A stretch of DNA of 64,000 nucleotides from Pseudonocardiaceae bacterium (GTDB lineage Bacteria > Actinomycetota > Actinomycetes > Mycobacteriales > Pseudonocardiaceae), in assembly GCA_050700115.1 (NCBI GenBank), contig JBOHGG010000015.1, positions 33,725 to 97,724 on the forward strand, read 5' to 3'. The notes under the pieces are model-generated. The model worked only from the letters and a program-made list of their open reading frames with translations. It ran no database searches and had not been told where the DNA came from. This document shows, piece after piece, positions 1 to 64,000 of this stretch. Within the stretch, counting starts at the first letter, position 1; each line of letters opens with the position of its first letter. The position numbers and the translations under genes were made by a program.

Positions 1-888
1 TGGATGCACCGGCGCACCGACGTGGACTACAACGCGTGGTGGATGTGCCTGATCCCGCGCACCATCGCCGAGGACATCGGGCTGCCGCTGCCGCTGTTCA
101 TCAAATGGGACGACGTCGAGTACGGGCTGCGTGCCCGCGATGCGGGTTACCCCACCGCGACCGTTCCCGGCGTGGCGATCTGGCACATGTCCTTTGCCGA
201 CAAGGACGACGCCACCGACTGGCAGGCCTACTTCCACCTGCGCAACCGGCTGGTCGGCGCTGCCCTGCACGGCACTGAGGCCCGGCCGACGGCGATGCTG
301 GCCGACAGCCTCAAGCACGCCCTCAAGCACGCGCTGGCGATGGAGTACTCCACGCTGGCGCTGCAGGAGATGGCGATCCGGGATTTCATGGCCGGGCCGC
401 AGGCGCTGTTCGAGAAGCTGCCCACAGCACTGGGCGAGGTCCGGGCCCGCTGCGCGGACTTCACCGACGGGCAGGTGGTGGACTCCCAAGAGCTGCCGCT
501 GCCGGCCCGCGGGCAGGTCGAGGTGCAGCGCATGCTGACCCCGCCCACCAACCCGGTCACCATCGGAGCGACCCTGCTCAAGCGCCTGGCGCATCAGCTG
601 CGGCCGATCGATGCCCAGGCCCACCACCGCCCGCAGCTGTCCCTGGCCCGCACCGACGCCCGGTGGTTCGTGCTGTCCGGGATGGACGGGGTGACCGTCT
701 CCACCGCGGACGGCCGCGGTGTCACCTACCGCAAGCGGGACCCGCGGGCGTTCCGCTCGATGCTCAGCCGCTCGGTGGCGCTACACCGGGAACTGGCCCG
801 GGAATTCCCCAGACTGCGCAAGCGATACCGTGACGCAGCCCCAGAGCTCACCGGCCGGGCCAGCTGGAAGCGGGTGTTCAACGCATGA
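1..888 (+). CDS. glfT2: Galactofuranosyltransferase GlfT2, C-terminal part (5' end lies outside the window)
   Basis: The frame is open to the window edge. The string WWMCLIPR..LFIKWDDVEYGLRA..DWQAYFHLRNRL matches the mycobacterial Rv3808c type. PAP2 and UbiA genes follow, as in Rv3808c-3807c-3806c. ATGA stop/start overlap with the next gene. Confidence 0.85.
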   Translation, partial: WMHRRTDVDYNAWWMCLIPRTIAEDIGLPLPLFIKWDDVEYGLRARDAGYPTATVPGVAIWHMSFADKDDATDWQAYFHLRNRLVGAALHGTEARPTAMLADSLKHALKHALAMEYSTLALQEMAIRDFMAGPQALFEKLPTALGEVRARCADFTDGQVVDSQELPLPARGQVEVQRMLTPPTNPVTIGATLLKRLAHQLRPIDAQAHHRPQLSLARTDARWFVLSGMDGVTVSTADGRGVTYRKRDPRAFRSMLSRSVALHRELAREFPRLRKRYRDAAPELTGRASWKRVFNA

Positions 889-1427
889 TGCTGCAACGAT
901 GGTCCTCCACCGATAGCCCGGAGGTCGCCCTGGTTGCTGCTGTGCAGCGCCGGATCGCGGCGCCCCGGGTGGTGACCGCTGCCCGCGGGCTGTCCCATTT
1001 CGGCGAGCACGCCCTGGGCTGGCTGGTGCTGGGCGCGCTGGGCGCGCTGGTCGACCGGCGGCGGCGCCGGGATTGGCTGATCTCCACTGCGGCGGTGGCC
1101 GCAGCGCACGGGGCATCGATCGGCGTCAAGCGGGTGGTGCGCCGGCACCGCCCGACCGACCCGTCGGTTTCGGTGCTGGTGGGCACGCCGAGCCGGCTGT
1201 CCTTCCCGTCTTCGCACGCCGCCTCGACCACCGCAGCCGCCGTCCTCTACGGCGGTCTGCTGCGCCGCCCACTCACCGCTGTGCTGGTGCCGCCGATGCT
1301 GGTCAGCCGGCTGGTGCTGGGCGTGCACTACCCGACCGACGTGCTGGTGGGTTCCGCCCTGGGCGCCGCCATCGGTTCCGGAGTGCGCCGGCGACTGCGT
1401 TCAAGCCCCCAGAGAGGATGGCGATGA
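885..1427 (+). CDS. PAP2-family phosphatase (decaprenylphosphoryl-5-phosphoribose phosphatase-like, Rv3807c-like)
   Basis: PAP2 motifs SFPSSHAA and GVHYPTDVLVG. Hydrophobic protein. Sits between glfT2 and ubiA. Confidence 0.8.
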   Translation: MMLQRWSSTDSPEVALVAAVQRRIAAPRVVTAARGLSHFGEHALGWLVLGALGALVDRRRRRDWLISTAAVAAAHGASIGVKRVVRRHRPTDPSVSVLVGTPSRLSFPSSHAASTTAAAVLYGGLLRRPLTAVLVPPMLVSRLVLGVHYPTDVLVGSALGAAIGSGVRRRLRSSPQRGWR

Positions 1428-2329
1428 CCGCCACCACCCAGCAGGACAGCAGGCTTGGGCGGACCAACCCGGTAGCCGGGCTGGTCCGCACCATGCGGCC
1501 CCGGCAGTGGTTGAAGAACGTTCTGGTGCTGGCCGCCCCGTTCGCCGGCGGTTACCTCTTCCAGCTGCACGTGCTCACCGCAGTCGGGATCGCCTTTGTC
1601 GCGTTCTCGCTCGCCGCGTCCGGCGTGTACCTGGTCAACGACGTCAACGACGTCGAGGCCGATCGGGCCCACCCGATCAAGCGCAACCGTCCGATCGCCG
1701 CTGGGGTGGTGGCGCCGACGCTGGGATTGGCCGTCGCGGTGCTGCTGTTCGCGGCCGCGATCGGAGTGTCCTTCCTGGCGTCGCCCGACCTTGCCATCGT
1801 CACGGTGGTCTACATCGCGGTGCAGATCTCCTACTGCTTGTGGCTCAAGCATCAGCCGGTGGTGGACATCGCCATCGTCGCGTCGGGCTTCCTCTTGCGG
1901 GCCATCGCGGGTGGCGCTGCCGCGGCGATCGAGCTGTCCCAGTGGTTCCTGCTCGTCGCCGCGTTCGGGTCGCTGTTCATGGTGGCCGGTAAGCGCTACG
2001 CCGAGATCCGCCTCGCCGAACGCACCGGCGCGAAGATCCGCAAGTCGCTGGAGCGCTACACCGCCTCCTACTTGCGCTTCGTGTGGACGTTGTCGGCCAC
2101 CGTGCTGATCATGACCTACGGTCTGTGGGCCTTCCAGCTCAGCCAGATCAACGCCTCGGTCTGGCCGATCATCTCCCTGGTTCCCTTCGTGGTGGCCGTG
2201 TTGCGCTACGCCGTGGACGTCGACGGCGGCAACGGCGGCGAACCCGAAGAGCTCGCCATCGGCGACCGCGTGCTCCAAGTCCTAGGCGTTTGTCTCGTGC
2301 TCACCCTCACCGCCGCCGTCTACCTCTAA
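1418..2329 (+). CDS. ubiA: Decaprenyl-phosphate phosphoribosyltransferase (UbiA family, Rv3806c-like)
   Basis: In-frame ATG at 1418 preceded by agagagg. RPRQWLKNVLVLAAPFAGG and NDVNDVEADRAHPIKRNRPIA prenyltransferase motifs. The 1073 upstream extension is Arg/Pro-rich and overlaps the PAP2 gene. Confidence 0.85.
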   Translation: MAMTATTQQDSRLGRTNPVAGLVRTMRPRQWLKNVLVLAAPFAGGYLFQLHVLTAVGIAFVAFSLAASGVYLVNDVNDVEADRAHPIKRNRPIAAGVVAPTLGLAVAVLLFAAAIGVSFLASPDLAIVTVVYIAVQISYCLWLKHQPVVDIAIVASGFLLRAIAGGAAAAIELSQWFLLVAAFGSLFMVAGKRYAEIRLAERTGAKIRKSLERYTASYLRFVWTLSATVLIMTYGLWAFQLSQINASVWPIISLVPFVVAVLRYAVDVDGGNGGEPEELAIGDRVLQVLGVCLVLTLTAAVYL

Positions 2330-2410
2330 CCCCCGCCCCCGCCGGTCGCCCACTCCCCGGTCGCCCGCCCCCGCCGGGGTCGCCCGCCCGCCCGTCGCCG
2401 GTCGCCCGGT

Positions 2411-2476
2411 GGCCGTGAACTCGACGTCAGCGACATTTCAGTCGTTCAATATGTCGCTCTCGTCGAGTTCACGGCC
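2411..2476. repeat. Hairpin repeat, copy 1 (GGCCGTGAACTCGACG ... CGTCGAGTTCACGGCC)
   Basis: Perfect 16-nt outer arms plus inner arms AGCGACAT/ATGTCGCT. Related copies at 3468..3527 and 37571..37632. Confidence 0.9.
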
Positions 2477-2578
2477 AGGGGCGAGCCGTGGGTGCGGAGT
2501 TGTCCACAGGTGGTCTTGTGTCCACAGGTGGGGGTTCGACCTGGGGGTGTTTGGCGGGGGGTGGGGCAGGGTTGGTCT

Positions 2579-3472
2579 GTGATCAATGCGCTGACCTTGG
2601 GGGTGGCCCCGTTCAGGGGATCATGGGCTGTGCAGCGCGGGCTTGTCACCAAGCGCATGCTCTGTGGCCCCCGCTACCACCGGCTGTTCCACGATATCTA
2701 CCTGCCCGCGAGTGCACCGGCCGATCTCGCCACTCGGTCGCGCGGGGCGGCCCTGCTTGCTTCCGGGCAGTGCGCGCTGTCCGGTTACTCGGCCGCGGAA
2801 CTGCTCGGTGCGAGCTGCGCACCGGCGGACGCGAATGCCGAGCTGACGGTGCCCGGCGGCGACTTCCGGGAGCAACCGGGTCTCACCGTTCACCGTGATC
2901 TGTTGGCAGGTGACGAGATTCTCGACGTCGGCGGCGTACCCGTCACCACCGCGCTGCGCACGGCCTGGGACCTGGCCCGGTGGCTGCCTACGGTGGAGGC
3001 GGTGGTGGCAATGGACGCGCTGGCCAGAGTTGGGTGGTTCGCCCCCACGGCCGTGCTCCAGATCCAGGGCCGCTACCCGCGGGCTCGCTGGCGCCGTCGG
3101 GTGCCCGGGGTGATCGACCTCGCCGACCCTGGAGCTGAGTCCCCGATGGAGACGCGTTCCCGGCTCGTGTTCGTGCTGCGCGGGTTACCGCGTCCCGAGC
3201 TGCAGTACCAGGTGTACGACGAGCTCGGCGAGTTCGTCGCTCGCCTCGACATGGCGTATCCGCTGCTGAAGCTGGCGATCGAGTACGACGGCCGGGGACA
3301 TCTCACCGCCTGGCAGCAGCAAGCGGACGCCCGCCGCCTCAACCGGCTAGACGCCTGCGGCTGGTCCGTTTTCCGCTTCACTTCCCCAGACGTCCTCCGG
3401 ACCCCAGACGCCATGGCCGCCCAAGTACGGGAAGCCCTCGCCCGCCGCTCCCGAGGACGGTCGACGTCGTGA
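2579..3472 (+). CDS. DUF559 (Vsr/endonuclease-like fold) domain protein
   Basis: N-terminal FRGSWAVQRGLVTKRMLCGPRYHRLFHDIYLP and C-terminal ESPMETRSRLVFVLRGLPRPELQY..LAIEYDGRGH, typical of actinobacterial DUF559 proteins. The GTG start at 2579 is a guess. The ORF is open from 2492. Confidence 0.7.
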   Translation: MINALTLGVAPFRGSWAVQRGLVTKRMLCGPRYHRLFHDIYLPASAPADLATRSRGAALLASGQCALSGYSAAELLGASCAPADANAELTVPGGDFREQPGLTVHRDLLAGDEILDVGGVPVTTALRTAWDLARWLPTVEAVVAMDALARVGWFAPTAVLQIQGRYPRARWRRRVPGVIDLADPGAESPMETRSRLVFVLRGLPRPELQYQVYDELGEFVARLDMAYPLLKLAIEYDGRGHLTAWQQQADARRLNRLDACGWSVFRFTSPDVLRTPDAMAAQVREALARRSRGRSTS

Positions 3473-3527
3473 GCTCGACGTCACCGACCTCACCGCCGCC
3501 GGAAATGTCTGTGGCGTCGAGTTCACG
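3468..3527. repeat. Hairpin repeat, copy 2 (degenerate)
   Basis: CGTGAGCTCGACG ... CGTCGAGTTCACG. The left arm contains the TGA stop of the DUF559 gene. Confidence 0.75.
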
Positions 3528-3554
3528 CCCTCATACTGAGCGAGGAAGAGAGGA

Positions 3555-5015
3555 GTGGGCGTGCTCGAAGATGAGCGGTGGCATGGGCGGGTTTTTGACG
3601 GAGGCTGGCGGCGATCTGCTGGCGGGGAGGTCCGCGTGGTGGCGCCGGCTACCGGCGAGGAGCTGGGCCTGGTGGGGCTGGCCGGGGTCGAGGACGTCAC
3701 CGCCTCGGCAGCCCAGGCGGCACTGGCCCAGCGGGACTGGGCGGCGATGCCGTTCCAGGAGCGGGCCGCGGTGCTGCGCCGGGCGGGCGAGGAGTTGCAG
3801 CGCCATACCGACGAGCTGTGCGGCTGGCTGATCCGTGAGGCCGGCAGTGTCCCGGGCAAGGCCCACTTCGAACTGCAGATGGCCGCCCAGGAGTGCTATG
3901 AGGCGGCAGCGTTGCCGTCGTGGCCGCAAGGTGAGGTGCTGGCAAGCGTTGCGCCCCTGCTGAGCATGGTGCGCCGGGTGCCGGCCGGGGTGGTCGGCGT
4001 CATCGCCCCGTTCAATGCCCCGCTGGTCCTGGCGCTGCGGTCGGTGGCCCCGGCATTGGCGCTGGGCAACGCGGTGGTGCTCAAGCCCGACCCGCGCACC
4101 GCGGTCTGCGGCGGGGTCGTGCTGGCCGCGGTGTTCGAAGCAGCCGGGTTGCCCCCGGGCGTCCTGCACGTGCTGCCCGGTGGCGCGGACATCGGCGCCG
4201 CGCTGGTCGCGGATCCGCACGTCAGGGTGATCTCGTTCACCGGCTCGACCTCGGCCGGTCGAGCGGTCGGCGAGTTGGCCGGTCGCTATCTCAAGCGGGC
4301 CCATCTGGAGCTGGGCGGCAACTCCGCGCTGATCGTGCTGGACGACGCCGATCTCGAGCCGGCCATCGGCGCGGCCGCCTGGGGCGCGTTCCTCCACCAG
4401 GGCCAGGCCTGCATGGCCATCGGCCGGCACCTGGTGCACGACTCGATCTACTCCGAATACGTGGAGCGGCTGGCCGCCAAGGCCGACGCGCTGCCGGTCG
4501 GCGATCCGGCGACCGAGCAGGTCGCGCTCGGCCCGATCATCGATGCCACTCAGCGCGACAAGATCCACCACCTGGTGACCAGCAGCGTGGCGGCGGGCGC
4601 CCGGCTCGCCGCGGGCGGAACCTACCGGGACCTGTTCTACCGCCCCACGGTCCTGGCCGACGCGGGCCCGTCCATCCCGGCCTACGACCAGGAGGTGTTC
4701 GGGCCGGTCGCGCCGGTGACCCGGTTCGCCACCCTCGATGACGCGGTGAAGCTGGCGTCGGCCAGCGAATACGGCATGGCACTGGGCATCCTGACCTCCG
4801 ACGTGGCTCGGGGTCTAGCGCTGGCCGAGCGGATTCCGACCGGGATCGCGCACATCAACGACCAGACGCTCAACGACGGGGCACATGTGCCCTTCGGCGG
4901 GGTGCTGGCGTCGGGTACCGGTTCCCGGCTCGGTGGTGCCGCCGCGAACATCGACGCGTTCACCGAGACCCGATGGATCACCGCACGCGGGGACATCCCC
5001 CGATACCCGTTCTGA
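3555..5015 (+). CDS. NAD(P)-dependent aldehyde dehydrogenase
   Basis: 486-aa ORF with a GTG start after ggaagagaggag. ALDH signatures FTGSTSAGR, ELGGNSALIV and GQACMA (catalytic Cys region). Confidence 0.85.
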   Translation: MGVLEDERWHGRVFDGGWRRSAGGEVRVVAPATGEELGLVGLAGVEDVTASAAQAALAQRDWAAMPFQERAAVLRRAGEELQRHTDELCGWLIREAGSVPGKAHFELQMAAQECYEAAALPSWPQGEVLASVAPLLSMVRRVPAGVVGVIAPFNAPLVLALRSVAPALALGNAVVLKPDPRTAVCGGVVLAAVFEAAGLPPGVLHVLPGGADIGAALVADPHVRVISFTGSTSAGRAVGELAGRYLKRAHLELGGNSALIVLDDADLEPAIGAAAWGAFLHQGQACMAIGRHLVHDSIYSEYVERLAAKADALPVGDPATEQVALGPIIDATQRDKIHHLVTSSVAAGARLAAGGTYRDLFYRPTVLADAGPSIPAYDQEVFGPVAPVTRFATLDDAVKLASASEYGMALGILTSDVARGLALAERIPTGIAHINDQTLNDGAHVPFGGVLASGTGSRLGGAAANIDAFTETRWITARGDIPRYPF

Positions 5016-5288
5016 TCGCCGTTACTGGAGCTGCGACCAGCTGACGTGGACCCGCTACTCGCGTGCTAGGGCCCCTCAGTCCCTGAGAAGTTCGACATAG
5101 CCGGTCGCCTCGGCGCGGCACCATTCGGAGCCAACTCCGTGGGCGCTACGCGCCGCCCTGAGGGGTGAGATACGGGTTACCGGCGGTCCCGGTCACCCGT
5201 ATTTCGAAGCGATTAGCGGTTCACGCTGTTCCGATGTTACGAGAACCTGTCGCACTCAGCGTCGCGCTCATTGCGCTCCGCCGCCGGT

Positions 5289-5370
5289 GGCCGTGAACCG
5301 CTATTCGGCTCCGAATGGCGACCCACGGCGGCCGTGAACCGCTATTCGGCTCCGAATGGCGACCCACCGA
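5289..5370. repeat. Tandem 41-bp repeat, two copies
   Basis: The identical 38-mer GGCCGTGAACCGCTATTCGGCTCCGAATGGCGACCCAC occurs at 5289 and 5330. Each unit is itself a hairpin (CGCTATTCGG/CCGAATGGCG). Confidence 0.9.
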
Positions 5371-5489
5371 GGCTGGCCCCGAGATCAGATACGGAGCCGT
5401 CCTTGAGTTGATCGAGGACACGTATGCAGTGGATCTATCGCACGTGCCCAATTGCCGGGAGACATTGAGTGCCGCCTGCAGTTGCCTGC

Positions 5490-6335
5490 TCACCGACGCG
5501 CCGCCTGCAGCCGCGCCCGATGCCGGGCCGCCCGCCCGCGCTGTAACCACCACTCGGCGACCAGCAGGTTGACCCCCCAGCTCAGCCAGACGCTCGCGCC
5601 GGCCGCTGCATTGATCATCGCCGCCTGGTCTCCCCCGAAGGTCGTGTCCAACTGGGGGGACAGGACGATGAAGAGCAGGACCACCCAGAGCCGGTTCACC
5701 ATGATCGACGTGGTCAGCGCGAAGCTGCGGATCATCCACTCGCGGTGCTCGGCGAACCGCCGTTGCCGGGCCATCCGGTAACCGGCGATCGTGATCGGCA
5801 GCCACAACAGTGCCAGCATCGTGTTCCCGACCTGGGAGACGAACCCCGTGCTGCTCAGCGGGGCGACCCCGAGCACCGCAATGCCGGCCGGCAGCACCCC
5901 ACCGAAGACGTACACCCGCCCGATCGTCCGGTGCGCTGCCGGGTAGCGGTGACGGAACCACGGCCACACCTGCATGCAGCCGGCGAGCAGCGCCACCGAG
6001 CCGAAGAGGATGTGCGTCACCAGCAGCGGGTAGTACAACGGGAAGCCCTCCCGAAGCCCCGGCAACCGTGACTGGCTCGGGTCGAACGTCAGGTACGGCG
6101 GCAGCGCGAAGGCGACGAACGCCACGCACAACAGCGCCAGTGGCAGCATCCAGCGCAGCTGCCGCCGGCGCCGGGCCTTGCCGCCGGAGGGTCCGAGCGG
6201 CGTCCCCACCGCCGTAGCCGTTGCAGATCCCACCGCGTCCCCGTCCGGCGTTGTCGTTGTGTTCGTCACTGTGCTGATCCTCGCCGTGTCGTCGAGTTGG
6301 AACTGGCTGGGCAGTTCTGCATGTTGACCGTACAA
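5490..6335 (-). CDS. DUF2306-family integral membrane protein
   Basis: Multi-TM protein with HILFGSVALLAGCMQVWPWFRHRYPAAHRTIGRVY. Divergent from a TetR gene. TTG start, uncertain. Confidence 0.65.
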   Translation of the reverse strand: MYGQHAELPSQFQLDDTARISTVTNTTTTPDGDAVGSATATAVGTPLGPSGGKARRRRQLRWMLPLALLCVAFVAFALPPYLTFDPSQSRLPGLREGFPLYYPLLVTHILFGSVALLAGCMQVWPWFRHRYPAAHRTIGRVYVFGGVLPAGIAVLGVAPLSSTGFVSQVGNTMLALLWLPITIAGYRMARQRRFAEHREWMIRSFALTTSIMVNRLWVVLLFIVLSPQLDTTFGGDQAAMINAAAGASVWLSWGVNLLVAEWWLQRGRAARHRARLQAARR

Positions 6336-6404
6336 GCGTCTGAGAATTTTGTATAGAACGAATGTTCAAGACGTTTGTCCTGACTGAGGAGTACGATCAC
6401 GGGC

Positions 6405-7028
6405 ATGGGTAACCGGGAGGACCTGCTGGCCGGCGCCAAACGCTGCCTGTACGAGAAGGGGTACGGGCGCACGACCGCGCGTGACATCGCGGCGGCTGCC
6501 GGTGTCAGCCTGGCCGCCATCGGTTACCACTTCGGGTCCAAGGAGACGCTGCTCAATGCGGCGATGATGCAGGCGACCGGGGAGTGGGGCGAGGAGCTCG
6601 AGCGAGCACTGGCTACCGAGATTGATCCCGATGCCACCCCGATGGAGCGGTTCGAGACGGCGTGGGCGAGGGTGGTGGAGTCGTTGGCCGCGCACCGGCC
6701 ACTATGGGCCGCTCAGTTCGAGATCTTCGCGCAGATCGACCGCGCGCCGGACATACGTGAATTTCTGGCCGACGCGCAACGGCAAGGACGCCTGGGGCTG
6801 GCGTCGTTGCTGCAGAACATCGACCCCGCGGTCGATGAGGAGAAGGCGCGGGTAGTCGGCGGGTTCTACCACGCACTGCTCAGCGGCGTCCTCGTGCAAT
6901 GGCTGACCGACCCGGACAGCGCCCCGTCGGGGTGTGACCTGGCCGATGCGCTGCGCATCATCGTGACCGATATCGGCTCGGTCGATCAGGTCGCGTCCCC
7001 GCAGGACGCCGACGTACCGGAACGCTAA
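6405..7028 (+). CDS. TetR-family transcriptional regulator
   Basis: N-terminal HTH GYGRTTARDIAAAAGVSLAAIGYHFGSKETLL. Confidence 0.85.
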   Translation: MGNREDLLAGAKRCLYEKGYGRTTARDIAAAAGVSLAAIGYHFGSKETLLNAAMMQATGEWGEELERALATEIDPDATPMERFETAWARVVESLAAHRPLWAAQFEIFAQIDRAPDIREFLADAQRQGRLGLASLLQNIDPAVDEEKARVVGGFYHALLSGVLVQWLTDPDSAPSGCDLADALRIIVTDIGSVDQVASPQDADVPER

Positions 7029-7037
7029 TACCAGCGC

Positions 7038-7793
7038 TCAGATCGGCAGGCGGCGGAAGATCGGGCGCGGCATGTGCCGCAGTGCGGACATCACGAACCG
7101 CATCGGGGCCGGCGCCCATGCTTGCTCGCGGCCGTGCGCCACGGCGTCCACGATCACCTCGGCGACCTGCTCCGGGGTGACCGCCAGCGGGGCGGCCTTC
7201 ATCCCTGCGGTCATCTTGGTACGCACGAACCCGGGCCGGATCACCGAGACCTTGATGCCGCCTGGCCGCAGTGCCTCGGTCAGACCGGTGTAGAAGGCGT
7301 CCAGGCCGGCCTTGGTGGAGCCGTAGCCGAAGTTCGAGCGCCGGGGCCGCTCGGCAGCGGCGGAGGACAGCGCGACCAGCGCGCCGTGGCCCTGCCTTTG
7401 CAGTGTCTTGGCCAGCAGCACCCCGACCGACACCGCACCCACGTAGTTGACCTGCGCGAGTTCGACGGCGGTGGCATGGTCGGTCCAGGCCTTCTCCTGG
7501 TCTCCGAGCAGCCCGAAGGCGACCAGCGTGACGTCGATGTCGCCGTCGGCGAAGGCCTTCTCGATGGTCGCCGGATGCGACGCGGTGTCGGCCGCATCGA
7601 AGGGCAGCGTCACCACGGTGGCGCCCAGGCGGTCCAGTCGCGCCGCCGCGGCGTCCAACCGCTCCGACGGGCGGGCCGCCAGTACCACCCGCAGCGGCCG
7701 CCGGGTGGCGTAGCGCTCCGCGGTGGCCAGCGCGATCTCGGAGGTGCCGCCGAGCAGCAGCAAGGATTGGGGGTTACCCACAGCGTCGATCAC
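7038..7793 (-). CDS. dprE2: Decaprenylphosphoryl-2-keto-ribose reductase DprE2 (SDR)
   Basis: GTG at 7793 overlaps the dprE1 stop (GTGA). SDR motifs [10 protein letters not shown] and YGSTKAGLD. The long upstream extension of ORF 7038..8108 overlaps dprE1 and is rejected. Confidence 0.85.
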
Positions 7794-9142
7794 AGCTCGA
7801 GTCTCCTGGAGAGGTCGGAAACGAAGATCCCGCCGGGGTCGGTGGCGGCGCGGATCTTGCGCCACTCGTCGATTCGCGGGTACATGCGGTGCAGGGTGGC
7901 CGCGGAGGTCCGGGACTCCTTGGCCAGGTAGAGCCGCCCACCGGCCTCGAGTACCTGCGCGTCGAGCCGGTCGCAGAACTCCGCGAGCCCCCGGCGGATC
8001 GGGAAGTCCACGGTGATCGTCCAGCCCGGCTGGGGGAACGACAGCGGCGCCCGACCGGCCTCGCCGAAACGCTTGAGCACGTTGAGGAAGGAGACGTGCC
8101 CGGAGCACGTGATGTCCTCCACGATGCGCCGGAAGGCATCCTGCCTGTCAAGGGGAACCACGAACTGGTACTGCAGGAAACCGTGCGGACCGTACGCCCG
8201 GTTCCACTGCCCGATCATGTCCAGCGGGTGATAGAAGGCGGTCAGGTTCTGCACCTCGTCGCGGCGGCGCCGGGGCGCCTTGCGGTACCACGCCTCGCTC
8301 ATCGCAGCGAAGATCGCCCGGTTAGCCAGGCCGTGGGGGAAGACGTTCGGTGCGGTGAACAGTTGCGGGGCGTCGAAGGCCAGCGGAGCCCGGCGCAGCT
8401 TCGGCGGCAGCTCGTCGCGCCGGGCTAACGAGCCGCGGGTGAGCACCGCGCGCCCCAGCTTCGGGCCCGTCGAGATGGCGTCGAACCAGGCGGCGGAGTA
8501 GTCGTAGCGGTCGTCGGAGCCGTCGGTGAGCAGGTCCATCAGCTCGTCGAGGTCCGCGGTGCGGTCGGTGTCGACGACGAAGTACGCCGACTCGACCTGC
8601 GTGAGCGCAATGGTGGCTCGCACGATGATCCCGGTCAGCCCCATGCCCCCGACGGTGGCCCAGAACAGCTCGTCGTCCGGGGTCAGCGTGCTGACCGCCC
8701 CGTCGGCGGTGACCAGGTCGATCGCCTGCACATGGCTGCCGAAGGTGCCTGCAGAGTGGTGGTTCTTGCCGTGGATGTCGGCCGCGATCGCGCCGCCCAC
8801 GGTGACCTGCCGGGTGCCGGGCAGCACCGGGACCCACAACCCGAACGGCAGCGCGGCGCGCATCAGCGCATCGAGGCTGACGCCCGCGTCGAGCACGGCC
8901 AGGCCGCTGCCCGCGTCGATGGAATGGATCCTGGACAGCCCGGTCATGTCGATGACCAGCCCACCCGCGTTCTGTGCCGGGTCGCCGTAGGACCGTCCCA
9001 GCCCGCGGGCGATCACCCCGCGGCTGTCCACGCTGCGTACAGCCTGCTGGATCGCCTCGACGGTCGGGTCGACCAGCACCCGCGCGCTGGTCGGCGCGGT
9101 GCGCCCCCAGCCGGTGAGGGTACGAATGACGGTCTCAGGCAT
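7790..9142 (-). CDS. dprE1: Decaprenylphosphoryl-ribose 2'-oxidase DprE1 (FAD)
   Basis: ATG at 9142 ([15 protein letters not shown]). [11 protein letters not shown] motif. About 450 aa. Followed directly by dprE2. Confidence 0.9.
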
Positions 9143-9380
9143 CGGCGCCGAGGCTACCGACCTGACCCCGCAACCGGCGCCCGGGGTCCGGCAGCTATCC
9201 TCTGCCCCGGTCCGAACCGCCGTGGGTTCGGACCGGGACAGACCCTTACTACCCTCCGTTACTGCCAGATCCACCCCAGTGGTCGAAGGCAAGCCGACGG
9301 GAGACGTGACGATGCGAGTGGTGGGGTCTACGATGAAGCATCCGGTCTTACTCCTTATGGGTGGAGGGGATTGGATATGG

Positions 9381-9409
9381 CTGGGGTCGGTGTGCGGCAC
9401 CGACCCCAG
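9381..9409 (-). terminator. Possible stem-loop terminator after the XRE gene
   Basis: 12-bp perfect stem CTGGGGTCGGTG/CACCGACCCCAG, about 60 nt past the stop at 9469. No clear U-tail. Confidence 0.35.
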
Positions 9410-9468
9410 CTTGTATTAACGGAATCCGCCGTTCGGGCGAACCTCTTACGATGAGCTACCTCCTCGTA

Positions 9469-10392
9469 TCAGACGGCCTCCTTTTCTACGGGGTTCGTAG
9501 ACTGGGAAGTTGACGACATCTCGCTGATCAGCACGTCGAGAAAGTCGACGCTCTCCTCCAGGGGCAACGCCAGCCCCTCCAATTTTTCGAATCTGTCGAG
9601 ATACCGGGCTATCAGCTCGGTATCGTCACGGGCTTGCCGACGTCGAGCATGTGGGATTGTGAGCGAGTCGATGCTCTCTAGATGCGCTAGGTCGTCCAGG
9701 TTCGGGTCGGTGAACTCGAGCAGGATGAAGTTCCCGGCCATGCCCGGGTGGGCACCGCTGGTGAACGGCGTGATTCGGATGCTGACGTGCGGCTCCGCCG
9801 CGAAGTCCTTGAGCCGCTCCAGCTGATGACGCATCACGTGTCCTCGGCCGACCTGGCGGCGCAGGGCGGCCTCGTCCAGGACGAAGTGCATCTCCGGCGG
9901 ACTGTCCCGATCGTGCACCTCCTGACGGTGCTGCCGGACGGTCCATAACTTGTCGACGTCATCCGGACCCAAACCAGCCATATACTCAAGGACTAGTCGG
10001 CCGTATTCCTCGGTCTGTAGCAACCCGGGAATCAGAACGGGGTCGTACTGACGGATAACAGACGCCGAAGCCTCGTACGCGAGGTACTCCTTGAAGCCTT
10101 GCTTTAGGAGATCGGCGTACTGATCGTAGAAGGATGCCCCCCTGGCCGATCTGGCGAGCTCAAGCAGCCCGGTGATCTTGCCCTTGTCCTTCACACCGTA
10201 GTGACTCAGCAACGCTTTCAGGTCGTTGGTCGAGACACTCACATCCCCCCGCTCGATGCGGATCAGCTTGGATGGTGACCAGTCCATAGCGTGGGCCACA
10301 TCGGCCTGTCTCAGTCCAGCAGCGTCGCGTGCCCTCCTGAGCTCCACGCGGAGCCGACGTCGCTGCACGGTTGGATCTTGAACTGCCGTCAC
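9469..10392 (-). CDS. XRE-family HTH regulator with DUF5753-type C-terminal domain
   Basis: LRRARDAAGLRQADVAHAMDWSPSKLIRIERG HTH. GTG at 10392 has the gggggag RBS. The ORF is open to 10434. Confidence 0.8.
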   Translation of the reverse strand: MTAVQDPTVQRRRLRVELRRARDAAGLRQADVAHAMDWSPSKLIRIERGDVSVSTNDLKALLSHYGVKDKGKITGLLELARSARGASFYDQYADLLKQGFKEYLAYEASASVIRQYDPVLIPGLLQTEEYGRLVLEYMAGLGPDDVDKLWTVRQHRQEVHDRDSPPEMHFVLDEAALRRQVGRGHVMRHQLERLKDFAAEPHVSIRITPFTSGAHPGMAGNFILLEFTDPNLDDLAHLESIDSLTIPHARRRQARDDTELIARYLDRFEKLEGLALPLEESVDFLDVLISEMSSTSQSTNPVEKEAV

Positions 10393-10461
10393 CCGCTCTC
10401 CCCCTTCTCTGCTGACACCTGTCGTTGGGTTCACTGACGTTACGCTCCCTGTCGGTTATAC

Positions 10462-10478
10462 ACTAGCATGATGCTAGT
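10462..10478. promoter_or_regulatory. 17-bp perfect palindrome ACTAGCAT-G-ATGCTAGT upstream of the XRE gene
   Basis: Read directly. Lies 28-86 nt upstream of the candidate XRE starts, in an AT-richer spacer. Confidence 0.5.
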
Positions 10479-10950
10479 TGGCAGCACGCCACCACGCAAG
10501 CCGCATCTTGCGGTTTGCGTGGTGGCAAGACGCTCCATGGCGTCGATGTCATAGCTGCCCTGAGCTGCACAAACTAGCACCGCTGGAAGCAGTGAGGTGG
10601 CTGTCCGACTGCCACCTGGCACTGTGAAAGTCGCCACACTGCAGAGAGCTGAAGCGCCTGCTCACAGTACGACCGCTACCACCTAGCCACCTTCCGGAAG
10701 AGGGCTCCTCCGGCGGTACGATGTCGACGGCATTTAGTATCAATACAGATGCGTTACCTGGTTATAATGTTCTTGTCATACGGGTGTCCTGAGCCAGGTG
10801 GAGCGCGGATCCAGTCGTCTGACGCGCACCTCTGCTGTTGGTCGGTCCTGTCGCTCGCCTCGTCTGGCAGATGACGCGAGTGACAGGGGCCCCGATGACG
10901 TGGTCACTGGCAGCGAGAGACGTGCCGGCTTGCTGGAAAAGGAGTACGGC

Positions 10951-11172
10951 ATGGTCGATGTGTCGCAGCCCCCCGCCGCCGCGTCCTGGCAGAAGAGCAG
11001 CGCGACTGGGGGTCAGGAATGTCTTGAGGTCACCTGCACCCACGGGCACGTCTGGGTCCGGGACTCGAAGAATCCGCTTGGGCCTGCCCTGGGGTTCACC
11101 CGCGAGGGCTGGGCAGCGTTCCTCGTCGGGTTGCAGAGTGACGAGTTCGCCTGCCACGGGACAGCGGCGTGA
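10951..11172 (+). CDS. DUF397 domain protein
   Basis: ATG after aaaaggag. WQKSSATGGQECLEV..VWVRDSKNP..LGFTREGWAAFL is the DUF397 pattern, usually partnered with XRE/DUF5753 genes. Confidence 0.8.
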   Translation: MVDVSQPPAAASWQKSSATGGQECLEVTCTHGHVWVRDSKNPLGPALGFTREGWAAFLVGLQSDEFACHGTAA

Positions 11173-11201
11173 CAACACCGTCCCACTGTCCACCCCAGCA
11201 C

Positions 11202-11456
11202 TCAGTCGTCGTCCGAGGGGTCCTCTGCGGGCGGCGGTGGGAAATACCAGTCCTGCTCGGTTAGCGAGCAGGCGCAGCGCGGGCATTTGCCCCGCTGGCG
11301 GCGGGCGGTGTGAACTGCCGACCACTCCTCGTTGAGCCTGCGGCGCTCCTCGGCCTGCCGGCGAAGCTTGGGCTCTAAAGCCTGGGTGGTCCAGGTCGCT
11401 CCGAGCAGTAGCCCGAGGCAGACCAGCAGGACGGCGGCCAATACCTGGATGGTCAC
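11202..11456 (-). CDS. Small membrane-anchored hypothetical protein
   Basis: 84 aa. N-terminal TM helix IQVLAAVLLVCLGLLLG, a charged coil, then CPRCAC. GTG start. Confidence 0.5.
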   Translation of the reverse strand: MTIQVLAAVLLVCLGLLLGATWTTQALEPKLRRQAEERRRLNEEWSAVHTARRQRGKCPRCACSLTEQDWYFPPPPAEDPSDDD

Positions 11457-11742
11457 CGCGCTCTGCGGTGTGCTCCGCCACGACGTCTCGCTCCCAGGCT
11501 GCGGCCTACTGGCCGGGCTCCGGGGAGGCGTGTCGCGCTCCGGTGAGATGTCGACATGATGGCCTGCCCCTTCTCATCGGTGATGCGAGCTGGGGGCGCT
11601 ATGAGCTGCCGGGTAAGCCGAGACATGCATGTACCTCCCGACAGATATACGTACGTGTTTCTAAATACGTAGGTATAATTACTAAAAATACCAGTATGAA
11701 CACGTAAGATCAAGCTGTACTACGAGCTTGCACTTACGTAAC

Positions 11743-12762
11743 ATGGAGTACGCCCACCGAGCGGCGACCGCGAGGAGCAACCCTGTGGCCAGGACCCAGC
11801 TGACACATCGCGAGGATGAGGTGCTTCATCTTGCGGTCACCGGGCTCAGCAACGACGAGATCGCCGCTCGCCTTGCCATCTCGCGCCGGACAGTGGAGGC
11901 GCACATGCGCATGCTGTTCCGCAAGATCGGGGTGACCAGACGGGCTCAGCTGGTGGCGCTGTACCAGGGGCGCGACCCGAACGGCGCGGGGCCGTCCGAG
12001 TCTGAACCGGTCGAGGGTCCAGTAGCTCCGCTCTTCCAGCAGCGTCGTGATCTGGTGGACTGCGAGCGACAGTTGCAGGCCTACGCCGCCGGCATTCGCG
12101 GGCTGGTAGACCGGCAGTTCCCGCTGTTCGAGGAACGCGTTGAGATCACTGTCATAGTCGGTGCGCAGGACGAGCAGGACGTCGTCGTCGAGCGGCGCTG
12201 GACCAGGCCGAGGCCCTACCTCGTCTATCGAATACTGGGACCGATCGTGCCCTGGCCCGACGGACCGTTCGAACTGGACGATCTCGCCCTGGTCTGCCAT
12301 GTGAACGGCCAGGACACTCACGTCGACGTCCACCCGGTGCGGGATGTGGACGGTCGGCCACTATTGATGATCCTGTTCCAGCCGGGGCTGCAAGTCGATA
12401 CCGAGTGGGTGATCCGCTACCGCTCGCCTCAGTTGTGGAACCCGCTGCGCAGCTCGGGCCAGGACACCCTGTCCTGGGCTACCGCTACGCTCGATGAACG
12501 GCATTCGCCGACCACCAACAAGCTCACCCTCAAGGTCGTCTTTCCGGCCTCCTGGGCAGGAGAGCGGCTTACCGAGCAGAGCAATCTCGGCGCGATCCAT
12601 GCTGAGCGTCTACCCACCGGTCAGACCCAGCTGACCTGGCACCACGACACTCCGGACGCGAGGACATACCGCTGGGTGCTGCGAGGTCACGCGGCTCCTG
12701 AGCGTGAGCGGTCTTCGGACGGTAAGGAGCCAACGGGGGTACCGGGCGACGCGGTGCCATAA
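11743..12762 (+). CDS. LuxR-family regulator (N-terminal HTH, unknown C-terminal domain)
   Basis: REDEVLHLAVTGLSNDEIAARLAISRRTVEAHMRMLFRKIGV. AT-rich upstream region with a TATAAT at 11674. Confidence 0.75.
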   Translation: MEYAHRAATARSNPVARTQLTHREDEVLHLAVTGLSNDEIAARLAISRRTVEAHMRMLFRKIGVTRRAQLVALYQGRDPNGAGPSESEPVEGPVAPLFQQRRDLVDCERQLQAYAAGIRGLVDRQFPLFEERVEITVIVGAQDEQDVVVERRWTRPRPYLVYRILGPIVPWPDGPFELDDLALVCHVNGQDTHVDVHPVRDVDGRPLLMILFQPGLQVDTEWVIRYRSPQLWNPLRSSGQDTLSWATATLDERHSPTTNKLTLKVVFPASWAGERLTEQSNLGAIHAERLPTGQTQLTWHHDTPDARTYRWVLRGHAAPERERSSDGKEPTGVPGDAVP

Positions 12763-15700
12763 CCTGCGCCAGCCCCTACCTGGCCAATCCCGATCGACCC
12801 AATCCTCATCGACCTATGCCTCTTCACCGCGGAGGGCCCCTCCACTGTCCGCTGCATCCCCGGCTACCCGTCGGCCGGCTGGCACCACTCTTGCCTTGCT
12901 GGTCGGGCTGGCAGGTGTGCTCATCGCGCTGGCCCTGCCATTCGTCCCGGTGCTGGCCGACCAGACCACGGTGACCTGGCCGGCTCCCGGTCAGCCGGCG
13001 ACGTCGAGTACGGCGTTGTTCGCGCCGTACCGGCCGGCGGAGCTGACCGCGACCGTGCCGTGCTCGGCGATTCGCGCTGCCGCCAGCCGGGGCCTGGCCG
13101 CCACGGTGCTGGCGACCGGCTCGGACGGTGACGGGCTGGTACTCACCACCGGCGCCGGAGCCGCCCGGTTGCTGCTGAACGGCCGGTTGGTGAGCACGAC
13201 ACCGGTGGCTGGCACCGCCAGGGACTGCGCGACGCGGGTGGCCGCCGGGCCGGCCGCAACGGTGATCACCATCGGGACCCCCGGCGACGTCCGGACGATC
13301 AACCTGGCTGGCGAGCTGGTGCCCAAGGTGTTCGCGTTCAGCACCGAACTCGATCCCGGGCAGGCGGCCGGGATGACGGTCACCGCCCGCACCGCCAGCC
13401 CGTTCGCCACCAGCCCGAGCGGGATCAAGACGCTACTCATCGCCGCGCAACTGCTCGCGGCGCTGGTCGCACTGCGGCTATTGGCCCGGCGTACCGCCGA
13501 CGATCGTGGGCGCCCCGACGACGGGCCGGCGCGCACCCCCAGCCGGCGGCGGTGGGGCACCGTCTGGGTCGATCTCGGCGTGCTCGGGGTGCTGGCCGGC
13601 TGGGCGATCATCGGTCCACTGACCGATGATGACGGCTTCGCCACCACGATCGCCCGCAACGCCGCGCGAACCGGAAACGTCGGTAACTACTACCGCTGGT
13701 GGAACGCCTCGGAGACGCCGTTCGCCCTCACTCACCAGCTGCTCGCGCCGCTGACCGAGGTCAGTCTGGCGCCGCTGTGGTTGCGGTTGCCCAGCACCGT
13801 GCTGGCGGTGGCGACCTGGTTCGTGGTGAGCCGAGGGGTGCTCGGCGCGGCCCTGCCGGCGGTGGCGAGCACCGTCTGGATCCGGTTGCTGGCCGCGGTG
13901 TGCCTGCTCGCGGCCTGGTTGCCGTTCAACCTCGGGGTGCGCCCCGAGCCGTACGTGGCGTTGGGTGTCACCGCTGTGCTGGCGCTGCTGTGGCGGGCTC
14001 GCGGGCTCGCCGCGCTGGGCTGGGCCGCGCTGGTCGCCGGGTTGACCGTCACGGTCAGCCCGAGCGGGTTGCTGGTCGCCGCCCCGATCCTGGTGTTCAC
14101 GCCCCGCATCGTCGCGATTCTCGGCGCTTCGGCACGCGGGTGGGCCGAGGTGGCGACCCGCGTGACGTTGCTGTGTTGCATCGGCGCGGTCGGCCTCACG
14201 GTGATCTTTGCTGACCAGACCTGGTACGGCCTGGTGACTGCCACTCGCTGGCACACCGACTTCGGGCCGTCGCTGGCCTGGTACTCCGAGCCGGAGCGAT
14301 ACCACTACCTGCTCGGAAACGATCAGGACGGCAGCGCCGCCAAGCGGGTCCCGGTGCTGCTCACACTGGCGCTGCTGCCGGTGGTCGGGCTGGTCCTGGC
14401 CCGCCGGGCCGAGACCGGCGTCGCCGGCCACTCGGCCGCGCGGCTGGCCGGGGTGGTGGCCACCGCGCTCGCCCTGCTGTGGCTCATGCCATCCAAGTGG
14501 TCGCATCATTTCGGCGCATTAGCCGGCTTGTTTGCGTCATTCCTGGTGGTGGCCGTGGTGTTGCTGCTGCGGTGCGCCCACGAGACAGATCGGGTGACGC
14601 GGGGAATCGGCCTGGCGGGTGGCGCTCTGGTGGCTGCGGCGGCCGGGCTGGCCTTCACTGGCCCGAACGCCTGGTGGCAGCCGGCGGTCTACGACGTACC
14701 GTGGGCGGCCGGTCCGGTGCGTCCGATCGGCCTCCCACTGGACTCCCCGCTGCTGTGGGTCGGCACGCTGGCGGCGGGCTACGGGGTGCTGGCCGTACTC
14801 ACGCCGCGCCGAGGCACCGCCCGCGCCGGGCCGGCGCTGGTTGCCGCGCCGGCGGTGCTCACGGTGGCGGCGGCTGGCACAGCGTTGGCCGTGCTGCTCG
14901 GCGCCTTCCTCGCCGCGCCGGTGCGGCAGCCGGCCGGTTCGCTCGCACTGGTGAACCTGCACCGGCTGACCGGTGGCCCCTATTGCGGACTGGCCGATGA
15001 CATCCAGGTGCTGCCGGACGGCGACGTGCTGGTCCCCGCCGACTCGTCCGGGAGCCTGGACGGGTTCACCACCCTGGCCGGTTTCGACCCCGATTCGCCG
15101 CCGCCACACCCGCCCGGCACCGGCATGTCCGCCCAGCTTTGGGGGAGCCGGGCTGGTGGGCCGCTGAGCACTGGGACCATGACCAGCCCCTGGTTCACCC
15201 TCGGCGCTGCCGGTGGTGTGGCGGTATCGGTTTCCGGTCGCACTGACGGGGGCAACGAGCTGGTCCTGGAATTCGGCCGGGCCGCCGACGCCGGCGTCAC
15301 CACGCTGGGTTTCCGCTCACCGGTCGACCGGGTACGCCCCGACCAGGACGACCTGGACGGCCCGCTGGACTACCGGCCCTGGCGGTCCATCGGGCTCGAT
15401 GCGCAGCAGATCCCACCTGCCGCCGACCGGGTCCGGATCCGCGCGGTCGACGCCACCAGCGACCCGGACGGCTGGCTGGCCGTCACCGGACTCCGGCGCC
15501 GCGGACTGGTCGGGCTGAACGAGTTCCTGGCCGGCCGCGGGCCGGTGCTGGTGAGCTGGCCGCAGGCGTTCCTGTTCCCCTGCGTGCGAGACATCGCCGG
15601 GGTGGCCGACGGGCTGGCCACCGCGCCCCGCGCGGTGATCGAGGCGCCGCGCCGCCACGGCCGGCTGTCGGCGATCACCACGGACCAGAGCCAGGGTGGC

Positions 15701-15910
15701 GACTTCGCCGCGCTGCGCCCGTTCGGCCAGCTCTATGAGGTACCCACCCGACTGGCGGGCAACCCCGAAGCCGACTGGGGCGCCCTACACCTGACCACCA
15801 CCCGAGACACCTATCACCAGACCCGGATCACTCTTTGGCACGTTCTGGATGCAGACTGGGGTAAATCGGGCACCGTTGACAGCAGTCTGCATCCAGAACG
15901 CGAAAAATAG
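12704..15910 (+). CDS. Emb-family arabinosyltransferase (GT-C), canonical type
   Basis: QTTVTWPAPGQ..PYRPAELTATVPC, LTDDDGF (DDG catalytic motif), PSKWSHHFGA, GPNAWW. The start is uncertain because the ORF 5' end overlaps the LuxR gene. The last ~23 codons lie in a hairpin repeat. Confidence 0.85.
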   Translation: MSGLRTVRSQRGYRATRCHNLRQPLPGQSRSTQSSSTYASSPRRAPPLSAASPATRRPAGTTLALLVGLAGVLIALALPFVPVLADQTTVTWPAPGQPATSSTALFAPYRPAELTATVPCSAIRAAASRGLAATVLATGSDGDGLVLTTGAGAARLLLNGRLVSTTPVAGTARDCATRVAAGPAATVITIGTPGDVRTINLAGELVPKVFAFSTELDPGQAAGMTVTARTASPFATSPSGIKTLLIAAQLLAALVALRLLARRTADDRGRPDDGPARTPSRRRWGTVWVDLGVLGVLAGWAIIGPLTDDDGFATTIARNAARTGNVGNYYRWWNASETPFALTHQLLAPLTEVSLAPLWLRLPSTVLAVATWFVVSRGVLGAALPAVASTVWIRLLAAVCLLAAWLPFNLGVRPEPYVALGVTAVLALLWRARGLAALGWAALVAGLTVTVSPSGLLVAAPILVFTPRIVAILGASARGWAEVATRVTLLCCIGAVGLTVIFADQTWYGLVTATRWHTDFGPSLAWYSEPERYHYLLGNDQDGSAAKRVPVLLTLALLPVVGLVLARRAETGVAGHSAARLAGVVATALALLWLMPSKWSHHFGALAGLFASFLVVAVVLLLRCAHETDRVTRGIGLAGGALVAAAAGLAFTGPNAWWQPAVYDVPWAAGPVRPIGLPLDSPLLWVGTLAAGYGVLAVLTPRRGTARAGPALVAAPAVLTVAAAGTALAVLLGAFLAAPVRQPAGSLALVNLHRLTGGPYCGLADDIQVLPDGDVLVPADSSGSLDGFTTLAGFDPDSPPPHPPGTGMSAQLWGSRAGGPLSTGTMTSPWFTLGAAGGVAVSVSGRTDGGNELVLEFGRAADAGVTTLGFRSPVDRVRPDQDDLDGPLDYRPWRSIGLDAQQIPPAADRVRIRAVDATSDPDGWLAVTGLRRRGLVGLNEFLAGRGPVLVSWPQAFLFPCVRDIAGVADGLATAPRAVIEAPRRHGRLSAITTDQSQGGDFAALRPFGQLYEVPTRLAGNPEADWGALHLTTTRDTYHQTRITLWHVLDADWGKSGTVDSSLHPEREK
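15841..15900. repeat. Perfect 18-bp inverted repeat with a 24-nt loop between convergent emb and helD
   Basis: CGTTCTGGATGCAGACTG (15841-15858) and CAGTCTGCATCCAGAACG (15883-15900), read directly. Confidence 0.9.
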
Positions 15911-15915
15911 CGAAG

Positions 15916-18264
15916 TTAGGGCTGGAGGGTGGCGAGGACTTCGGGGAGGTCGCCGGGGTGGACGACGCAGAGGCGGCTGGTGGTCCGGGTGAGGGCGACG
16001 TAGAGGTCGTTGAGGCCGCGCGGTGACTCGGCCACGATCGCCGCCGGGTCGACCAGCACCACCGCGTCGAACTCCAGGCCCTTGGCCTGGGTGACGGTCA
16101 GCACGGTCACCGGCGCGTCGAGGTCGTCGCCGCTCGCGATGGGGACGATCTTGCGAAGCTCGTCCACGCTGGCGGCGGGCCCCATCACGGCGACCCGGCC
16201 GTCGCCGACCGCCGCGGCCTCCTCGACGACCACCGCGGGCAGCCCGTCCGGGAGATCGGCGATCCGGACGGCGCGGGGCGCCACGCCCGTACTGCGCACC
16301 GACTTCGGTGGGATGATGTCGACGTCGAGGGCGGCGAGCACCTCGTCGGCCAGCTCCGCGATCTCAGCCGGGTTCCGGTAGTTGATCGTCAGCTGCTCCA
16401 GCCGCCACCGCTGCGCCACGTAGGGCCCGAGCACGTCTTGCCAGGAGACCGCACCGGCCCGGTCCCCGGTCTGCGCCAGGTCGCCGACCACCGTCATCGA
16501 GCGGCTGGGGCAGCGTCGCATCAGCACTCGCCACGCCATCGGGGACAGCTCCTGTGCCTCGTCGATGATGACGTGACCGTAGGTCCAGGTCCGGTCGGCT
16601 GCGGCACGCTCGGCGGTGCTGCCGTAACGGCGCTGCTGCTGACGGTCGGCCAGCCGGCTGGCGTCGATCAGGTCGGTGGCGCGCAGCAGCTCGGGGTCCA
16701 GGTCCTCGTCCAGGTCCAGGATGTCCAGCACGCCCTGTGCGTATTGCAGCTCCGCGCGCAGCGCCGAGGCCTCCCGGGCGGCCTCGGCGCTGCCGTCGGA
16801 GCCGAGCAGCTCAGCGGCCTCGTCCAGGAGCGGCACATCAGCGGGGGTCCAGGTTTGTCCGGGCTCGGTGCCAGGGCCGGTGGCAGCTCGAGCCAGCAGG
16901 TCGCGCTCCTCGGGGCGCAGCACCCGGTGGGTAGCGGTGGCCAGCCGCTCCGGGTCGGCATAGAGGTCGGTGAGCAACTGCTCCGGCGACAGTGTGGGCC
17001 ACAGCTGGTCCAGCGCGGCGGTCAGCTCGGGACTGGTTCGCAGCTCGGTGCGGATGTCTGCCAGGTCGCCTCGATTCAGGACGCCCCCACCCAATCCCTG
17101 ACCGCTCAGGCCACCGGCGACCTGCTCGGCCAGTGCCGTCACCACCTCGCGGTGGAAGATCTGCTTGGCCTCATTGTGCGGGCGGCGGGACCGCCGCGCC
17201 CGGGTGCGGGCCGGCAGGCACACCGTCTCGTCCAGCCGGACGTGTTGGGCCTCGACGTTGAGCTCGATGGGTGCCGGGGGCAGCTGCTGGCGGTCCCGGA
17301 CCGCTGCGGCCACCACCTTCGTCATCTCCGCGCGACCCTTGACCGCTGCGGTCTCGGCGGGCTCGACGCCGCGGGCGTGCAGCCCCGGGTGCAGCTGGGC
17401 GACCGTGGACAGCAGCACGCTGGTCTCCCCCAGCGAGGGCAGCACTTGCCCGATGTAGCTCAGGAACGTCGAGTTGGGCCCGACGACCAGCACACCCCGC
17501 TTGGCCAGCTGCTGGCGGTGCGTGTAAAGCAGGTAGGCCGCGCGATGCAGCGCGACCGCGGTCTTGCCGGTGCCTGGCCCGCCCTGCACGACCAGCACCC
17601 CCTGGGGCTTGGCGCGGATGATCCGGTCCTGCTCGGCCTGGATGGTCGCGACGATGTCGGACATCCGGCCGGTCCGGCTCGCCGCCAGCGCGGCCATCAG
17701 CGCCGCCTCGCTGGTCAGGCTGGTGCGGGTCGGGTCCTGCTGGGCACTGTCGAGGTCGAGCACCTCGTCGTCGACGGCGAGCACGGTTCGGCTGCGGGTG
17801 CGGATGTGCCGGCGGAGGCGAACGCCCTCGGGGCAGGCGGCGGTCGCGGTGTAGAACGGGCGTGCCGCAGGCGCCCGCCAGTCGATGAGCAGCGGCTCGT
17901 AGTCGTGATCCTCGTCGAGCAGTCCGAGCCGCCCGATGTAGCGCCGCTCCTCGCCGTCACCTTCCGGGTTGCCTGGCCCGTCGTCTTCCCCGTCGCCACT
18001 GCCGTTGAGGTCGAGCCGTCCGAAGCACAGGCCCTGCTCCACGCCGTCCAGGGTGGCGAGCTGGTCGGCGTACATCGCGGCTGCGGCGTCCCGCTCGCTG
18101 AGCGCCTGGGGTGTCCCGCTGGTGGCGCCTCGGAGGACCTCGCCGAGCCGCTGCGTCGTGTAGCGCCGGCGCTCGTCGAGATGTCGGTAGAGCAGGGTGA
18201 GGTAGTCCTGCTCCGCCGCCACGGCGTTATTGCCGCCGGACGGCGGTACTGGGGGAACCGACAC
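15916..18264 (-). CDS. helD: HelD-like UvrD/Rep superfamily-1 helicase (RNA-polymerase-associated type)
   Basis: AEQDYLTLLYRHLDERR N-terminal coil. Walker A VVQGGPGTGKTAVALHRAAYLLY. HVIIDEAQE. C-terminal QAKGLEFD. GTG at 18264 or 18306. Confidence 0.8.
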   Translation of the reverse strand: MSVPPVPPSGGNNAVAAEQDYLTLLYRHLDERRRYTTQRLGEVLRGATSGTPQALSERDAAAAMYADQLATLDGVEQGLCFGRLDLNGSGDGEDDGPGNPEGDGEERRYIGRLGLLDEDHDYEPLLIDWRAPAARPFYTATAACPEGVRLRRHIRTRSRTVLAVDDEVLDLDSAQQDPTRTSLTSEAALMAALAASRTGRMSDIVATIQAEQDRIIRAKPQGVLVVQGGPGTGKTAVALHRAAYLLYTHRQQLAKRGVLVVGPNSTFLSYIGQVLPSLGETSVLLSTVAQLHPGLHARGVEPAETAAVKGRAEMTKVVAAAVRDRQQLPPAPIELNVEAQHVRLDETVCLPARTRARRSRRPHNEAKQIFHREVVTALAEQVAGGLSGQGLGGGVLNRGDLADIRTELRTSPELTAALDQLWPTLSPEQLLTDLYADPERLATATHRVLRPEERDLLARAATGPGTEPGQTWTPADVPLLDEAAELLGSDGSAEAAREASALRAELQYAQGVLDILDLDEDLDPELLRATDLIDASRLADRQQQRRYGSTAERAAADRTWTYGHVIIDEAQELSPMAWRVLMRRCPSRSMTVVGDLAQTGDRAGAVSWQDVLGPYVAQRWRLEQLTINYRNPAEIAELADEVLAALDVDIIPPKSVRSTGVAPRAVRIADLPDGLPAVVVEEAAAVGDGRVAVMGPAASVDELRKIVPIASGDDLDAPVTVLTVTQAKGLEFDAVVLVDPAAIVAESPRGLNDLYVALTRTTSRLCVVHPGDLPEVLATLQP

Positions 18265-18432
18265 GCGATGCTTCCACCTTCTGCGACGGGATGGCCAACG
18301 TGGCACTCAAACCGGTGGGCGGCTGCCGACATTCCAAGGTAGCAAGATGTGCACCCCCCAGGCCTCCCCAGAATCCTAGCCCGCCCAGGTGCGGCCAATC
18401 CGTGCGTAACCGTTGCGCACGAGCCCTAGCGC

Positions 18433-18669
18433 TCAGCCGTGGCTGCTGTCAGCACTGGTGCCGGTGAAGCTGAAGCTGTAGCTGGAGTCGGACCCGCCGT
18501 AGCCGAACCATCCGAGGAAGTTGAACTTGGATACACCCTGGCCGTCGGCGCCGTGCGTACCCGGGTCGCCGTTCGCGCCGGTGGCGCTCAGCAGCGACAG
18601 GACGGTGCGGGCCGGCAGCAGCTCCACGTATTGCTCGCCGAGCTCGGCGAAGCTCATCGCGTCAGACAT
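18433..18669 (-). CDS. Small leader-like peptide (78 aa), function unknown
   Basis: Good SD (gggggattcgATG). No signal peptide. N-terminal FAELGEQYVELLPARTVLSLL, then a Gly/Ser/aromatic-rich tail FNFLGWFGYGGSDSSYSFSFTG. Confidence 0.55.
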   Translation of the reverse strand: MSDAMSFAELGEQYVELLPARTVLSLLSATGANGDPGTHGADGQGVSKFNFLGWFGYGGSDSSYSFSFTGTSADSSHG

Positions 18670-18872
18670 CGAATCCCCCTAGGACAGGCGGTCCCGGTCG
18701 CCCGGGCACGGAAGACGCCTCACCGGCGGCAGAGCCGGTTCGGCATCACCCACCGTGCCTACGGGAGGGGTCCTGTTGCAATCCGTAATCCCACGTAACT
18801 CTTAAGTGGCCTACGTACACGAACCCCCCGAGCCTGCACAGCGACAAGCATCCAGGTGGCCGCTCGCGAGGG

Positions 18873-21800
18873 TCAGCCGATGTAGGGGCGGCCGGTGTAG
18901 GACTCGCCGATGAGGGTGGGTAGGCGGGTCCAGCTGGGGCGCCGAACCTGGCCGACGCGCAGGTCGACCAGACCGACGGGGTGGGTGTAGACGACCTCCT
19001 CGACGTGGCCCCAGCCCAGCGTGGGCACGCCCGGCGGCATGAGCTGTGACGGCAGCTCGATGAACGTCGCGGTGCGGTCGACCTGTACCAGGGTGCCCCC
19101 GTTGCCGTCGAAGGTCGAGTTGTCGGCGACTGAGCTCTCCAGCCCGTCGGCGGCCCGCAGCCGCACCTGGGGGGCCTGTACCAGGCCGTTTCGCACGGTG
19201 ATCTGATCCTGGCAGGGCCACAGCCCGGCGGATACCTGGTCGGCGAACACCGGCCGGTCGGCGATGACATCGGTGACCGGCCGCGGCAGCGCCAGCCGTG
19301 GTTGCGCGACAGCCAGCCAGCTACCCGGACCGGGGACGCGATCCTGCGCTATCACCCGCACCGCGCTGGGCGCGTGCAGGCCGGCGTCGGCCAGCGCGAC
19401 GGTGACCTCGGTCCAGCCGGCTGTCTTCCCGATCGGGTCCAGTGGCACCGTGCGCACCCGGTCCGGTGCGGCTGGGTTCCCGGCTCCCACCTGCACCTCG
19501 AGCCGCTGGTCCTTGGTGAGCGTACCCAGCAGCCCCACCACCACCCGGCCGTCGGGGACCGGGCCGGGCAGCGGGTACCAGGGAGTCTGGACGGTCCCGG
19601 TCCCGGTGCCGCCGGACACGTCGTCGTGCCACACCGTGCTGTTCGATGGACTGTTCATCGGCGGCTGTAGTGAATCCGCCAGCGTTGAGTCCGGCAGCGG
19701 CGCCTCGCGCATGTCCCCAGTGAGCCCGGTGGTCCCGGTGGCCGGTCCGAGGCCAGGCTCGGCGCCGGTGAACACCGTCACCGACGTCGCCAGCCCGCAG
19801 GGGTCGCCGGCGAGCGCGCGCAGGTTCATCAGCGCCACCGAACTGCCGGGGTGCTGACGCAGCGGCGCGATCGTGAACACAGCGAGCATCAACGCCACCC
19901 CGAGGCCGGTCGCGGTGACCAGCACGGCCCGATCCGGGCCCGGCCAACCCCGGCGCCGCGCCCACCACCAGCCCGCACCGGCGACCGCTAGCCACAGCAG
20001 CGGGTTGCGCAACGACAGCGGTCCGACCGACGGGGCGAGCAGGCTCTGTAGGTAGGGGGTACCGAGGAGGATGTGGTTCCCGAAGGGCTGGCCCCAGTCA
20101 GAGTAGGGCCGCCACAGATTGGGGCCGGCGAAACTGACCGACGCGGCGGCCACCAGCCCCGCGGTGCCGATGGCCATCGCTGCGGTACCGGCCCGCCGCG
20201 GGAGCGGGGAGCGGATCACCGCGGCGGCGAGCAGCACCGTGGCGGGTGCGGCGATGGCACCGAAGTGGTTCACCCACTTCGTCGGCGTCAGCGCCATCGC
20301 CACCAGGCCGATCGCGGTGATCGCCGCCATCTCGCCGAGCAGCCGGCCGGTGCGTCCCCCGGTGCCGCCCCGCCGCCCGGCCCCGATGGCCACGGCCAGC
20401 AACACGGCCAGGGTGAGCAGCACTGGCAGCCGCTCGCCCCAGGCCCCCCGATCGTCGGCGACGAGCAGGTTCGCGTAGTGCAGGTACTCCTCGTACCAGG
20501 CGTGCTGGCGGTAGTACCAGCGGTGTACCGCGACCGATTCCAGCACGTCGCCGAGGGTGGCGTCGGCGAACCCGACCGGAACCACGACCGAGGCGGCCGC
20601 ACCGGCCAGCAGCACCGCTGCCACCCGGCCAGCCAGATCGGCGGCCCGCCACCACTGCCACAACCACGGCAGGCACAACACCAGCGGCGCGCTCGCGACC
20701 AGGCCGGTGGGGGAGACCGTGACGGTGAGCGCGGCGACCGCAGTGGCCGCCGCGAGCACCCCGACCGAGCGGCGCCGCCGGGCCAACTCGGCCAGCACCA
20801 GCACCGCCGCCGCGCCCAGCGCGATCAGCGGTTCGGGCCGCAAGGTGATCCCGTAGGCAAGCCACCAGAGCAGGTGCGCGGCCGCCACCGCCCACGGGAC
20901 CAGCGGTCGCTGCGCTGCCCGGTCGAGCACGGTCGCGACCAGCACCCGCAGCAGCGCGTAGGTCGCCAGCCCGTAGCCCAGCGGCAGCAGCCGCATCCAG
21001 CCCAGGCTCCAGTTGCCTGCGACAGCGCCCCAGGCCTGCATCACGTACTGGCTGGTGGAGAACGGGTTCTCGGTGACGTTGAACTGGTAGATAACGTTGC
21101 CGATATAGCCCGAGTCCATCGCGTTGCGGGCCATCAGCAGGTACCACGAGTCGTCGATGTTGACCGGGCCCAGCACCACCCAGATCAGCGAGACCCCGAT
21201 CACCACGGCATCAGCCCACGACGGTCGTGGACGGACCAGGCCTGGCCCATCGCCGCGCCACCATCGCCAGGCCAGCACGAGCAGTACCGCGAGCGCGAGA
21301 CCATGCGCGACCAGCAACGCGGTCTTGAGCAGTGTGGGGCTGGACTGGTATCGCGCGTCGGTGTGCAGCGTCAGGGCCAACCCGCTAGTTGGCCCCACGG
21401 CATCGGTCTGCAGCTGCGCGACCTGGGGCACCAGCAGGTCAGGCCGGGTGCCGATGTCGGTGCCGTCGCGGGACACCCGAATCCCGCCGGCACCGGCGAG
21501 GACCTGGTAGGAGCAGTCCCCGGCCGGCAGTGCCTCGCGGGTGAGCTCGGCACCGGAGGCGGTGACCGTCACCGTGCCCTGGGCTGCGGCTACTACCAGG
21601 CCTGCACCCGGGGCGGTGCCCACGTCGGCGGGCAGCGTGCGCAGCGCCTCGCCGCCACCCGGGCGGGCGTCCAGCTCCTGCAGCGTCGCGCATCCGACGG
21701 TGGCCGTGAGCTGCAGCGGGCGGTAGGGCGACAGCGGCAGCACGGTCGAGGTGGGCTGTTGCCCAGCGCGGGGCCAGCTCACCACCGGATCGTCGGCGAT

Positions 21801-21929
21801 CACCGGGGCGAGCACCGCGAGGATCCCCAGCACCCCGGTGATCAGCGCCAACGCCGCGATCGTCCACCCGATCCGGCGCCGACTACCGGCGTCGCGGCTA
21901 GCGGGGCTGGGATGAGCCGGGCTGGACAC
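18873..21929 (-). CDS. Emb-family arabinosyltransferase, divergent subtype (paralog of 39116..42331)
   Basis: DDPVVSWPRAGQQ, NIDDSWYLLMARN (DD motif variant), PTKWVNHFGA, FAGPNLWRPYSDWGQPFGNH, C-terminal VVYTHPVGLVDLRV. Confidence 0.85.
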   Translation of the reverse strand: MSSPAHPSPASRDAGSRRRIGWTIAALALITGVLGILAVLAPVIADDPVVSWPRAGQQPTSTVLPLSPYRPLQLTATVGCATLQELDARPGGGEALRTLPADVGTAPGAGLVVAAAQGTVTVTASGAELTREALPAGDCSYQVLAGAGGIRVSRDGTDIGTRPDLLVPQVAQLQTDAVGPTSGLALTLHTDARYQSSPTLLKTALLVAHGLALAVLLVLAWRWWRGDGPGLVRPRPSWADAVVIGVSLIWVVLGPVNIDDSWYLLMARNAMDSGYIGNVIYQFNVTENPFSTSQYVMQAWGAVAGNWSLGWMRLLPLGYGLATYALLRVLVATVLDRAAQRPLVPWAVAAAHLLWWLAYGITLRPEPLIALGAAAVLVLAELARRRRSVGVLAAATAVAALTVTVSPTGLVASAPLVLCLPWLWQWWRAADLAGRVAAVLLAGAAASVVVPVGFADATLGDVLESVAVHRWYYRQHAWYEEYLHYANLLVADDRGAWGERLPVLLTLAVLLAVAIGAGRRGGTGGRTGRLLGEMAAITAIGLVAMALTPTKWVNHFGAIAAPATVLLAAAVIRSPLPRRAGTAAMAIGTAGLVAAASVSFAGPNLWRPYSDWGQPFGNHILLGTPYLQSLLAPSVGPLSLRNPLLWLAVAGAGWWWARRRGWPGPDRAVLVTATGLGVALMLAVFTIAPLRQHPGSSVALMNLRALAGDPCGLATSVTVFTGAEPGLGPATGTTGLTGDMREAPLPDSTLADSLQPPMNSPSNSTVWHDDVSGGTGTGTVQTPWYPLPGPVPDGRVVVGLLGTLTKDQRLEVQVGAGNPAAPDRVRTVPLDPIGKTAGWTEVTVALADAGLHAPSAVRVIAQDRVPGPGSWLAVAQPRLALPRPVTDVIADRPVFADQVSAGLWPCQDQITVRNGLVQAPQVRLRAADGLESSVADNSTFDGNGGTLVQVDRTATFIELPSQLMPPGVPTLGWGHVEEVVYTHPVGLVDLRVGQVRRPSWTRLPTLIGESYTGRPYIG

Positions 21930-22079
21930 CGCGGCAGAGTATGGGGCCGGGGGCGCGTGGCAGGCGCTGGGTCGTGTGGTCAGCCCGCGGCGCGGTAGCT
22001 CGGGAGGCTGAGTGCACTCAGGTCAGCCGGCCAAGCCTTCCTTGTCGTCGCGGACCGAAGCGGTCAGCGTCGGAGCAGC

Positions 22080-23200
<1,121 letters not shown>

Positions 23201-23204
<4 letters not shown>

Positions 23205-24991
23205 ATCTCCTTGGAAGTGACCTTCCCCCGGTGCGTGCTGGCGAGTCGTTTGAGGACGGCGGTGGCGATGCCGGCCGCATCCAGGCCGTGGGCGCGCAGG
23301 ATCTGATCGCGCGAGGCGTGTGGCAGGAACCGGGGTGGCAGGGCGAAGGTGGCCGCGCAGGTGTCCGCCCCGGCGGCGGCCAGCGCCTGGGCGATCCGGG
23401 CACCGAGCGCTCCGGTGGTCGTGGTTTCCTCGACGGTGAGCACCAGGCGGTGCGCGCCCGCCATTTTGAGCAGAGCCGGGTCCAGCGGCGCGATCCAGCG
23501 TGGGTCGATCACGGTGACCGGCACGTCGTGGGCGGCGAGCTCGTCGGCAGCGGCCAGGCAGGGCCCGGCCAGCGATCCGACGGCGACCAGCAAACCTACG
23601 GCAGCGGGGTCGTCACGGAGAATGTCGCACTGCCCGATCCTGCCGGTGGCGGGGATGTCTGGACCCGCGGTGGCCTTCGGGTAGCGGATCACGGTGGGCC
23701 CGTCGGCGATGTCGACGGCTTCGCGGAGCAGTTCGCGCAGCCGGGCACAGTCCCGGGGCGCGGCAAGACGCAGGCCGGGCACGACCGGCAGCACCGAGGC
23801 GTCCCACATGCCGTGGTGGCTGGGCCCGTCCGGGCCGGTGATCCCGGCCCGGTCCGCCACGATGGTGACCGGCAGCTGGTGCAGGGCGACGTCGGTGAGC
23901 AGCTGGTCGAAGGCCCGGCTCAGGAACGTGGAGTAGATGGCGACCACGGGGTGCAGGCCGCCGATGGCCAGCCCGGCGGCGCAGGTGACGGCATGCTGCT
24001 CGGCGATCCCGACATCGAACACCCGGTGCGGGAACCTCGCGGCGAAGGCGCCGAGACCGGTGGGGTGGAGCATCGCCGCGGTCAGGCACACCACGTCGTC
24101 ACGGTCGGCGCCGATCGCGGTGATCTCCTCGGCGAACACCGAGGTCCAGGTCGGCTTGCCGACCGAGCGGGGGCAGCCGGTGCTGGGATCGATGACGCCG
24201 ACGGTGTGCAGGCAGTCGGCGTCATCCTGCTCGGCCGGCGGGTATCCCTTGCCCTTGCGGGTGACGCAGTGCACCACGACGGGACGGCTCAGCCTGCTGG
24301 CCCGTCGCAGGGCGTTCTCGACGGCGGTGATGTCATGCCCGTCGACCGGTCCGAGATAGGCCAGCCCGAGATCCTCGAACAGCGTGTGCCGGTCCACCTT
24401 GGATTGACGCAGTTCAGCGAGGTGGCGGGCGAGCCCGCCGACGGTCGGTGAGTAGGAGCGTCCGTTGTCGTTGAGCACGATGATCACGGGCCGGTCCGGG
24501 GCCGCGCCGATGTTGTTGAGCGCTTCCCAGCACATGCCGCCGGTCAGCGCCCCGTCGCCGACGATCGCGACGACCCGCCGGTTGGCGTCACCCCGCAGCG
24601 CGAACGCCTTGGCCAGGCCGTCGGCGTAGGACAGGGCGGTGGAGGCGTGCGAGTTCTCGATGACGTCGTGGACGGACTCGGCCCGGGACGGGTAGCCGGA
24701 CAGACCGCCGGCTTGGCGCAGCGAGTCGAACTCGGCGCACCGGCCGGTAAGGATCTTGTGTACGTAGGCCTGATGCCCGGTATCGAAGAGCAGGACGTCC
24801 CGGGGTGAGTCGAACACCCGGTGCGCGGCGATGGTCAACTCGACCGCACCCAGGTTCGGTCCCAGGTGCCCGCCGGCGCCGGAAACCTTGTCGATCAGAA
24901 ACGCGCGGATCTCCTCGGCCAGCACAGCAAGCGCCGCGGTGGACAGTCCGGTGAGGTCGGCTGGCCCGGTGATGCGGCCGAGCAGGCTCAC
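23201..24991 (-). CDS. dxs: 1-deoxy-D-xylulose-5-phosphate synthase
   Basis: [50 protein letters not shown]. 4-nt overlaps on both sides. Confidence 0.9.
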
Positions 24992-25947
24992 GATCGCCGC
25001 ACCGCTGCAGGCAGGGTGAAATGGACGGTCTCGCGGGTGGTCTCGCGTTCAACCACGGTGACCGGCCCCAGCTCGGCCAGGGCGGCAATGACAGCCTCGA
25101 CCAGCCGGGGTGGGGCCGAGGCACCCGCGGTCAACCCGACCACCCCAACCCCGTCCAGCCATTCGGGGCGGATGTCGCTGGGGTCGTCGATGAGGTAGCT
25201 GGGCATGCCGTGGCGGTTCGCGAGTTCCACCAGCCGCACCGAGTTGGAGGAGTTCGTCGAACCGACCACGAGCACCAGATCCGACTCCTCGGCGATGGCC
25301 TTGAGCGCATCCTGGCGGTTCGTCGTGGCGTAACAGATGTCGTCGGACGCCGGGCCCCGCAGCGCCGGGAACCGGGCCCGCAGCGCAGCGACCATCTGGG
25401 TCGTCTCGTCCACAGCCAGGGTGGTCTGCGTCAGATACGACACCCGCTCTGGGTCGGCCACCTCCAACTCCGCCACCTCGTCGACGCTCTGCACCAGGAC
25501 GGTCTGGTCCGGGGCCTCGCCCAGGGTGCCTTCGACCTCCTCGTGCCCGTCGTGGCCGATCAGGACCACGGTGTCGCCCCGGGCGGCGAACCGGCGGGCC
25601 TCGGCATGCACCTTGGTCACCAGCGGGCACGTCGCGTCGATCACTTCCAGCCCGCGATCAGCGGCCTCGGTCCGCACCGCCGGGGACACCCCGTGCGCGG
25701 AGAACACCACTGTGGCCCCATCCGGAACGGCGTCCAGCTCGTCCACGAACACCGCCCCGTGCGCCTGTAGATCGGCCACCACGTGCACGTTGTGCACGAT
25801 CTGTTTCCGCACGTAGATCGGGCCGCCCCGCTGGTCCAGCAACTGCTCAACGACCGCGATGGCGCGTTCGACGCCGGCGCAGAACGACCGCGGTGAGGCA
25901 AGCAAGACGGTGCGGGCTCCAGCGGGGCTATTCGCGGTGACCGACAT
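24988..25947 (-). CDS. ispH: HMBPP reductase IspH (LytB)
   Basis: [47 protein letters not shown]. Confidence 0.9.
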
Positions 25948-25976
25948 CTGGGTGCCTCCTAGAGACTCGGCGGAGT

Positions 25977-27071
25977 TCAGTTGTCACGGTGAGTAGCCAG
26001 CCGGGACAGCGCGCCTAACTCTCGGGCGGCTCGCGGTACCGGGCGTGCTGATTCCAGGTCGCGCATCGCCTGCGCCAGCAGGTCATCGACCTGGGTCTGG
26101 CTCCAGGCGCGGCCGCCCGCGACGTCGATCAGTGTCGCGGCGTGGACCAGGTCGGTATCAGATAGCGGCGCCTCGCGGTGGTAGAGCTCGGCCAGTTCGG
26201 GCCCGGCCACGGTTCCCGAGGCCACGGTTCCCGAGGTCACGGTGCCTGAGGTCAGGGCGGCCACTACCGGAAGGGACTTCTTGCGGCTGCGCAGGTCTGA
26301 GTAGACGGGCTTGCCGGTCACGGCTGGGTCTCCCCAGATGCCCAGCAGGTCGTCTACGTGCTGGAACGCCAAGCCCAGGTGCGCGCCGAAGCGGCGGAAA
26401 TGATTGACCTGCCCTGGGCTGCCCCCTCCGAACGCGGCGCCCACCGCGCAGGCGCACTCGATCAGGGCACCGGTCTTTCGCTCGGCCATACGCACGCACT
26501 CGGCCAGCTCGACCTCCGCGCGTTGCTCGAAATCCAGGTCCGCGCTCTGGCCGTCTATCAGATCCTGGACCGCGGCGCTGAGCATTCGGGTCGCGTCCGT
26601 GGTGGCCGGGTGCCCGCTGGCGGCGAGTACGTCGAAGGCCAATGTCAGCAACGCGTCTCCGGCCAGGATCGCCGCATTGAGACCGAACACGCTCCACGCC
26701 GTGGGGCGGTGGCGGCGGGTGAGGTCACCGTCCAGCACGTCGTCGTGCAGGAGCGAGAAATTGTGCACCAGCTCCACGGCCACTGCGGCTGGCACCGCGG
26801 CGGCCGGAACCCCGCCGACGGCCTGGGCACTCAGCAGTGCCAGCGTGGGGCGGATCGCTTTGCCGCCAGTGCCGTTTTCTGTGCCCTTTTCTGGGGCCGG
26901 GTACAGCTGGCCGTGCTCGTTCCACCAGCCGAAGTGGTAGCCGGCGATGCGCTGCATCGACGAGGGCAGGGTGTCGACCGCCGCGCGCAGGGCGGGTTCG
27001 ATAATAGCTCGGCTCCACGCGAGTACCTCGCGCGCCGACCGGCCCTCGGCCTTCACGTCAATGGTGGTCAT
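25977..27071 (-). CDS. Short-chain polyprenyl diphosphate synthase (GPP/FPP synthase type)
   Basis: First Asp-rich motif [12 protein letters not shown] (Phe at -5) and second [13 protein letters not shown]. Contains an in-frame SGTV x3 repeat. Confidence 0.8.
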
Positions 27072-27086
27072 GATCCTGCCCTCCTC

Positions 27087-28517
27087 CTATCGGTCTATTT
27101 CGACGTTTTCGAGGATGCCGAGTGCGTCGGGAACCAGGACGGCCACGGAGTAATAGGCGCTGACGAGGTAGGAGATGATGGCCTTGTCGTTGATCCCCAT
27201 GAAGCGCGCGTTGCACCCGGGCTGGACCTCATCGGGGATGCCGGTCTGATGCAGGCCGATCACGCCTTCGTCTTCCACGCCAGTACGGAGCGCGAGAATG
27301 GAGCTGGTGCGAGTCTTGGTGATGGGGATCTTGTTGCAGGGCAGAATTGGTACGCCGCGCCAGGACATCACCATATGGCCGTCGATGTCGACGTTCTGTG
27401 GATAAATTCCTCGGCGGTTGCATTCTCGGCCGAACGCGGCGATGGTGCGTGGATCGGCCAGGAAGAACCTCGTCTTTCTCCTTCGGGTGAGCAGCTCGTC
27501 GAGGTCGTCGGGGGTGGGGGGCCCGGCCCGGGTGGTGATGCGCTGTTTGACGTCGGCGTTGTGCAGGAGCCCGAACTCGCGGTTGTTCATCATCTCGTGC
27601 TCTTGCCGTTCCCGCAGCGCCTCAATGGTCAGCCGCAGCTGCTGCTCGACCTGGTTCATCGGATTGTTGTACAGATCCGCCACCCGGGTGCTCACTCGCA
27701 ACACGGTCTGCGCCACGCTCAGCTCATACTCCCGGGGTGCGATCTCGTAATCGACGAAAGTCGCCGCCAGTTCGGGCTCCCCCACATGGCCCGAGGTCAC
27801 CTCGATGGCGGCCTCGCTGTGTTTGTTCTGTGGCTTTCTGGCGTCGGCCCGGAACCGTTCCAGGTGAATCCGCAACGTCTCGGACTGGCCGAGTGCCTCC
27901 TCGAATGCCTGCTGGGGTAGCGTCAGTACCGTGCAGGCGGTCACCGCCCGGACGCTGTAGCCCCAGGTGTCCGGGGACCCGGTGCCCAGTGAGTCCGCTA
28001 ACTCCCGATCACCGAAATAGTCCCCGTCGACCAGCAAATCCAGCACTGCCGGTTCGCCGAACTCCCCAGCACCGATCTTGTTGACCTTGCCATGGGCGAT
28101 GAGGAACAGCTGATCAGCCGGCTGGCCCTCTTCCACAAGCGCGTCACCCGCCGCGAACTCCCGCTGCGCGAACCGGCCCGCCAGCGCACCCAGCAACTCG
28201 GCGTCATCTAAACCCCGCAGCATCGGCAACTCACCCAGCCCGCCGGGAATGACCCGCACCTCAGCCCCCACCGTGGTGAACGTCACCCGCCGGTCGCCCA
28301 CCAGATAAGTCAACCGGCGGTTTACCCGGTACGTCCCGCCCGAAACCTCCACCCACGGCAACGCTCGCAACAGCCACCGCGACGTGATCCCCTGCATCTG
28401 CGGCACGGACTTGGTCGTCTTCGCCAATTTGCGGGCCGCGGCGGTGCTGAGGCTTAATTGAGGCGGGCTCAACTGTGACTGCTCGGCAGCATCGACGTTC
28501 GGATCCGTCATGGTCAC
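27087..28517 (-). CDS. cNMP-binding EshA-like protein (Family 2B encapsulin shell candidate), copy 1
   Basis: [37 protein letters not shown]-type cNMP domain [19 protein letters not shown]-terminal [23 protein letters not shown]. Same architecture as the cnb/EshA gene of Streptomyces 2-MIB operons. Confidence 0.7.
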
Positions 28518-28566
28518 TGCACCTCATCAATCTCGGTACGGCCGGGCATCGACGCTTCGGTAGGAA

Positions 28567-29421
28567 TCAGACCCGATCGGCGGCGATGAGCAGGTAGTGG
28601 AAGCTGCCCTCGCGGTACGCCGTCAGGAACGGGTCCTCGATCCCGGTGGCCACTGAGGACTTCGCTCGGAGTTCCCAGTACGGGATGGTATGGGCGGTCA
28701 GATCGATGACGTTGATCGGGACGAGATTATTGACCGTCAGCGCCTTGAAGTAGTCGCTCCTGGGGTGGATGTTACAGATGTAGTGCTCGTCGATCCGGCT
28801 GACCGCTTTGGATCGCCCACCCGTCACATCGTTATAGCAACCGGTGATGCAGACGTAGCGACCGCCGAACTCCAGTTGGCGGGCATGCTCGGCGAAGAGC
28901 TCGAACAGGTCCACGTACATGGTGCTTTCGTTGTTCCAGATTCCCCGATGCGATCCCGTCTCGAAACCGGTGTCCAGCATGTTGCGGAAGTGGAATCTCA
29001 CGTTGTCGGCCACGCCTCGCTGCCTGGCCTGGTCGTTGGCGAACTCGACCTGTTGCTCCGAGATCGACACTCCGTCCACCTGACAGCCGAAGCGTTGGTG
29101 GGCCATGAAACTGGTGCCGCCGCGGCCGCACCCGGCATCCACAAGGCGGGCACCGGACGAGACGTCGCCGAGGTGGTCAAGCAGGACCATCGCCTGCGCG
29201 GTCTCCAACCGGTGCATCTCGGTGATGATCCGGTCGTCGCGGGTGTCCTCGGGGCCTTCCAACACAGACGGGTCATAGTCGCCGATCCCGTAGTGGTGGT
29301 GGTAGAGCCCGTCGACATCACCGAGCAGCAGGTTGACCGGGTCCTTCTCGTTGTTCCAGTACGCCGCAACAGACTTCTGGTAGGCGGTGTGGAGCACGTT
29401 GGCGACGGTAGTTGTGGTCAT
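28567..29421 (-). CDS. Geranyl diphosphate 2-C-methyltransferase (SAM-dependent)
   Basis: LVDAGCGRGGTS SAM motif. YWNNEKDPVNLLLGDVDGLYHHHYG and IWNNESTMYV are typical of GPPMT. Adjacent to a C11-type cyclase. Confidence 0.85.
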   Translation of the reverse strand: MTTTTVANVLHTAYQKSVAAYWNNEKDPVNLLLGDVDGLYHHHYGIGDYDPSVLEGPEDTRDDRIITEMHRLETAQAMVLLDHLGDVSSGARLVDAGCGRGGTSFMAHQRFGCQVDGVSISEQQVEFANDQARQRGVADNVRFHFRNMLDTGFETGSHRGIWNNESTMYVDLFELFAEHARQLEFGGRYVCITGCYNDVTGGRSKAVSRIDEHYICNIHPRSDYFKALTVNNLVPINVIDLTAHTIPYWELRAKSSVATGIEDPFLTAYREGSFHYLLIAADRV

Positions 29422-29487
29422 GGTGGACCTCCTTCTGCTTGTCAGGCTGAACAGCCGGCGGGTGCCGAGGCCGGATTGGTGGACCGC

Positions 29488-30816
29488 TCACGCATTACTT
29501 GCGCCGTGGTATCGCTCGGTGGTGCTGTGCCACTCGCGGTTGCCGCCGAGCCAGGCCCATATGTCGGCCAGGAAACGACGCAGCGCAAGCGACCCCAGGT
29601 GGCTGAGGACGGCCGCCTCTTCGACGAAGGTGTGCATCAGCTCGTTATGGATCTGCACGGTGCGCTTGATCGCTTCCTGTGGAGAGCACTTCTCTTCGGC
29701 GGCGATCACCTTGGGCAGGTCGAAGTCTGTGTCAGATTCCTTGGACATCGAGTACAGATCGTTCAGAATCACGCTCGCACTACCGGCCAAGCAAAACACA
29801 CGGCGCACCCGCCGATCGGCGAACTCGAAGGAGGGAAGCTCGTAGCCGGCGATCGGATCGACCAACACCATGGGCGGCAAGAAACTGTTTTCATGCCGAT
29901 GCGTCAGATACTCCCAGACCGGCGGGGTTCGCCCGGTGGCACGCCAGTTCGCCTCATGGTTGTAGGCCATGAACATGACCGACAGCTCGTGGCGGAGCCG
30001 GGCTACCTGCGTCGCGGTGGCGTACTGGGCAAGGTGTTCGAAAGCCGAGCGGTACGCGACCGCGACCGGCTCCTCCGAAAGAGCCTGGTCGAGCTGGGGC
30101 GCGTAGCTGACCGGAAGATCAACCGGATCCACTGCCGCGAAGGCAATCCCTAGGCGCGAGCCGATCAGCTTCGCATCGGCACCCAGGGACTCCTCGTCGA
30201 GGAAGTGGTCGTCGGTAGCCCACTCCGCCAGGACGCACTTCGATGCCGCCAGCAGCCGGTCAGGGTCATCCGTGGCCGGATGGGTGAGCATCATCAGACG
30301 TCCGAAATTGGCCGCCCGCACGCGGTCGAGCTGTCCGGGGTAGATCCCGACCTGCCCGGCCCAGTCGACCAGGCGGTCGTTGACTGCCTCGCCAAGGGCT
30401 TTGTCGTCACGGACGGCCGGAGGGCAGTACAGCTCTGAATCTGACTCACCGCCGGCGGGCCCCTCGACCGAAACCCGCGCGGTAGAGGGTCCTGATCCGG
30501 TGGGGTCGTCGGGTATGCGGGGTTGCGCGCCACGGCCAGTGGCTGCAACCGTCTCGCCAGCGGGGGTGCCCTGCCACGGGATCCGGGCCGCCGACGTACC
30601 GAGCCCCGTGGGGCCGGTGACGAGCCGGCCTACCACCGACGCAGCTGGCTCGTTTTCGTCCTCGGGCAGCTGATCTCCGCCCTCGGGCAGCTGATCTCCG
30701 TCGGTTCCGGGAAGGTCCCTCGGGGCAGCGCGTTCTGGGTTGGAAAGCAGGGCGGCCACCACGCCCGCCAGGTCATGGGTGGCCGCAGGCGCGGACACAC
30801 GGGACAGCACAGACAC
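29488..30816 (-). CDS. 2-methylisoborneol synthase-family terpene cyclase with a disordered N-terminal extension
   Basis: DDHFLDE Asp-rich motif and NDLYSMSKE NSE motif. About 115-aa Pro/Gly/Asp-rich N-terminus. Next to GPPMT. Confidence 0.8.
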   Translation of the reverse strand: MSVLSRVSAPAATHDLAGVVAALLSNPERAAPRDLPGTDGDQLPEGGDQLPEDENEPAASVVGRLVTGPTGLGTSAARIPWQGTPAGETVAATGRGAQPRIPDDPTGSGPSTARVSVEGPAGGESDSELYCPPAVRDDKALGEAVNDRLVDWAGQVGIYPGQLDRVRAANFGRLMMLTHPATDDPDRLLAASKCVLAEWATDDHFLDEESLGADAKLIGSRLGIAFAAVDPVDLPVSYAPQLDQALSEEPVAVAYRSAFEHLAQYATATQVARLRHELSVMFMAYNHEANWRATGRTPPVWEYLTHRHENSFLPPMVLVDPIAGYELPSFEFADRRVRRVFCLAGSASVILNDLYSMSKESDTDFDLPKVIAAEEKCSPQEAIKRTVQIHNELMHTFVEEAAVLSHLGSLALRRFLADIWAWLGGNREWHSTTERYHGASNA

Positions 30817-30854
30817 CGGTCACCACCAATCACTCAAGTACCGATAAGTCGACT

Positions 30855-33128
<2,274 letters not shown>

Positions 33129-34553
33129 TTACCGCCCGATTTCGATGTTTTCGAGGACGCCGAGTGCGTCGGGGACCATGACGGCTGCGGAGTAGTAGGC
33201 GCTGACCAGGTAGGAAGTGATCGCCTTTTCGTCGATACCCATGAAGCGGACATTCAGCCCGGGTTGAACTTCATCGGGGAGGCCGGTCTGGTGCAGGCCG
33301 ATCACGCCTTGCTTCTCCAAACCGGTACGGAGCAGCAAAATTGAACTGGTGCGGGTCTTGCTGATGGGGATCTTGCTGCAGGGCAGGACGGGTATGCCGC
33401 GCCAGGCGGGCATCATGTGGCCGTGGATGTCGACGCTCTGCGGGTAGATGCCCCGGCTGTTACATTCCCGACCGAACGCGGCGATGGTGCGGGGATGGGC
33501 CAGGAAAACGTCCGGATCTTTCCACACGGTGGCCAGAAGTTCGTCGAGGTCATCAGGGGTGGGGGGTCCAGTGCGGGTGCTGATGCGCTGGGAGAAGTCG
33601 GCGTTGTGCAGCAGCCCGAAGTCACGGTTGTTCATCAGTTCGTTTTCTTGGCGTTCCCGCAGCGCCTCGATGGTCAGCCGAAGCTGCTCTTCGACCTGGT
33701 TCATCGGATTGTTGTACAGATCGGCCACCCGCGTGTGCACCCGCAACACGGTCTGCGCCACGCTGAGCTCATACTCCCGGGGCTTGATCTCGTAGTCGAC
33801 GTAGGTCCCTGCCACGTCCGACTCCTGCGCCAGGCCCGCGCTCAGGTCGATGTCGGCCTCGCCGTTTTCGGTCTGCGACTGTTTGAGCAAGGCCTGGAAC
33901 CGCTCAACCTGGGCCCGCAACTCCGGGTGCTGGCCAACGACTTCCTCGAAGGCCTGCTGGGACAACGCGAGCACCGTACACGGAGTTGCCGCTCGCACGC
34001 TGTAGGCCCACGTGTCGTTGGACTCCACCAACTCCCACACACCGAAATAATCACCATCGGACAAGGTACCCAATACCGTCGGATCACCGAACTCTCCAGG
34101 GCCGATCTTGTTGACCTTCCCATGGGCGATCAAAAACACCTGATCAGCCGGCTGACCTTCCTGCACGATCGTGTTGCCGGCCTCGAACTCCCGCTGCGTG
34201 AACCTGTCTGCCAACGCACCCAGTATCTGCATATCCTCAAGACCGCGCAGCACCGCCAATTCACGCAACTCCGCGGGAACGACCCGCACCTCGGCGCCCT
34301 CCGTGGTGAACGTGACCCGCCCGTCACCCACCGCATAAGTCAACCGGCGGTTCACCCGGAAAGCCCCGCCGGCGGCCTCCACCCACGGCAATACCCGCAA
34401 CAGCCACCGCGACGTGATTCCCTGCATCTGCGGCACGGACTTGGTCGTCGTCGCCAAATTACGGGCCGCCGCCGTAGCCAAACTCAGCTGCTGCCGCTCA
34501 CTATCAACATCCACACCCGGCTGTCCCGGCTCAGTCACCGCGTACACCACCAA
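33129..34553 (-). CDS. cNMP-binding EshA-like protein (Family 2B encapsulin shell candidate), copy 2
   Basis: Colinear with 27087..28517, about three quarters identical by eye. Same [14 protein letters not shown] and [12 protein letters not shown] motifs. The start codon (TTG/GTG cluster at 34538-34553) is uncertain. Confidence 0.7.
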
Positions 34554-34629
34554 TCTCGGTCCGTATCAACGGAGAAGGAATTACCCCCACGGTCGCAACA
34601 CATGTTAGGGATCACGGCCTGGTGAGCCA

Positions 34630-34680
34630 TCCGTAGAAACTACGGACTTCGCCCGGTCCGTAGTTTCTACGGACCGGGCG
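34630..34680. promoter_or_regulatory. Paired palindromes TCCGTAG-N3-CTACGGA (x2) with alternative hairpins, upstream of the terpene operon
   Basis: 34630-34646 TCCGTAGAAACTACGGA. 34657-34673 TCCGTAGTTTCTACGGA, which extends to a 14+3+14 palindrome at 34650-34680. The two copies also pair with each other (17 bp). Confidence 0.6.
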
Positions 34681-36247
34681 TGAATCCGAACTCGGCGGCG
34701 CGGTGCACAAGCTGTTGTTTGGAGTCGACCCCCAGTTTGGGGTAACTGCGGGCGAGGTGGGTTTCCACGGTGCGCACGCCGATGTGGAGCCGGGTGGCGA
34801 TCTGCGGGGCGGTGTAGCCGCCGGCGGCCAGCTCGACGATCTGCCGCTCCCGTCTGGTCAGTTCGCCCGGGCCGTGGGTGGCCGCAGTGGTGCACTGTTC
34901 CTCCGACCCGGGCGGGATGGGCGGTGTGCGGGCCTGCTCGCGGCGCAGGACGGCTTCGCACGCGTCGAAACGACCCTGCTGGCCGGCCGTGGGCGCCAAC
35001 GCCTCGAGTGCGTCGCTTGCCTCGCGGTCCCCTGCCTGCGCCGCGCGGACGAAGTGCGACGCCGCAGCCTCCGTCCGCCCAGACCTGAGCATCGTCGCAG
35101 CCACCCGCCGGTGCATCACGCGCCGCCTGGCACCACCGATATCTGTGTAGAGCACCTCCCGGGTGAGCGGATGGGCGACTTGATAGCCCAAGAACCCGTC
35201 GTGCTGGTGCTCGATGACCATCCCAGAACGCACGAGCCGCTCCAGGGCAAGCGCGATGTCGTCGATCGGCTGCTCGGTGATCCGGGAGAGGTCGCCGGGA
35301 TCGATCAGCTCTCCGACGACGGCGAGCACCTCGACCAGCGCCAGGGCTGGCGGGTCGAGCCGCGCGACCTCGGTGCGGACCCAGCGGGCCAGTTTCTCCG
35401 GTACCCCGTCCAATGCAGGTGCCTGGAGATCTGCGCCGTTATCGACCAGTGCCTCCTGCAGCCCGACGGCGCACCGCGGGTTGCCCTGCGCCCGGGCTGT
35501 CAGCCAGTCCACGAGCGCTGACGGCACCCGGTCTCGTCCCACGATCTCCGCGGCCAGCTCCCGGACATCCTCCCGAGAAAACGGGGCTAGCTGAATCCGG
35601 CATACCATCGCTTCCTGCTCCAAGGCATGCAGCACCTCGACGGCCATCCGGTGCCTGGCCAGCTCCGCCGGCCGGGCGGTGGCGAGTACGAACAGCTGGC
35701 TGGCCGGAAAGTCCCACGCCAGCCGCAGCAGCATCTCCCACATCGCATCATGGCCCTGGTGGACGTCGTCGAGGACCACGATGATGGGCCGGTCAGCGCT
35801 CGCCTTAGCGAGTAGAGCCGGAATCCACTCGACGAGGTGGTAGCGAAGGGCGGCAGCGCACGCGGACGCGTCGTGCCCGATCTCGGTGTGGCGCCCGAGC
35901 GCCGGAAGGCCACCGAGGCCGCTCCCGCAGGCGCGACAGACCCCCTCAGGGTCCAGATCACCCGGCTGCAGGCCGAGAGCGTCTGCCCATGGGCCGAACA
36001 GCGGCATACCTCCCAGGGGGGAGCTGTGCGCGATCAGCCCGACGGCCGGCTCATCGTCGCGGGGCAGCAGTTCGGCCGCCAGCCGTGTCTTGCCCAGCCC
36101 TGCATCGCCGAGAACCAAGGCCACTCGCAGCTCACCCAGCGCGCTGCGGTGCCGCTCGGCCTGCAGCGCACAGAGCTCCCGCACGCGTCCCGGAACAAGG
36201 CGCCGGGTGCTTCCGGCGCAGCACAGTGAGCCGGTAGCGCTGGCCAT
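34667..36247 (-). CDS. AAA ATPase + LuxR-family transcriptional regulator
   Basis: Walker A GDAGLGKTRLAAELL. C-terminal LTRRERQIVELAAGGYTAPQIATRLHIGVRTVETHL. Confidence 0.8.
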   Translation of the reverse strand: MASATGSLCCAGSTRRLVPGRVRELCALQAERHRSALGELRVALVLGDAGLGKTRLAAELLPRDDEPAVGLIAHSSPLGGMPLFGPWADALGLQPGDLDPEGVCRACGSGLGGLPALGRHTEIGHDASACAAALRYHLVEWIPALLAKASADRPIIVVLDDVHQGHDAMWEMLLRLAWDFPASQLFVLATARPAELARHRMAVEVLHALEQEAMVCRIQLAPFSREDVRELAAEIVGRDRVPSALVDWLTARAQGNPRCAVGLQEALVDNGADLQAPALDGVPEKLARWVRTEVARLDPPALALVEVLAVVGELIDPGDLSRITEQPIDDIALALERLVRSGMVIEHQHDGFLGYQVAHPLTREVLYTDIGGARRRVMHRRVAATMLRSGRTEAAASHFVRAAQAGDREASDALEALAPTAGQQGRFDACEAVLRREQARTPPIPPGSEEQCTTAATHGPGELTRRERQIVELAAGGYTAPQIATRLHIGVRTVETHLARSYPKLGVDSKQQLVHRAAEFGFTPGP

Positions 36248-36788
36248 CGTCAGGCCACAACAGCCGCATCAGGATTGGGCGCTGACGCCAATGTTGACAA
36301 GCTCTTATACCTGTGTCGCCACCTTCCCGGCAGTGTTCTTAGTGCCTGTGGTGGTGCTAACACCAGGCTGGCCGTGGACACTATACCCCCAAGCTCAGAC
36401 GATATCATCCGCTCGCAGTGCTAGGGGTGCTAGGGGAAATAACTCCCGATCCTAGACAGGGCGCTTCTGACACGTCAGTAGCGTGCCTTTGTTCGGTTTT
36501 TCCTACCGGATCGCGCATTCGGGGTGGGTTATCTAAGCATTGGGTCCCGGCAAACGCGCCACTACTCTCGGCACACACCTCGCTGGGTGCCCACCGCGTC
36601 CATTCACACATCGCTGACCGGTGTCGCGGACGGTTTACGCGGGTACCATCACAAAAGATACCGACCGGTTGGCTCGCGGGCAAGGCCTCTCACCCCAACG
36701 CCACGCCAGTGCGTAACCGGGCGGGTGCTCTGGCTTGGCGCCATGTCCGGTGGCGTAGCAGTCTGAGCCGTCGACAGGAGGGGGATAG

Positions 36789-37505
36789 GTGGTTACGCCG
36801 CGACGGGAGCCGGTCGTCGCAATGGTGGTGGCCGAGCCGCTCCAGAGCCGGGCACGGGCTACCCGACGGACGCTGCTGGTTGCGGCCGCGACTCAGTTCG
36901 CCGAGGTGGGCTACCACGGCACGGCGCTGAGTGAGGTGCTCGCTGCCAGCAAGGTCACCAAGGGCGCGCTGTACTTCCATTTCGCCTCGAAGCAGGCTCT
37001 CGCCGACGCGGTGGTGGCCGCGATGGTGGAGCACTGGAAGGTGATGGTTGCCGAGGTCAACGCCCGCGGTTTGGACCCACTATGGACCCTGCTCGCGCAG
37101 ACCGACGAGGTCGTCGCCCGCATGATCACCGATCCCATCGCCCGCGGCGGCATCCAGCTGCTGACCGACCGCGGACTGGCCTGCGCCGGCGCTGGCGAGC
37201 ACTACGCCTACGGAGAAGCGTCGGCGGTCGAGCAACTCACCGCCGCCGCCGCCGCGGGACTGCTTCGACCCGGCCTCGACCCGACCCGGATCGCCCGCTT
37301 GGTTGTGACGATGATGACCGGTGCCAACCTGATCTATGAATTCCCCCGTGACCAGCTGTGGGAGGCGGTCACTGACCTGTGGCAAGGGCTGCTGCCGGCC
37401 ATCGCCACGGATTCCTGGCTCGAGCGCTGGCAGGCTGCCGACTGGCCCCGGCGGCCGATACCCGCGGTCACCGGGCTCCCCGACGCCCCCCGCCGACGCG
37501 AGTGA
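36789..37505 (+). CDS. TetR-family transcriptional regulator
   Basis: GTG after aggaggggg. TRRTLLVAAATQFAEVGYHGTALSEVLAASKVTKGALYFHF. Confidence 0.85.
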   Translation: MVTPRREPVVAMVVAEPLQSRARATRRTLLVAAATQFAEVGYHGTALSEVLAASKVTKGALYFHFASKQALADAVVAAMVEHWKVMVAEVNARGLDPLWTLLAQTDEVVARMITDPIARGGIQLLTDRGLACAGAGEHYAYGEASAVEQLTAAAAAGLLRPGLDPTRIARLVVTMMTGANLIYEFPRDQLWEAVTDLWQGLLPAIATDSWLERWQAADWPRRPIPAVTGLPDAPRRRE

Positions 37506-37570
37506 ACTCACTGGGCTACGCCCCATCCCAACCCACGCAGGTCCCCCGGCTGGCGTGCCCGGGGCACTGT

Positions 37571-37632
37571 CCGTGAACTCGATGCCAGCGACATTTCAGT
37601 CCTGCCAGACGTCGCTCTGGTCGAGTTCACGG
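37571..37632. repeat. Hairpin repeat, copy 3 (CCGTGAACTCGA ... TCGAGTTCACGG)
   Basis: Shares arms and the inner AGCGACATTTCAGT..GTCGCT with copy 1. Contains the last 12 codons and the stop of the oxygenase gene. Confidence 0.85.
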
Positions 37633-39107
37633 GGTGCGGCACCGACAGACGCGTCCGACGGTGACCAATTGCCGTGGAAGCCGTGCGGGACACGGTCGGG
37701 GAGGTGAATCGCGGCGATGGTGTCTAGGGTGGCGGCGTCGAGCAGGGTGAGGTCGCTGCGGTTCGTGGCGGCGTCGTACACGAAGCCCATGAGCACGCCG
37801 TCGTCTTCGGTCGCTTCGAAGCTGTTCGGGATGAACACGAACTCGCCGGGCTGGCTGTGTTGGCCGAGCCGTCGCACCGTGGTGTGTCCCAGGTGCAGGT
37901 CATGCTTGAGCACCGCGTCGACGGCGATGGCTCCGGTGCCGGGCGCAGCGTGCATGGCATAGCCATAGCGGTGCGGTCGGCCCAGGAGCCGTTCGTCGAT
38001 ACGCGGGAACTCCTGGGGGTGGTCGTCGAGCCGGGTCTCGCGAACCGTCCCGGCGGTGAGATCGACGATCCAGCGATCGAGGGTGGTGGCGCTCTCGTGG
38101 CCGCTGCGCTCATCGAGGACACTGTCGAACATCGTGGGGTGCCGGACGACGTCGAGAACGATCGTGTCGGCCTCGTCGTAGGCGTTGAGCGGGTGGAAGA
38201 CATAGCAGGGCTCGACGTCGAACCACCGGATATCGCTATCGCCGCCCTTGCGCGGCAGGACGCCGATGCGAGCCGGATAGGCGGGGTCCCAGGAGTAGGG
38301 CATATTCGCGTTCCCGCGGACCCCTTTCCCGAACATGGCCGTGATCGGATCGGGCACTCGGACGCGGCCGATGAGCGCGGAGAGCACCAGCCGTGCCGGT
38401 GCTCGCAATGCGCGCGGGACGACGATGCCGGCGCCGTGCACCGGATCGAACGTGACCGGCAGGTCGTAGAACACCACGTGGTTTTGGGTGAGCGAGAAGT
38501 CGTGCATCATCGGGCTACCCGTGACGGTGACATCAACGGTATGTCGAGCGCGCCCGTCGACCCCGATAATCGAGTACTGCACGGTGTTGCCGCGGCCGAA
38601 GAAATAGGAAACCGCGTGCAGGTCTCCGGTGCCGGGGTCGCGTTTGGGATGGCCGGTGTAGCCGCCGGGCAGGGAGCCATCGAAGTCGCAGGGTCCGACT
38701 GTGTCCAGTTCGTCGGTGAGCTCGTAGCTGGCGATCCCGCCTTCGACCAGCGCCAGGGTGCGACCAGCGTGGCAGACCACGTTGGTGTTCGCGGCGAACA
38801 CCTCCAGCCCGGCGCGATGGCGGCGACGATCGGTCGGCTCGCCGAGCGACCTGGCGATGGCCGGGGTGCGAATCCAGCGGTTGCGGTACCACTCGGCCTT
38901 GCCGTCTCGCAGGCGCACCCCGTGCACCATGCCGTCACCCATGAACCAGTGGTAGGTCTCCGGGTCGATCTCGGCGACCGGGTTGGGGCCGTTCCGCAGG
39001 TACCTCCCGTCGAGATGCTCCGGGATGGTGCCCGTCACCGCCAGTTCGGTGATCGTGTGTTCCTGACGCACCGGAGCGTAGTTACCGTCCAGGTAGTCGT
39101 TGCTCAC
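37596..39107 (-). CDS. Carotenoid/stilbene cleavage dioxygenase (RPE65/CCO family)
   Basis: NYAPVRQEHTITELAVTGTIPEHLDGRYLRNGPNP. Conserved His-containing blocks (HWFMGDGMVHG, TGHPKRDP, MHDFSLT, FHPLNAY). GTG start 8 nt after the emb stop. Confidence 0.85.
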   Translation of the reverse strand: MSNDYLDGNYAPVRQEHTITELAVTGTIPEHLDGRYLRNGPNPVAEIDPETYHWFMGDGMVHGVRLRDGKAEWYRNRWIRTPAIARSLGEPTDRRRHRAGLEVFAANTNVVCHAGRTLALVEGGIASYELTDELDTVGPCDFDGSLPGGYTGHPKRDPGTGDLHAVSYFFGRGNTVQYSIIGVDGRARHTVDVTVTGSPMMHDFSLTQNHVVFYDLPVTFDPVHGAGIVVPRALRAPARLVLSALIGRVRVPDPITAMFGKGVRGNANMPYSWDPAYPARIGVLPRKGGDSDIRWFDVEPCYVFHPLNAYDEADTIVLDVVRHPTMFDSVLDERSGHESATTLDRWIVDLTAGTVRETRLDDHPQEFPRIDERLLGRPHRYGYAMHAAPGTGAIAVDAVLKHDLHLGHTTVRRLGQHSQPGEFVFIPNSFEATEDDGVLMGFVYDAATNRSDLTLLDAATLDTIAAIHLPDRVPHGFHGNWSPSDASVGAAPRELDQSDVWQD

Positions 39108-39115
39108 TGCTGTGA

Positions 39116-42100
39116 TCAGCCCACCCGCGGGCGCAAACCGCCGCCGAGCCCAGGGCCTTGCCCCGGCTGATCACCCGGCGTGACCTCTGAGCCCGTTGCC
39201 GCGAGATCCCCGTGATAGCCCTCATCGGCCAGCGTGGCAAGCCGCGTCCACCCGGAGCGCCGCAGCGTCTCGACGCGCAGGTCGACCAGCCCGACGGGGT
39301 GGTCGTAGACCACCCGCTCGACTCGGCCCCAGGGCAGGGTGGGTGGGCCGGCGGGTATCAGCCGGCTGGGCACCCGCACTGTTGTCGCGGAACGATCCGC
39401 CGGCACCTGGGTACCGCCCCGGAAGGCCTCGAACATCAAGTCGAGGAAGTGCCGGGGGAACCCCTCGTCGCCCAGCACCAGCACCTCCGGCATCCGCGCG
39501 ATCCCGTGCTCGACTCCGACCTGGTCGACGCAGGGCAGCAAGGTGGCGGTGACCTGGTCGACATAGACCGGCGCTGCCGTGGTCAGGGTCGCCAGCGGAC
39601 GCCACTGCGCCAGCCGTGGTTGGCCTACCGCAAGCCAGCTGTCGGCGCCGGGCACCAGGTCGAGAATCACCAGCCGCACACTCGACGGCCGTGGCTGGCC
39701 CGAACGGGGTGGGATGGACAGCCGGCTCAGGGCGACGACCGTTTGCTGCCACTGCATCTTCGGCACGGTCGGGTCCACCGGCAGCCCGACGGTGCCGGCC
39801 ACGGCAGGGTCTGGCCCGGCGGTGGTGGCGTACTGCAGGGTCAGCCACTGGTCTGTCCGGGTGCCGAGCAGCGGGATCAGCAAGTCGGTGCCCCCATTCG
39901 CGGGCCTGATATCGGGCAGCGCGAACCAGGGTGTCACGAGCAGCCCTATCTCTGGGCCGCCTTGGGCGGCGCTGTGCCAGACCTGCGTGTCCGGAGCCGG
40001 TGCCGGCACCGGTGCGGGTTCGTCAGCGGCCGCGGCGAACGCTCCGTCCGTGATCGCCGGACCGGCGGGCACCGGCTGCGCCTCGGTATCGACGAGGACC
40101 TGAACGTGTCTGGCGAGCTCGCACGGCTCGCCCGCCACGGCGCGGGCCGCGGACAGCGCTACCGACCATCCGGGATATTGCCGCAACGGCGCCCACACGA
40201 AGACGACGATGGTCATGACCACCATCGTGATCGAACCGGCCAGCAATACTGCCTGGTCGGGGGTCAGCGCGGTTTCCCGACCGCGGCGATGCCGCCACCA
40301 CACCCAGCCGGCCGCGGCAAGCGCGACCGCGGCCCAGAGCATGGGGTTGGCCAGCTGCACGGGGCCCAGCTTGGGTCGCAGGCTCCCGAGGTCGGCCCAA
40401 TCCAGGGCCGCGTTGAGGTGGTTACCGAAGGGCTGGCCGCGGTCGGAATAGGGCCGCCACAGGTTCGGTCCGGCGAAGCTCAGTGACACCGCGCCTACCA
40501 TCACGGCCGTCGCTGCGATGGCACCGACGCCGCGGCGTAGGGCGGGCCCCAGCATCGGTCCCAGCAGAGCTGCGGCCAGTAACACGGTGGGCGCGGCCGC
40601 CACCGCGCCGAAGTGGTTGACCCATTTGGTCGGCGTCGGCGCGAGGAGCGCCAGGGCGATCGCCGAGCAGATCGCACTGCTCAACAACAACCGGAGTACC
40701 GGGTCGTCTCCGCGGGAAAGAGTGCGTCGGCGGGTCATCACGATGCCCAGGGCGACGACCACGAGGACCGCGATGGTGAGCACGACGGGCGCCCGACGCG
40801 CCCACTGGCTGGAGTCCTGCAGGTGCAGCACGGTCCGGTAATGAACGAACTCCTCGTACCAGGAGTAGGTCCGGTAGTACCACTGATGCACTGCGGTGGA
40901 CTCCAGGAAGTCGCCCAACGTGGCGTCGGCGAATCCCACCGGCACCAGGCTGGTGCCCGCGGCGACGAGCACCAGGACCGCGGCCACCCGTGCCACCCGC
41001 GGTTGCGCGCGTAGCCAGTCCCACAGCCAGGGCAGTGCCAGCACCAGCGGAGCCGCGGCCACCAGCCCAGAAGGGGAGACCGACACCGCCAGCGCGGCGG
41101 TCGTGGTAGCCGCGGCAAGCCGGCCGACCGAGCGGCGCTGCCGGGCCAACTCGGCCAGTAACAGCGTCGCGGCGGCGAACAGCACGATCAGCGGTTCCGG
41201 ACGCAGTGTCATCCCGTAGGGCAGCCACCACAGCAGGTACGCCACCAGCAGTGCCCACACCGCCCGGCTGCTACCAAGCTCGCGGCCGAAGCCCGCGACC
41301 AGCAGCAGGCGCAGCAGCACCCAGGTGAGCAGCCCGTAGACCAGCGGCACCACCCGCATCCACGCCAGGTCCCACCCTCCGACCGCCCCCCACACCTGCA
41401 GCACGTACTGGCTGGCCACGAAGGGGTTCTCGGTGACGTTGAACATGTAGATGGCGTTGCCGATCGAGCCGGAGGTGTTGGCACCTCGGGCCATCAGCAG
41501 ATACCACGGGTCGTCGAAGTTCGTCGGCGCAAGCAGCACCCACACCGCCGAGACCGCCACCAGCACCAGGTCAGCCGCCCGGAGTCTTGTTCGCCGCCGT
41601 AACGGCGGCTGGATGGGCGCGGCTTGTCCGCTCCACCACCGCCAGGCCAGCACGAGCAACACCAGCAGGGCGGCACCGTGGGTCACCAGCAGGCCGATCT
41701 TCAGCGCGGTCGGCCTGGACTCGTAGCGGGCATCGGTGTGCAGCGACACCGCCAGACCCTCGGCCGCCGGGTGGCCGTCGAGGTCGGTGGCCAGCTCGCC
41801 GACCTGGGGCACCGGCAGCGGGGCGGCGGCTCGCTGTTGCCCGTCGCGCAGCACCCGCACCCAGCCGGCGTCGGCCACGATGCGATAGGTGCACCCGGGC
41901 CCGGGCAGTACCTCCCGCAGCAGCGTGGCACCAGAGGCCGTGATCGCCACGATGCCGCGGTGCGCTCCGATGACCAGGCCCTGATCGATCCAGCTCTGCG
42001 CGTCCGCCAGATCCATCGGGCCGGACAGCACGACGGGGGTCGGCAGGGTGCGCAGCGCGTCGCCGCCCTCGGCCCGCTGGTCCAGCGCAGCCAGCGCGGC

Positions 42101-42331
42101 GCACGGCACCGTGGCGTCCAGGCTCAACGGGCGGTAGGGCACCAGCGGCAGTACGGTCGAACGGTGCTGCTCACCGGCCCGGGGCCAGCTGACCACCGGG
42201 TCGTCGACGATCACCGGGGCGAGCAGCGCACCGACTGCACAGGCGAGCGCCAGCACAGCCAGCCCGGCGAGCACCCCCGCCTTCCGCTGCGATCGGGGGC
42301 CCACGGACACGGCCGGAGAGTAACCGGCCAC
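39116..42331 (-). CDS. Emb-family arabinosyltransferase, divergent subtype (paralog of 18873..21929)
   Basis: DDPVVSWPRAGEQ, NFDDPWYLLMARG, PTKWVNHFGA, FAGPNLWRPYSDRGQPFGNH, VVYDHPVGLVDLRV. The ORF is open to 42466 but would then overlap the divergent gtrA-like gene. GTG candidates at 42331, 42310 and 42304. Confidence 0.8.
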   Translation of the reverse strand: MAGYSPAVSVGPRSQRKAGVLAGLAVLALACAVGALLAPVIVDDPVVSWPRAGEQHRSTVLPLVPYRPLSLDATVPCAALAALDQRAEGGDALRTLPTPVVLSGPMDLADAQSWIDQGLVIGAHRGIVAITASGATLLREVLPGPGCTYRIVADAGWVRVLRDGQQRAAAPLPVPQVGELATDLDGHPAAEGLAVSLHTDARYESRPTALKIGLLVTHGAALLVLLVLAWRWWSGQAAPIQPPLRRRTRLRAADLVLVAVSAVWVLLAPTNFDDPWYLLMARGANTSGSIGNAIYMFNVTENPFVASQYVLQVWGAVGGWDLAWMRVVPLVYGLLTWVLLRLLLVAGFGRELGSSRAVWALLVAYLLWWLPYGMTLRPEPLIVLFAAATLLLAELARQRRSVGRLAAATTTAALAVSVSPSGLVAAAPLVLALPWLWDWLRAQPRVARVAAVLVLVAAGTSLVPVGFADATLGDFLESTAVHQWYYRTYSWYEEFVHYRTVLHLQDSSQWARRAPVVLTIAVLVVVALGIVMTRRRTLSRGDDPVLRLLLSSAICSAIALALLAPTPTKWVNHFGAVAAAPTVLLAAALLGPMLGPALRRGVGAIAATAVMVGAVSLSFAGPNLWRPYSDRGQPFGNHLNAALDWADLGSLRPKLGPVQLANPMLWAAVALAAAGWVWWRHRRGRETALTPDQAVLLAGSITMVVMTIVVFVWAPLRQYPGWSVALSAARAVAGEPCELARHVQVLVDTEAQPVPAGPAITDGAFAAAADEPAPVPAPAPDTQVWHSAAQGGPEIGLLVTPWFALPDIRPANGGTDLLIPLLGTRTDQWLTLQYATTAGPDPAVAGTVGLPVDPTVPKMQWQQTVVALSRLSIPPRSGQPRPSSVRLVILDLVPGADSWLAVGQPRLAQWRPLATLTTAAPVYVDQVTATLLPCVDQVGVEHGIARMPEVLVLGDEGFPRHFLDLMFEAFRGGTQVPADRSATTVRVPSRLIPAGPPTLPWGRVERVVYDHPVGLVDLRVETLRRSGWTRLATLADEGYHGDLAATGSEVTPGDQPGQGPGLGGGLRPRVG

Positions 42332-42456
42332 GGCTCGGGTGGATCCCCTGAGTGCACCCAGCCTCCCGAACCGGGGGTATTCATACCTGCCGCGCTGTGA
42401 CGCCTCGATGACCGCTAACCTGCTCGAACCTGACCACCACTGGTAAGGAGTCCGGA

Positions 42457-42864
42457 TTGGCCGCACCCCAGCTAGCGGCGCGCCGGAGCCTGGCCACCCA
42501 GCTCACCCGGTTCGTGCTCGTCGGCGGCGTCGCCGCGATCGTTGACTACGGCAGCTACCAGGCGTTGCTGGCCACCGGGCTGTGGGTGCATCTGGCCAAG
42601 GCGCTGGGATTCATCGCCGGTACCACCACCGCCTACCTGATCAACCGCCGGTGGACCTTCCAGGGCCGGGGTGGCGGCGCGCAGTTCGCTTCGGTGATGG
42701 CGCTGTACGGGATCACCTTCGTCGTTCAGGTCGGGATGAACGCGGTGATGCTCGCGTTGCTGCCGCCGATGCGGGGTGAGATCACTGCCGCGTTCGTTGT
42801 CGCACAGGGCACTGCGACGTGTATCAACTTCATTGTGCAACGCACGGTGATCTTCCGGCGCTGA
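42457..42864 (+). CDS. GtrA-family membrane protein (Rv3789-like)
   Basis: LTRFVLVGGVAAIVDYGSYQAL..YLINRRWTF. 4 TM. TTG start. Confidence 0.75.
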   Translation: MAAPQLAARRSLATQLTRFVLVGGVAAIVDYGSYQALLATGLWVHLAKALGFIAGTTTAYLINRRWTFQGRGGGAQFASVMALYGITFVVQVGMNAVMLALLPPMRGEITAAFVVAQGTATCINFIVQRTVIFRR

Positions 42865-43066
42865 TCCGCCACTGACCCGGATGAGTGGTAGCAGCGACGC
42901 GCCGAGGAAATCCTGTGCGCCACGCCGTGGGATCACTCGCATGGGGGAGTCTGAAGGTGGCACAATGAAGTGCGGGTTCGGGACCCCCAGCCGGATCCGC
43001 CGCCCCTCGCGGAACACCTCCCCCTCGTTTCCGCGGGGGGCCCTATCTTTTCTTGCTGCTTTACGC

Positions 43067-46000
43067 TCAGCGACCCAGTTGGGAGATCTCCGCGGTCTGG
43101 CCCCCGCTGCGCAACGGCCCCGGTGACCACCAGCCGCTGCGCACCTCGGTGCCGGTCTTCAGTGTGGGTGCCTCGGCTTCGGGCACCCGGGGCTGGATGA
43201 CCATGAGCTTGCCCCAGTCGGTGTCCCAGTTCTCCTTGAGGTAGGTCGGCACCTCCTGCTCGGTAGCGAGGATCTGCAACCAGCCGATCGGACCGCCGGC
43301 GTCCCGTGATGACCAGTTCTTGCTGTAGTCAGCCAGCAGCTCGTCGGGGAGCAGCCGATACTGGGGCACCTCGGCGATGCCGTTGCGGATCTCGAACGGG
43401 CGCACGCACGGGTGTACGAAGCCGACCGGCCAGTCCATGAACACCGGGGGTATCGGGGCCACCAGGTCGGTCATCGAGGTCAGCACGGGCACCCGGGGCG
43501 CGGAGAACGACAGCCAACCCTCTTCGGTGACGTCGGCGTCGGTGGCGATCAGCCGCACGGTGTCCGCCCCAGCGGCGGGCCGGCCGGCCAGCCCGAGGCG
43601 GTAGTCCCGCCATCCTGGCGCGTTGGCGGTGGCCTGCCCGCCGATGGGAATCTGGTCGACGACCTGAAATCCGCGCTCGGTGCGGCGCGCGAACTCAGCG
43701 ACCAGCGGCGTGGTGGAGGACAGGTTTCCGGCGACGGAGATCACTACCGGCGCGTTGCGGCCCTGGCCGGCCCCGCCGGGCAGCGCGTACCAGGTAGTGC
43801 GGGTGTCCCCGGTGCCGGGGCCGTCGCTGGAGAAGCTGCTCCAGATCGGGATCTTGTCGCCACCCAGCCCAGGCGGTGGTGTGCCAACCGGGATGTTCGG
43901 CTCCGACTCGGGAGCGCGGTCACCCTGAATGCGGTCATTCTGTAGATCGCCACGTTGCTCGTCCGCCCCGTCGGTGGATGCGGGGGAGGTGAACCGGTTG
44001 AGTTCGAAGCCACGCCGCAGCGGGATGTCGGCGAGCAGCGCACCCCGCAGCGGGATCAGCGCACCGGCGCTGCGATCGGGCTCGACGGACACGGCGTCGG
44101 TGAGATTGCAACTGTGTCCGGTGATGTGGGCGATGTTGGCGGCGGCCATGCTGTAGCCGTCGCGCTGCTTGTGCATCGCCTTGAACATCGCGCCGACCTC
44201 GGCGAGCACCAGCAGGCCGCAGAACACCGCCAGCGGGGCCGACCCGATCAGCAGCGCCCGCCGCTGCCCGTTGCCCCGGTCCGGTGGGGGTGGCGGCGGC
44301 GCACCCGGTTCGTGGCGCAACCCCTCGATCACCGCGATCAACCCGGCCAGCGCGGCCGCCACGATCAGCAGCGTGCTCGCCTGGAAGCCGTTCACCGACG
44401 GGGGTTTGTCGAACCACGGCACCCCGTACTGCGAGACGTACCACGGGGCGTTGGGCCCGGTCGAGGACAGTGCCAGGATCACCAGCAGGCCGGACACGAA
44501 CCACCACCGGTTGCGCGCCGAGCGCAGCACGCCCGAGCTGGTGGCCAGCGCGGTGAGTGCGGCCAGCGCGGCGCCGATCGAGGCGAGCGCCCCGAAGTGG
44601 TGGGTCCATTTGGTCGGAGTCAGCGCCATGAGTACCAGCGACACCCCCGCGGTGGCGATCAGCCGCCGGCTCGGACCCAGGCCGGCACCGGGGATGCCGC
44701 CCCGGCGCAACAGCACCACCAGGCAGGTTCCCAGGCACAGCAGCAGCAGCGCCACCGGGAAGCGGCGGGCCAGCGCCCCGTCCGGGGTGGGGCTGAACAG
44801 CCACTGGTAGCGGGTGGGCTCCTGGAACCAGGACATGCTGGGACCGATCTCGGTGCGAATCCGGGTGGCTTCCAGCACCCCTCGCAGCGTCTGGTCGGCA
44901 AAGATCACCACAAGAACCAGCAACCCGGCACCGATGACCGGCCCGAGCACGGCGGGCCGGCCGGCGACGGAGGCGTGCTGGCGCAGCAGTCGCACCAGCG
45001 GTCGCACCGCCACCAGGAACGGTGCGACCGCGATGAAACCGGTCGGTGTCGCGGCGACGGTGAACGCGGCGGCGAGCAGGCCAAGCGCCAGCGGCAACAC
45101 CCGGCGGGTGGCCACTGCGCGCTCCACCGCGCACAGCGCGAGCAGCGAGCCGATCGCGACCACCGGTTCCAGCCGCAGGCCGTTGTTGTAGGGCAGCCAG
45201 AAGGCCAGGAACACCGCGGCGGCGGCCCATCCGGCGGCGGCACTGCGGCGGACTTGCCGGCCCAGCCGCGGCATCACCTCGCGGCTGATCAGCATCCAGC
45301 TGACCACACCCATGGCGAAGGAGGGCAGCCGCAGCCACGGCGGAGCGGTGCTGATCTGCGCCCACAACGTGTACAGCTCGTAGGGCCAGCCGAAGGGCGC
45401 CTCGGGGACGTTGAACCATCGGTAGTAATTGCCGACGTATCCCATGTCCAAACTGGTGCGGATCATCGTGAGGATGTATCCGTCGTCGGAGGTGATCCCA
45501 CCGATGACGACCCACACCGCCAGCACCGTGATCACCGTCGCGTCCCGCCCGGTGGGGCGCCACCAGCCCGACGGCAGCAGCCGGGGGGCCCGCCGACTGA
45601 TCCGCCCGTCCAACCGATGCAGCAGGATCAGGCTGCTCAACACGGCCACCACGGCGAGCACCATCGCGGCGAGCTTGATCGGATGTGGGGTGGACTGGAA
45701 CCGGGTGTCCGCAGTGATCTGCACCGCCAGCCCCGCGACCGGGTCGAGCTTGTCGTCGAGGACCGAGTAGATGCCGGTCACCTGCGGCCGGACGTCCTGG
45801 TCGACCGTGACGAACTGGGTGGGGCCGGCCGAGGCCGTGGTGCCGGTGGCGTCGGAGTCGATCTTGATCAAGCATTCGCCCGGGGGCACGGGGATGGGTG
45901 TCCCGAGCGCCTGGCCGCGGCTGATCAGGCTCAGCTTCCGGTCCGCCACCTGCAGGACCATTCCCACGGCCGCGCCGTCGGTGGAGCCGGGCGGGGTAGT

Positions 46001-46384
46001 GGCCAGCAGCGACGCCGGCTGCGCCGTCCGCGCGTCAGCCGAGGTGGCTGCCTTGCAGGGGATCGTGGCGGTCAGGCTCTGCGGCTGAAAGGTGACCAGC
46101 GGCGCGTTGACCGGGGCAACCTGTCCCGGACGTGGCCAGGTGATCACAGTGGTGGCCTGGACTACCGGCAGGAGCGGTATCACGACGGCGAGTAGCGCGC
46201 CGAGCAGACCGAGCGCAGCGGCCGCGATCCGCCACCGAGGGCAGGCGCGGTCGTTACCTCTGTGGCGGCCGGGGGAATGCTCAGTGACCTCGTCGCCAGT
46301 GCCGGACGGGCCGCGCGAGGTCTCGGTGTGCCCGGGGGTCAGCACGCGGAGGAGGCTAGTCCAAAGGGACCAGCGCCTTGGCAC
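43067..46384 (-). CDS. Emb-family arabinosyltransferase (GT-C), canonical type
   Basis: ATTVITWPRPGQ..QPQSLTATIPC, ITSDDGYILTMIR, PTKWTHHFGA, GPNAPWY, C-terminal WWSPGPLR. GTG start 19 nt after the glfT1 stop, uncertain. Confidence 0.85.
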   Translation of the reverse strand: MPRRWSLWTSLLRVLTPGHTETSRGPSGTGDEVTEHSPGRHRGNDRACPRWRIAAAALGLLGALLAVVIPLLPVVQATTVITWPRPGQVAPVNAPLVTFQPQSLTATIPCKAATSADARTAQPASLLATTPPGSTDGAAVGMVLQVADRKLSLISRGQALGTPIPVPPGECLIKIDSDATGTTASAGPTQFVTVDQDVRPQVTGIYSVLDDKLDPVAGLAVQITADTRFQSTPHPIKLAAMVLAVVAVLSSLILLHRLDGRISRRAPRLLPSGWWRPTGRDATVITVLAVWVVIGGITSDDGYILTMIRTSLDMGYVGNYYRWFNVPEAPFGWPYELYTLWAQISTAPPWLRLPSFAMGVVSWMLISREVMPRLGRQVRRSAAAGWAAAAVFLAFWLPYNNGLRLEPVVAIGSLLALCAVERAVATRRVLPLALGLLAAAFTVAATPTGFIAVAPFLVAVRPLVRLLRQHASVAGRPAVLGPVIGAGLLVLVVIFADQTLRGVLEATRIRTEIGPSMSWFQEPTRYQWLFSPTPDGALARRFPVALLLLCLGTCLVVLLRRGGIPGAGLGPSRRLIATAGVSLVLMALTPTKWTHHFGALASIGAALAALTALATSSGVLRSARNRWWFVSGLLVILALSSTGPNAPWYVSQYGVPWFDKPPSVNGFQASTLLIVAAALAGLIAVIEGLRHEPGAPPPPPPDRGNGQRRALLIGSAPLAVFCGLLVLAEVGAMFKAMHKQRDGYSMAAANIAHITGHSCNLTDAVSVEPDRSAGALIPLRGALLADIPLRRGFELNRFTSPASTDGADEQRGDLQNDRIQGDRAPESEPNIPVGTPPPGLGGDKIPIWSSFSSDGPGTGDTRTTWYALPGGAGQGRNAPVVISVAGNLSSTTPLVAEFARRTERGFQVVDQIPIGGQATANAPGWRDYRLGLAGRPAAGADTVRLIATDADVTEEGWLSFSAPRVPVLTSMTDLVAPIPPVFMDWPVGFVHPCVRPFEIRNGIAEVPQYRLLPDELLADYSKNWSSRDAGGPIGWLQILATEQEVPTYLKENWDTDWGKLMVIQPRVPEAEAPTLKTGTEVRSGWWSPGPLRSGGQTAEISQLGR

Positions 46385-46402
46385 CCGTCCCGGACCCCGA
46401 TC

Positions 46403-47284
46403 TCAGTGCCGATAAAAGCGCTCCGCCCGGCCCTGGCGGAGCAGCCGCAGCCACTGCAGAAAGGCCCGCGGGTCGCGTTTGGTGCCCAGGAAGTACAGCC
46501 CGAACCGGAACACCTCCAGCATTCCGATCCAGCGCATCCCCGGCTGGGAAAGCAGGTAGCCGCGATTGCGGTAGGTGTAGTACCGCTTGACGTCGTCGCT
46601 GGGGTCCTGGGCGTGGAAGTGCCCGCGGAGCATCGGCTTGAATTCCGCCGAGCCGTCGGGGTGGGCGTAGGCGGCCTTCAATGTCGTGCCGAACCGCAGC
46701 CCGGCGCGGACCACCCGGCGGTGCACCTCCACCTCATCGCCCCGGACGAACAGCCGGTAGTCCGGGACGCCGACGACGTCGAGCGCGTCGGCGCTGAACA
46801 GCGCGCCGTTGAAGAAGCTCGCGATGCCGGGCAGGAAGTCAGTTCCCAGTTCACTGCGGTGGCGCTTCCAGGTCAGGCCTCGGCGCAGCGGGAATGCCAG
46901 CCGCTCGGGATCGTCGATGTTGACCACCACCGGGGAGATCACCGCGAGGTTTTTGCGCCGGGCCTCCTCGAGCAGGGTCTGCAGCACCCGGACGTCTGCG
47001 GGACGCCCGTCGTCGTCTGCCAGCCATACCCAGTCCGCGCCCAACGCCAGGGCATGCAGGATACCCAGCGCGAACCCACCGGCGCCGCCGAGGTTGCGCC
47101 GCGAGGGCAGGTAGGTGGACGGGATCGGGCAGTCCTCGACGACCTCCAAGGCCGGATCATCCGGCCCGTTATCCACCACCACCAGATGATCGGGCACCCG
47201 GGTCTGCTCGCCGATCACGGCCAGCGACTTGGCCAGCAGATCCCGCCGATGCCGAGTCACCACCACAGCGACCACAGTGCTCAT
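46403..47284 (-). CDS. glfT1: Galactofuranosyltransferase GlfT1 (GT2, Rv3782-like)
   Basis: ATG at 47284 (MSTVVAVVVTRHRRDLL). NLGGAGGF, WVWLADDDGRP. Downstream of the rfbE-like gene, as in M. tuberculosis. Confidence 0.8.
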   Translation of the reverse strand: MSTVVAVVVTRHRRDLLAKSLAVIGEQTRVPDHLVVVDNGPDDPALEVVEDCPIPSTYLPSRRNLGGAGGFALGILHALALGADWVWLADDDGRPADVRVLQTLLEEARRKNLAVISPVVVNIDDPERLAFPLRRGLTWKRHRSELGTDFLPGIASFFNGALFSADALDVVGVPDYRLFVRGDEVEVHRRVVRAGLRFGTTLKAAYAHPDGSAEFKPMLRGHFHAQDPSDDVKRYYTYRNRGYLLSQPGMRWIGMLEVFRFGLYFLGTKRDPRAFLQWLRLLRQGRAERFYRH

Positions 47285-47382
47285 CTGGCGGCCACCGCAT
47301 TCAGCGGGCTCAGCGTGGTAAAAGCCGGCCTGATAACCCCGCTGAGCCCGCTGAATGCGGTATGGGCGGTCATCTGGCGGCC
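47281..47382. repeat. 76-bp hairpin insert flanked by 13-bp direct repeats (TCATCTGGCGGCC)
   Basis: Direct repeats at 47281-47293 and 47370-47382. Perfect 22-bp arms at 47294-47315 and 47340-47361, with a 24-nt loop. Confidence 0.9.
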
Positions 47383-48173
47383 TCCTGGACGCGGGTGAGG
47401 GCTTCCTTGCTGAGGTTCTCGAACGGGTCCTTGCCCTTGTAATGGGACAGCACCGTGCGCAGGTCACCCTCCTCCCGAATCTCGCCGTGGTCCAGCCACA
47501 ACGCCGTGGTGCACAGTTCGATGAGGAACTCGTCGGAGTGCGACGCGAAGACCAGGATCCCGGACCGCTCGACCAGCGCGGTGAGCCGGTCTCGGGCCTT
47601 CTCCAAAAATGCCGTGTCCACCGCGCCGATGCCCTCGTCGAGCAGCAGGATCTCCGGGTCGATGCTGGTCACGACGCCGAGCGCGAGGCGGACCCGCATG
47701 CCGGTCGAGTAGGTTCGCAGCGGCATCGACAGGTAGTCGCCGAGTTCACTGAACTCGGCGATCTCCTCGGTGCGGGCCTCCATCTGTTTGCGGGTCATGC
47801 CCAGGAACAGCCCGCGGATGATGATGTTCTCGTAGCCGGAGATCTCCGGGTCCATGCCGACGCCGAGGTCGAACACCGGGGCGACCTTCCCGACGATCCG
47901 CGAGCTGCCCCTGGTGGGCTCGTAAATCCCGGACAGCAGCCGCAGCAGGGTGGACTTGCCCGCCCCGTTGTGCCCGATCAGGCCGACTCGGTCGCCGTGG
48001 CGCAGGGTCAGGGTGATGTGCCGGAGCGCCTCGATGATCGGCACCTTGGAGTCGATCCCGATCTTGCCGCCAGCCCGCCCCACGGTGCCCAGCAGCGCCT
48101 TCTTCAGCGACCGGGTCTTCGCGTCGAAGATCGGGAAGTCCACGCAGGCTGCGTTGACGTCGATGGAGACCAT
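47370..48173 (-). CDS. rfbE: ABC transporter ATP-binding protein (polysaccharide export, Rv3781-like)
   Basis: ATG at 48173. Walker A GHNGAGKSTLLRLL, signature YSTGMRVRLA, Walker B ILLLDE. Confidence 0.85.
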   Translation of the reverse strand: MVSIDVNAACVDFPIFDAKTRSLKKALLGTVGRAGGKIGIDSKVPIIEALRHITLTLRHGDRVGLIGHNGAGKSTLLRLLSGIYEPTRGSSRIVGKVAPVFDLGVGMDPEISGYENIIIRGLFLGMTRKQMEARTEEIAEFSELGDYLSMPLRTYSTGMRVRLALGVVTSIDPEILLLDEGIGAVDTAFLEKARDRLTALVERSGILVFASHSDEFLIELCTTALWLDHGEIREEGDLRTVLSHYKGKDPFENLSKEALTRVQEAAR

Positions 48174-48180
48174 TGTGCTA

Positions 48181-49053
48181 TCACACCCAGTAGGAGACTC
48201 GGGCCCGGTAGTTGCGCAGGACAAGCAGCGCCACTGCCCACCCCACCACAGTGATAGCCAGCGTCACCACCCAGTGCCGGAGTTCGAAGGATTCACCGAT
48301 CATCGGGCGTCGCAGGATCTCGACGTAGTGCAGGAACGGGTTGAGCTCGGCCAGCCGGGCGCGTTCGCCGACCGTGCCGGGTGTGTTCAGCAGCTGCTCG
48401 TAGTCCCACACGATCGGCGTCATGAAGAACATCAGGGTGACGACGCTGCCGGTCACCGGGGGGACGTCGCGGTATCTGGTGGCGATGATCCCGATCAGGA
48501 CGGCCACCCAGACCCCGTTGAGCACGATCAGCGCCAGCGCCGGGAACGCCAGCAGGCTGCTCCACCCGAAAGCTCGCGGGGCTTTCGGTGGGAAGATCAG
48601 CATGAGCGCGACCCAGACCAGCACGTTGTGCCCGAAGAACAGCAGTTGCCGCCAGACCAGCCGGTAGATGTGCACACTCAACGGCGCGGGCAGGTGCTTG
48701 ATCAGGCCCTCGTTGCGGATGAAGACCTCGGCGCCGTCATTGATACAGGCCGCCATGAACTGCCAGATGATCAGCCCGACGGCCAGGTAGGGCAGGAAGT
48801 CGTGTAGATCTTGGCCGAACAGCGCTGCGTAGAGGATGCCCATCCCGATCGCTTGGACTGCCAGGCTGATAGTGATCCAGAACGGGCCGATCACCGAGCG
48901 CCGGTAGCCCTGCCTGATGTCCTGCCAGCCCAGGTGTCCCCACAGCCGGCGTTGCCGCCACCCCGCCGTCAGATCGCCGACTGCTCGGGACCAGCTTCGA
49001 GACGACAGCTCCGGGGCCTCCGTGCTCTCGGATGCCGTCGCGGTGTGCTGCAT
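48181..49053 (-). CDS. rfbD: ABC-2 type transporter permease (Rv3783-like)
   Basis: ATG at 49053 (MQHTATAS). RRSVIGPFWITISLAV is an ABC-2 motif. 6 TM. The Arg-rich extension to 49497 is rejected. Confidence 0.8.
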   Translation of the reverse strand: MQHTATASESTEAPELSSRSWSRAVGDLTAGWRQRRLWGHLGWQDIRQGYRRSVIGPFWITISLAVQAIGMGILYAALFGQDLHDFLPYLAVGLIIWQFMAACINDGAEVFIRNEGLIKHLPAPLSVHIYRLVWRQLLFFGHNVLVWVALMLIFPPKAPRAFGWSSLLAFPALALIVLNGVWVAVLIGIIATRYRDVPPVTGSVVTLMFFMTPIVWDYEQLLNTPGTVGERARLAELNPFLHYVEILRRPMIGESFELRHWVVTLAITVVGWAVALLVLRNYRARVSYWV

Positions 49054-49127
49054 GATCCGCGACGATACTCGGGCGATGCTCGGACCCTCGTCCTGCGGGG
49101 GCGGCAGAAGGGCCCGGCACGCGAGAG

Positions 49128-50423
49128 TTAGACCGGGGCGATCGGGTGCGTTTCGGTGTCGCGGTCCCTTGTTGCGTCGGTCCTTGGCCTGGCGTTGGAG
49201 GGCCCAGCGATGGGGCCGGTCTGGATGGGCACCGGTTCGGGCGGTGCCGGCGCGGTGACGCGCCGGGCGGTGAGCTCGGCGAGGGCGAGCACGCCGACGC
49301 CGACGGCCAGCCCGGCGCGAGGCGTACCCAGCACCGCGGCGCCCCCGGCCAGCGCCGCGCCCGCCAGGGGTCCCGCACCCCGCCAGAGCAGCCGGGTGAC
49401 GGCTCGGCCCGGCGCCCCCACCGCGTTCATGGCGGCCTTGGTCGCCACCGTGTGCGCAGCGCCCCACAGCAGCCCGGCCACCACTGCGAGCAGCCAATGA
49501 GCGGACGCCAGCACGACGAGACCGCTGGCCAGCGCCACCAGCAGCCCCTCTCTGGCCAGCCGGACCGGACCGGCCCGCCGGGTCAGCGCCGGGTACAGGG
49601 CGCAGGCGATCATCGCGCCGAGGCCCCAGCAGCTGATCAGCAAAGCCAGCCGCGCGTCACCCGAGGGCGGCACGCCGAGGTGCCGGTCGGCCCACGGCAG
49701 CAGCATCGCCAGGTAGGCGCCGGCCGCCGCGGCGTGCAGGGTCCCGGCCAACGCCCACGTTCGCGACCCGGGATTGCCGCGCAAGAACCGCAGCCCGGAG
49801 CGCATCCGGTGGCGGGGCAGCGCGGTCGGTTCGGCCGGGTTGGATTCCGCACGGTCAAACCAGGTGCGAACCGCCGCCCGGACCAGCAACGCGGAGGCCA
49901 GGAAACTCACCGCGTCCAGGATGAGCAACGGAGCAGGCGCGACGATCGCGACCGCCAGCCCGGCCAGCGGCGGCACCATGAGCTCGACCAGGCCGGACGC
50001 TCCGCGCCCGACGGCGATGTCAACCGGAATCGGGAAGGCAGCGGCGTGCGCGGCCTCGCGCAGCACGAACACGGCCTGTAAGGCGCCGGCCACCGCGAGC
50101 ACCTGCCATCCGGACAACCCGCCGAACCCCCAGGCCAGCGGGATGCTCGCCAACAGTGCTGCGCCGGCCAGGTCTGCGGTCAACAGCACGTTTCGGACGT
50201 CACGCCGGGCCACGATCAGCGCGGCGAACGGGGCGAGCAACAGATGCGGCAGCGCTTCAGCGGCGACCACCGCCGCGGTCCACGCCGCTGAACCGGTCAG
50301 CCGGTACACCAGCACCGGCAACACCACGGCAGTGATCAGCGTCCCGGCCATCGAGACCACTCGGGCGGTGAGGTATCGACGGAGCCCAGGATCGGTCCCC
50401 GATGGGACCGCCGACACTGCCAC
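49128..50423 (-). CDS. MFS transporter
   Basis: About 12 hydrophobic segments. N-terminal RRYLTARVVSMAGTLITAVVLPVLVY pattern as in EntS-like MFS. Confidence 0.7.
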   Translation of the reverse strand: MAVSAVPSGTDPGLRRYLTARVVSMAGTLITAVVLPVLVYRLTGSAAWTAAVVAAEALPHLLLAPFAALIVARRDVRNVLLTADLAGAALLASIPLAWGFGGLSGWQVLAVAGALQAVFVLREAAHAAAFPIPVDIAVGRGASGLVELMVPPLAGLAVAIVAPAPLLILDAVSFLASALLVRAAVRTWFDRAESNPAEPTALPRHRMRSGLRFLRGNPGSRTWALAGTLHAAAAGAYLAMLLPWADRHLGVPPSGDARLALLISCWGLGAMIACALYPALTRRAGPVRLAREGLLVALASGLVVLASAHWLLAVVAGLLWGAAHTVATKAAMNAVGAPGRAVTRLLWRGAGPLAGAALAGGAAVLGTPRAGLAVGVGVLALAELTARRVTAPAPPEPVPIQTGPIAGPSNARPRTDATRDRDTETHPIAPV

Positions 50424-50503
50424 GCAATGACTCTGTCAGCCTCCGGTCGCAGCCTGAACCCGCCCGGGTTGCGAATCGATCACGAAACGCCCCGTCATGT
50501 GCG

Positions 50504-50836
50504 TCACGAACGTTCTTCGAGCCAGCTCAGCAGGGCGCCGAACTCCGGTGACATCGTGGTGTCCGATTCGGTCAGCACCACGTGCTGGCCGCCGTCTTCC
50601 ACGGTGATCGTGTAGCTCATTTCGTCCGGGGCGCGTCCAGGTCCCGCTTCGGTGACTTCTCCGGGGGTTGCGGCGGCTTTGGCTGCCGCAACAAGCTGCG
50701 ACAACTCCTTCGCGGCCGGCTCGGCCAGGGTGTCAGCGTCGACCACCCGCGGCGGGCGGCGGAGATTGATCGCAGCCGCCAGACCGCCATGCGTTGCCAG
50801 CGTTACCCTCATCCCGCGACCGTCCGGCTGACTCAT
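50504..50836 (-). CDS. Emfourin-like M4 protease inhibitor
   Basis: 110 aa. ATGA overlap with the upstream M4 peptidase gene. GGLAAAINL..YTITVEDGG..LLSWLE pattern. Confidence 0.6.
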   Translation of the reverse strand: MSQPDGRGMRVTLATHGGLAAAINLRRPPRVVDADTLAEPAAKELSQLVAAAKAAATPGEVTEAGPGRAPDEMSYTITVEDGGQHVVLTESDTTMSPEFGALLSWLEERS

Positions 50837-52011
50837 TTCCGTGCTGTGCCGACCCGAACGTCTTGGGCCCGCGCCTTGACCTGTGCGGACAAGGTATCGA
50901 TCTGCCGAGTCAGCGCCGTCAGACCGTTCCCGCCTACCCCAGCGTCCGCGGCGGCCGGTATGCTGCTGATCCGAATGCCGACTTCCCGCCAGGCGTCGAG
51001 CACCGCCTGCTGTTCGGCGCTACCTGCACCGTACAATTCCTCGGCCTTGACGTAGGTGGTGTCGGCGAAGTCCTGGAACTGGGTTCTCGTGCTGGATGCC
51101 TTCAGCGTCTCGTACCAGATGTGCCCGGGGGCCTCCCAGGCGAAGCCGCCGATGTTCACCGCAGCCAGATAGAATGCCTTATTGGGGATACCGGAATTGA
51201 TGTGCACGCCGCCGTTGTCCCCTTCGTCGGTGTCCGGCAAGTGAACGAACTTGCTCATGTGGTCAGGTTGCGGGTCCTTGCCGAAGAGGCTGTTGTCGTA
51301 GGCCTCTCCCGGAGCCTTCAACGAGCGCAGGGCGTCCGCCCCGATTCCCGGGGTGAATATCTCGCTTCCGATGAGCCAGTCCGCTTCCGCGGCTGATTGC
51401 TGGCGCGCCCACTGCTTGACCAGCGACCCGAAAACGTCCGAAATATGCTCGTTCAGGGCTCCTGCCTGGGTGTGATACTCGAGCCCGGCGGTGTGCTCGG
51501 TGACCCCGTGCGTCAACTCGTGGGCGATCACATCGAGGGATCCGGTGAAATCAGTGAAGACCTTCCCGTCGCCATCGCCGAATACCATCTCCTGGCCATC
51601 CCAAAACGCGTTGTTGTAGTTCCTGCCGCGATGCACGTATCCATCCAGGAGCATCCCTCGTCCGTCGATCGAGTCACGACCGTGGATGTCCTTGTAGAAC
51701 TGTCGGGTGGTCCCGAGCCCGTCGAATGCCTGGTTCACGGAACTGTCGTCGGACACCGCTGCATCCTCTGATCGAACGAGTACCGCGGACGAGAGGACCG
51801 TACGGTTCTGGCAATCGAAGATGGTGCGCCGGCCGCTGGCGGGAGGGGCAGTTGCCAACGATGCCCGCACTGTGCGTTCGCCTCCCAACCGGGCGTTGCT
51901 CAGCAGCGTGCTCAAGGCGGCCTCACGAATGTCCCGATCCTCGCTCTCGAGGAGCTTCTGGAGAACGTGCGGGGGCGTGATGCAGGTGAAGGGGCGGAAG
52001 CCGCTGGTCAT
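50833..52011 (-). CDS. M4 (thermolysin/protealysin-like) metallopeptidase, no signal peptide
   Basis: HELTHGVTE zinc motif and GALNEHISDVFG. ATG at 52011. Confidence 0.85.
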   Translation of the reverse strand: MTSGFRPFTCITPPHVLQKLLESEDRDIREAALSTLLSNARLGGERTVRASLATAPPASGRRTIFDCQNRTVLSSAVLVRSEDAAVSDDSSVNQAFDGLGTTRQFYKDIHGRDSIDGRGMLLDGYVHRGRNYNNAFWDGQEMVFGDGDGKVFTDFTGSLDVIAHELTHGVTEHTAGLEYHTQAGALNEHISDVFGSLVKQWARQQSAAEADWLIGSEIFTPGIGADALRSLKAPGEAYDNSLFGKDPQPDHMSKFVHLPDTDEGDNGGVHINSGIPNKAFYLAAVNIGGFAWEAPGHIWYETLKASSTRTQFQDFADTTYVKAEELYGAGSAEQQAVLDAWREVGIRISSIPAAADAGVGGNGLTALTRQIDTLSAQVKARAQDVRVGTARK

Positions 52012-52064
52012 GCTGGGCACCTCGCACAGATAGGAGATAGGAACAGATCCTGCAGTCACGGTGG

Positions 52065-52103
52065 GCAGGAGAGCGCGACACACCGTGCAGGAGAGCGCGA
52101 CAC
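52065..52103. promoter_or_regulatory. 17-bp direct repeat x2 (GCAGGAGAGCGCGACAC, 22-bp period) upstream of the M4 peptidase gene
   Basis: Identical copies at 52065-52081 and 52087-52103, 54-92 nt upstream of the ATG at 52011. Confidence 0.5.
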
Positions 52104-52109
52104 GCGAGG

Positions 52110-52640
52110 TTAGAGGTACTGGCCGGTGCCTCGGGTGCCGGGCTCTGCGGGTTGCCCGCTGGGCTGCATCCCGGGAGGGATCGTGCCGGCGGGTAGGCCG
52201 CGGCGCATCTGCTCCAGCTGCACCCGGGCAGCCATCTGCTGGGCGAACAGGGTGGTCTGGATGCCGTGGAACAGGCCCTCCAACCAGCCGACCAGCTGGG
52301 CCTGCGCGATCCGCAGTTCCGCGTCGCTGGGGGTGGAGTCCTCGCTGAACGGCAGGGACAGCCGCTCCAGCTCGTCGCGCAGCTCCGGGGCCAGTCCCAT
52401 CTCCAACTCGCGGATCGAGGACTGGTGGATCTCCCGCAGCCGGTTGCGGCTGGCGTCGTCCAGCGGCGCGGCGCGGACCTCTTCCAGCAACTGCTTGATC
52501 ATGCTGCCGATCCGCATCACCTTGGCGGGTTGCTCGACCATGTCGGAGACGTCCCCGCCGCCCTGCTCGTCGAAGGTACCGGCGACCGCCTTGCCGTCCG
52601 GCCCGACCACAATCACCCGCTGCGCATCCGGTTCACTCAT
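52110..52640 (-). CDS. bpa: Bacterial proteasome activator Bpa/PafE (Rv3780-like)
   Basis: ATG at 52640. Helical core and a disordered tail ending in GQYL, the proteasome-docking motif. Confidence 0.8.
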   Translation of the reverse strand: MSEPDAQRVIVVGPDGKAVAGTFDEQGGGDVSDMVEQPAKVMRIGSMIKQLLEEVRAAPLDDASRNRLREIHQSSIRELEMGLAPELRDELERLSLPFSEDSTPSDAELRIAQAQLVGWLEGLFHGIQTTLFAQQMAARVQLEQMRRGLPAGTIPPGMQPSGQPAEPGTRGTGQYL

Positions 52641-52743
52641 AACCCCATCCTCCCCCAACCCCCCCGCGTGTCGTGCTCCGGTGCCCGGTATGTCGTGCTC
52701 TTGTGCCCAGATAGACCCGGTCTGGTGCCCAGACAAAACCCGC

Positions 52744-53718
52744 TCAGCCGCGGGTCGTCAGTAAGATCTTGCCGACGGCACCGCCAGCCTCCAGTAGCCG
52801 GTGTGCCTGGGCAGCCTGCGCCAGCGGCAGAGTCGCGTGCACCACGGGCTTGACCTTGCCGTCGCCGAACATCGGCCACAGCCGGGCGACGACGTCAGCG
52901 CAGATGGCGGCTTTTCCGTGTGGGCCGTCCACCGGTCGCCCGCGCAACCCGATGGCCGCGACACTGGTCCGCTTGGGCAGCAGGGCGGCGAGATCCAGCT
53001 CGGCGGTGGTGCCGCCTTGAAAGCCGATCACCACCAGCCGACCGTCCGGGGCAAGTGTTGCGAGATTGCGTGCGAGGTACCGGGCGCCCATGTTGTCGAG
53101 GATGACGTCGGCGCGGGCCTTGAGCAGTTCGGCGAAGTCCTGCTCGCGGTAGTCGATCAGGATCTGCGCGCCCAGCTCGGCGCAGCGAGGCAGCCGAGCC
53201 GTCGCCGCCGTGGTCGCGACCTGCGCGCCCAGCGCCCTGCCGACCTGGATGGCGTGGGTGCCGATGCCCCCCGACCCGCCGTGCACCAGCAGCAGCTCCC
53301 CGGCGGCGAGCCCGGCGTGCATCACCACCGTCGACCACACCGTGCAGGCCACCTCGGGCACGCCGCCGGCGGTGACCACATCCACCCCGGGTGGCACCGG
53401 CATCACCTGTCCCGCGGGCGCGGCGACCTGCTCGGCGTAGCCGCCGCCGGCCAGCAACGCACACACCTCGTCACCGACCGCGAACCCGGACGCACCCTCG
53501 CCGAGCTCGGCCACCGTGCCGGCGCACTCCAGCCCGAGGATCTCGCTGGCCCCGGGCGGCGGGGGATACCGGCCCTGCCGCTGCATCAGGTCGGCCCGGT
53601 TGACCGCGGTCGCCGCGACGTCGATCAGTATTTCGCCAGGGCCCGGCCGGGGATCGGGCTGCTCGGTGATCTGCAGCCCTTCTGGGCCGCCGTACTCGGT
53701 GATCGTGATGGCGCGCAC
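52744..53718 (-). CDS. qor: NADPH:quinone oxidoreductase (zeta-crystallin MDR family)
   Basis: NRADLMQRQGRYPPPPGAS, VHGGSGGIGT. Confidence 0.85.
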   Translation of the reverse strand: MRAITITEYGGPEGLQITEQPDPRPGPGEILIDVAATAVNRADLMQRQGRYPPPPGASEILGLECAGTVAELGEGASGFAVGDEVCALLAGGGYAEQVAAPAGQVMPVPPGVDVVTAGGVPEVACTVWSTVVMHAGLAAGELLLVHGGSGGIGTHAIQVGRALGAQVATTAATARLPRCAELGAQILIDYREQDFAELLKARADVILDNMGARYLARNLATLAPDGRLVVIGFQGGTTAELDLAALLPKRTSVAAIGLRGRPVDGPHGKAAICADVVARLWPMFGDGKVKPVVHATLPLAQAAQAHRLLEAGGAVGKILLTTRG

Positions 53719-53757
53719 GGTGCCCGACGGTAGTCGGTGCGTGGCACCGTGTGCGGT

Positions 53758-54396
53758 ATGCCCGACCCCTGGCCGTTACGGCATCTGGTGCTGCGCACCC
53801 CGCGTTTGACACTGCGCCCGGACGACGATGACGGACTTTACGAGCTGGCGGCGCTGGCTCTGTGCGGCGTGCACCCGCCGCAGGAGATGCCGTTCCTGTC
53901 CCCCTGGACGGATCAGGCGCCCGACGATCTGGTGCGCGGCACCCTGCAGTATCACTGGGGAGCGCGCTCGCGGCTGACCCCGTCGGACTGGAACGTCAAC
54001 TTCCTGGTCCGCCACGAGGGTCGGGTCGTGGGAACCCAAGGCCTGTCGGCGAAGGACTTCGCGATCACCGGGGAGGTCTCGTCCGGATCTTGGCTGGGTG
54101 CCGCGCATCAGCGTCACGGGTTCGGTACCGAGATGCGCGCCGCGGTGCTGCTGCTGGCCTTCGATCACCTCGGTGCCGCCATCGCGCGCTCCGGGGCGTT
54201 CACCGACAACCCCGCTTCGCTGCGGGTCAGCGAGAAGCTGGGCTACCGCACCGACGGCGCGAACACCTATGCCAGGCGGGGCACGGCGGCTACCGAGATC
54301 CGGCTGGTGCTCGAGGCATCGCACTTCGTCCGTCCGGAGTGGACGCCTGACGTGGACGGGCTGGACGGCTGCCGGAACCTGCTGGGCGCCCTCTAG
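53758..54396 (+). CDS. GNAT-family N-acetyltransferase
   Basis: RTPRLTLRP N-terminus and QRHGFGTEMRAAVLLLAF acetyl-CoA motif (RimJ/RimL-like). Confidence 0.7.
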   Translation: MPDPWPLRHLVLRTPRLTLRPDDDDGLYELAALALCGVHPPQEMPFLSPWTDQAPDDLVRGTLQYHWGARSRLTPSDWNVNFLVRHEGRVVGTQGLSAKDFAITGEVSSGSWLGAAHQRHGFGTEMRAAVLLLAFDHLGAAIARSGAFTDNPASLRVSEKLGYRTDGANTYARRGTAATEIRLVLEASHFVRPEWTPDVDGLDGCRNLLGAL

Positions 54397-54406
54397 GGTG
54401 CCTGGT

Positions 54407-55579
54407 GTGGCCCATTTCGGTGACCTGGCGCGGGAAATCTACCTGCGGGGCCTTGCCGGGGAGCGGCCGGACCTGCCAATGACCGCCGACGGGCTGGAGG
54501 CCGCGGCGCGGGGCGTGCTGTCCGCCGAGGCGTTCAGCTACGTGGCCGGCGGGGCGTCCACCGAGCGGACCGTCACCGCGAACCGCGAGGCGTTCGCCCG
54601 CTGGCAGATCGTGCCACGAATGTTACGTGGCATCACCGAGCGGGATCTGTCCACCACGGTGCTGGGCACGCCGATGCCGGCCCCGGTGCTCACCGCGCCG
54701 GTCGGCGCGCTTGGTCTGGTGCACCCCGACGCTGACCTCGCCGTCGCCCGGGCCGCCGCTGCACTGGGCCTGACCAGCGTGCTGTCCACCGTATCCTCGA
54801 CCGCTCTGGAGGACGTCGCCGCTGCCGCCCCGGACGCCCACCGATGGTATCAGCTGTACTGGCCGCGGGACCACGAACTGGCCGAGTCGCTGGTCGGGCG
54901 GGCTGAGGCGGCCGGTTACCGGGCCATCGTGGTCACCGTGGACACCTGGGCATTGGGCTGGCGACCGCGCGACTTGGAACTGGCTAACCTGCCGTTCCTG
55001 CGCGCCGAGGGCATCGCCAACTACCTGTCCGATCCGGTGTTCCGTTCCCGGCTGGACGCGCCGCCCGAGGAGTCGGCGCAGGCCATGCAGGCGGCCGTGC
55101 GCAGGTGGGTGGAGCTGTTCGGCAATCCCGCGCTGAGCTGGTCGGATCTGTCGCTGCTGCGGCACTGGAGCCGGTTGCCGGTGCTCCTCAAGGGGATCTG
55201 CCATCCCGACGACGCCCGGGCTGCGCTGGACCACGGGGTCGACGGGGTGGTGGTGTCCAATCATGGCGGCCGTCAGGTCGACGGGGCCCGGGCGGCGTTG
55301 GACTGTCTGCCCGACGTGGCCGCCGCAGTCGACGGGCGCGTCCCGGTGCTGCTGGACTCCGGGATCCGGTGCGGCGCTGACGTGCTGATCGGGCTGGCGC
55401 TCGGCGCCCAGGCCGTGCTGCTCGGGCGACCGTGGGTCTACGGGCTGGGGCTGGCCGGGCAGCGCGGGGTGGAGCACGTGCTGCGCGCGTTCCTCGCTGA
55501 TCTCGACCTCGCCCTGGCGCTGGCCGGCTACGCCCGTCCGGTGGAATTGAACGCGCACGGTGTCGTCAGGGACGGTTGA
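54407..55579 (+). CDS. FMN-dependent alpha-hydroxy-acid oxidase/dehydrogenase (lactate 2-monooxygenase-like)
   Basis: TVTANREAFARWQIVPRML, WYQLYWP, VVSNHGGRQVDG, DSGIRCGADV. GTG at 54407 or 54398. Confidence 0.8.
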   Translation: MAHFGDLAREIYLRGLAGERPDLPMTADGLEAAARGVLSAEAFSYVAGGASTERTVTANREAFARWQIVPRMLRGITERDLSTTVLGTPMPAPVLTAPVGALGLVHPDADLAVARAAAALGLTSVLSTVSSTALEDVAAAAPDAHRWYQLYWPRDHELAESLVGRAEAAGYRAIVVTVDTWALGWRPRDLELANLPFLRAEGIANYLSDPVFRSRLDAPPEESAQAMQAAVRRWVELFGNPALSWSDLSLLRHWSRLPVLLKGICHPDDARAALDHGVDGVVVSNHGGRQVDGARAALDCLPDVAAAVDGRVPVLLDSGIRCGADVLIGLALGAQAVLLGRPWVYGLGLAGQRGVEHVLRAFLADLDLALALAGYARPVELNAHGVVRDG

Positions 55580-55603
55580 CGGGTGATCGGTTAGCCTGCA
55601 CGG

Positions 55604-56074
55604 GTGACCAGGGGGATAGACCAGCCGCGCTGGCTCGATGATGGCGAGATGCGGGCGTGGCGGGCCTATGTGGTCGGCAAGGCACTGCTCGATTCCCGGC
55701 TGAATCGTGATCTGCAGGAGGAGCACCAGCTGGCGCTGGCCGACTACGAGCTGCTGGTTCGGCTCTCCGAGGCTCCCTGCCAGCAGGCCCGGATGAGCAC
55801 CCTGGCCGAGCAGGTCGCGTCGTCCAAGAGCCGGATCTCCCATCAGATCGGCCGGATGGAGAAGGCTGGGCTGGTGCGTCGCCAGGAGTGCCCGAGCGAC
55901 GGGCGCGGGGTGTTGGCTGCGCTCACCAGCCACGGCCTGCAGGTGTTGCGCGATGCGGCTCCCACTCACGTCCGGGGGGTCCGCGACAACCTGGTCGATC
56001 TGCTCTCCGACGACGAACGAGCCGTGCTGGCCGAGATATTCGAGCGCGTCGTCACCCACCTGCGAGGGCAGTGA
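55604..56074 (+). CDS. MarR-family transcriptional regulator
   Basis: LADYELLVRLSEAP..MSTLAEQVASSKSRISHQIGRMEKAGLVRR winged HTH. Confidence 0.8.
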   Translation: MTRGIDQPRWLDDGEMRAWRAYVVGKALLDSRLNRDLQEEHQLALADYELLVRLSEAPCQQARMSTLAEQVASSKSRISHQIGRMEKAGLVRRQECPSDGRGVLAALTSHGLQVLRDAAPTHVRGVRDNLVDLLSDDERAVLAEIFERVVTHLRGQ

Positions 56075-56178
56075 CCCCACCCCCTCCCGGTCGGCCTGCC
56101 CCCGAATGGCGTAGTAGGTTCCTCCAACCAACCCGGGCGGGGTGCGCGCGGGCCTCACGGCATCGAGTGGTGGAGTTC

Positions 56179-57243
56179 ATGACAGATCCGGCAGCACGGG
56201 TGGCAGCCAATGAGTTGGGTGCCAACAGCGCCCCAGTAGACACCCCTGTAGACGCCTCAGTAGCCGCCCCAGCAGATGGTCCAGTAGATGGTCCAGTAGC
56301 TGGGACGGTGGAGGGCCCGGTGCGTGGCCCGGAGAGCCCGCTGCCCGAGGAACGCCTCGCCCCGCCGCCGCCCCGGCTGAGGGTGCCCGGCCAGGTTCCT
56401 GAGCTCAAGCCCGACACACCGATGCAGAAGGTCGTTCTGCCGGGGCTGGTAGAGCTGACCCTGGGCAACGTGGTGGTGCCGGACCGGTTCAACCCACACC
56501 GGATCGCTGGTTTCGTCACCCGGCTGGAGGACGTTCCGGCCAGCTCGTCGTCCGAGCTCGCCCGGCGCTACGGGCTGGACCAGGTGGCGGGCTGGCCGGT
56601 CAACGACGAGCTGTACGTGCTGCGCTTTTACGCGCACAGCCCGCAGCTCTACATCGCTCCCTTCGAGCGCAGCGTCTATCAGGTCGATCTGCTCGAACTC
56701 CCCGCCGGCACCGAGTTGTGGCGGATCGACGCTCATGGTGATGAGCAGCGGGTGGGCGCGTACCTCAACCGGCAGGTCGGGTGGGTGAGTACCGCGCGAC
56801 CGCTGCTGGGGCCGGGGGGGTGGAACCGGCCGCCGGTACCGTTGCGGCCCACTGTGCGCCGCGGCCTGGTCGTGCACTACCGCGGTGGGGACTTCGACGC
56901 CGACTTCGGCCCTCGCCCTGGCGAGGTGACCCTGCACCCGCTGCCCGGCAAGCGTCCGCCGAAGGAGTTCACCGAGCAGGCCGGCGCCTGCACCCTGTCG
57001 GTGATGATCAGCGAGCTCGACTCCCTGGACCTGGTCCGCTGGCGTGGCGGGTGGAGAGGCCTGCCGGTGGAGCTGCTGGAGTCCGGTCCGGAGTACGCCG
57101 TGATCCACTACATCGGGGAGAATGGTTCGCGGGCAGCCGAGTTCGGCCTCGCGGAGGTCGACTACCGGGTATGGCGCGGGGCTGTGCCGCACAGTGAGCT
57201 GGCGGACGTGCAGGAACAGCGCGTGGAGCTGCAAGCCTCGTGA
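56179..57243 (+). CDS. Hypothetical protein with a low-complexity PVD-rich N-terminus
   Basis: 354-aa ORF with normal coding composition. No recognised motif. Confidence 0.5.
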   Translation: MTDPAARVAANELGANSAPVDTPVDASVAAPADGPVDGPVAGTVEGPVRGPESPLPEERLAPPPPRLRVPGQVPELKPDTPMQKVVLPGLVELTLGNVVVPDRFNPHRIAGFVTRLEDVPASSSSELARRYGLDQVAGWPVNDELYVLRFYAHSPQLYIAPFERSVYQVDLLELPAGTELWRIDAHGDEQRVGAYLNRQVGWVSTARPLLGPGGWNRPPVPLRPTVRRGLVVHYRGGDFDADFGPRPGEVTLHPLPGKRPPKEFTEQAGACTLSVMISELDSLDLVRWRGGWRGLPVELLESGPEYAVIHYIGENGSRAAEFGLAEVDYRVWRGAVPHSELADVQEQRVELQAS

Positions 57244-57278
57244 GTGGTCTGACCGACCACCCGCTAGCGTGCACGATC

Positions 57279-57366
57279 GGAAGCGTGGCAGAGCGGTCTA
57301 ATGCACTCGCCTTGAAAGCGAGAGGTGGGCAACCACCCGGGGGTTCGAATCCCTCCGCTTCCGCCA
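57279..57366 (+). tRNA. tRNA-Ser (anticodon UGA), CCA encoded
   Basis: Acceptor GGAAGCG/CGCTTCC, anticodon arm CTCGC-CTTGAAA-GCGAG, long variable arm GGTGGGCAACCACC, T-arm GGGGG-TTCGAAT-CCCTC. Confidence 0.9.
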
Positions 57367-57549
57367 TCGCTGACCAGGCACGATGGTGACCGGCATGGTC
57401 ACTCTCCTCGCGTGGACCAGTCTCGGGCTAGTCCGCTCCTCGTTCCAAAAGTCCATGCCCGGCCGATAGGCTGACCACCTCAGCGCAGGGCAGCGGTCAC
57501 TCTGACAGACGTCGTGGTGGGCTGCCACAGGGAATGTGACACTGGCCGC

Positions 57550-58443
57550 GTGTCTTGGGTGGGAATTGGCGAGCGTATCGCGGTGTATCGGCGTCGACGT
57601 GGGCTGAGTCAGGCAGCACTGGCCGGTCTGGTCGGAGTCGTGGCTGTCTCAGGTCGAGCGCGGGATCCGCTCGGTGGATCGCCTGTCCGTGCTGCTTGAC
57701 ATGGCGCGCATCCTGCACGTCGATGTGGAGTCGCTGATCGGCCGGCCTTGGCAGCTGGCCCCGAATGGTGGCGGGGTTGCCTAGGGCCTGGACACGGTCC
57801 GGCAGGTCATGACCCGGTATGACCACCTGCTCGGCGCGGACGCTCCTATCATGCCGCCATTGCCCGAATTGCGCGGCCAGGTCGCGACGCTGCACCAGGA
57901 TTACCAGGCCGCTCGGTATGAGACGGTCGTCCGTCAGCTCCCGGATCTCATCACACTGATCGACGGGGTACCACGGATCGCCGCCGACGAGCGGGGCGAG
58001 ATGCTGTGCACCTACGTATTTGCCTACGTTGGTGTCGCGAAGCTGCTGACCAAGTTCGGCGTGACCGATCTTGCCGTGCTCGCGGCGGACCGGGCAGCGA
58101 CGATCGCGGTTGAGGCCGACTCGCTCGGCGCCCGGGGGATGGCTGCATACCAGGTGGTATGCGCTCAGCTGCGGGCAGACCACACCGACGAGGCGGAGCG
58201 GCTCGCCGTGCGTATGGCCGAGAAGATCCACGAATCGGCCACGACCGAGACCCCGAAGCTGGCTTCGGTTGCCGGTGCGTTGTGGTTGATCGCGGCGGTG
58301 GCCGCCGCGCGGAACGCTGCGCCCCGGAGGCGATGCGGTACAACGCGATGGTCTGTGACCTGTTGCGCGAGATGCTCGCCCGCGCACGCCGCCCGAACAG
58401 CGTCCTGCACGACCTCTCGGTACGCGCGGGCGTGCTGGACTAG
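57550..58443 (+). pseudogene. XRE-family regulator pseudogene
   Basis: The HTH reading IGERIAVYRRRRGLSQAALAGLVG jumps frame near 57635 to SWLSQVERGIRSVDRLSVLLDMARIL. In-frame TAG at 57782-57784. A second frameshift near 58310-58325 precedes the end at 58443. Confidence 0.75.
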
Positions 58444-58450
58444 GCCGTCG

Positions 58451-58868
58451 GTGCCCGCGCATCTCGCACTCGTCGCCTGCGGCGCGCCGCTCGCTGCCCG
58501 CGCACACGATGTCGCAGCACAGGCGGTCGAAGCCGGTTGGATCGTGCGCGTGGTTGCAACACCTTCGGCAATGAACTGGGTAGACGCTGACCGAGTCGAG
58601 AAGGTCACCGGGTTTACTGTGCTCGTCGAGCAGCGCCAGCCCGGACAAGCTAAGCGGTTTCCTCCACCGGCTCAGGTCATCGTGTGTCCCGCCACGTTCA
58701 ATACGGTGAACAAGCTCGCCGTCGGGATCATGGACAACTACGCCGCGGGCCTGCTGTGCGAAGCCCTCGCTTCACAAACCCCGATCACCATCGCACCGAT
58801 GGTCAACAATCGCCTGTGGTCGCACCCCGTCTGGCAACGCAATCTAGACGTGCTCACCGCAGCGGGGG
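58451..58868 (+). pseudogene. Flavoprotein (PF02441-like) gene truncated by an IS insertion
   Basis: HLALVACGAPLA..VIVCPATFNTVNKLAVGIMDNYAAG..PMVNNRLWSHP. The reading frame runs into the IS3 terminal repeat at 58869. Confidence 0.6.
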
Positions 58869-60222
58869 TGAGCCACCCCAGGTTTTGTACCGCCCTTAGA
58901 TTGTGTGTGATGCCGCCGGGGTGGCGGCGTCGGTTGGAGCGTAGTAGGCGGCTTCGGCTTCGGCCGGTGGAATGCGGCCGAGGCGATGCATGAGCCGCCG
59001 GGTGTTGTACCAGTGGACCCAGGCTGAGGTGATCTCCTCCAGGTTGGCCAGGGTGCGGATCGGGCCGCGTCGGAACGGGGAGCCGGCGCGGACGCATTCG
59101 GTCTTGTACAGGCCGATCGTGGTCTCGGCGAGGGCGTTGTCGTAGGCGTCCCCCACGCTGCCGATTGACGGTGTCAGGCCCTCCAGGAACAAGGTTTGTC
59201 CGAAGTGGACGGCGGTGTACTGGGAGCCTGCGTCGCTATGGTGAATCGCCCCCTCACCCAGCGGGCGGCCCTGCCGGCGCCGGTAGGCGACGGCCTGCCG
59301 GATCGCCGCCTCGACCAACCCGGTGTGCTTGCTCGTCGAGCATTCCCAGCCGGGGATCAGCCCGGCGTAGGCGACGAACGCGGTGTAGCCGAACCCGCCG
59401 CCGGCCAGTGGCACGTAGGTGAAGTCGGCCACGTGCAGCAGACCGGGCGCCGCGGCATGGAACTGCCGGTTGACCAGATCCGGCGCCCGGGTCGCAGCGG
59501 GGTCGGCCACCGTGGTGCGCACCTTCCGAGCCCGAGTGGCGCCGCGCCACCCGTTCGCGCGCATCACCCCGCTCCACCGTGCACCGGGCCACCTCGATGC
59601 CCTCCCGGTTTAGGTACGCCCACATCTTCGTCGCCCCGTACAGGCACTCCGGCGGCCGCCGCCCCTGCTCATCCGGCTCGTAGTAGCCGGCCAGCACCTC
59701 GGCGATCGCGGCGTCCCACAGGGCCCGCTTCGACGGCGGCCGGGCCAGGTGCGCCCGGTAGGTGCGCGGGGCGATCTGCACACCCAGCACACCCAGTGCC
59801 CGGCAGATCGGTGCGACCCCGTGCTCCTGCCGTCGCCAGGCAATGAACTCGCAGATCAGCGGCATTGCGGGTCGCACTCCCGCACGAAGAAAGCCGTGGC
59901 CTCTTTCAAGATCTCGATCGTGCGCTCCAGCTCGCCGTTCTTCCGCTTCAGCTCCCGGATCTGACGAGCCGACGCCGTCGTCACGCCCGCCGCCTCCCCA
60001 GCTTGCACTTCGGCCTGACGAAGCCACTTGCGCAGCGTCTCCGCGCTCATCCCCAACCGGCCGGACACGGCCTTGATCGCCGCCCACTCGGTTTGCGTAG
60101 TCACCCACGTGATCACGGACCAGCCGGACAGCCTTCGCCCGGGTCTCCCTGCCGTAGCTCCTGCCTGACATCGCGCCATCCTTCCCAAGATCGGAAAGGG
60201 GTACGAAACCCGGGGCGGTTCA
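58869..60222 (-). mobile_element. IS3-family insertion sequence, degenerate (1354 bp)
   Basis: Imperfect terminal inverted repeats TGAGCCACCCCAGGTTTTGTACCGCC (58869) and TGAACCGCCCCGGGTTTCGTACCCC (complement, ending at 60222). OrfA (WAAIKAVSGRLGMSAETLRKW..IRELKRKNGELERTIEILK) and OrfB (DDE domain HSDAGSQYT..YDNALAE). Extra frameshifts near 60100 and 59570, besides the expected -1 OrfA/OrfB shift. Confidence 0.85.
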
Positions 60223-60617
60223 GACCAACTCCCTGCCGGGTCCATCGTCACCGTGAGCCAGCCGGAGTGGCCCTCGCGGCGGACATCCCCTGTCTTGTAC
60301 GGGCACATCCAACCCGCTGGACTGCCAGCAGTCGGCGTCGATTGCTTTGGTTGCCAGGTCGGCTCTCCGCTCATCACATCGTGGGTATGTCTGTACTTCG
60401 CGTGTTCCACAGGCCCATAGTGACTATCCACATCTTTGACTAGGGAATACGTTGCCGCACGCGAGAACTGTCCACAGCCGGTGACCCGAATTTCCGGGTT
60501 TATCCACAGTCAGCGACTTGTTGTGCCCGTAGCGCTCCCCAACCGGGCTTGGCTAGGGTGCACTTTCATTCACACCGTCCGTCGTATGGGTACTTTACCA
60601 TCTTGTGAGGCTTCCTC

Positions 60618-60977
60618 GTGGGAAACGTGCTGTCGCCTGATTTGACCGTCCGTGACTTGAACGACTGGGCGAAGATGCAGTTGGGACGCTTGCGTCTGGC
60701 GCTGGGAAGCGATACCTGTAGCGAGCCTGCCTTTGTGCTTGCGCAGGCAGCGAAACTCGCTGAGGAAGTCGGTGAGCTGCAGGCCGAGGTTCTTGGTCAG
60801 GCCGGCTACCAGCGAGCTACTAAGAATCAGTGCTTTACTGCTGAGTCCATGTCCCGCGAACTCGCCGACGTGATGATTTGCGTCGCTATCCTGGCCAGCT
60901 CGCATGATATTGATCTCGGTAAGGCTCTTGCGTCAAAGATCGAAGCGATAAACGCACGTCACGAGAGCAACGCCTAG
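60618..60977 (+). CDS. MazG-like all-alpha nucleoside triphosphate pyrophosphohydrolase
   Basis: 119 aa. AAKLAEEVGELQAEV and SRELADVMICVAILA metal-binding helices. GTG start. Low G+C. Confidence 0.6.
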   Translation: MGNVLSPDLTVRDLNDWAKMQLGRLRLALGSDTCSEPAFVLAQAAKLAEEVGELQAEVLGQAGYQRATKNQCFTAESMSRELADVMICVAILASSHDIDLGKALASKIEAINARHESNA

Positions 60978-61747
60978 GCTAGCAGCCTCTCGAAGTGCTC
61001 GCCTCTGACGTACTCCACTATGTCCCACATCTCCTGATGCACGAGCTGGTTTACGTTCCGCGCACCAGCGCTGACTAGCCCCATCCCAAGGCAGGCCACT
61101 AGAGCGGTTGACAAGCTGTGTCGTACGTTCAACGTCAAGAGTTGCTCGCGGATTGACTCGGTGCCGTGTTCAAGGAAATCCCGCTGTAATTTGGTCATGG
61201 AGCCACGGGCCAACTCTGGCTGCCTCACGTCAAGCTTCACATCACCGCAGACGTCCACCAGCCTACGGCTAGCTCCGACTGGTAGATGGTCGACGTCGTA
61301 GCGAGTATCGAAAACACGACCGTCTTCGCTTCGCCTGGTGCGCCATAGCTCATATGCGCCCTCAATGCCGACCAGTGTGCTTGTGGATGCGTTCTTGACG
61401 ATCGATAGATCTGATGATAACTGATGTCCAGTCAGCACCGAGTCACTGGCTAGCCATGCTTGCAGATCGCTATCAAGTGATGCTATCAGAGCTGCTTCGT
61501 CACCTTCTTGTGTCACGTACACTGACTTGAAGCCAAAGGACACCGGGTACGTGCTCAAATCGTCGCCATCATGCGGCCAGCGCAACAATACCAAGGAATA
61601 GCAGAACGGCCGGGAACCGTTCTTGATCTGATAATTCTTCGTCCACTCCACGTCGAGCGCCGCCACAAACCGCTCGGAAGCTCCGAAGAAGCGATCCGAC
61701 CGGTCAAAGAGATTTTCAGGCCACTGTAAATTACTTGTGACGCGCAT
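60974..61747 (-). CDS. DEDD-type 3'-5' exonuclease-like protein (RNase D/WRN-like)
   Basis: ExoI-like ALDVEWT and ExoII-like LTGHQLSSDLSIV. The third motif is unclear. Start overlaps the radical SAM stop. Low G+C. Confidence 0.45.
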   Translation of the reverse strand: MRVTSNLQWPENLFDRSDRFFGASERFVAALDVEWTKNYQIKNGSRPFCYSLVLLRWPHDGDDLSTYPVSFGFKSVYVTQEGDEAALIASLDSDLQAWLASDSVLTGHQLSSDLSIVKNASTSTLVGIEGAYELWRTRRSEDGRVFDTRYDVDHLPVGASRRLVDVCGDVKLDVRQPELARGSMTKLQRDFLEHGTESIREQLLTLNVRHSLSTALVACLGMGLVSAGARNVNQLVHQEMWDIVEYVRGEHFERLLA

Positions 61748-62777
61748 CGACGATTACTCCGCTTCCATTCTCGCTGACGGAGATGCTCTTGCCCAAGTAC
61801 TTGCGCAGATGATTGAGCTTGAACGGGTAGCGCTTCCATATCTCAGTAATCGACTCTTTCTGCAGGTCCCCCAGGTACGCCACCTTGTCCTCCGGTCCAC
61901 CTTGCTCACCCCGCTCGGCCACGCCGCCGTACACCGGCCACGACCAAGTAGAGCCGTCAGGATAGACCAGGATGGAGTAGCCCTCGGTCGCGGGCGTCCA
62001 GGTCGTCATGCGTAGACTAGGTGTCCAGCCGTGTTCGTGGGCAAGCTCTTTCATCCGTTCGAACAGCGCAGCCGACTCGTGAAGCGTCAGGAACTCCGAG
62101 TCTGCCAAGTGGAGTCCGTTGCCTTTTCGTATCGGATGAATGAGCTTAATTTTCCCGGCACCCAGCAAGTCGGCAATTTGGTAAGTAAATGGTAGCGCGT
62201 CAACCAAGCTGCGCAGCACTACCGCCGAGATCGACAGTGGTAATCCGGCCTCCTTGAACGCGATGATGCCACGCATCACCTTGTCGTAGTCACCGCGTAC
62301 ACGGTTGGTGGTGTTGCGCGGTCCTTCCAGGCCGACATTGATGAACGAAACCTTACCGACAAGCTTGGAAGCCATGAAGTGCCCACGGGTGGCGTTGGTT
62401 GGAACGGCCACGATGTGATCGTGGAAGATGTCGAAAATCTCCACGAAGTCACGGCGCAGGAGTGGTTCACCACCTGAAAGAAACACTCGGGGCACACCGG
62501 CCAGATTCCGCTGAATCGATGCGATCTGATCGAGCGTCGGGTCTTTCGTCTGCATCGTCTCGCTACAGAAGTCGCAGTCGAAGTTGCAACGCCGGGTCAC
62601 CTGGTAGATGACCGACAGCGGCCTGTCGATGATCTCGGTTGAGCGGGCAAGCTCAGCGTCGGTCATGGTGGTCTTGAAGTAGTGTCCTTGCGCCGAGAAC
62701 TCAATTCCGTTGGTGCCCGCGCTGACGCCTTGCTTGCCTGCGTGTTGGACGGTCGGAACTCCGAGATCAATGCTCAT
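61731..62777 (-). CDS. Radical SAM enzyme, viperin-like
   Basis: SVIYQVTRRCNFDCDFC (CxxxCxxC), FLSGGEPLL, no SPASM cysteines. By eye the block order resembles viperin. Low G+C. Confidence 0.6.
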   Translation of the reverse strand: MSIDLGVPTVQHAGKQGVSAGTNGIEFSAQGHYFKTTMTDAELARSTEIIDRPLSVIYQVTRRCNFDCDFCSETMQTKDPTLDQIASIQRNLAGVPRVFLSGGEPLLRRDFVEIFDIFHDHIVAVPTNATRGHFMASKLVGKVSFINVGLEGPRNTTNRVRGDYDKVMRGIIAFKEAGLPLSISAVVLRSLVDALPFTYQIADLLGAGKIKLIHPIRKGNGLHLADSEFLTLHESAALFERMKELAHEHGWTPSLRMTTWTPATEGYSILVYPDGSTWSWPVYGGVAERGEQGGPEDKVAYLGDLQKESITEIWKRYPFKLNHLRKYLGKSISVSENGSGVIVDARHK

Positions 62778-63399
62778 CGGTAGTACTCCTCTTCTCGATT
62801 AAATCAAGGTTCTTGATCTGTGTGACAACCCACCGCCCACGCTCGTCAATATCGAGCCCGCGCGGTATCTCGATAATCGGCTGGCCTAATCGCTTATACT
62901 CGGCGCGCACCAAGCCGTCAGCTTGCACCTGTAGATCGGCAACCCGAACTCGATACTTGTCGCCTCTCTGGTCAGTCGCATAGTGATCCTGACAGAAAAA
63001 CACTGCGTCGTATACCGCCCCCCATGCGCGACAGAAACCATCCATGGCATCCGCCATCGCTGCGTCCCAGGTACCAGGTTCGATGTGCAGTAACATCTTG
63101 CAATAGGCCAGCACATTCGTTGGAGTCTTGTCGCAAAGCACAACTTCATGAGAGCGGACGGCGCGTACACTGTTCGTGATGTGCGCCGCAAAGATATCGA
63201 GTTCCAGAGTCATGTCGAAGTCGGCCGCCTTATGAATTACCACATCGTCCACGAAAGGACTCGTGCGTGCTGGCTCTCCGAGCGTAGTGACATGCACACC
63301 CTGCCGTCGAAGCAATGCCGCGACGGCGTAGATGAGTGTGGTTTTTCCGCTGGCATGCGTGCCATCGAATGCAACCAGCTTGGCGCGTCGAAGAGCCAT
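62767..63399 (-). CDS. P-loop nucleotide kinase (thymidylate-kinase-like)
   Basis: ATG at 63399 after cgagga. Walker A FDGTHASGKTTL. VLCDKTPTNVLAY resembles the TMK DRY..S..AY block. Overlaps the radical SAM start. Confidence 0.6.
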   Translation of the reverse strand: MALRRAKLVAFDGTHASGKTTLIYAVAALLRRQGVHVTTLGEPARTSPFVDDVVIHKAADFDMTLELDIFAAHITNSVRAVRSHEVVLCDKTPTNVLAYCKMLLHIEPGTWDAAMADAMDGFCRAWGAVYDAVFFCQDHYATDQRGDKYRVRVADLQVQADGLVRAEYKRLGQPIIEIPRGLDIDERGRWVVTQIKNLDLIEKRSTTDEH

Positions 63400-63676
63400 A
63401 CAAGATCCTCGTTTCAATCAGACAATGTGCAGCAGTTCCCCGCCTGACGCTCGCTCAACGGTGATCCACGCGAGCAGATGCGCTGCGACGTCGGGGGTGC
63501 TCATTGCGCGGCCGCTAACAACGCGTCGGCCACCCGGATGGCTGGGGGACGGGTGAGCACCGTCGCGGCGCACCACGCTGCCGCCCACCAAATCTGTCTC
63601 CCGCCACAAGATGATCGTGCGGTTGCGGCCCCGGGATCGTAACCGGTGAGGACGAACCGGTGCGAGCGCTCTGCGG

Positions 63677-63925
63677 TCATCGAGGGACGGTCGTCGGCGC
63701 GCACAGTTGGCAGTAGCGCGCCTCCCGCGCGATCACTGCCGCGGGTAGTACATCCTCGCCGCACAGCGCGCTGTACCGGCCCCGCGGCAGCCCATCGGCC
63801 GCAGCGTCGACCGTCAGCCGATGCGCTGTGCCAGCAACGTCCACCATCTCGACCGTGCGCGTGCGTTGTCGCTGTGCCTGGTCACTCTGTAGCCGATGTC
63901 TTGGCTTGTTGTGTCGCCCTACCAT
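63677..63925 (-). CDS. Small hypothetical protein with a C-terminal Cys cluster
   Basis: ATG at 63925 after aagggaaag. ..YSALCGEDVLP..YCQLCAP. High G+C. ATGA-coupled to further tiny ORFs. Confidence 0.35.
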   Translation of the reverse strand: MVGRHNKPRHRLQSDQAQRQRTRTVEMVDVAGTAHRLTVDAAADGLPRGRYSALCGEDVLPAAVIAREARYCQLCAPTTVPR

Positions 63926-64000
63926 CGGTCTTTCCCTTTTCGTGGTGGTGGAACCGGCCGGGTCACGGGGAGTCGAAGTCGGGGAACAACGCCTCAACCC

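Follow-up and report, generated by a model that had tools for sequence, protein, structure and literature searches.

A putative mobile nucleotide-modification operon combining a radical SAM protein of its own family with an orphan DnaQ-fold partner in actinobacteria and their phages

Cells fight viruses with nucleotide analogues made by radical SAM enzymes, the viperins, and the prokaryotic viperins (pVips) described by Bernheim in 2021 are reportedly encoded with an adjacent nucleotide kinase. Among phages, pre-replicative nucleotide-modification pathways include, besides that of SPO1, the T4-type pathway and the Z-genome pathway of MazZ, DatZ and PurZ. In bacteria, 12% of viperins have a linked nucleotide kinase (Shomar et al., bioRxiv 10.1101/2023.09.13.557418), and the experimentally validated Ophion system of Gammaproteobacteria, composed of the radical SAM protein OpnA, the PHP protein OpnB and the PRTase OpnC, has been proposed to interfere with nucleic acids (bioRxiv 10.1101/2025.09.30.679545). 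The SPO1/hmU pre-replicative pathway employs a dNTPase, a modifying enzyme and a dNMP kinase, and phage thymidine hypermodification involves 5-HMUDK and aGPT-Pplase/AADT, to which a dUMP hydroxymethylase and a PLP enzyme are usually joined (PMC8989533).

In a 64,000-nucleotide stretch of DNA from a Pseudonocardiaceae bacterium (the window), we analyzed a four-gene cassette whose features are summarized in Table 1. As a preliminary description of this DNA had surmised, the combination was found in neither PADLOC nor the full-text literature searched, and Ophion is its nearest analogue; both join a distinct viperin-related radical SAM protein (rSAM) to an enzyme of phosphoesterase/exonuclease type and to one of nucleotide metabolism. 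The partners differ, however, being PHP and PRTase proteins in Ophion and predicted DnaQ-like, thymidylate kinase (TMK)-like and MazG/Nudix proteins in the cassette. With pVips the cassette shares a single-cluster rSAM without auxiliary cysteines, with a model that resembles the viperin partial barrel (TMt about 0.7) and similar surroundings of the CX3CX2C motif, as well as a linked NMP kinase of the TMK/CMPK superfamily and a patchy, mobile distribution. In contrast to pVips, its rSAM misses the curated viperin HMMs and has a C-terminal region of its own, the operon is fixed in a lineage of temperate phages, and it comes with a DnaQ-fold partner that is obligate (frequently in two copies, one active and one degenerate) and with an NTP pyrophosphohydrolase, neither of which is reported for viperins in the literature searched.

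Table 1. Features of the cassette and its borders in the window
Feature	Coordinates	Strand	Remarks
P-loop nucleotide kinase, distantly TMK-like, 210 aa, ATG at 63399	62767..63399	-	First of three operon genes
Radical SAM enzyme of its own uncharacterized family, 348 aa	61731..62777	-	PF04055
Orphan DnaQ/DEDD-fold protein (predicted), 'active' type, 257 aa	60974..61747	-	AF2 model and Foldseek
Single-domain MazG-type NTP pyrophosphohydrolase, 119 aa, convergent	60618..60977	+	PF03819
Short leader 5' of the kinase gene, with RBS, inside the shared block	63400..63446	-	blastn
Segment 5' of MazG with partial conservation among close relatives	60324..60617	+	blastn

All four ORFs of the preliminary description were recovered, as was every motif quoted from them (GTHASGKTT, CDKTPTNVLAY, CNFDCDFC, SGGEPLL, DVEW, GHQLSSDL, EEVGELQ and ELADV). 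The overlaps that it had pointed out amount to 11 nt between the kinase and rSAM genes and 17 nt between the rSAM and exonuclease-like genes, and the convergent stops of the latter gene and MazG do meet in the tetranucleotide CTAG (60974-60977). The 17-nt overlap, which is also kept in the homologous loci L081 and L094, is compatible with translational coupling. Putative ribosome-binding sites (GGAG/GAGG) were read before every gene start, and a GAGGA motif lies 7-8 nt 5' of the kinase ATG. A scan for promoters and terminators gave nothing exceeding the shuffled expectation, and no known RNA elements were found within or near the operon. On the 5' side of MazG, blastn matched the relatives L001 (60226-60588, 85%), L002 (60324-60620, 77%) and L003 (60468-60559, 79%), and the region listed in Table 1 probably corresponds to the MazG promoter/leader.

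The G+C content averaged 56.4% over the cassette and ranged from 52 to 58% when read in windows of 400 bp, rather than being the 48-50% estimated beforehand, and is nevertheless lower than that of the flanks (about 69%, previously put at about 70%) with an offset of -0.13, that is, 13 points. Comparison by blastn with the relatives L002, L003 and L081 delimited a common 2.8-kb block (60622-63421/63446), in which homology stops at 63421 for L081 and L003 and at 63446 for L002; outside the block only short patches 5' of MazG are shared, and the flanking genes, where annotated, are not the same. The claim of horizontal acquisition was thus supported by the G+C offset, the restriction of homology to the block and the differing flanks, and we infer that the window holds a recently transferred minimal version comprising the kinase, the rSAM, one active exonuclease-like gene and the convergent MazG. 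An IS3 element and a tRNA-Ser adjoin the cassette in the window, the locus L092 is flanked by transposases and ArdC, and a Lentzea plasmid is among the GTDB loci; PLSDB plasmids gave no match at 1e-40. In L002, L003 and L081 the cassette is accompanied by a protein of about 450 aa with HTH_31, a GNAT protein and a small ORF. Homologues of these companion genes, sought as a conserved regulator, were not found in the window. Against the three relatives, each of the four genes had a dN/dS within 0.06-0.20 at dS 0.4-0.8 (kinase, 0.17-0.20; rSAM, 0.10-0.13; MazG, 0.06-0.14), and judging from these ratios all four are under purifying selection. Together with hundreds of homologues, they indicated that the cassette is more than a chance assembly.

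The rSAM matched PF04055 at 64 bits (cut-off 29.5; E=2.5e-17), in good agreement with membership of the radical SAM superfamily. It carries a GGE motif and exactly three cysteines, C64, C68 and C71 (CX3CX2C), so that, as had been noted from the sequence, cysteines for a SPASM/twitch auxiliary Fe-S cluster are absent. These three residues and the SGGEP motif were invariant across 34 homologues. A total of 1145 homologues was found, and the family has a conserved C-terminal region of 100 residues peculiar to it; sequence comparison thus places the protein in a large family of its own. When hhalign was run against a SPASM protein, only the N-terminal core was aligned, and the possibility that the C-terminus is a cysteine-less SPASM remnant was therefore discarded. 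The AF2 model (pLDDT 83) had SkfB, viperin, SuiB, anSME, MoaA, PqqE, AbmM and BlsE as its Foldseek neighbors, with SkfB as the top match by E-value and SuiB, anSME and MoaA equalling viperin. The NCBIfam matches listed were all far under cut-off, and assignment to the housekeeping MoaA, PqqE, NirJ, AhbC or MftC was rejected on these scores and on the mobile, patchy distribution.

The assignment of the adjacent protein as an exonuclease held at the level of the fold (DnaQ/DEDD) but found no counterpart among family HMMs: no Pfam, NCBIfam, PADLOC or PHROG model matched at E<=0.1, PF00929 and PF01612 included, and no PDB sequence matched either, a profile search of the PDB returning nothing relevant. 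An exhaustive profile search of 1.84 billion proteins recovered only 228 representative clusters, all of its own family, and a link to an annotated family through longer matches was dismissed, as these held no informative fusions (one with DUF5999). With its AF2 model (pLDDT 92.7), in contrast, the top Foldseek matches were without exception DnaQ, RNase T, TREX1/2 and the proofreading domains of polymerases, albeit weak ones (E 1e-4 to 1e-2, with bests of 8.8e-4 in the PDB and 1.7e-4 among viral models; TM 0.3-0.54), and the predicted structure thus has an RNase H-like DnaQ fold as far as these weak matches indicate. The invariant residues are D32, E34, H108, D113, D147, D151, D165 and H210. 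Among them, D32-x-E34 would correspond to ExoI and H108-x4-D113 ('GHQxxSD') is ExoII-like, as in DnaQ/DEDDh exonucleases. At the candidate ExoIII position H210, the conserved His that sits in the last long helix, is followed at +5 by Ala (H-x4-A) instead of the canonical H-x4-D, and D147, D151 and D165 are the invariant candidates for the fourth acid. Unlike the DnaQ/DEDDh enzymes, to which it has no profile link, the protein also bears the extra invariant motifs DTRYD, SRRLVD and QPE. A degenerate paralogue, encountered at many homologous loci, has lost the D-x-E and the His. RNase T and TREX enzymes work as dimers, which would fit a pair of active and degenerate copies. In a Frankia clade only the degenerate protein is retained, and this weakens excision of a terminator as a universal role of the partner and suggests that exonuclease chemistry is not universally required.

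The kinase passed the Pfam model AAA_28 (41.5 bits, cut-off 27). The description of it as thymidylate-kinase-like was supported by PHROG 'thymidylate kinase' families (E=3e-10) and by weak PDB matches to TMKs, but not to the extent of orthology (PF02223, 19.1 bits, cut-off 27; TIGR00041, 19.3 bits, cut-off 83); on sequence, it is TMK-like and not a TMK orthologue. The MazG-like call was substantiated by PF03819 (25.3 bits, cut-off 22), by the metal-binding helices EEVGELQ and ELADV (EExxE...ExxD), by PHROG MazG-like families and by the closest PDB sequences, YpjD 2gta (E=6e-5) and 5ie9. Its inclusion in the unit, also proposed earlier, was justified by its co-inheritance in the 2.8-kb block, by purifying selection and by the slot that Nudix, MazG and HD proteins share in relatives.

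A check of gene neighborhoods revealed that the core of the unit is conserved elsewhere: the rSAM and the DnaQ-fold partner are its constant part in 80 genome loci, and they were met again in some 80 species, most of them actinobacterial, as well as in a Streptomyces phage lineage. A gene of the exonuclease-like family was called in 74 of the 80 loci, a kinase in 67 and a MutT-like Nudix partner in 55. The usual order is rSAM, degenerate and active exonuclease-like genes, TMK-like kinase and Nudix, the degenerate copy preceding the active one in 37/37 loci where both were called. The partner gene lies immediately 3' of the rSAM gene, frequently overlapping it, which suggested that the two proteins form a complex. 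MazG-like ORFs occupy the Nudix slot in L059, L077 and L079, accompany a Nudix gene in L012 and directly follow the rSAM gene in L074, and in L091 an HD/HD_assoc protein takes this slot and the kinase is absent. Streptomyces phage Gilgamesh bears the whole operon as gp39-43, and so do about 10 (pro)phages related to it; among the Gilgamesh-like phages, which are temperate and measure 125-129 kb, its position is fixed. Neighboring genes include DrmA/B, Cas3, QatA, integrases and relaxases (a count of defense neighbors made without a control set), and Gabija-like genes and SLFN_AlbA_2 lie near L091. Many loci are situated amid ordinary variable-region genes, and no non-core neighbor recurs in more than 15/86 loci, such neighbor counts being lower bounds, as the GC3-based gene caller under-calls genes.

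From its recurrence in about 80 species and the Streptomyces phage lineage, the operon probably makes or handles a modified nucleotide. A more specific reading, to which we give about even credence, is that of a putative mobile nucleotide-modification operon for phage-host or inter-element conflict, as a defense or as a phage weapon; the linkage of the core, its mobility, its carriage by Gilgamesh, the defense-gene context and purifying selection point in this direction. So do the absence of an auxiliary cluster, the use of nucleotides by the fold neighbors viperin, MoaA, AbmM and BlsE, and the local motif PLSVIYQVTRRCNFDCDFCSET, which has its aligned counterpart in viperin. The rSAM would take a hydrogen from a nucleotide, or from the nucleotide at the 3' end of a nucleic acid gripped by the DnaQ-fold partner, to give a modified, probably replication- or transcription-poisoning nucleotide. 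The kinase would turn a monophosphate, be it substrate or product, into the diphosphate, the pyrophosphohydrolase may clear the competing normal NTP or destroy surplus product, and the active exonuclease may supply NMP or trim the modified residue off 3' ends. Several observations weigh against a conflict module, namely the fixed place in one phage lineage, which equally fits a phage-beneficial function, the ordinary variable-region loci, the degenerate protein of Frankia, the weak fold matches (TM 0.3-0.5) and the failure of any known defense HMM to match the exonuclease-like protein or the kinase; among PADLOC-DB v2 HMMs these two and MazG had no match, and the rSAM had only weak pVip matches.

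Alternatively, though this is unlikely, the nucleotide pool could be modified for the carrier's own DNA/RNA, the pyrophosphatase making a (d)NMP that the rSAM modifies and the kinase re-phosphorylates, with the exonuclease recycling host nucleic acid. This gene logic parallels the phage-borne pathway of dNTPase or (d)NTP pyrophosphatase, modifying enzyme and dedicated (d)NMP kinase (PMC8989533), and accords with the fixed operon position in Gilgamesh-like phages and with PHROG annotations of the kinase, MazG and Nudix proteins typical of phage nucleotide metabolism. In the phage pathways named at the outset, however, the modifying enzyme is a thymidylate-synthase or PurA homologue and not a radical SAM protein, and neither the cassette nor the canonical operon has thymidine hypermodification domains, the cassette encoding neither a thymidylate-synthase-like protein nor 5-HMUDK nor aGPT-Pplase. 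Furthermore, most copies are chromosomal and outside prophages, and no gene for a polymerase, a transferase or a restriction enzyme is linked with the operon; portal-MuF clusters and integrase clusters were each seen at only 7 loci, recurrent genes for phage structure being absent from the surrounding 8 kb or so at most loci (with an incomplete gene caller), and hem genes and glycosyltransferase genes surround L081 and L094. The HD partner of L091, where the kinase is missing, would yield a nucleoside and not an NMP.

It is less probable still that the operon repairs or processes nucleic-acid ends, with the rSAM working at a 3' terminus that is damaged or blocked, much as spore photoproduct lyase (SPL) acts on DNA, DnaQ-fold proteins binding and trimming this end, and MutT/MazG and kinase enzymes sanitizing and recycling the nucleotides set free. 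Many of the host genera named, sporulating or filamentous actinomycetes plus Dictyobacter, would suit such a role, as would the MutT-like Nudix partner and the obligate pairing of the rSAM with a 3'-end-binding fold, including a non-catalytic paralogue suited to binding. Repair is nonetheless opposed by the patchy, mobile distribution and phage carriage, by the absence of an SPL model among the best 25 of 47 NCBIfam matches and by the lack of a linked ligase, polymerase or other repair gene.

The 'viperin-like' designation given at the outset did not withstand curated models: NF038283 (viperin_w_prok) gave 30.4 bits where the cut-off is 180, TIGR04278 gave 27.4 where it is 450, and MoaA, AhbC and NirJ models scored higher among the NCBIfam matches listed. 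PADLOC pVip HMMs did match (E=1e-10 and 6e-8), the sequence around the cluster-binding cysteines resembles that of viperin, and the model reached a TMt of 0.70-0.73 with the viperins of mouse and T. virens, a score equalled by mixed neighbors. The pVip alignment, however, covers only profile positions 2-116 of 257, and PDB viperins align solely at rSAM residues 42-121, the N-terminal SAM core. A true viperin was rejected on these cut-offs and this coverage, and even a very divergent one making ddhNTP chain terminators, which the linked kinase would favor as in 12% of bacterial viperins (bioRxiv 10.1101/2023.09.13.557418), appears highly improbable given SkfB as the best fold match and the family-specific C-terminal region.

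Least probable of all is a nucleoside-type secondary-metabolite pathway (antibiotic or antimetabolite) with hydrolase and exonuclease as producer self-resistance, which the nucleoside-antibiotic enzymes AbmM and BlsE among the fold relatives, the lanthipeptide genes near L093 and the Frankia sp. R43 operon amid TMK-like, QueC, nucleoside deoxyribosyltransferase, HAD, APH and NTP_transf_5 genes would favor, but against which stand the lack of a conserved transporter or tailoring set among the sparsely recurring neighbors, a 2.8-kb cassette that moves alone and carriage by phage.

Returning to the conflict reading, we tentatively entertain a bolder and rather doubtful form of it, namely a nucleotide-poison system in which a complex of the new rSAM family and the DnaQ-fold protein makes a modified nucleotide or modifies 3' ends, the active exonuclease and the interchangeable Nudix/MazG/HD hydrolase provide built-in immunity or an off-switch, and both bacteria and a temperate phage lineage use it against competing phages. 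The operon would then stand beside the viperins as a second family that arrived independently at their kind of idea, adding to what is described for viperins in the literature searched an obligate proofreading-fold partner and a dedicated enzyme hydrolyzing product or substrate. These proposals are directly testable, as the cassette spans only 2.8 kb and the isolated phage Gilgamesh has the full version. If real, the system could bring new nucleotide chemistry, possibly an antiviral or antibiotic nucleoside scaffold, could show how a producer's polymerase is protected from a chain terminator, and could explain what two sizeable protein families, so far 'hypothetical', do in Actinobacteria and their phages.

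All four open reading frames of the preliminary description were present at the positions summarized in the table, and every motif quoted for them was found in the translated products. The overlapping stop/start regions described for the minus-strand genes amounted to 11 nt between the kinase and radical SAM (rSAM) genes and 17 nt between the rSAM and exo-like genes, and the convergent exo-like and MazG-like stop codons did share the CTAG at 60974-60977. The cassette was indeed poorer in G+C than its flanks (approximately 69%), but at 56.4% (52-58% in 400-bp windows) and not at the 48-50% reported earlier. In another part of the window, two copies of RF02735 (Rfam; Saccharopolyspora sRNA 350, approximately 500 nt) lie 6 kb apart, which suggests a repeated element and a host genome of Pseudonocardiaceae type.

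Features of the cassette and of other parts of the window
Feature	Position	Strand	Remarks
Kinase	62767-63399	-	ORF
Radical SAM	61731-62777	-	ORF
Exo-like	60974-61747	-	ORF
MazG-like	60618-60977	+	ORF
IS3-family insertion sequence	58896-60250	-	orfA HTH_Tnp_1, orfB rve integrase core
ALIL frameshift pseudoknot (Rfam) within the IS3 element	59767-59895
tRNA-Ser(TGA)	57279-57366	+
RF02735, first copy	27976-28475	+	82 bits
RF02735, second copy	33994-34501	+	104 bits

Comparison by blastn with three close relatives (L002, L003 and L081) recovered the same four-gene block, the similarity being essentially limited to 60622-63421/63446, that is, exactly the four genes; short patches upstream of the MazG gene were also common to L002 and L003, and locus L001 was collinear with the window from 60226 to its end. 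The genes flanking the block, where annotated, differed among the relatives. In L081 it has haem-biosynthesis genes on one side and a P-type ATPase gene on the other, and in L094, a locus on the same contig as L002, it is surrounded by glycosyltransferase genes. All cassettes of the window clade were approximately 13 G+C points lower than their own flanks, and that of the window is separated at its MazG end by approximately 400 bp from the IS3 element and lies 3 kb from tRNA-Ser(TGA). The dN/dS ranges (dS 0.4-0.8) were 0.06-0.14 (MazG), 0.08-0.09 (exo), 0.10-0.13 (rSAM) and 0.17-0.20 (kinase), indicating, as judged from substitution rates, that all four genes are functional and co-inherited.

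Downstream of the tRNA gene, an apparently disrupted HTH_31 regulator (57514-58993, plus strand) consists of an HTH fragment (57514-57699) and, after it, an ORF of 394 aa with a Flavoprotein (PF02441) domain as its C-terminal half; it may be a pseudogene, frameshifted or fused, at an island boundary. In L081 (7230-9117), L094 (5758-8191) and L003 (2590-4497), a conserved block lies ahead of the cassette and comprises a divergent HTH_31 protein (450-462 aa, with 84-87% identity between the three), a small ORF of 61-96 aa and, in L081 and L094, a GNAT acetyltransferase; a search of the window for a homologue of this regulator found none.

The exo-like protein had been described as a DEDD exonuclease, an assignment that stands at the level of the predicted fold, with weak matches, and not as a sequence-family match. 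No match was found in Pfam, NCBIfam, PADLOC, PHROGs or PDB sequences, profile search included, and an exhaustive search with a profile against 1.84 billion representatives returned only 228 clusters, none of them outside its own family. The leading matches of its confident model (pLDDT 92.7) in PDB and viral structure libraries were all DnaQ/DEDD exonucleases or polymerase proofreading domains, with weak scores (E 1e-4 to 1e-2, TM 0.3-0.54). Among its invariant residues, D32-x-E34 agrees with ExoI, H108-x4-D113 is ExoII-like and H210 supplies a His in the final long helix; Ala takes the place of the Asp that is canonical for ExoIII. The kinase scored above the AAA_28 cut-off and below those of PF02223 and TIGR00041, and matched PHROG 'thymidylate kinase' families at 3e-10, so that by sequence it only resembles thymidylate kinase. 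The MazG protein exceeded the Pfam PF03819 cut-off, its nearest solved relative being YpjD.

A scan of one genome per species yielded 80 loci, mostly from Actinobacteria (Streptomyces, Micromonospora, Frankia, Actinomadura, Amycolatopsis, Kitasatospora and others), with further ones in Dictyobacter, a Dormibacteraeota MAG and a Bdellovibrionales MAG. The usual order comprises five genes, namely rSAM, exo paralogue, exo, kinase and Nudix; by tblastn an exo-family gene was detected in 74/80 loci and a kinase in 67/80, the exo paralogue occurring in 73/80 and Nudix in 55/80. Where both exo genes were called (37 loci), the first copy lacked D32, E34 and H210 in every case, and the second copy retained the complete set of 22 signature residues in 45-46 of the 46 loci. 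The sole copy is of the active type in the window and in three further loci (L091, L092 and L093); Frankia carries the degenerate type only, which shows that the fold serves a role beyond hydrolysis.

The hydrolase slot, usually filled by Nudix, is occupied by MazG in the window clade, by MazG-like ORFs scoring under the Pfam cut-off in L059, L077 and L079, and by an HD/HD_assoc dGTPase-like protein in L091; the MazG-like ORFs of L012 and L074 were above the cut-off. These three folds (Nudix, MazG and HD) are unrelated to one another, and their exchange for one another speaks for (d)NTP hydrolysis as part of the operon's function. The L091 variant (9001-12832) encodes rSAM, an active exo, a 125-aa unknown ORF and the HD/HD_assoc protein, with no kinase. 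In the Bdellovibrionales MAG (L074 8001-9299, approximately 40% G+C), an rSAM homologue (53% identical) is directly followed by MazG, and tblastn found no exo or kinase homologue at this locus, which may be a still more reduced version of the system.

The full operon is carried as gp39-43 by Streptomyces phage Gilgamesh (129 kb, integrase present), between the integrase/HTH region and the portal gene, and was found on five IMG/VR contigs (125-128 kb long in three cases); Gilgamesh-like phage genes neighbour it in approximately 10-13 loci, and the copy of Streptomyces sp. 769 abuts tail genes. Outside the core, no gene recurred in more than 15 of 86 loci, the recurring neighbours being, besides those phage genes, WhiJ-type regulator sets (HTH_31/DUF5753, DUF397, HATPase_c_2). 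Gilgamesh gp38 (L083 8238-8846), a Cys-rich protein of approximately 200 aa with no Pfam match, has homologues in approximately 10 loci and is encoded, in Gilgamesh-like (pro)phages, at a distance of 0.4-1.9 kb upstream of rSAM. In 10 loci a gp44-like Cys-rich protein (approximately 185 aa) directly follows Nudix; both proteins are candidates for an accessory role.

The L091 operon has as neighbours, approximately 2-5 kb away (14328-18984), SLFN_AlbA_2, DUF4417 and a Gabija-like pair of UvrD and OLD-TOPRIM/AAA_21. In L092 the operon lies between transposases and adjoins ArdC. Among 99 non-redundant neighbours of a pooled scan, DrmA/B, Cas3, QatA, mad2, integrases and relaxases were found and most others were ordinary, which, as a raw list with no control set, is suggestive of a conflict context. 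Next to the window-type cassette of L092, a separate small cluster (14600-17437) encodes Nuc_deoxyrib_tr, a thymidylate-synthase homologue (332 aa), a ThiD-like Phos_pyr_kin and an ADK-like kinase, which we take to be reminiscent of hydroxymethyl-pyrimidine (bacimethrin/MilA-MilB-type) pathways. In Frankia sp. R43 (L090 1-21041), the degenerate-exo-only operon lies inside a large nucleotide-metabolism island, a 20-kb nucleotide/sugar-phosphate block with two TMK-like genes, QueC, nucleoside deoxyribosyltransferase, AP_endonuc_2 and ribulose-phosphate epimerase, together with two HAD, NTP_transf_5, AAA_33, two APH and 2'-5' RNA ligase genes.

A single-cluster rSAM enzyme is constantly paired with a 3'-end/NMP-binding fold, and their company of NMP kinase and NTP hydrolase adds to the indication of a putative nucleotide or nucleic-acid-terminus chemistry, and mobility and phage carriage point to a probable conflict role. 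Taken together, they lead us to favour, with moderate confidence, a nucleotide-modifying conflict module. Phage carriage also bears on pool-level nucleic-acid modification under a pre-replicative phage model (PMC8989533), which we consider unlikely, and the 3'-end fold on 3'-end repair, which appears less likely still.

Slightly less probable again is a true divergent viperin. The rSAM protein has a viperin-like local motif around its cluster (PLSVIYQVTRRCNFDCDFCSET, compared with the viperin segment) and, as had been noted, no auxiliary-cluster cysteines, all three of its cysteines being cluster-binding. Membership of the viperin family was nevertheless not supported, since viperin models scored 27-30 bits against cut-offs of 180 and 450 and PADLOC pVip models aligned over the first 116 of 257 positions only. 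SkfB was the best structural match to its AlphaFold model (pLDDT 83), ahead of mouse viperin, SuiB, a T. virens viperin-like enzyme, anSME, MoaA, PqqE, AbmM and BlsE. Only the generic PF04055 matched in Pfam, and the best NCBIfam models (AhbC, archaeal MoaA, NirJ, MftC and PqqE) gave approximately 50 bits against cut-offs of 265-650. Across this large family (1145 matches) the core is strongly conserved and the C-terminal region is peculiar to it, and the modelled fold relates the protein broadly to MoaA, viperin and twitch enzymes and not to viperin alone. Nucleoside-metabolite biosynthesis, for which the island of Frankia sp. R43 speaks, is the least probable of these alternatives.

For the favoured nucleotide-modifying conflict module, viperin-type dehydration is one possible chemistry, and the hydrolase and exonuclease may supply the pathway, remove competing nucleotides or shield the producing cell. 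The exo, kinase and MazG components are not represented by any model in PADLOC v2, and no description of the gene set was found in the full-text literature searched; that the operon constitutes a distinct poison-plus-immunity system is a tentative and rather doubtful proposal. Its nearest analogue is Ophion (rSAM + PHP + PRTase), and the operon would be a further variant of the known radical-SAM nucleotide systems.
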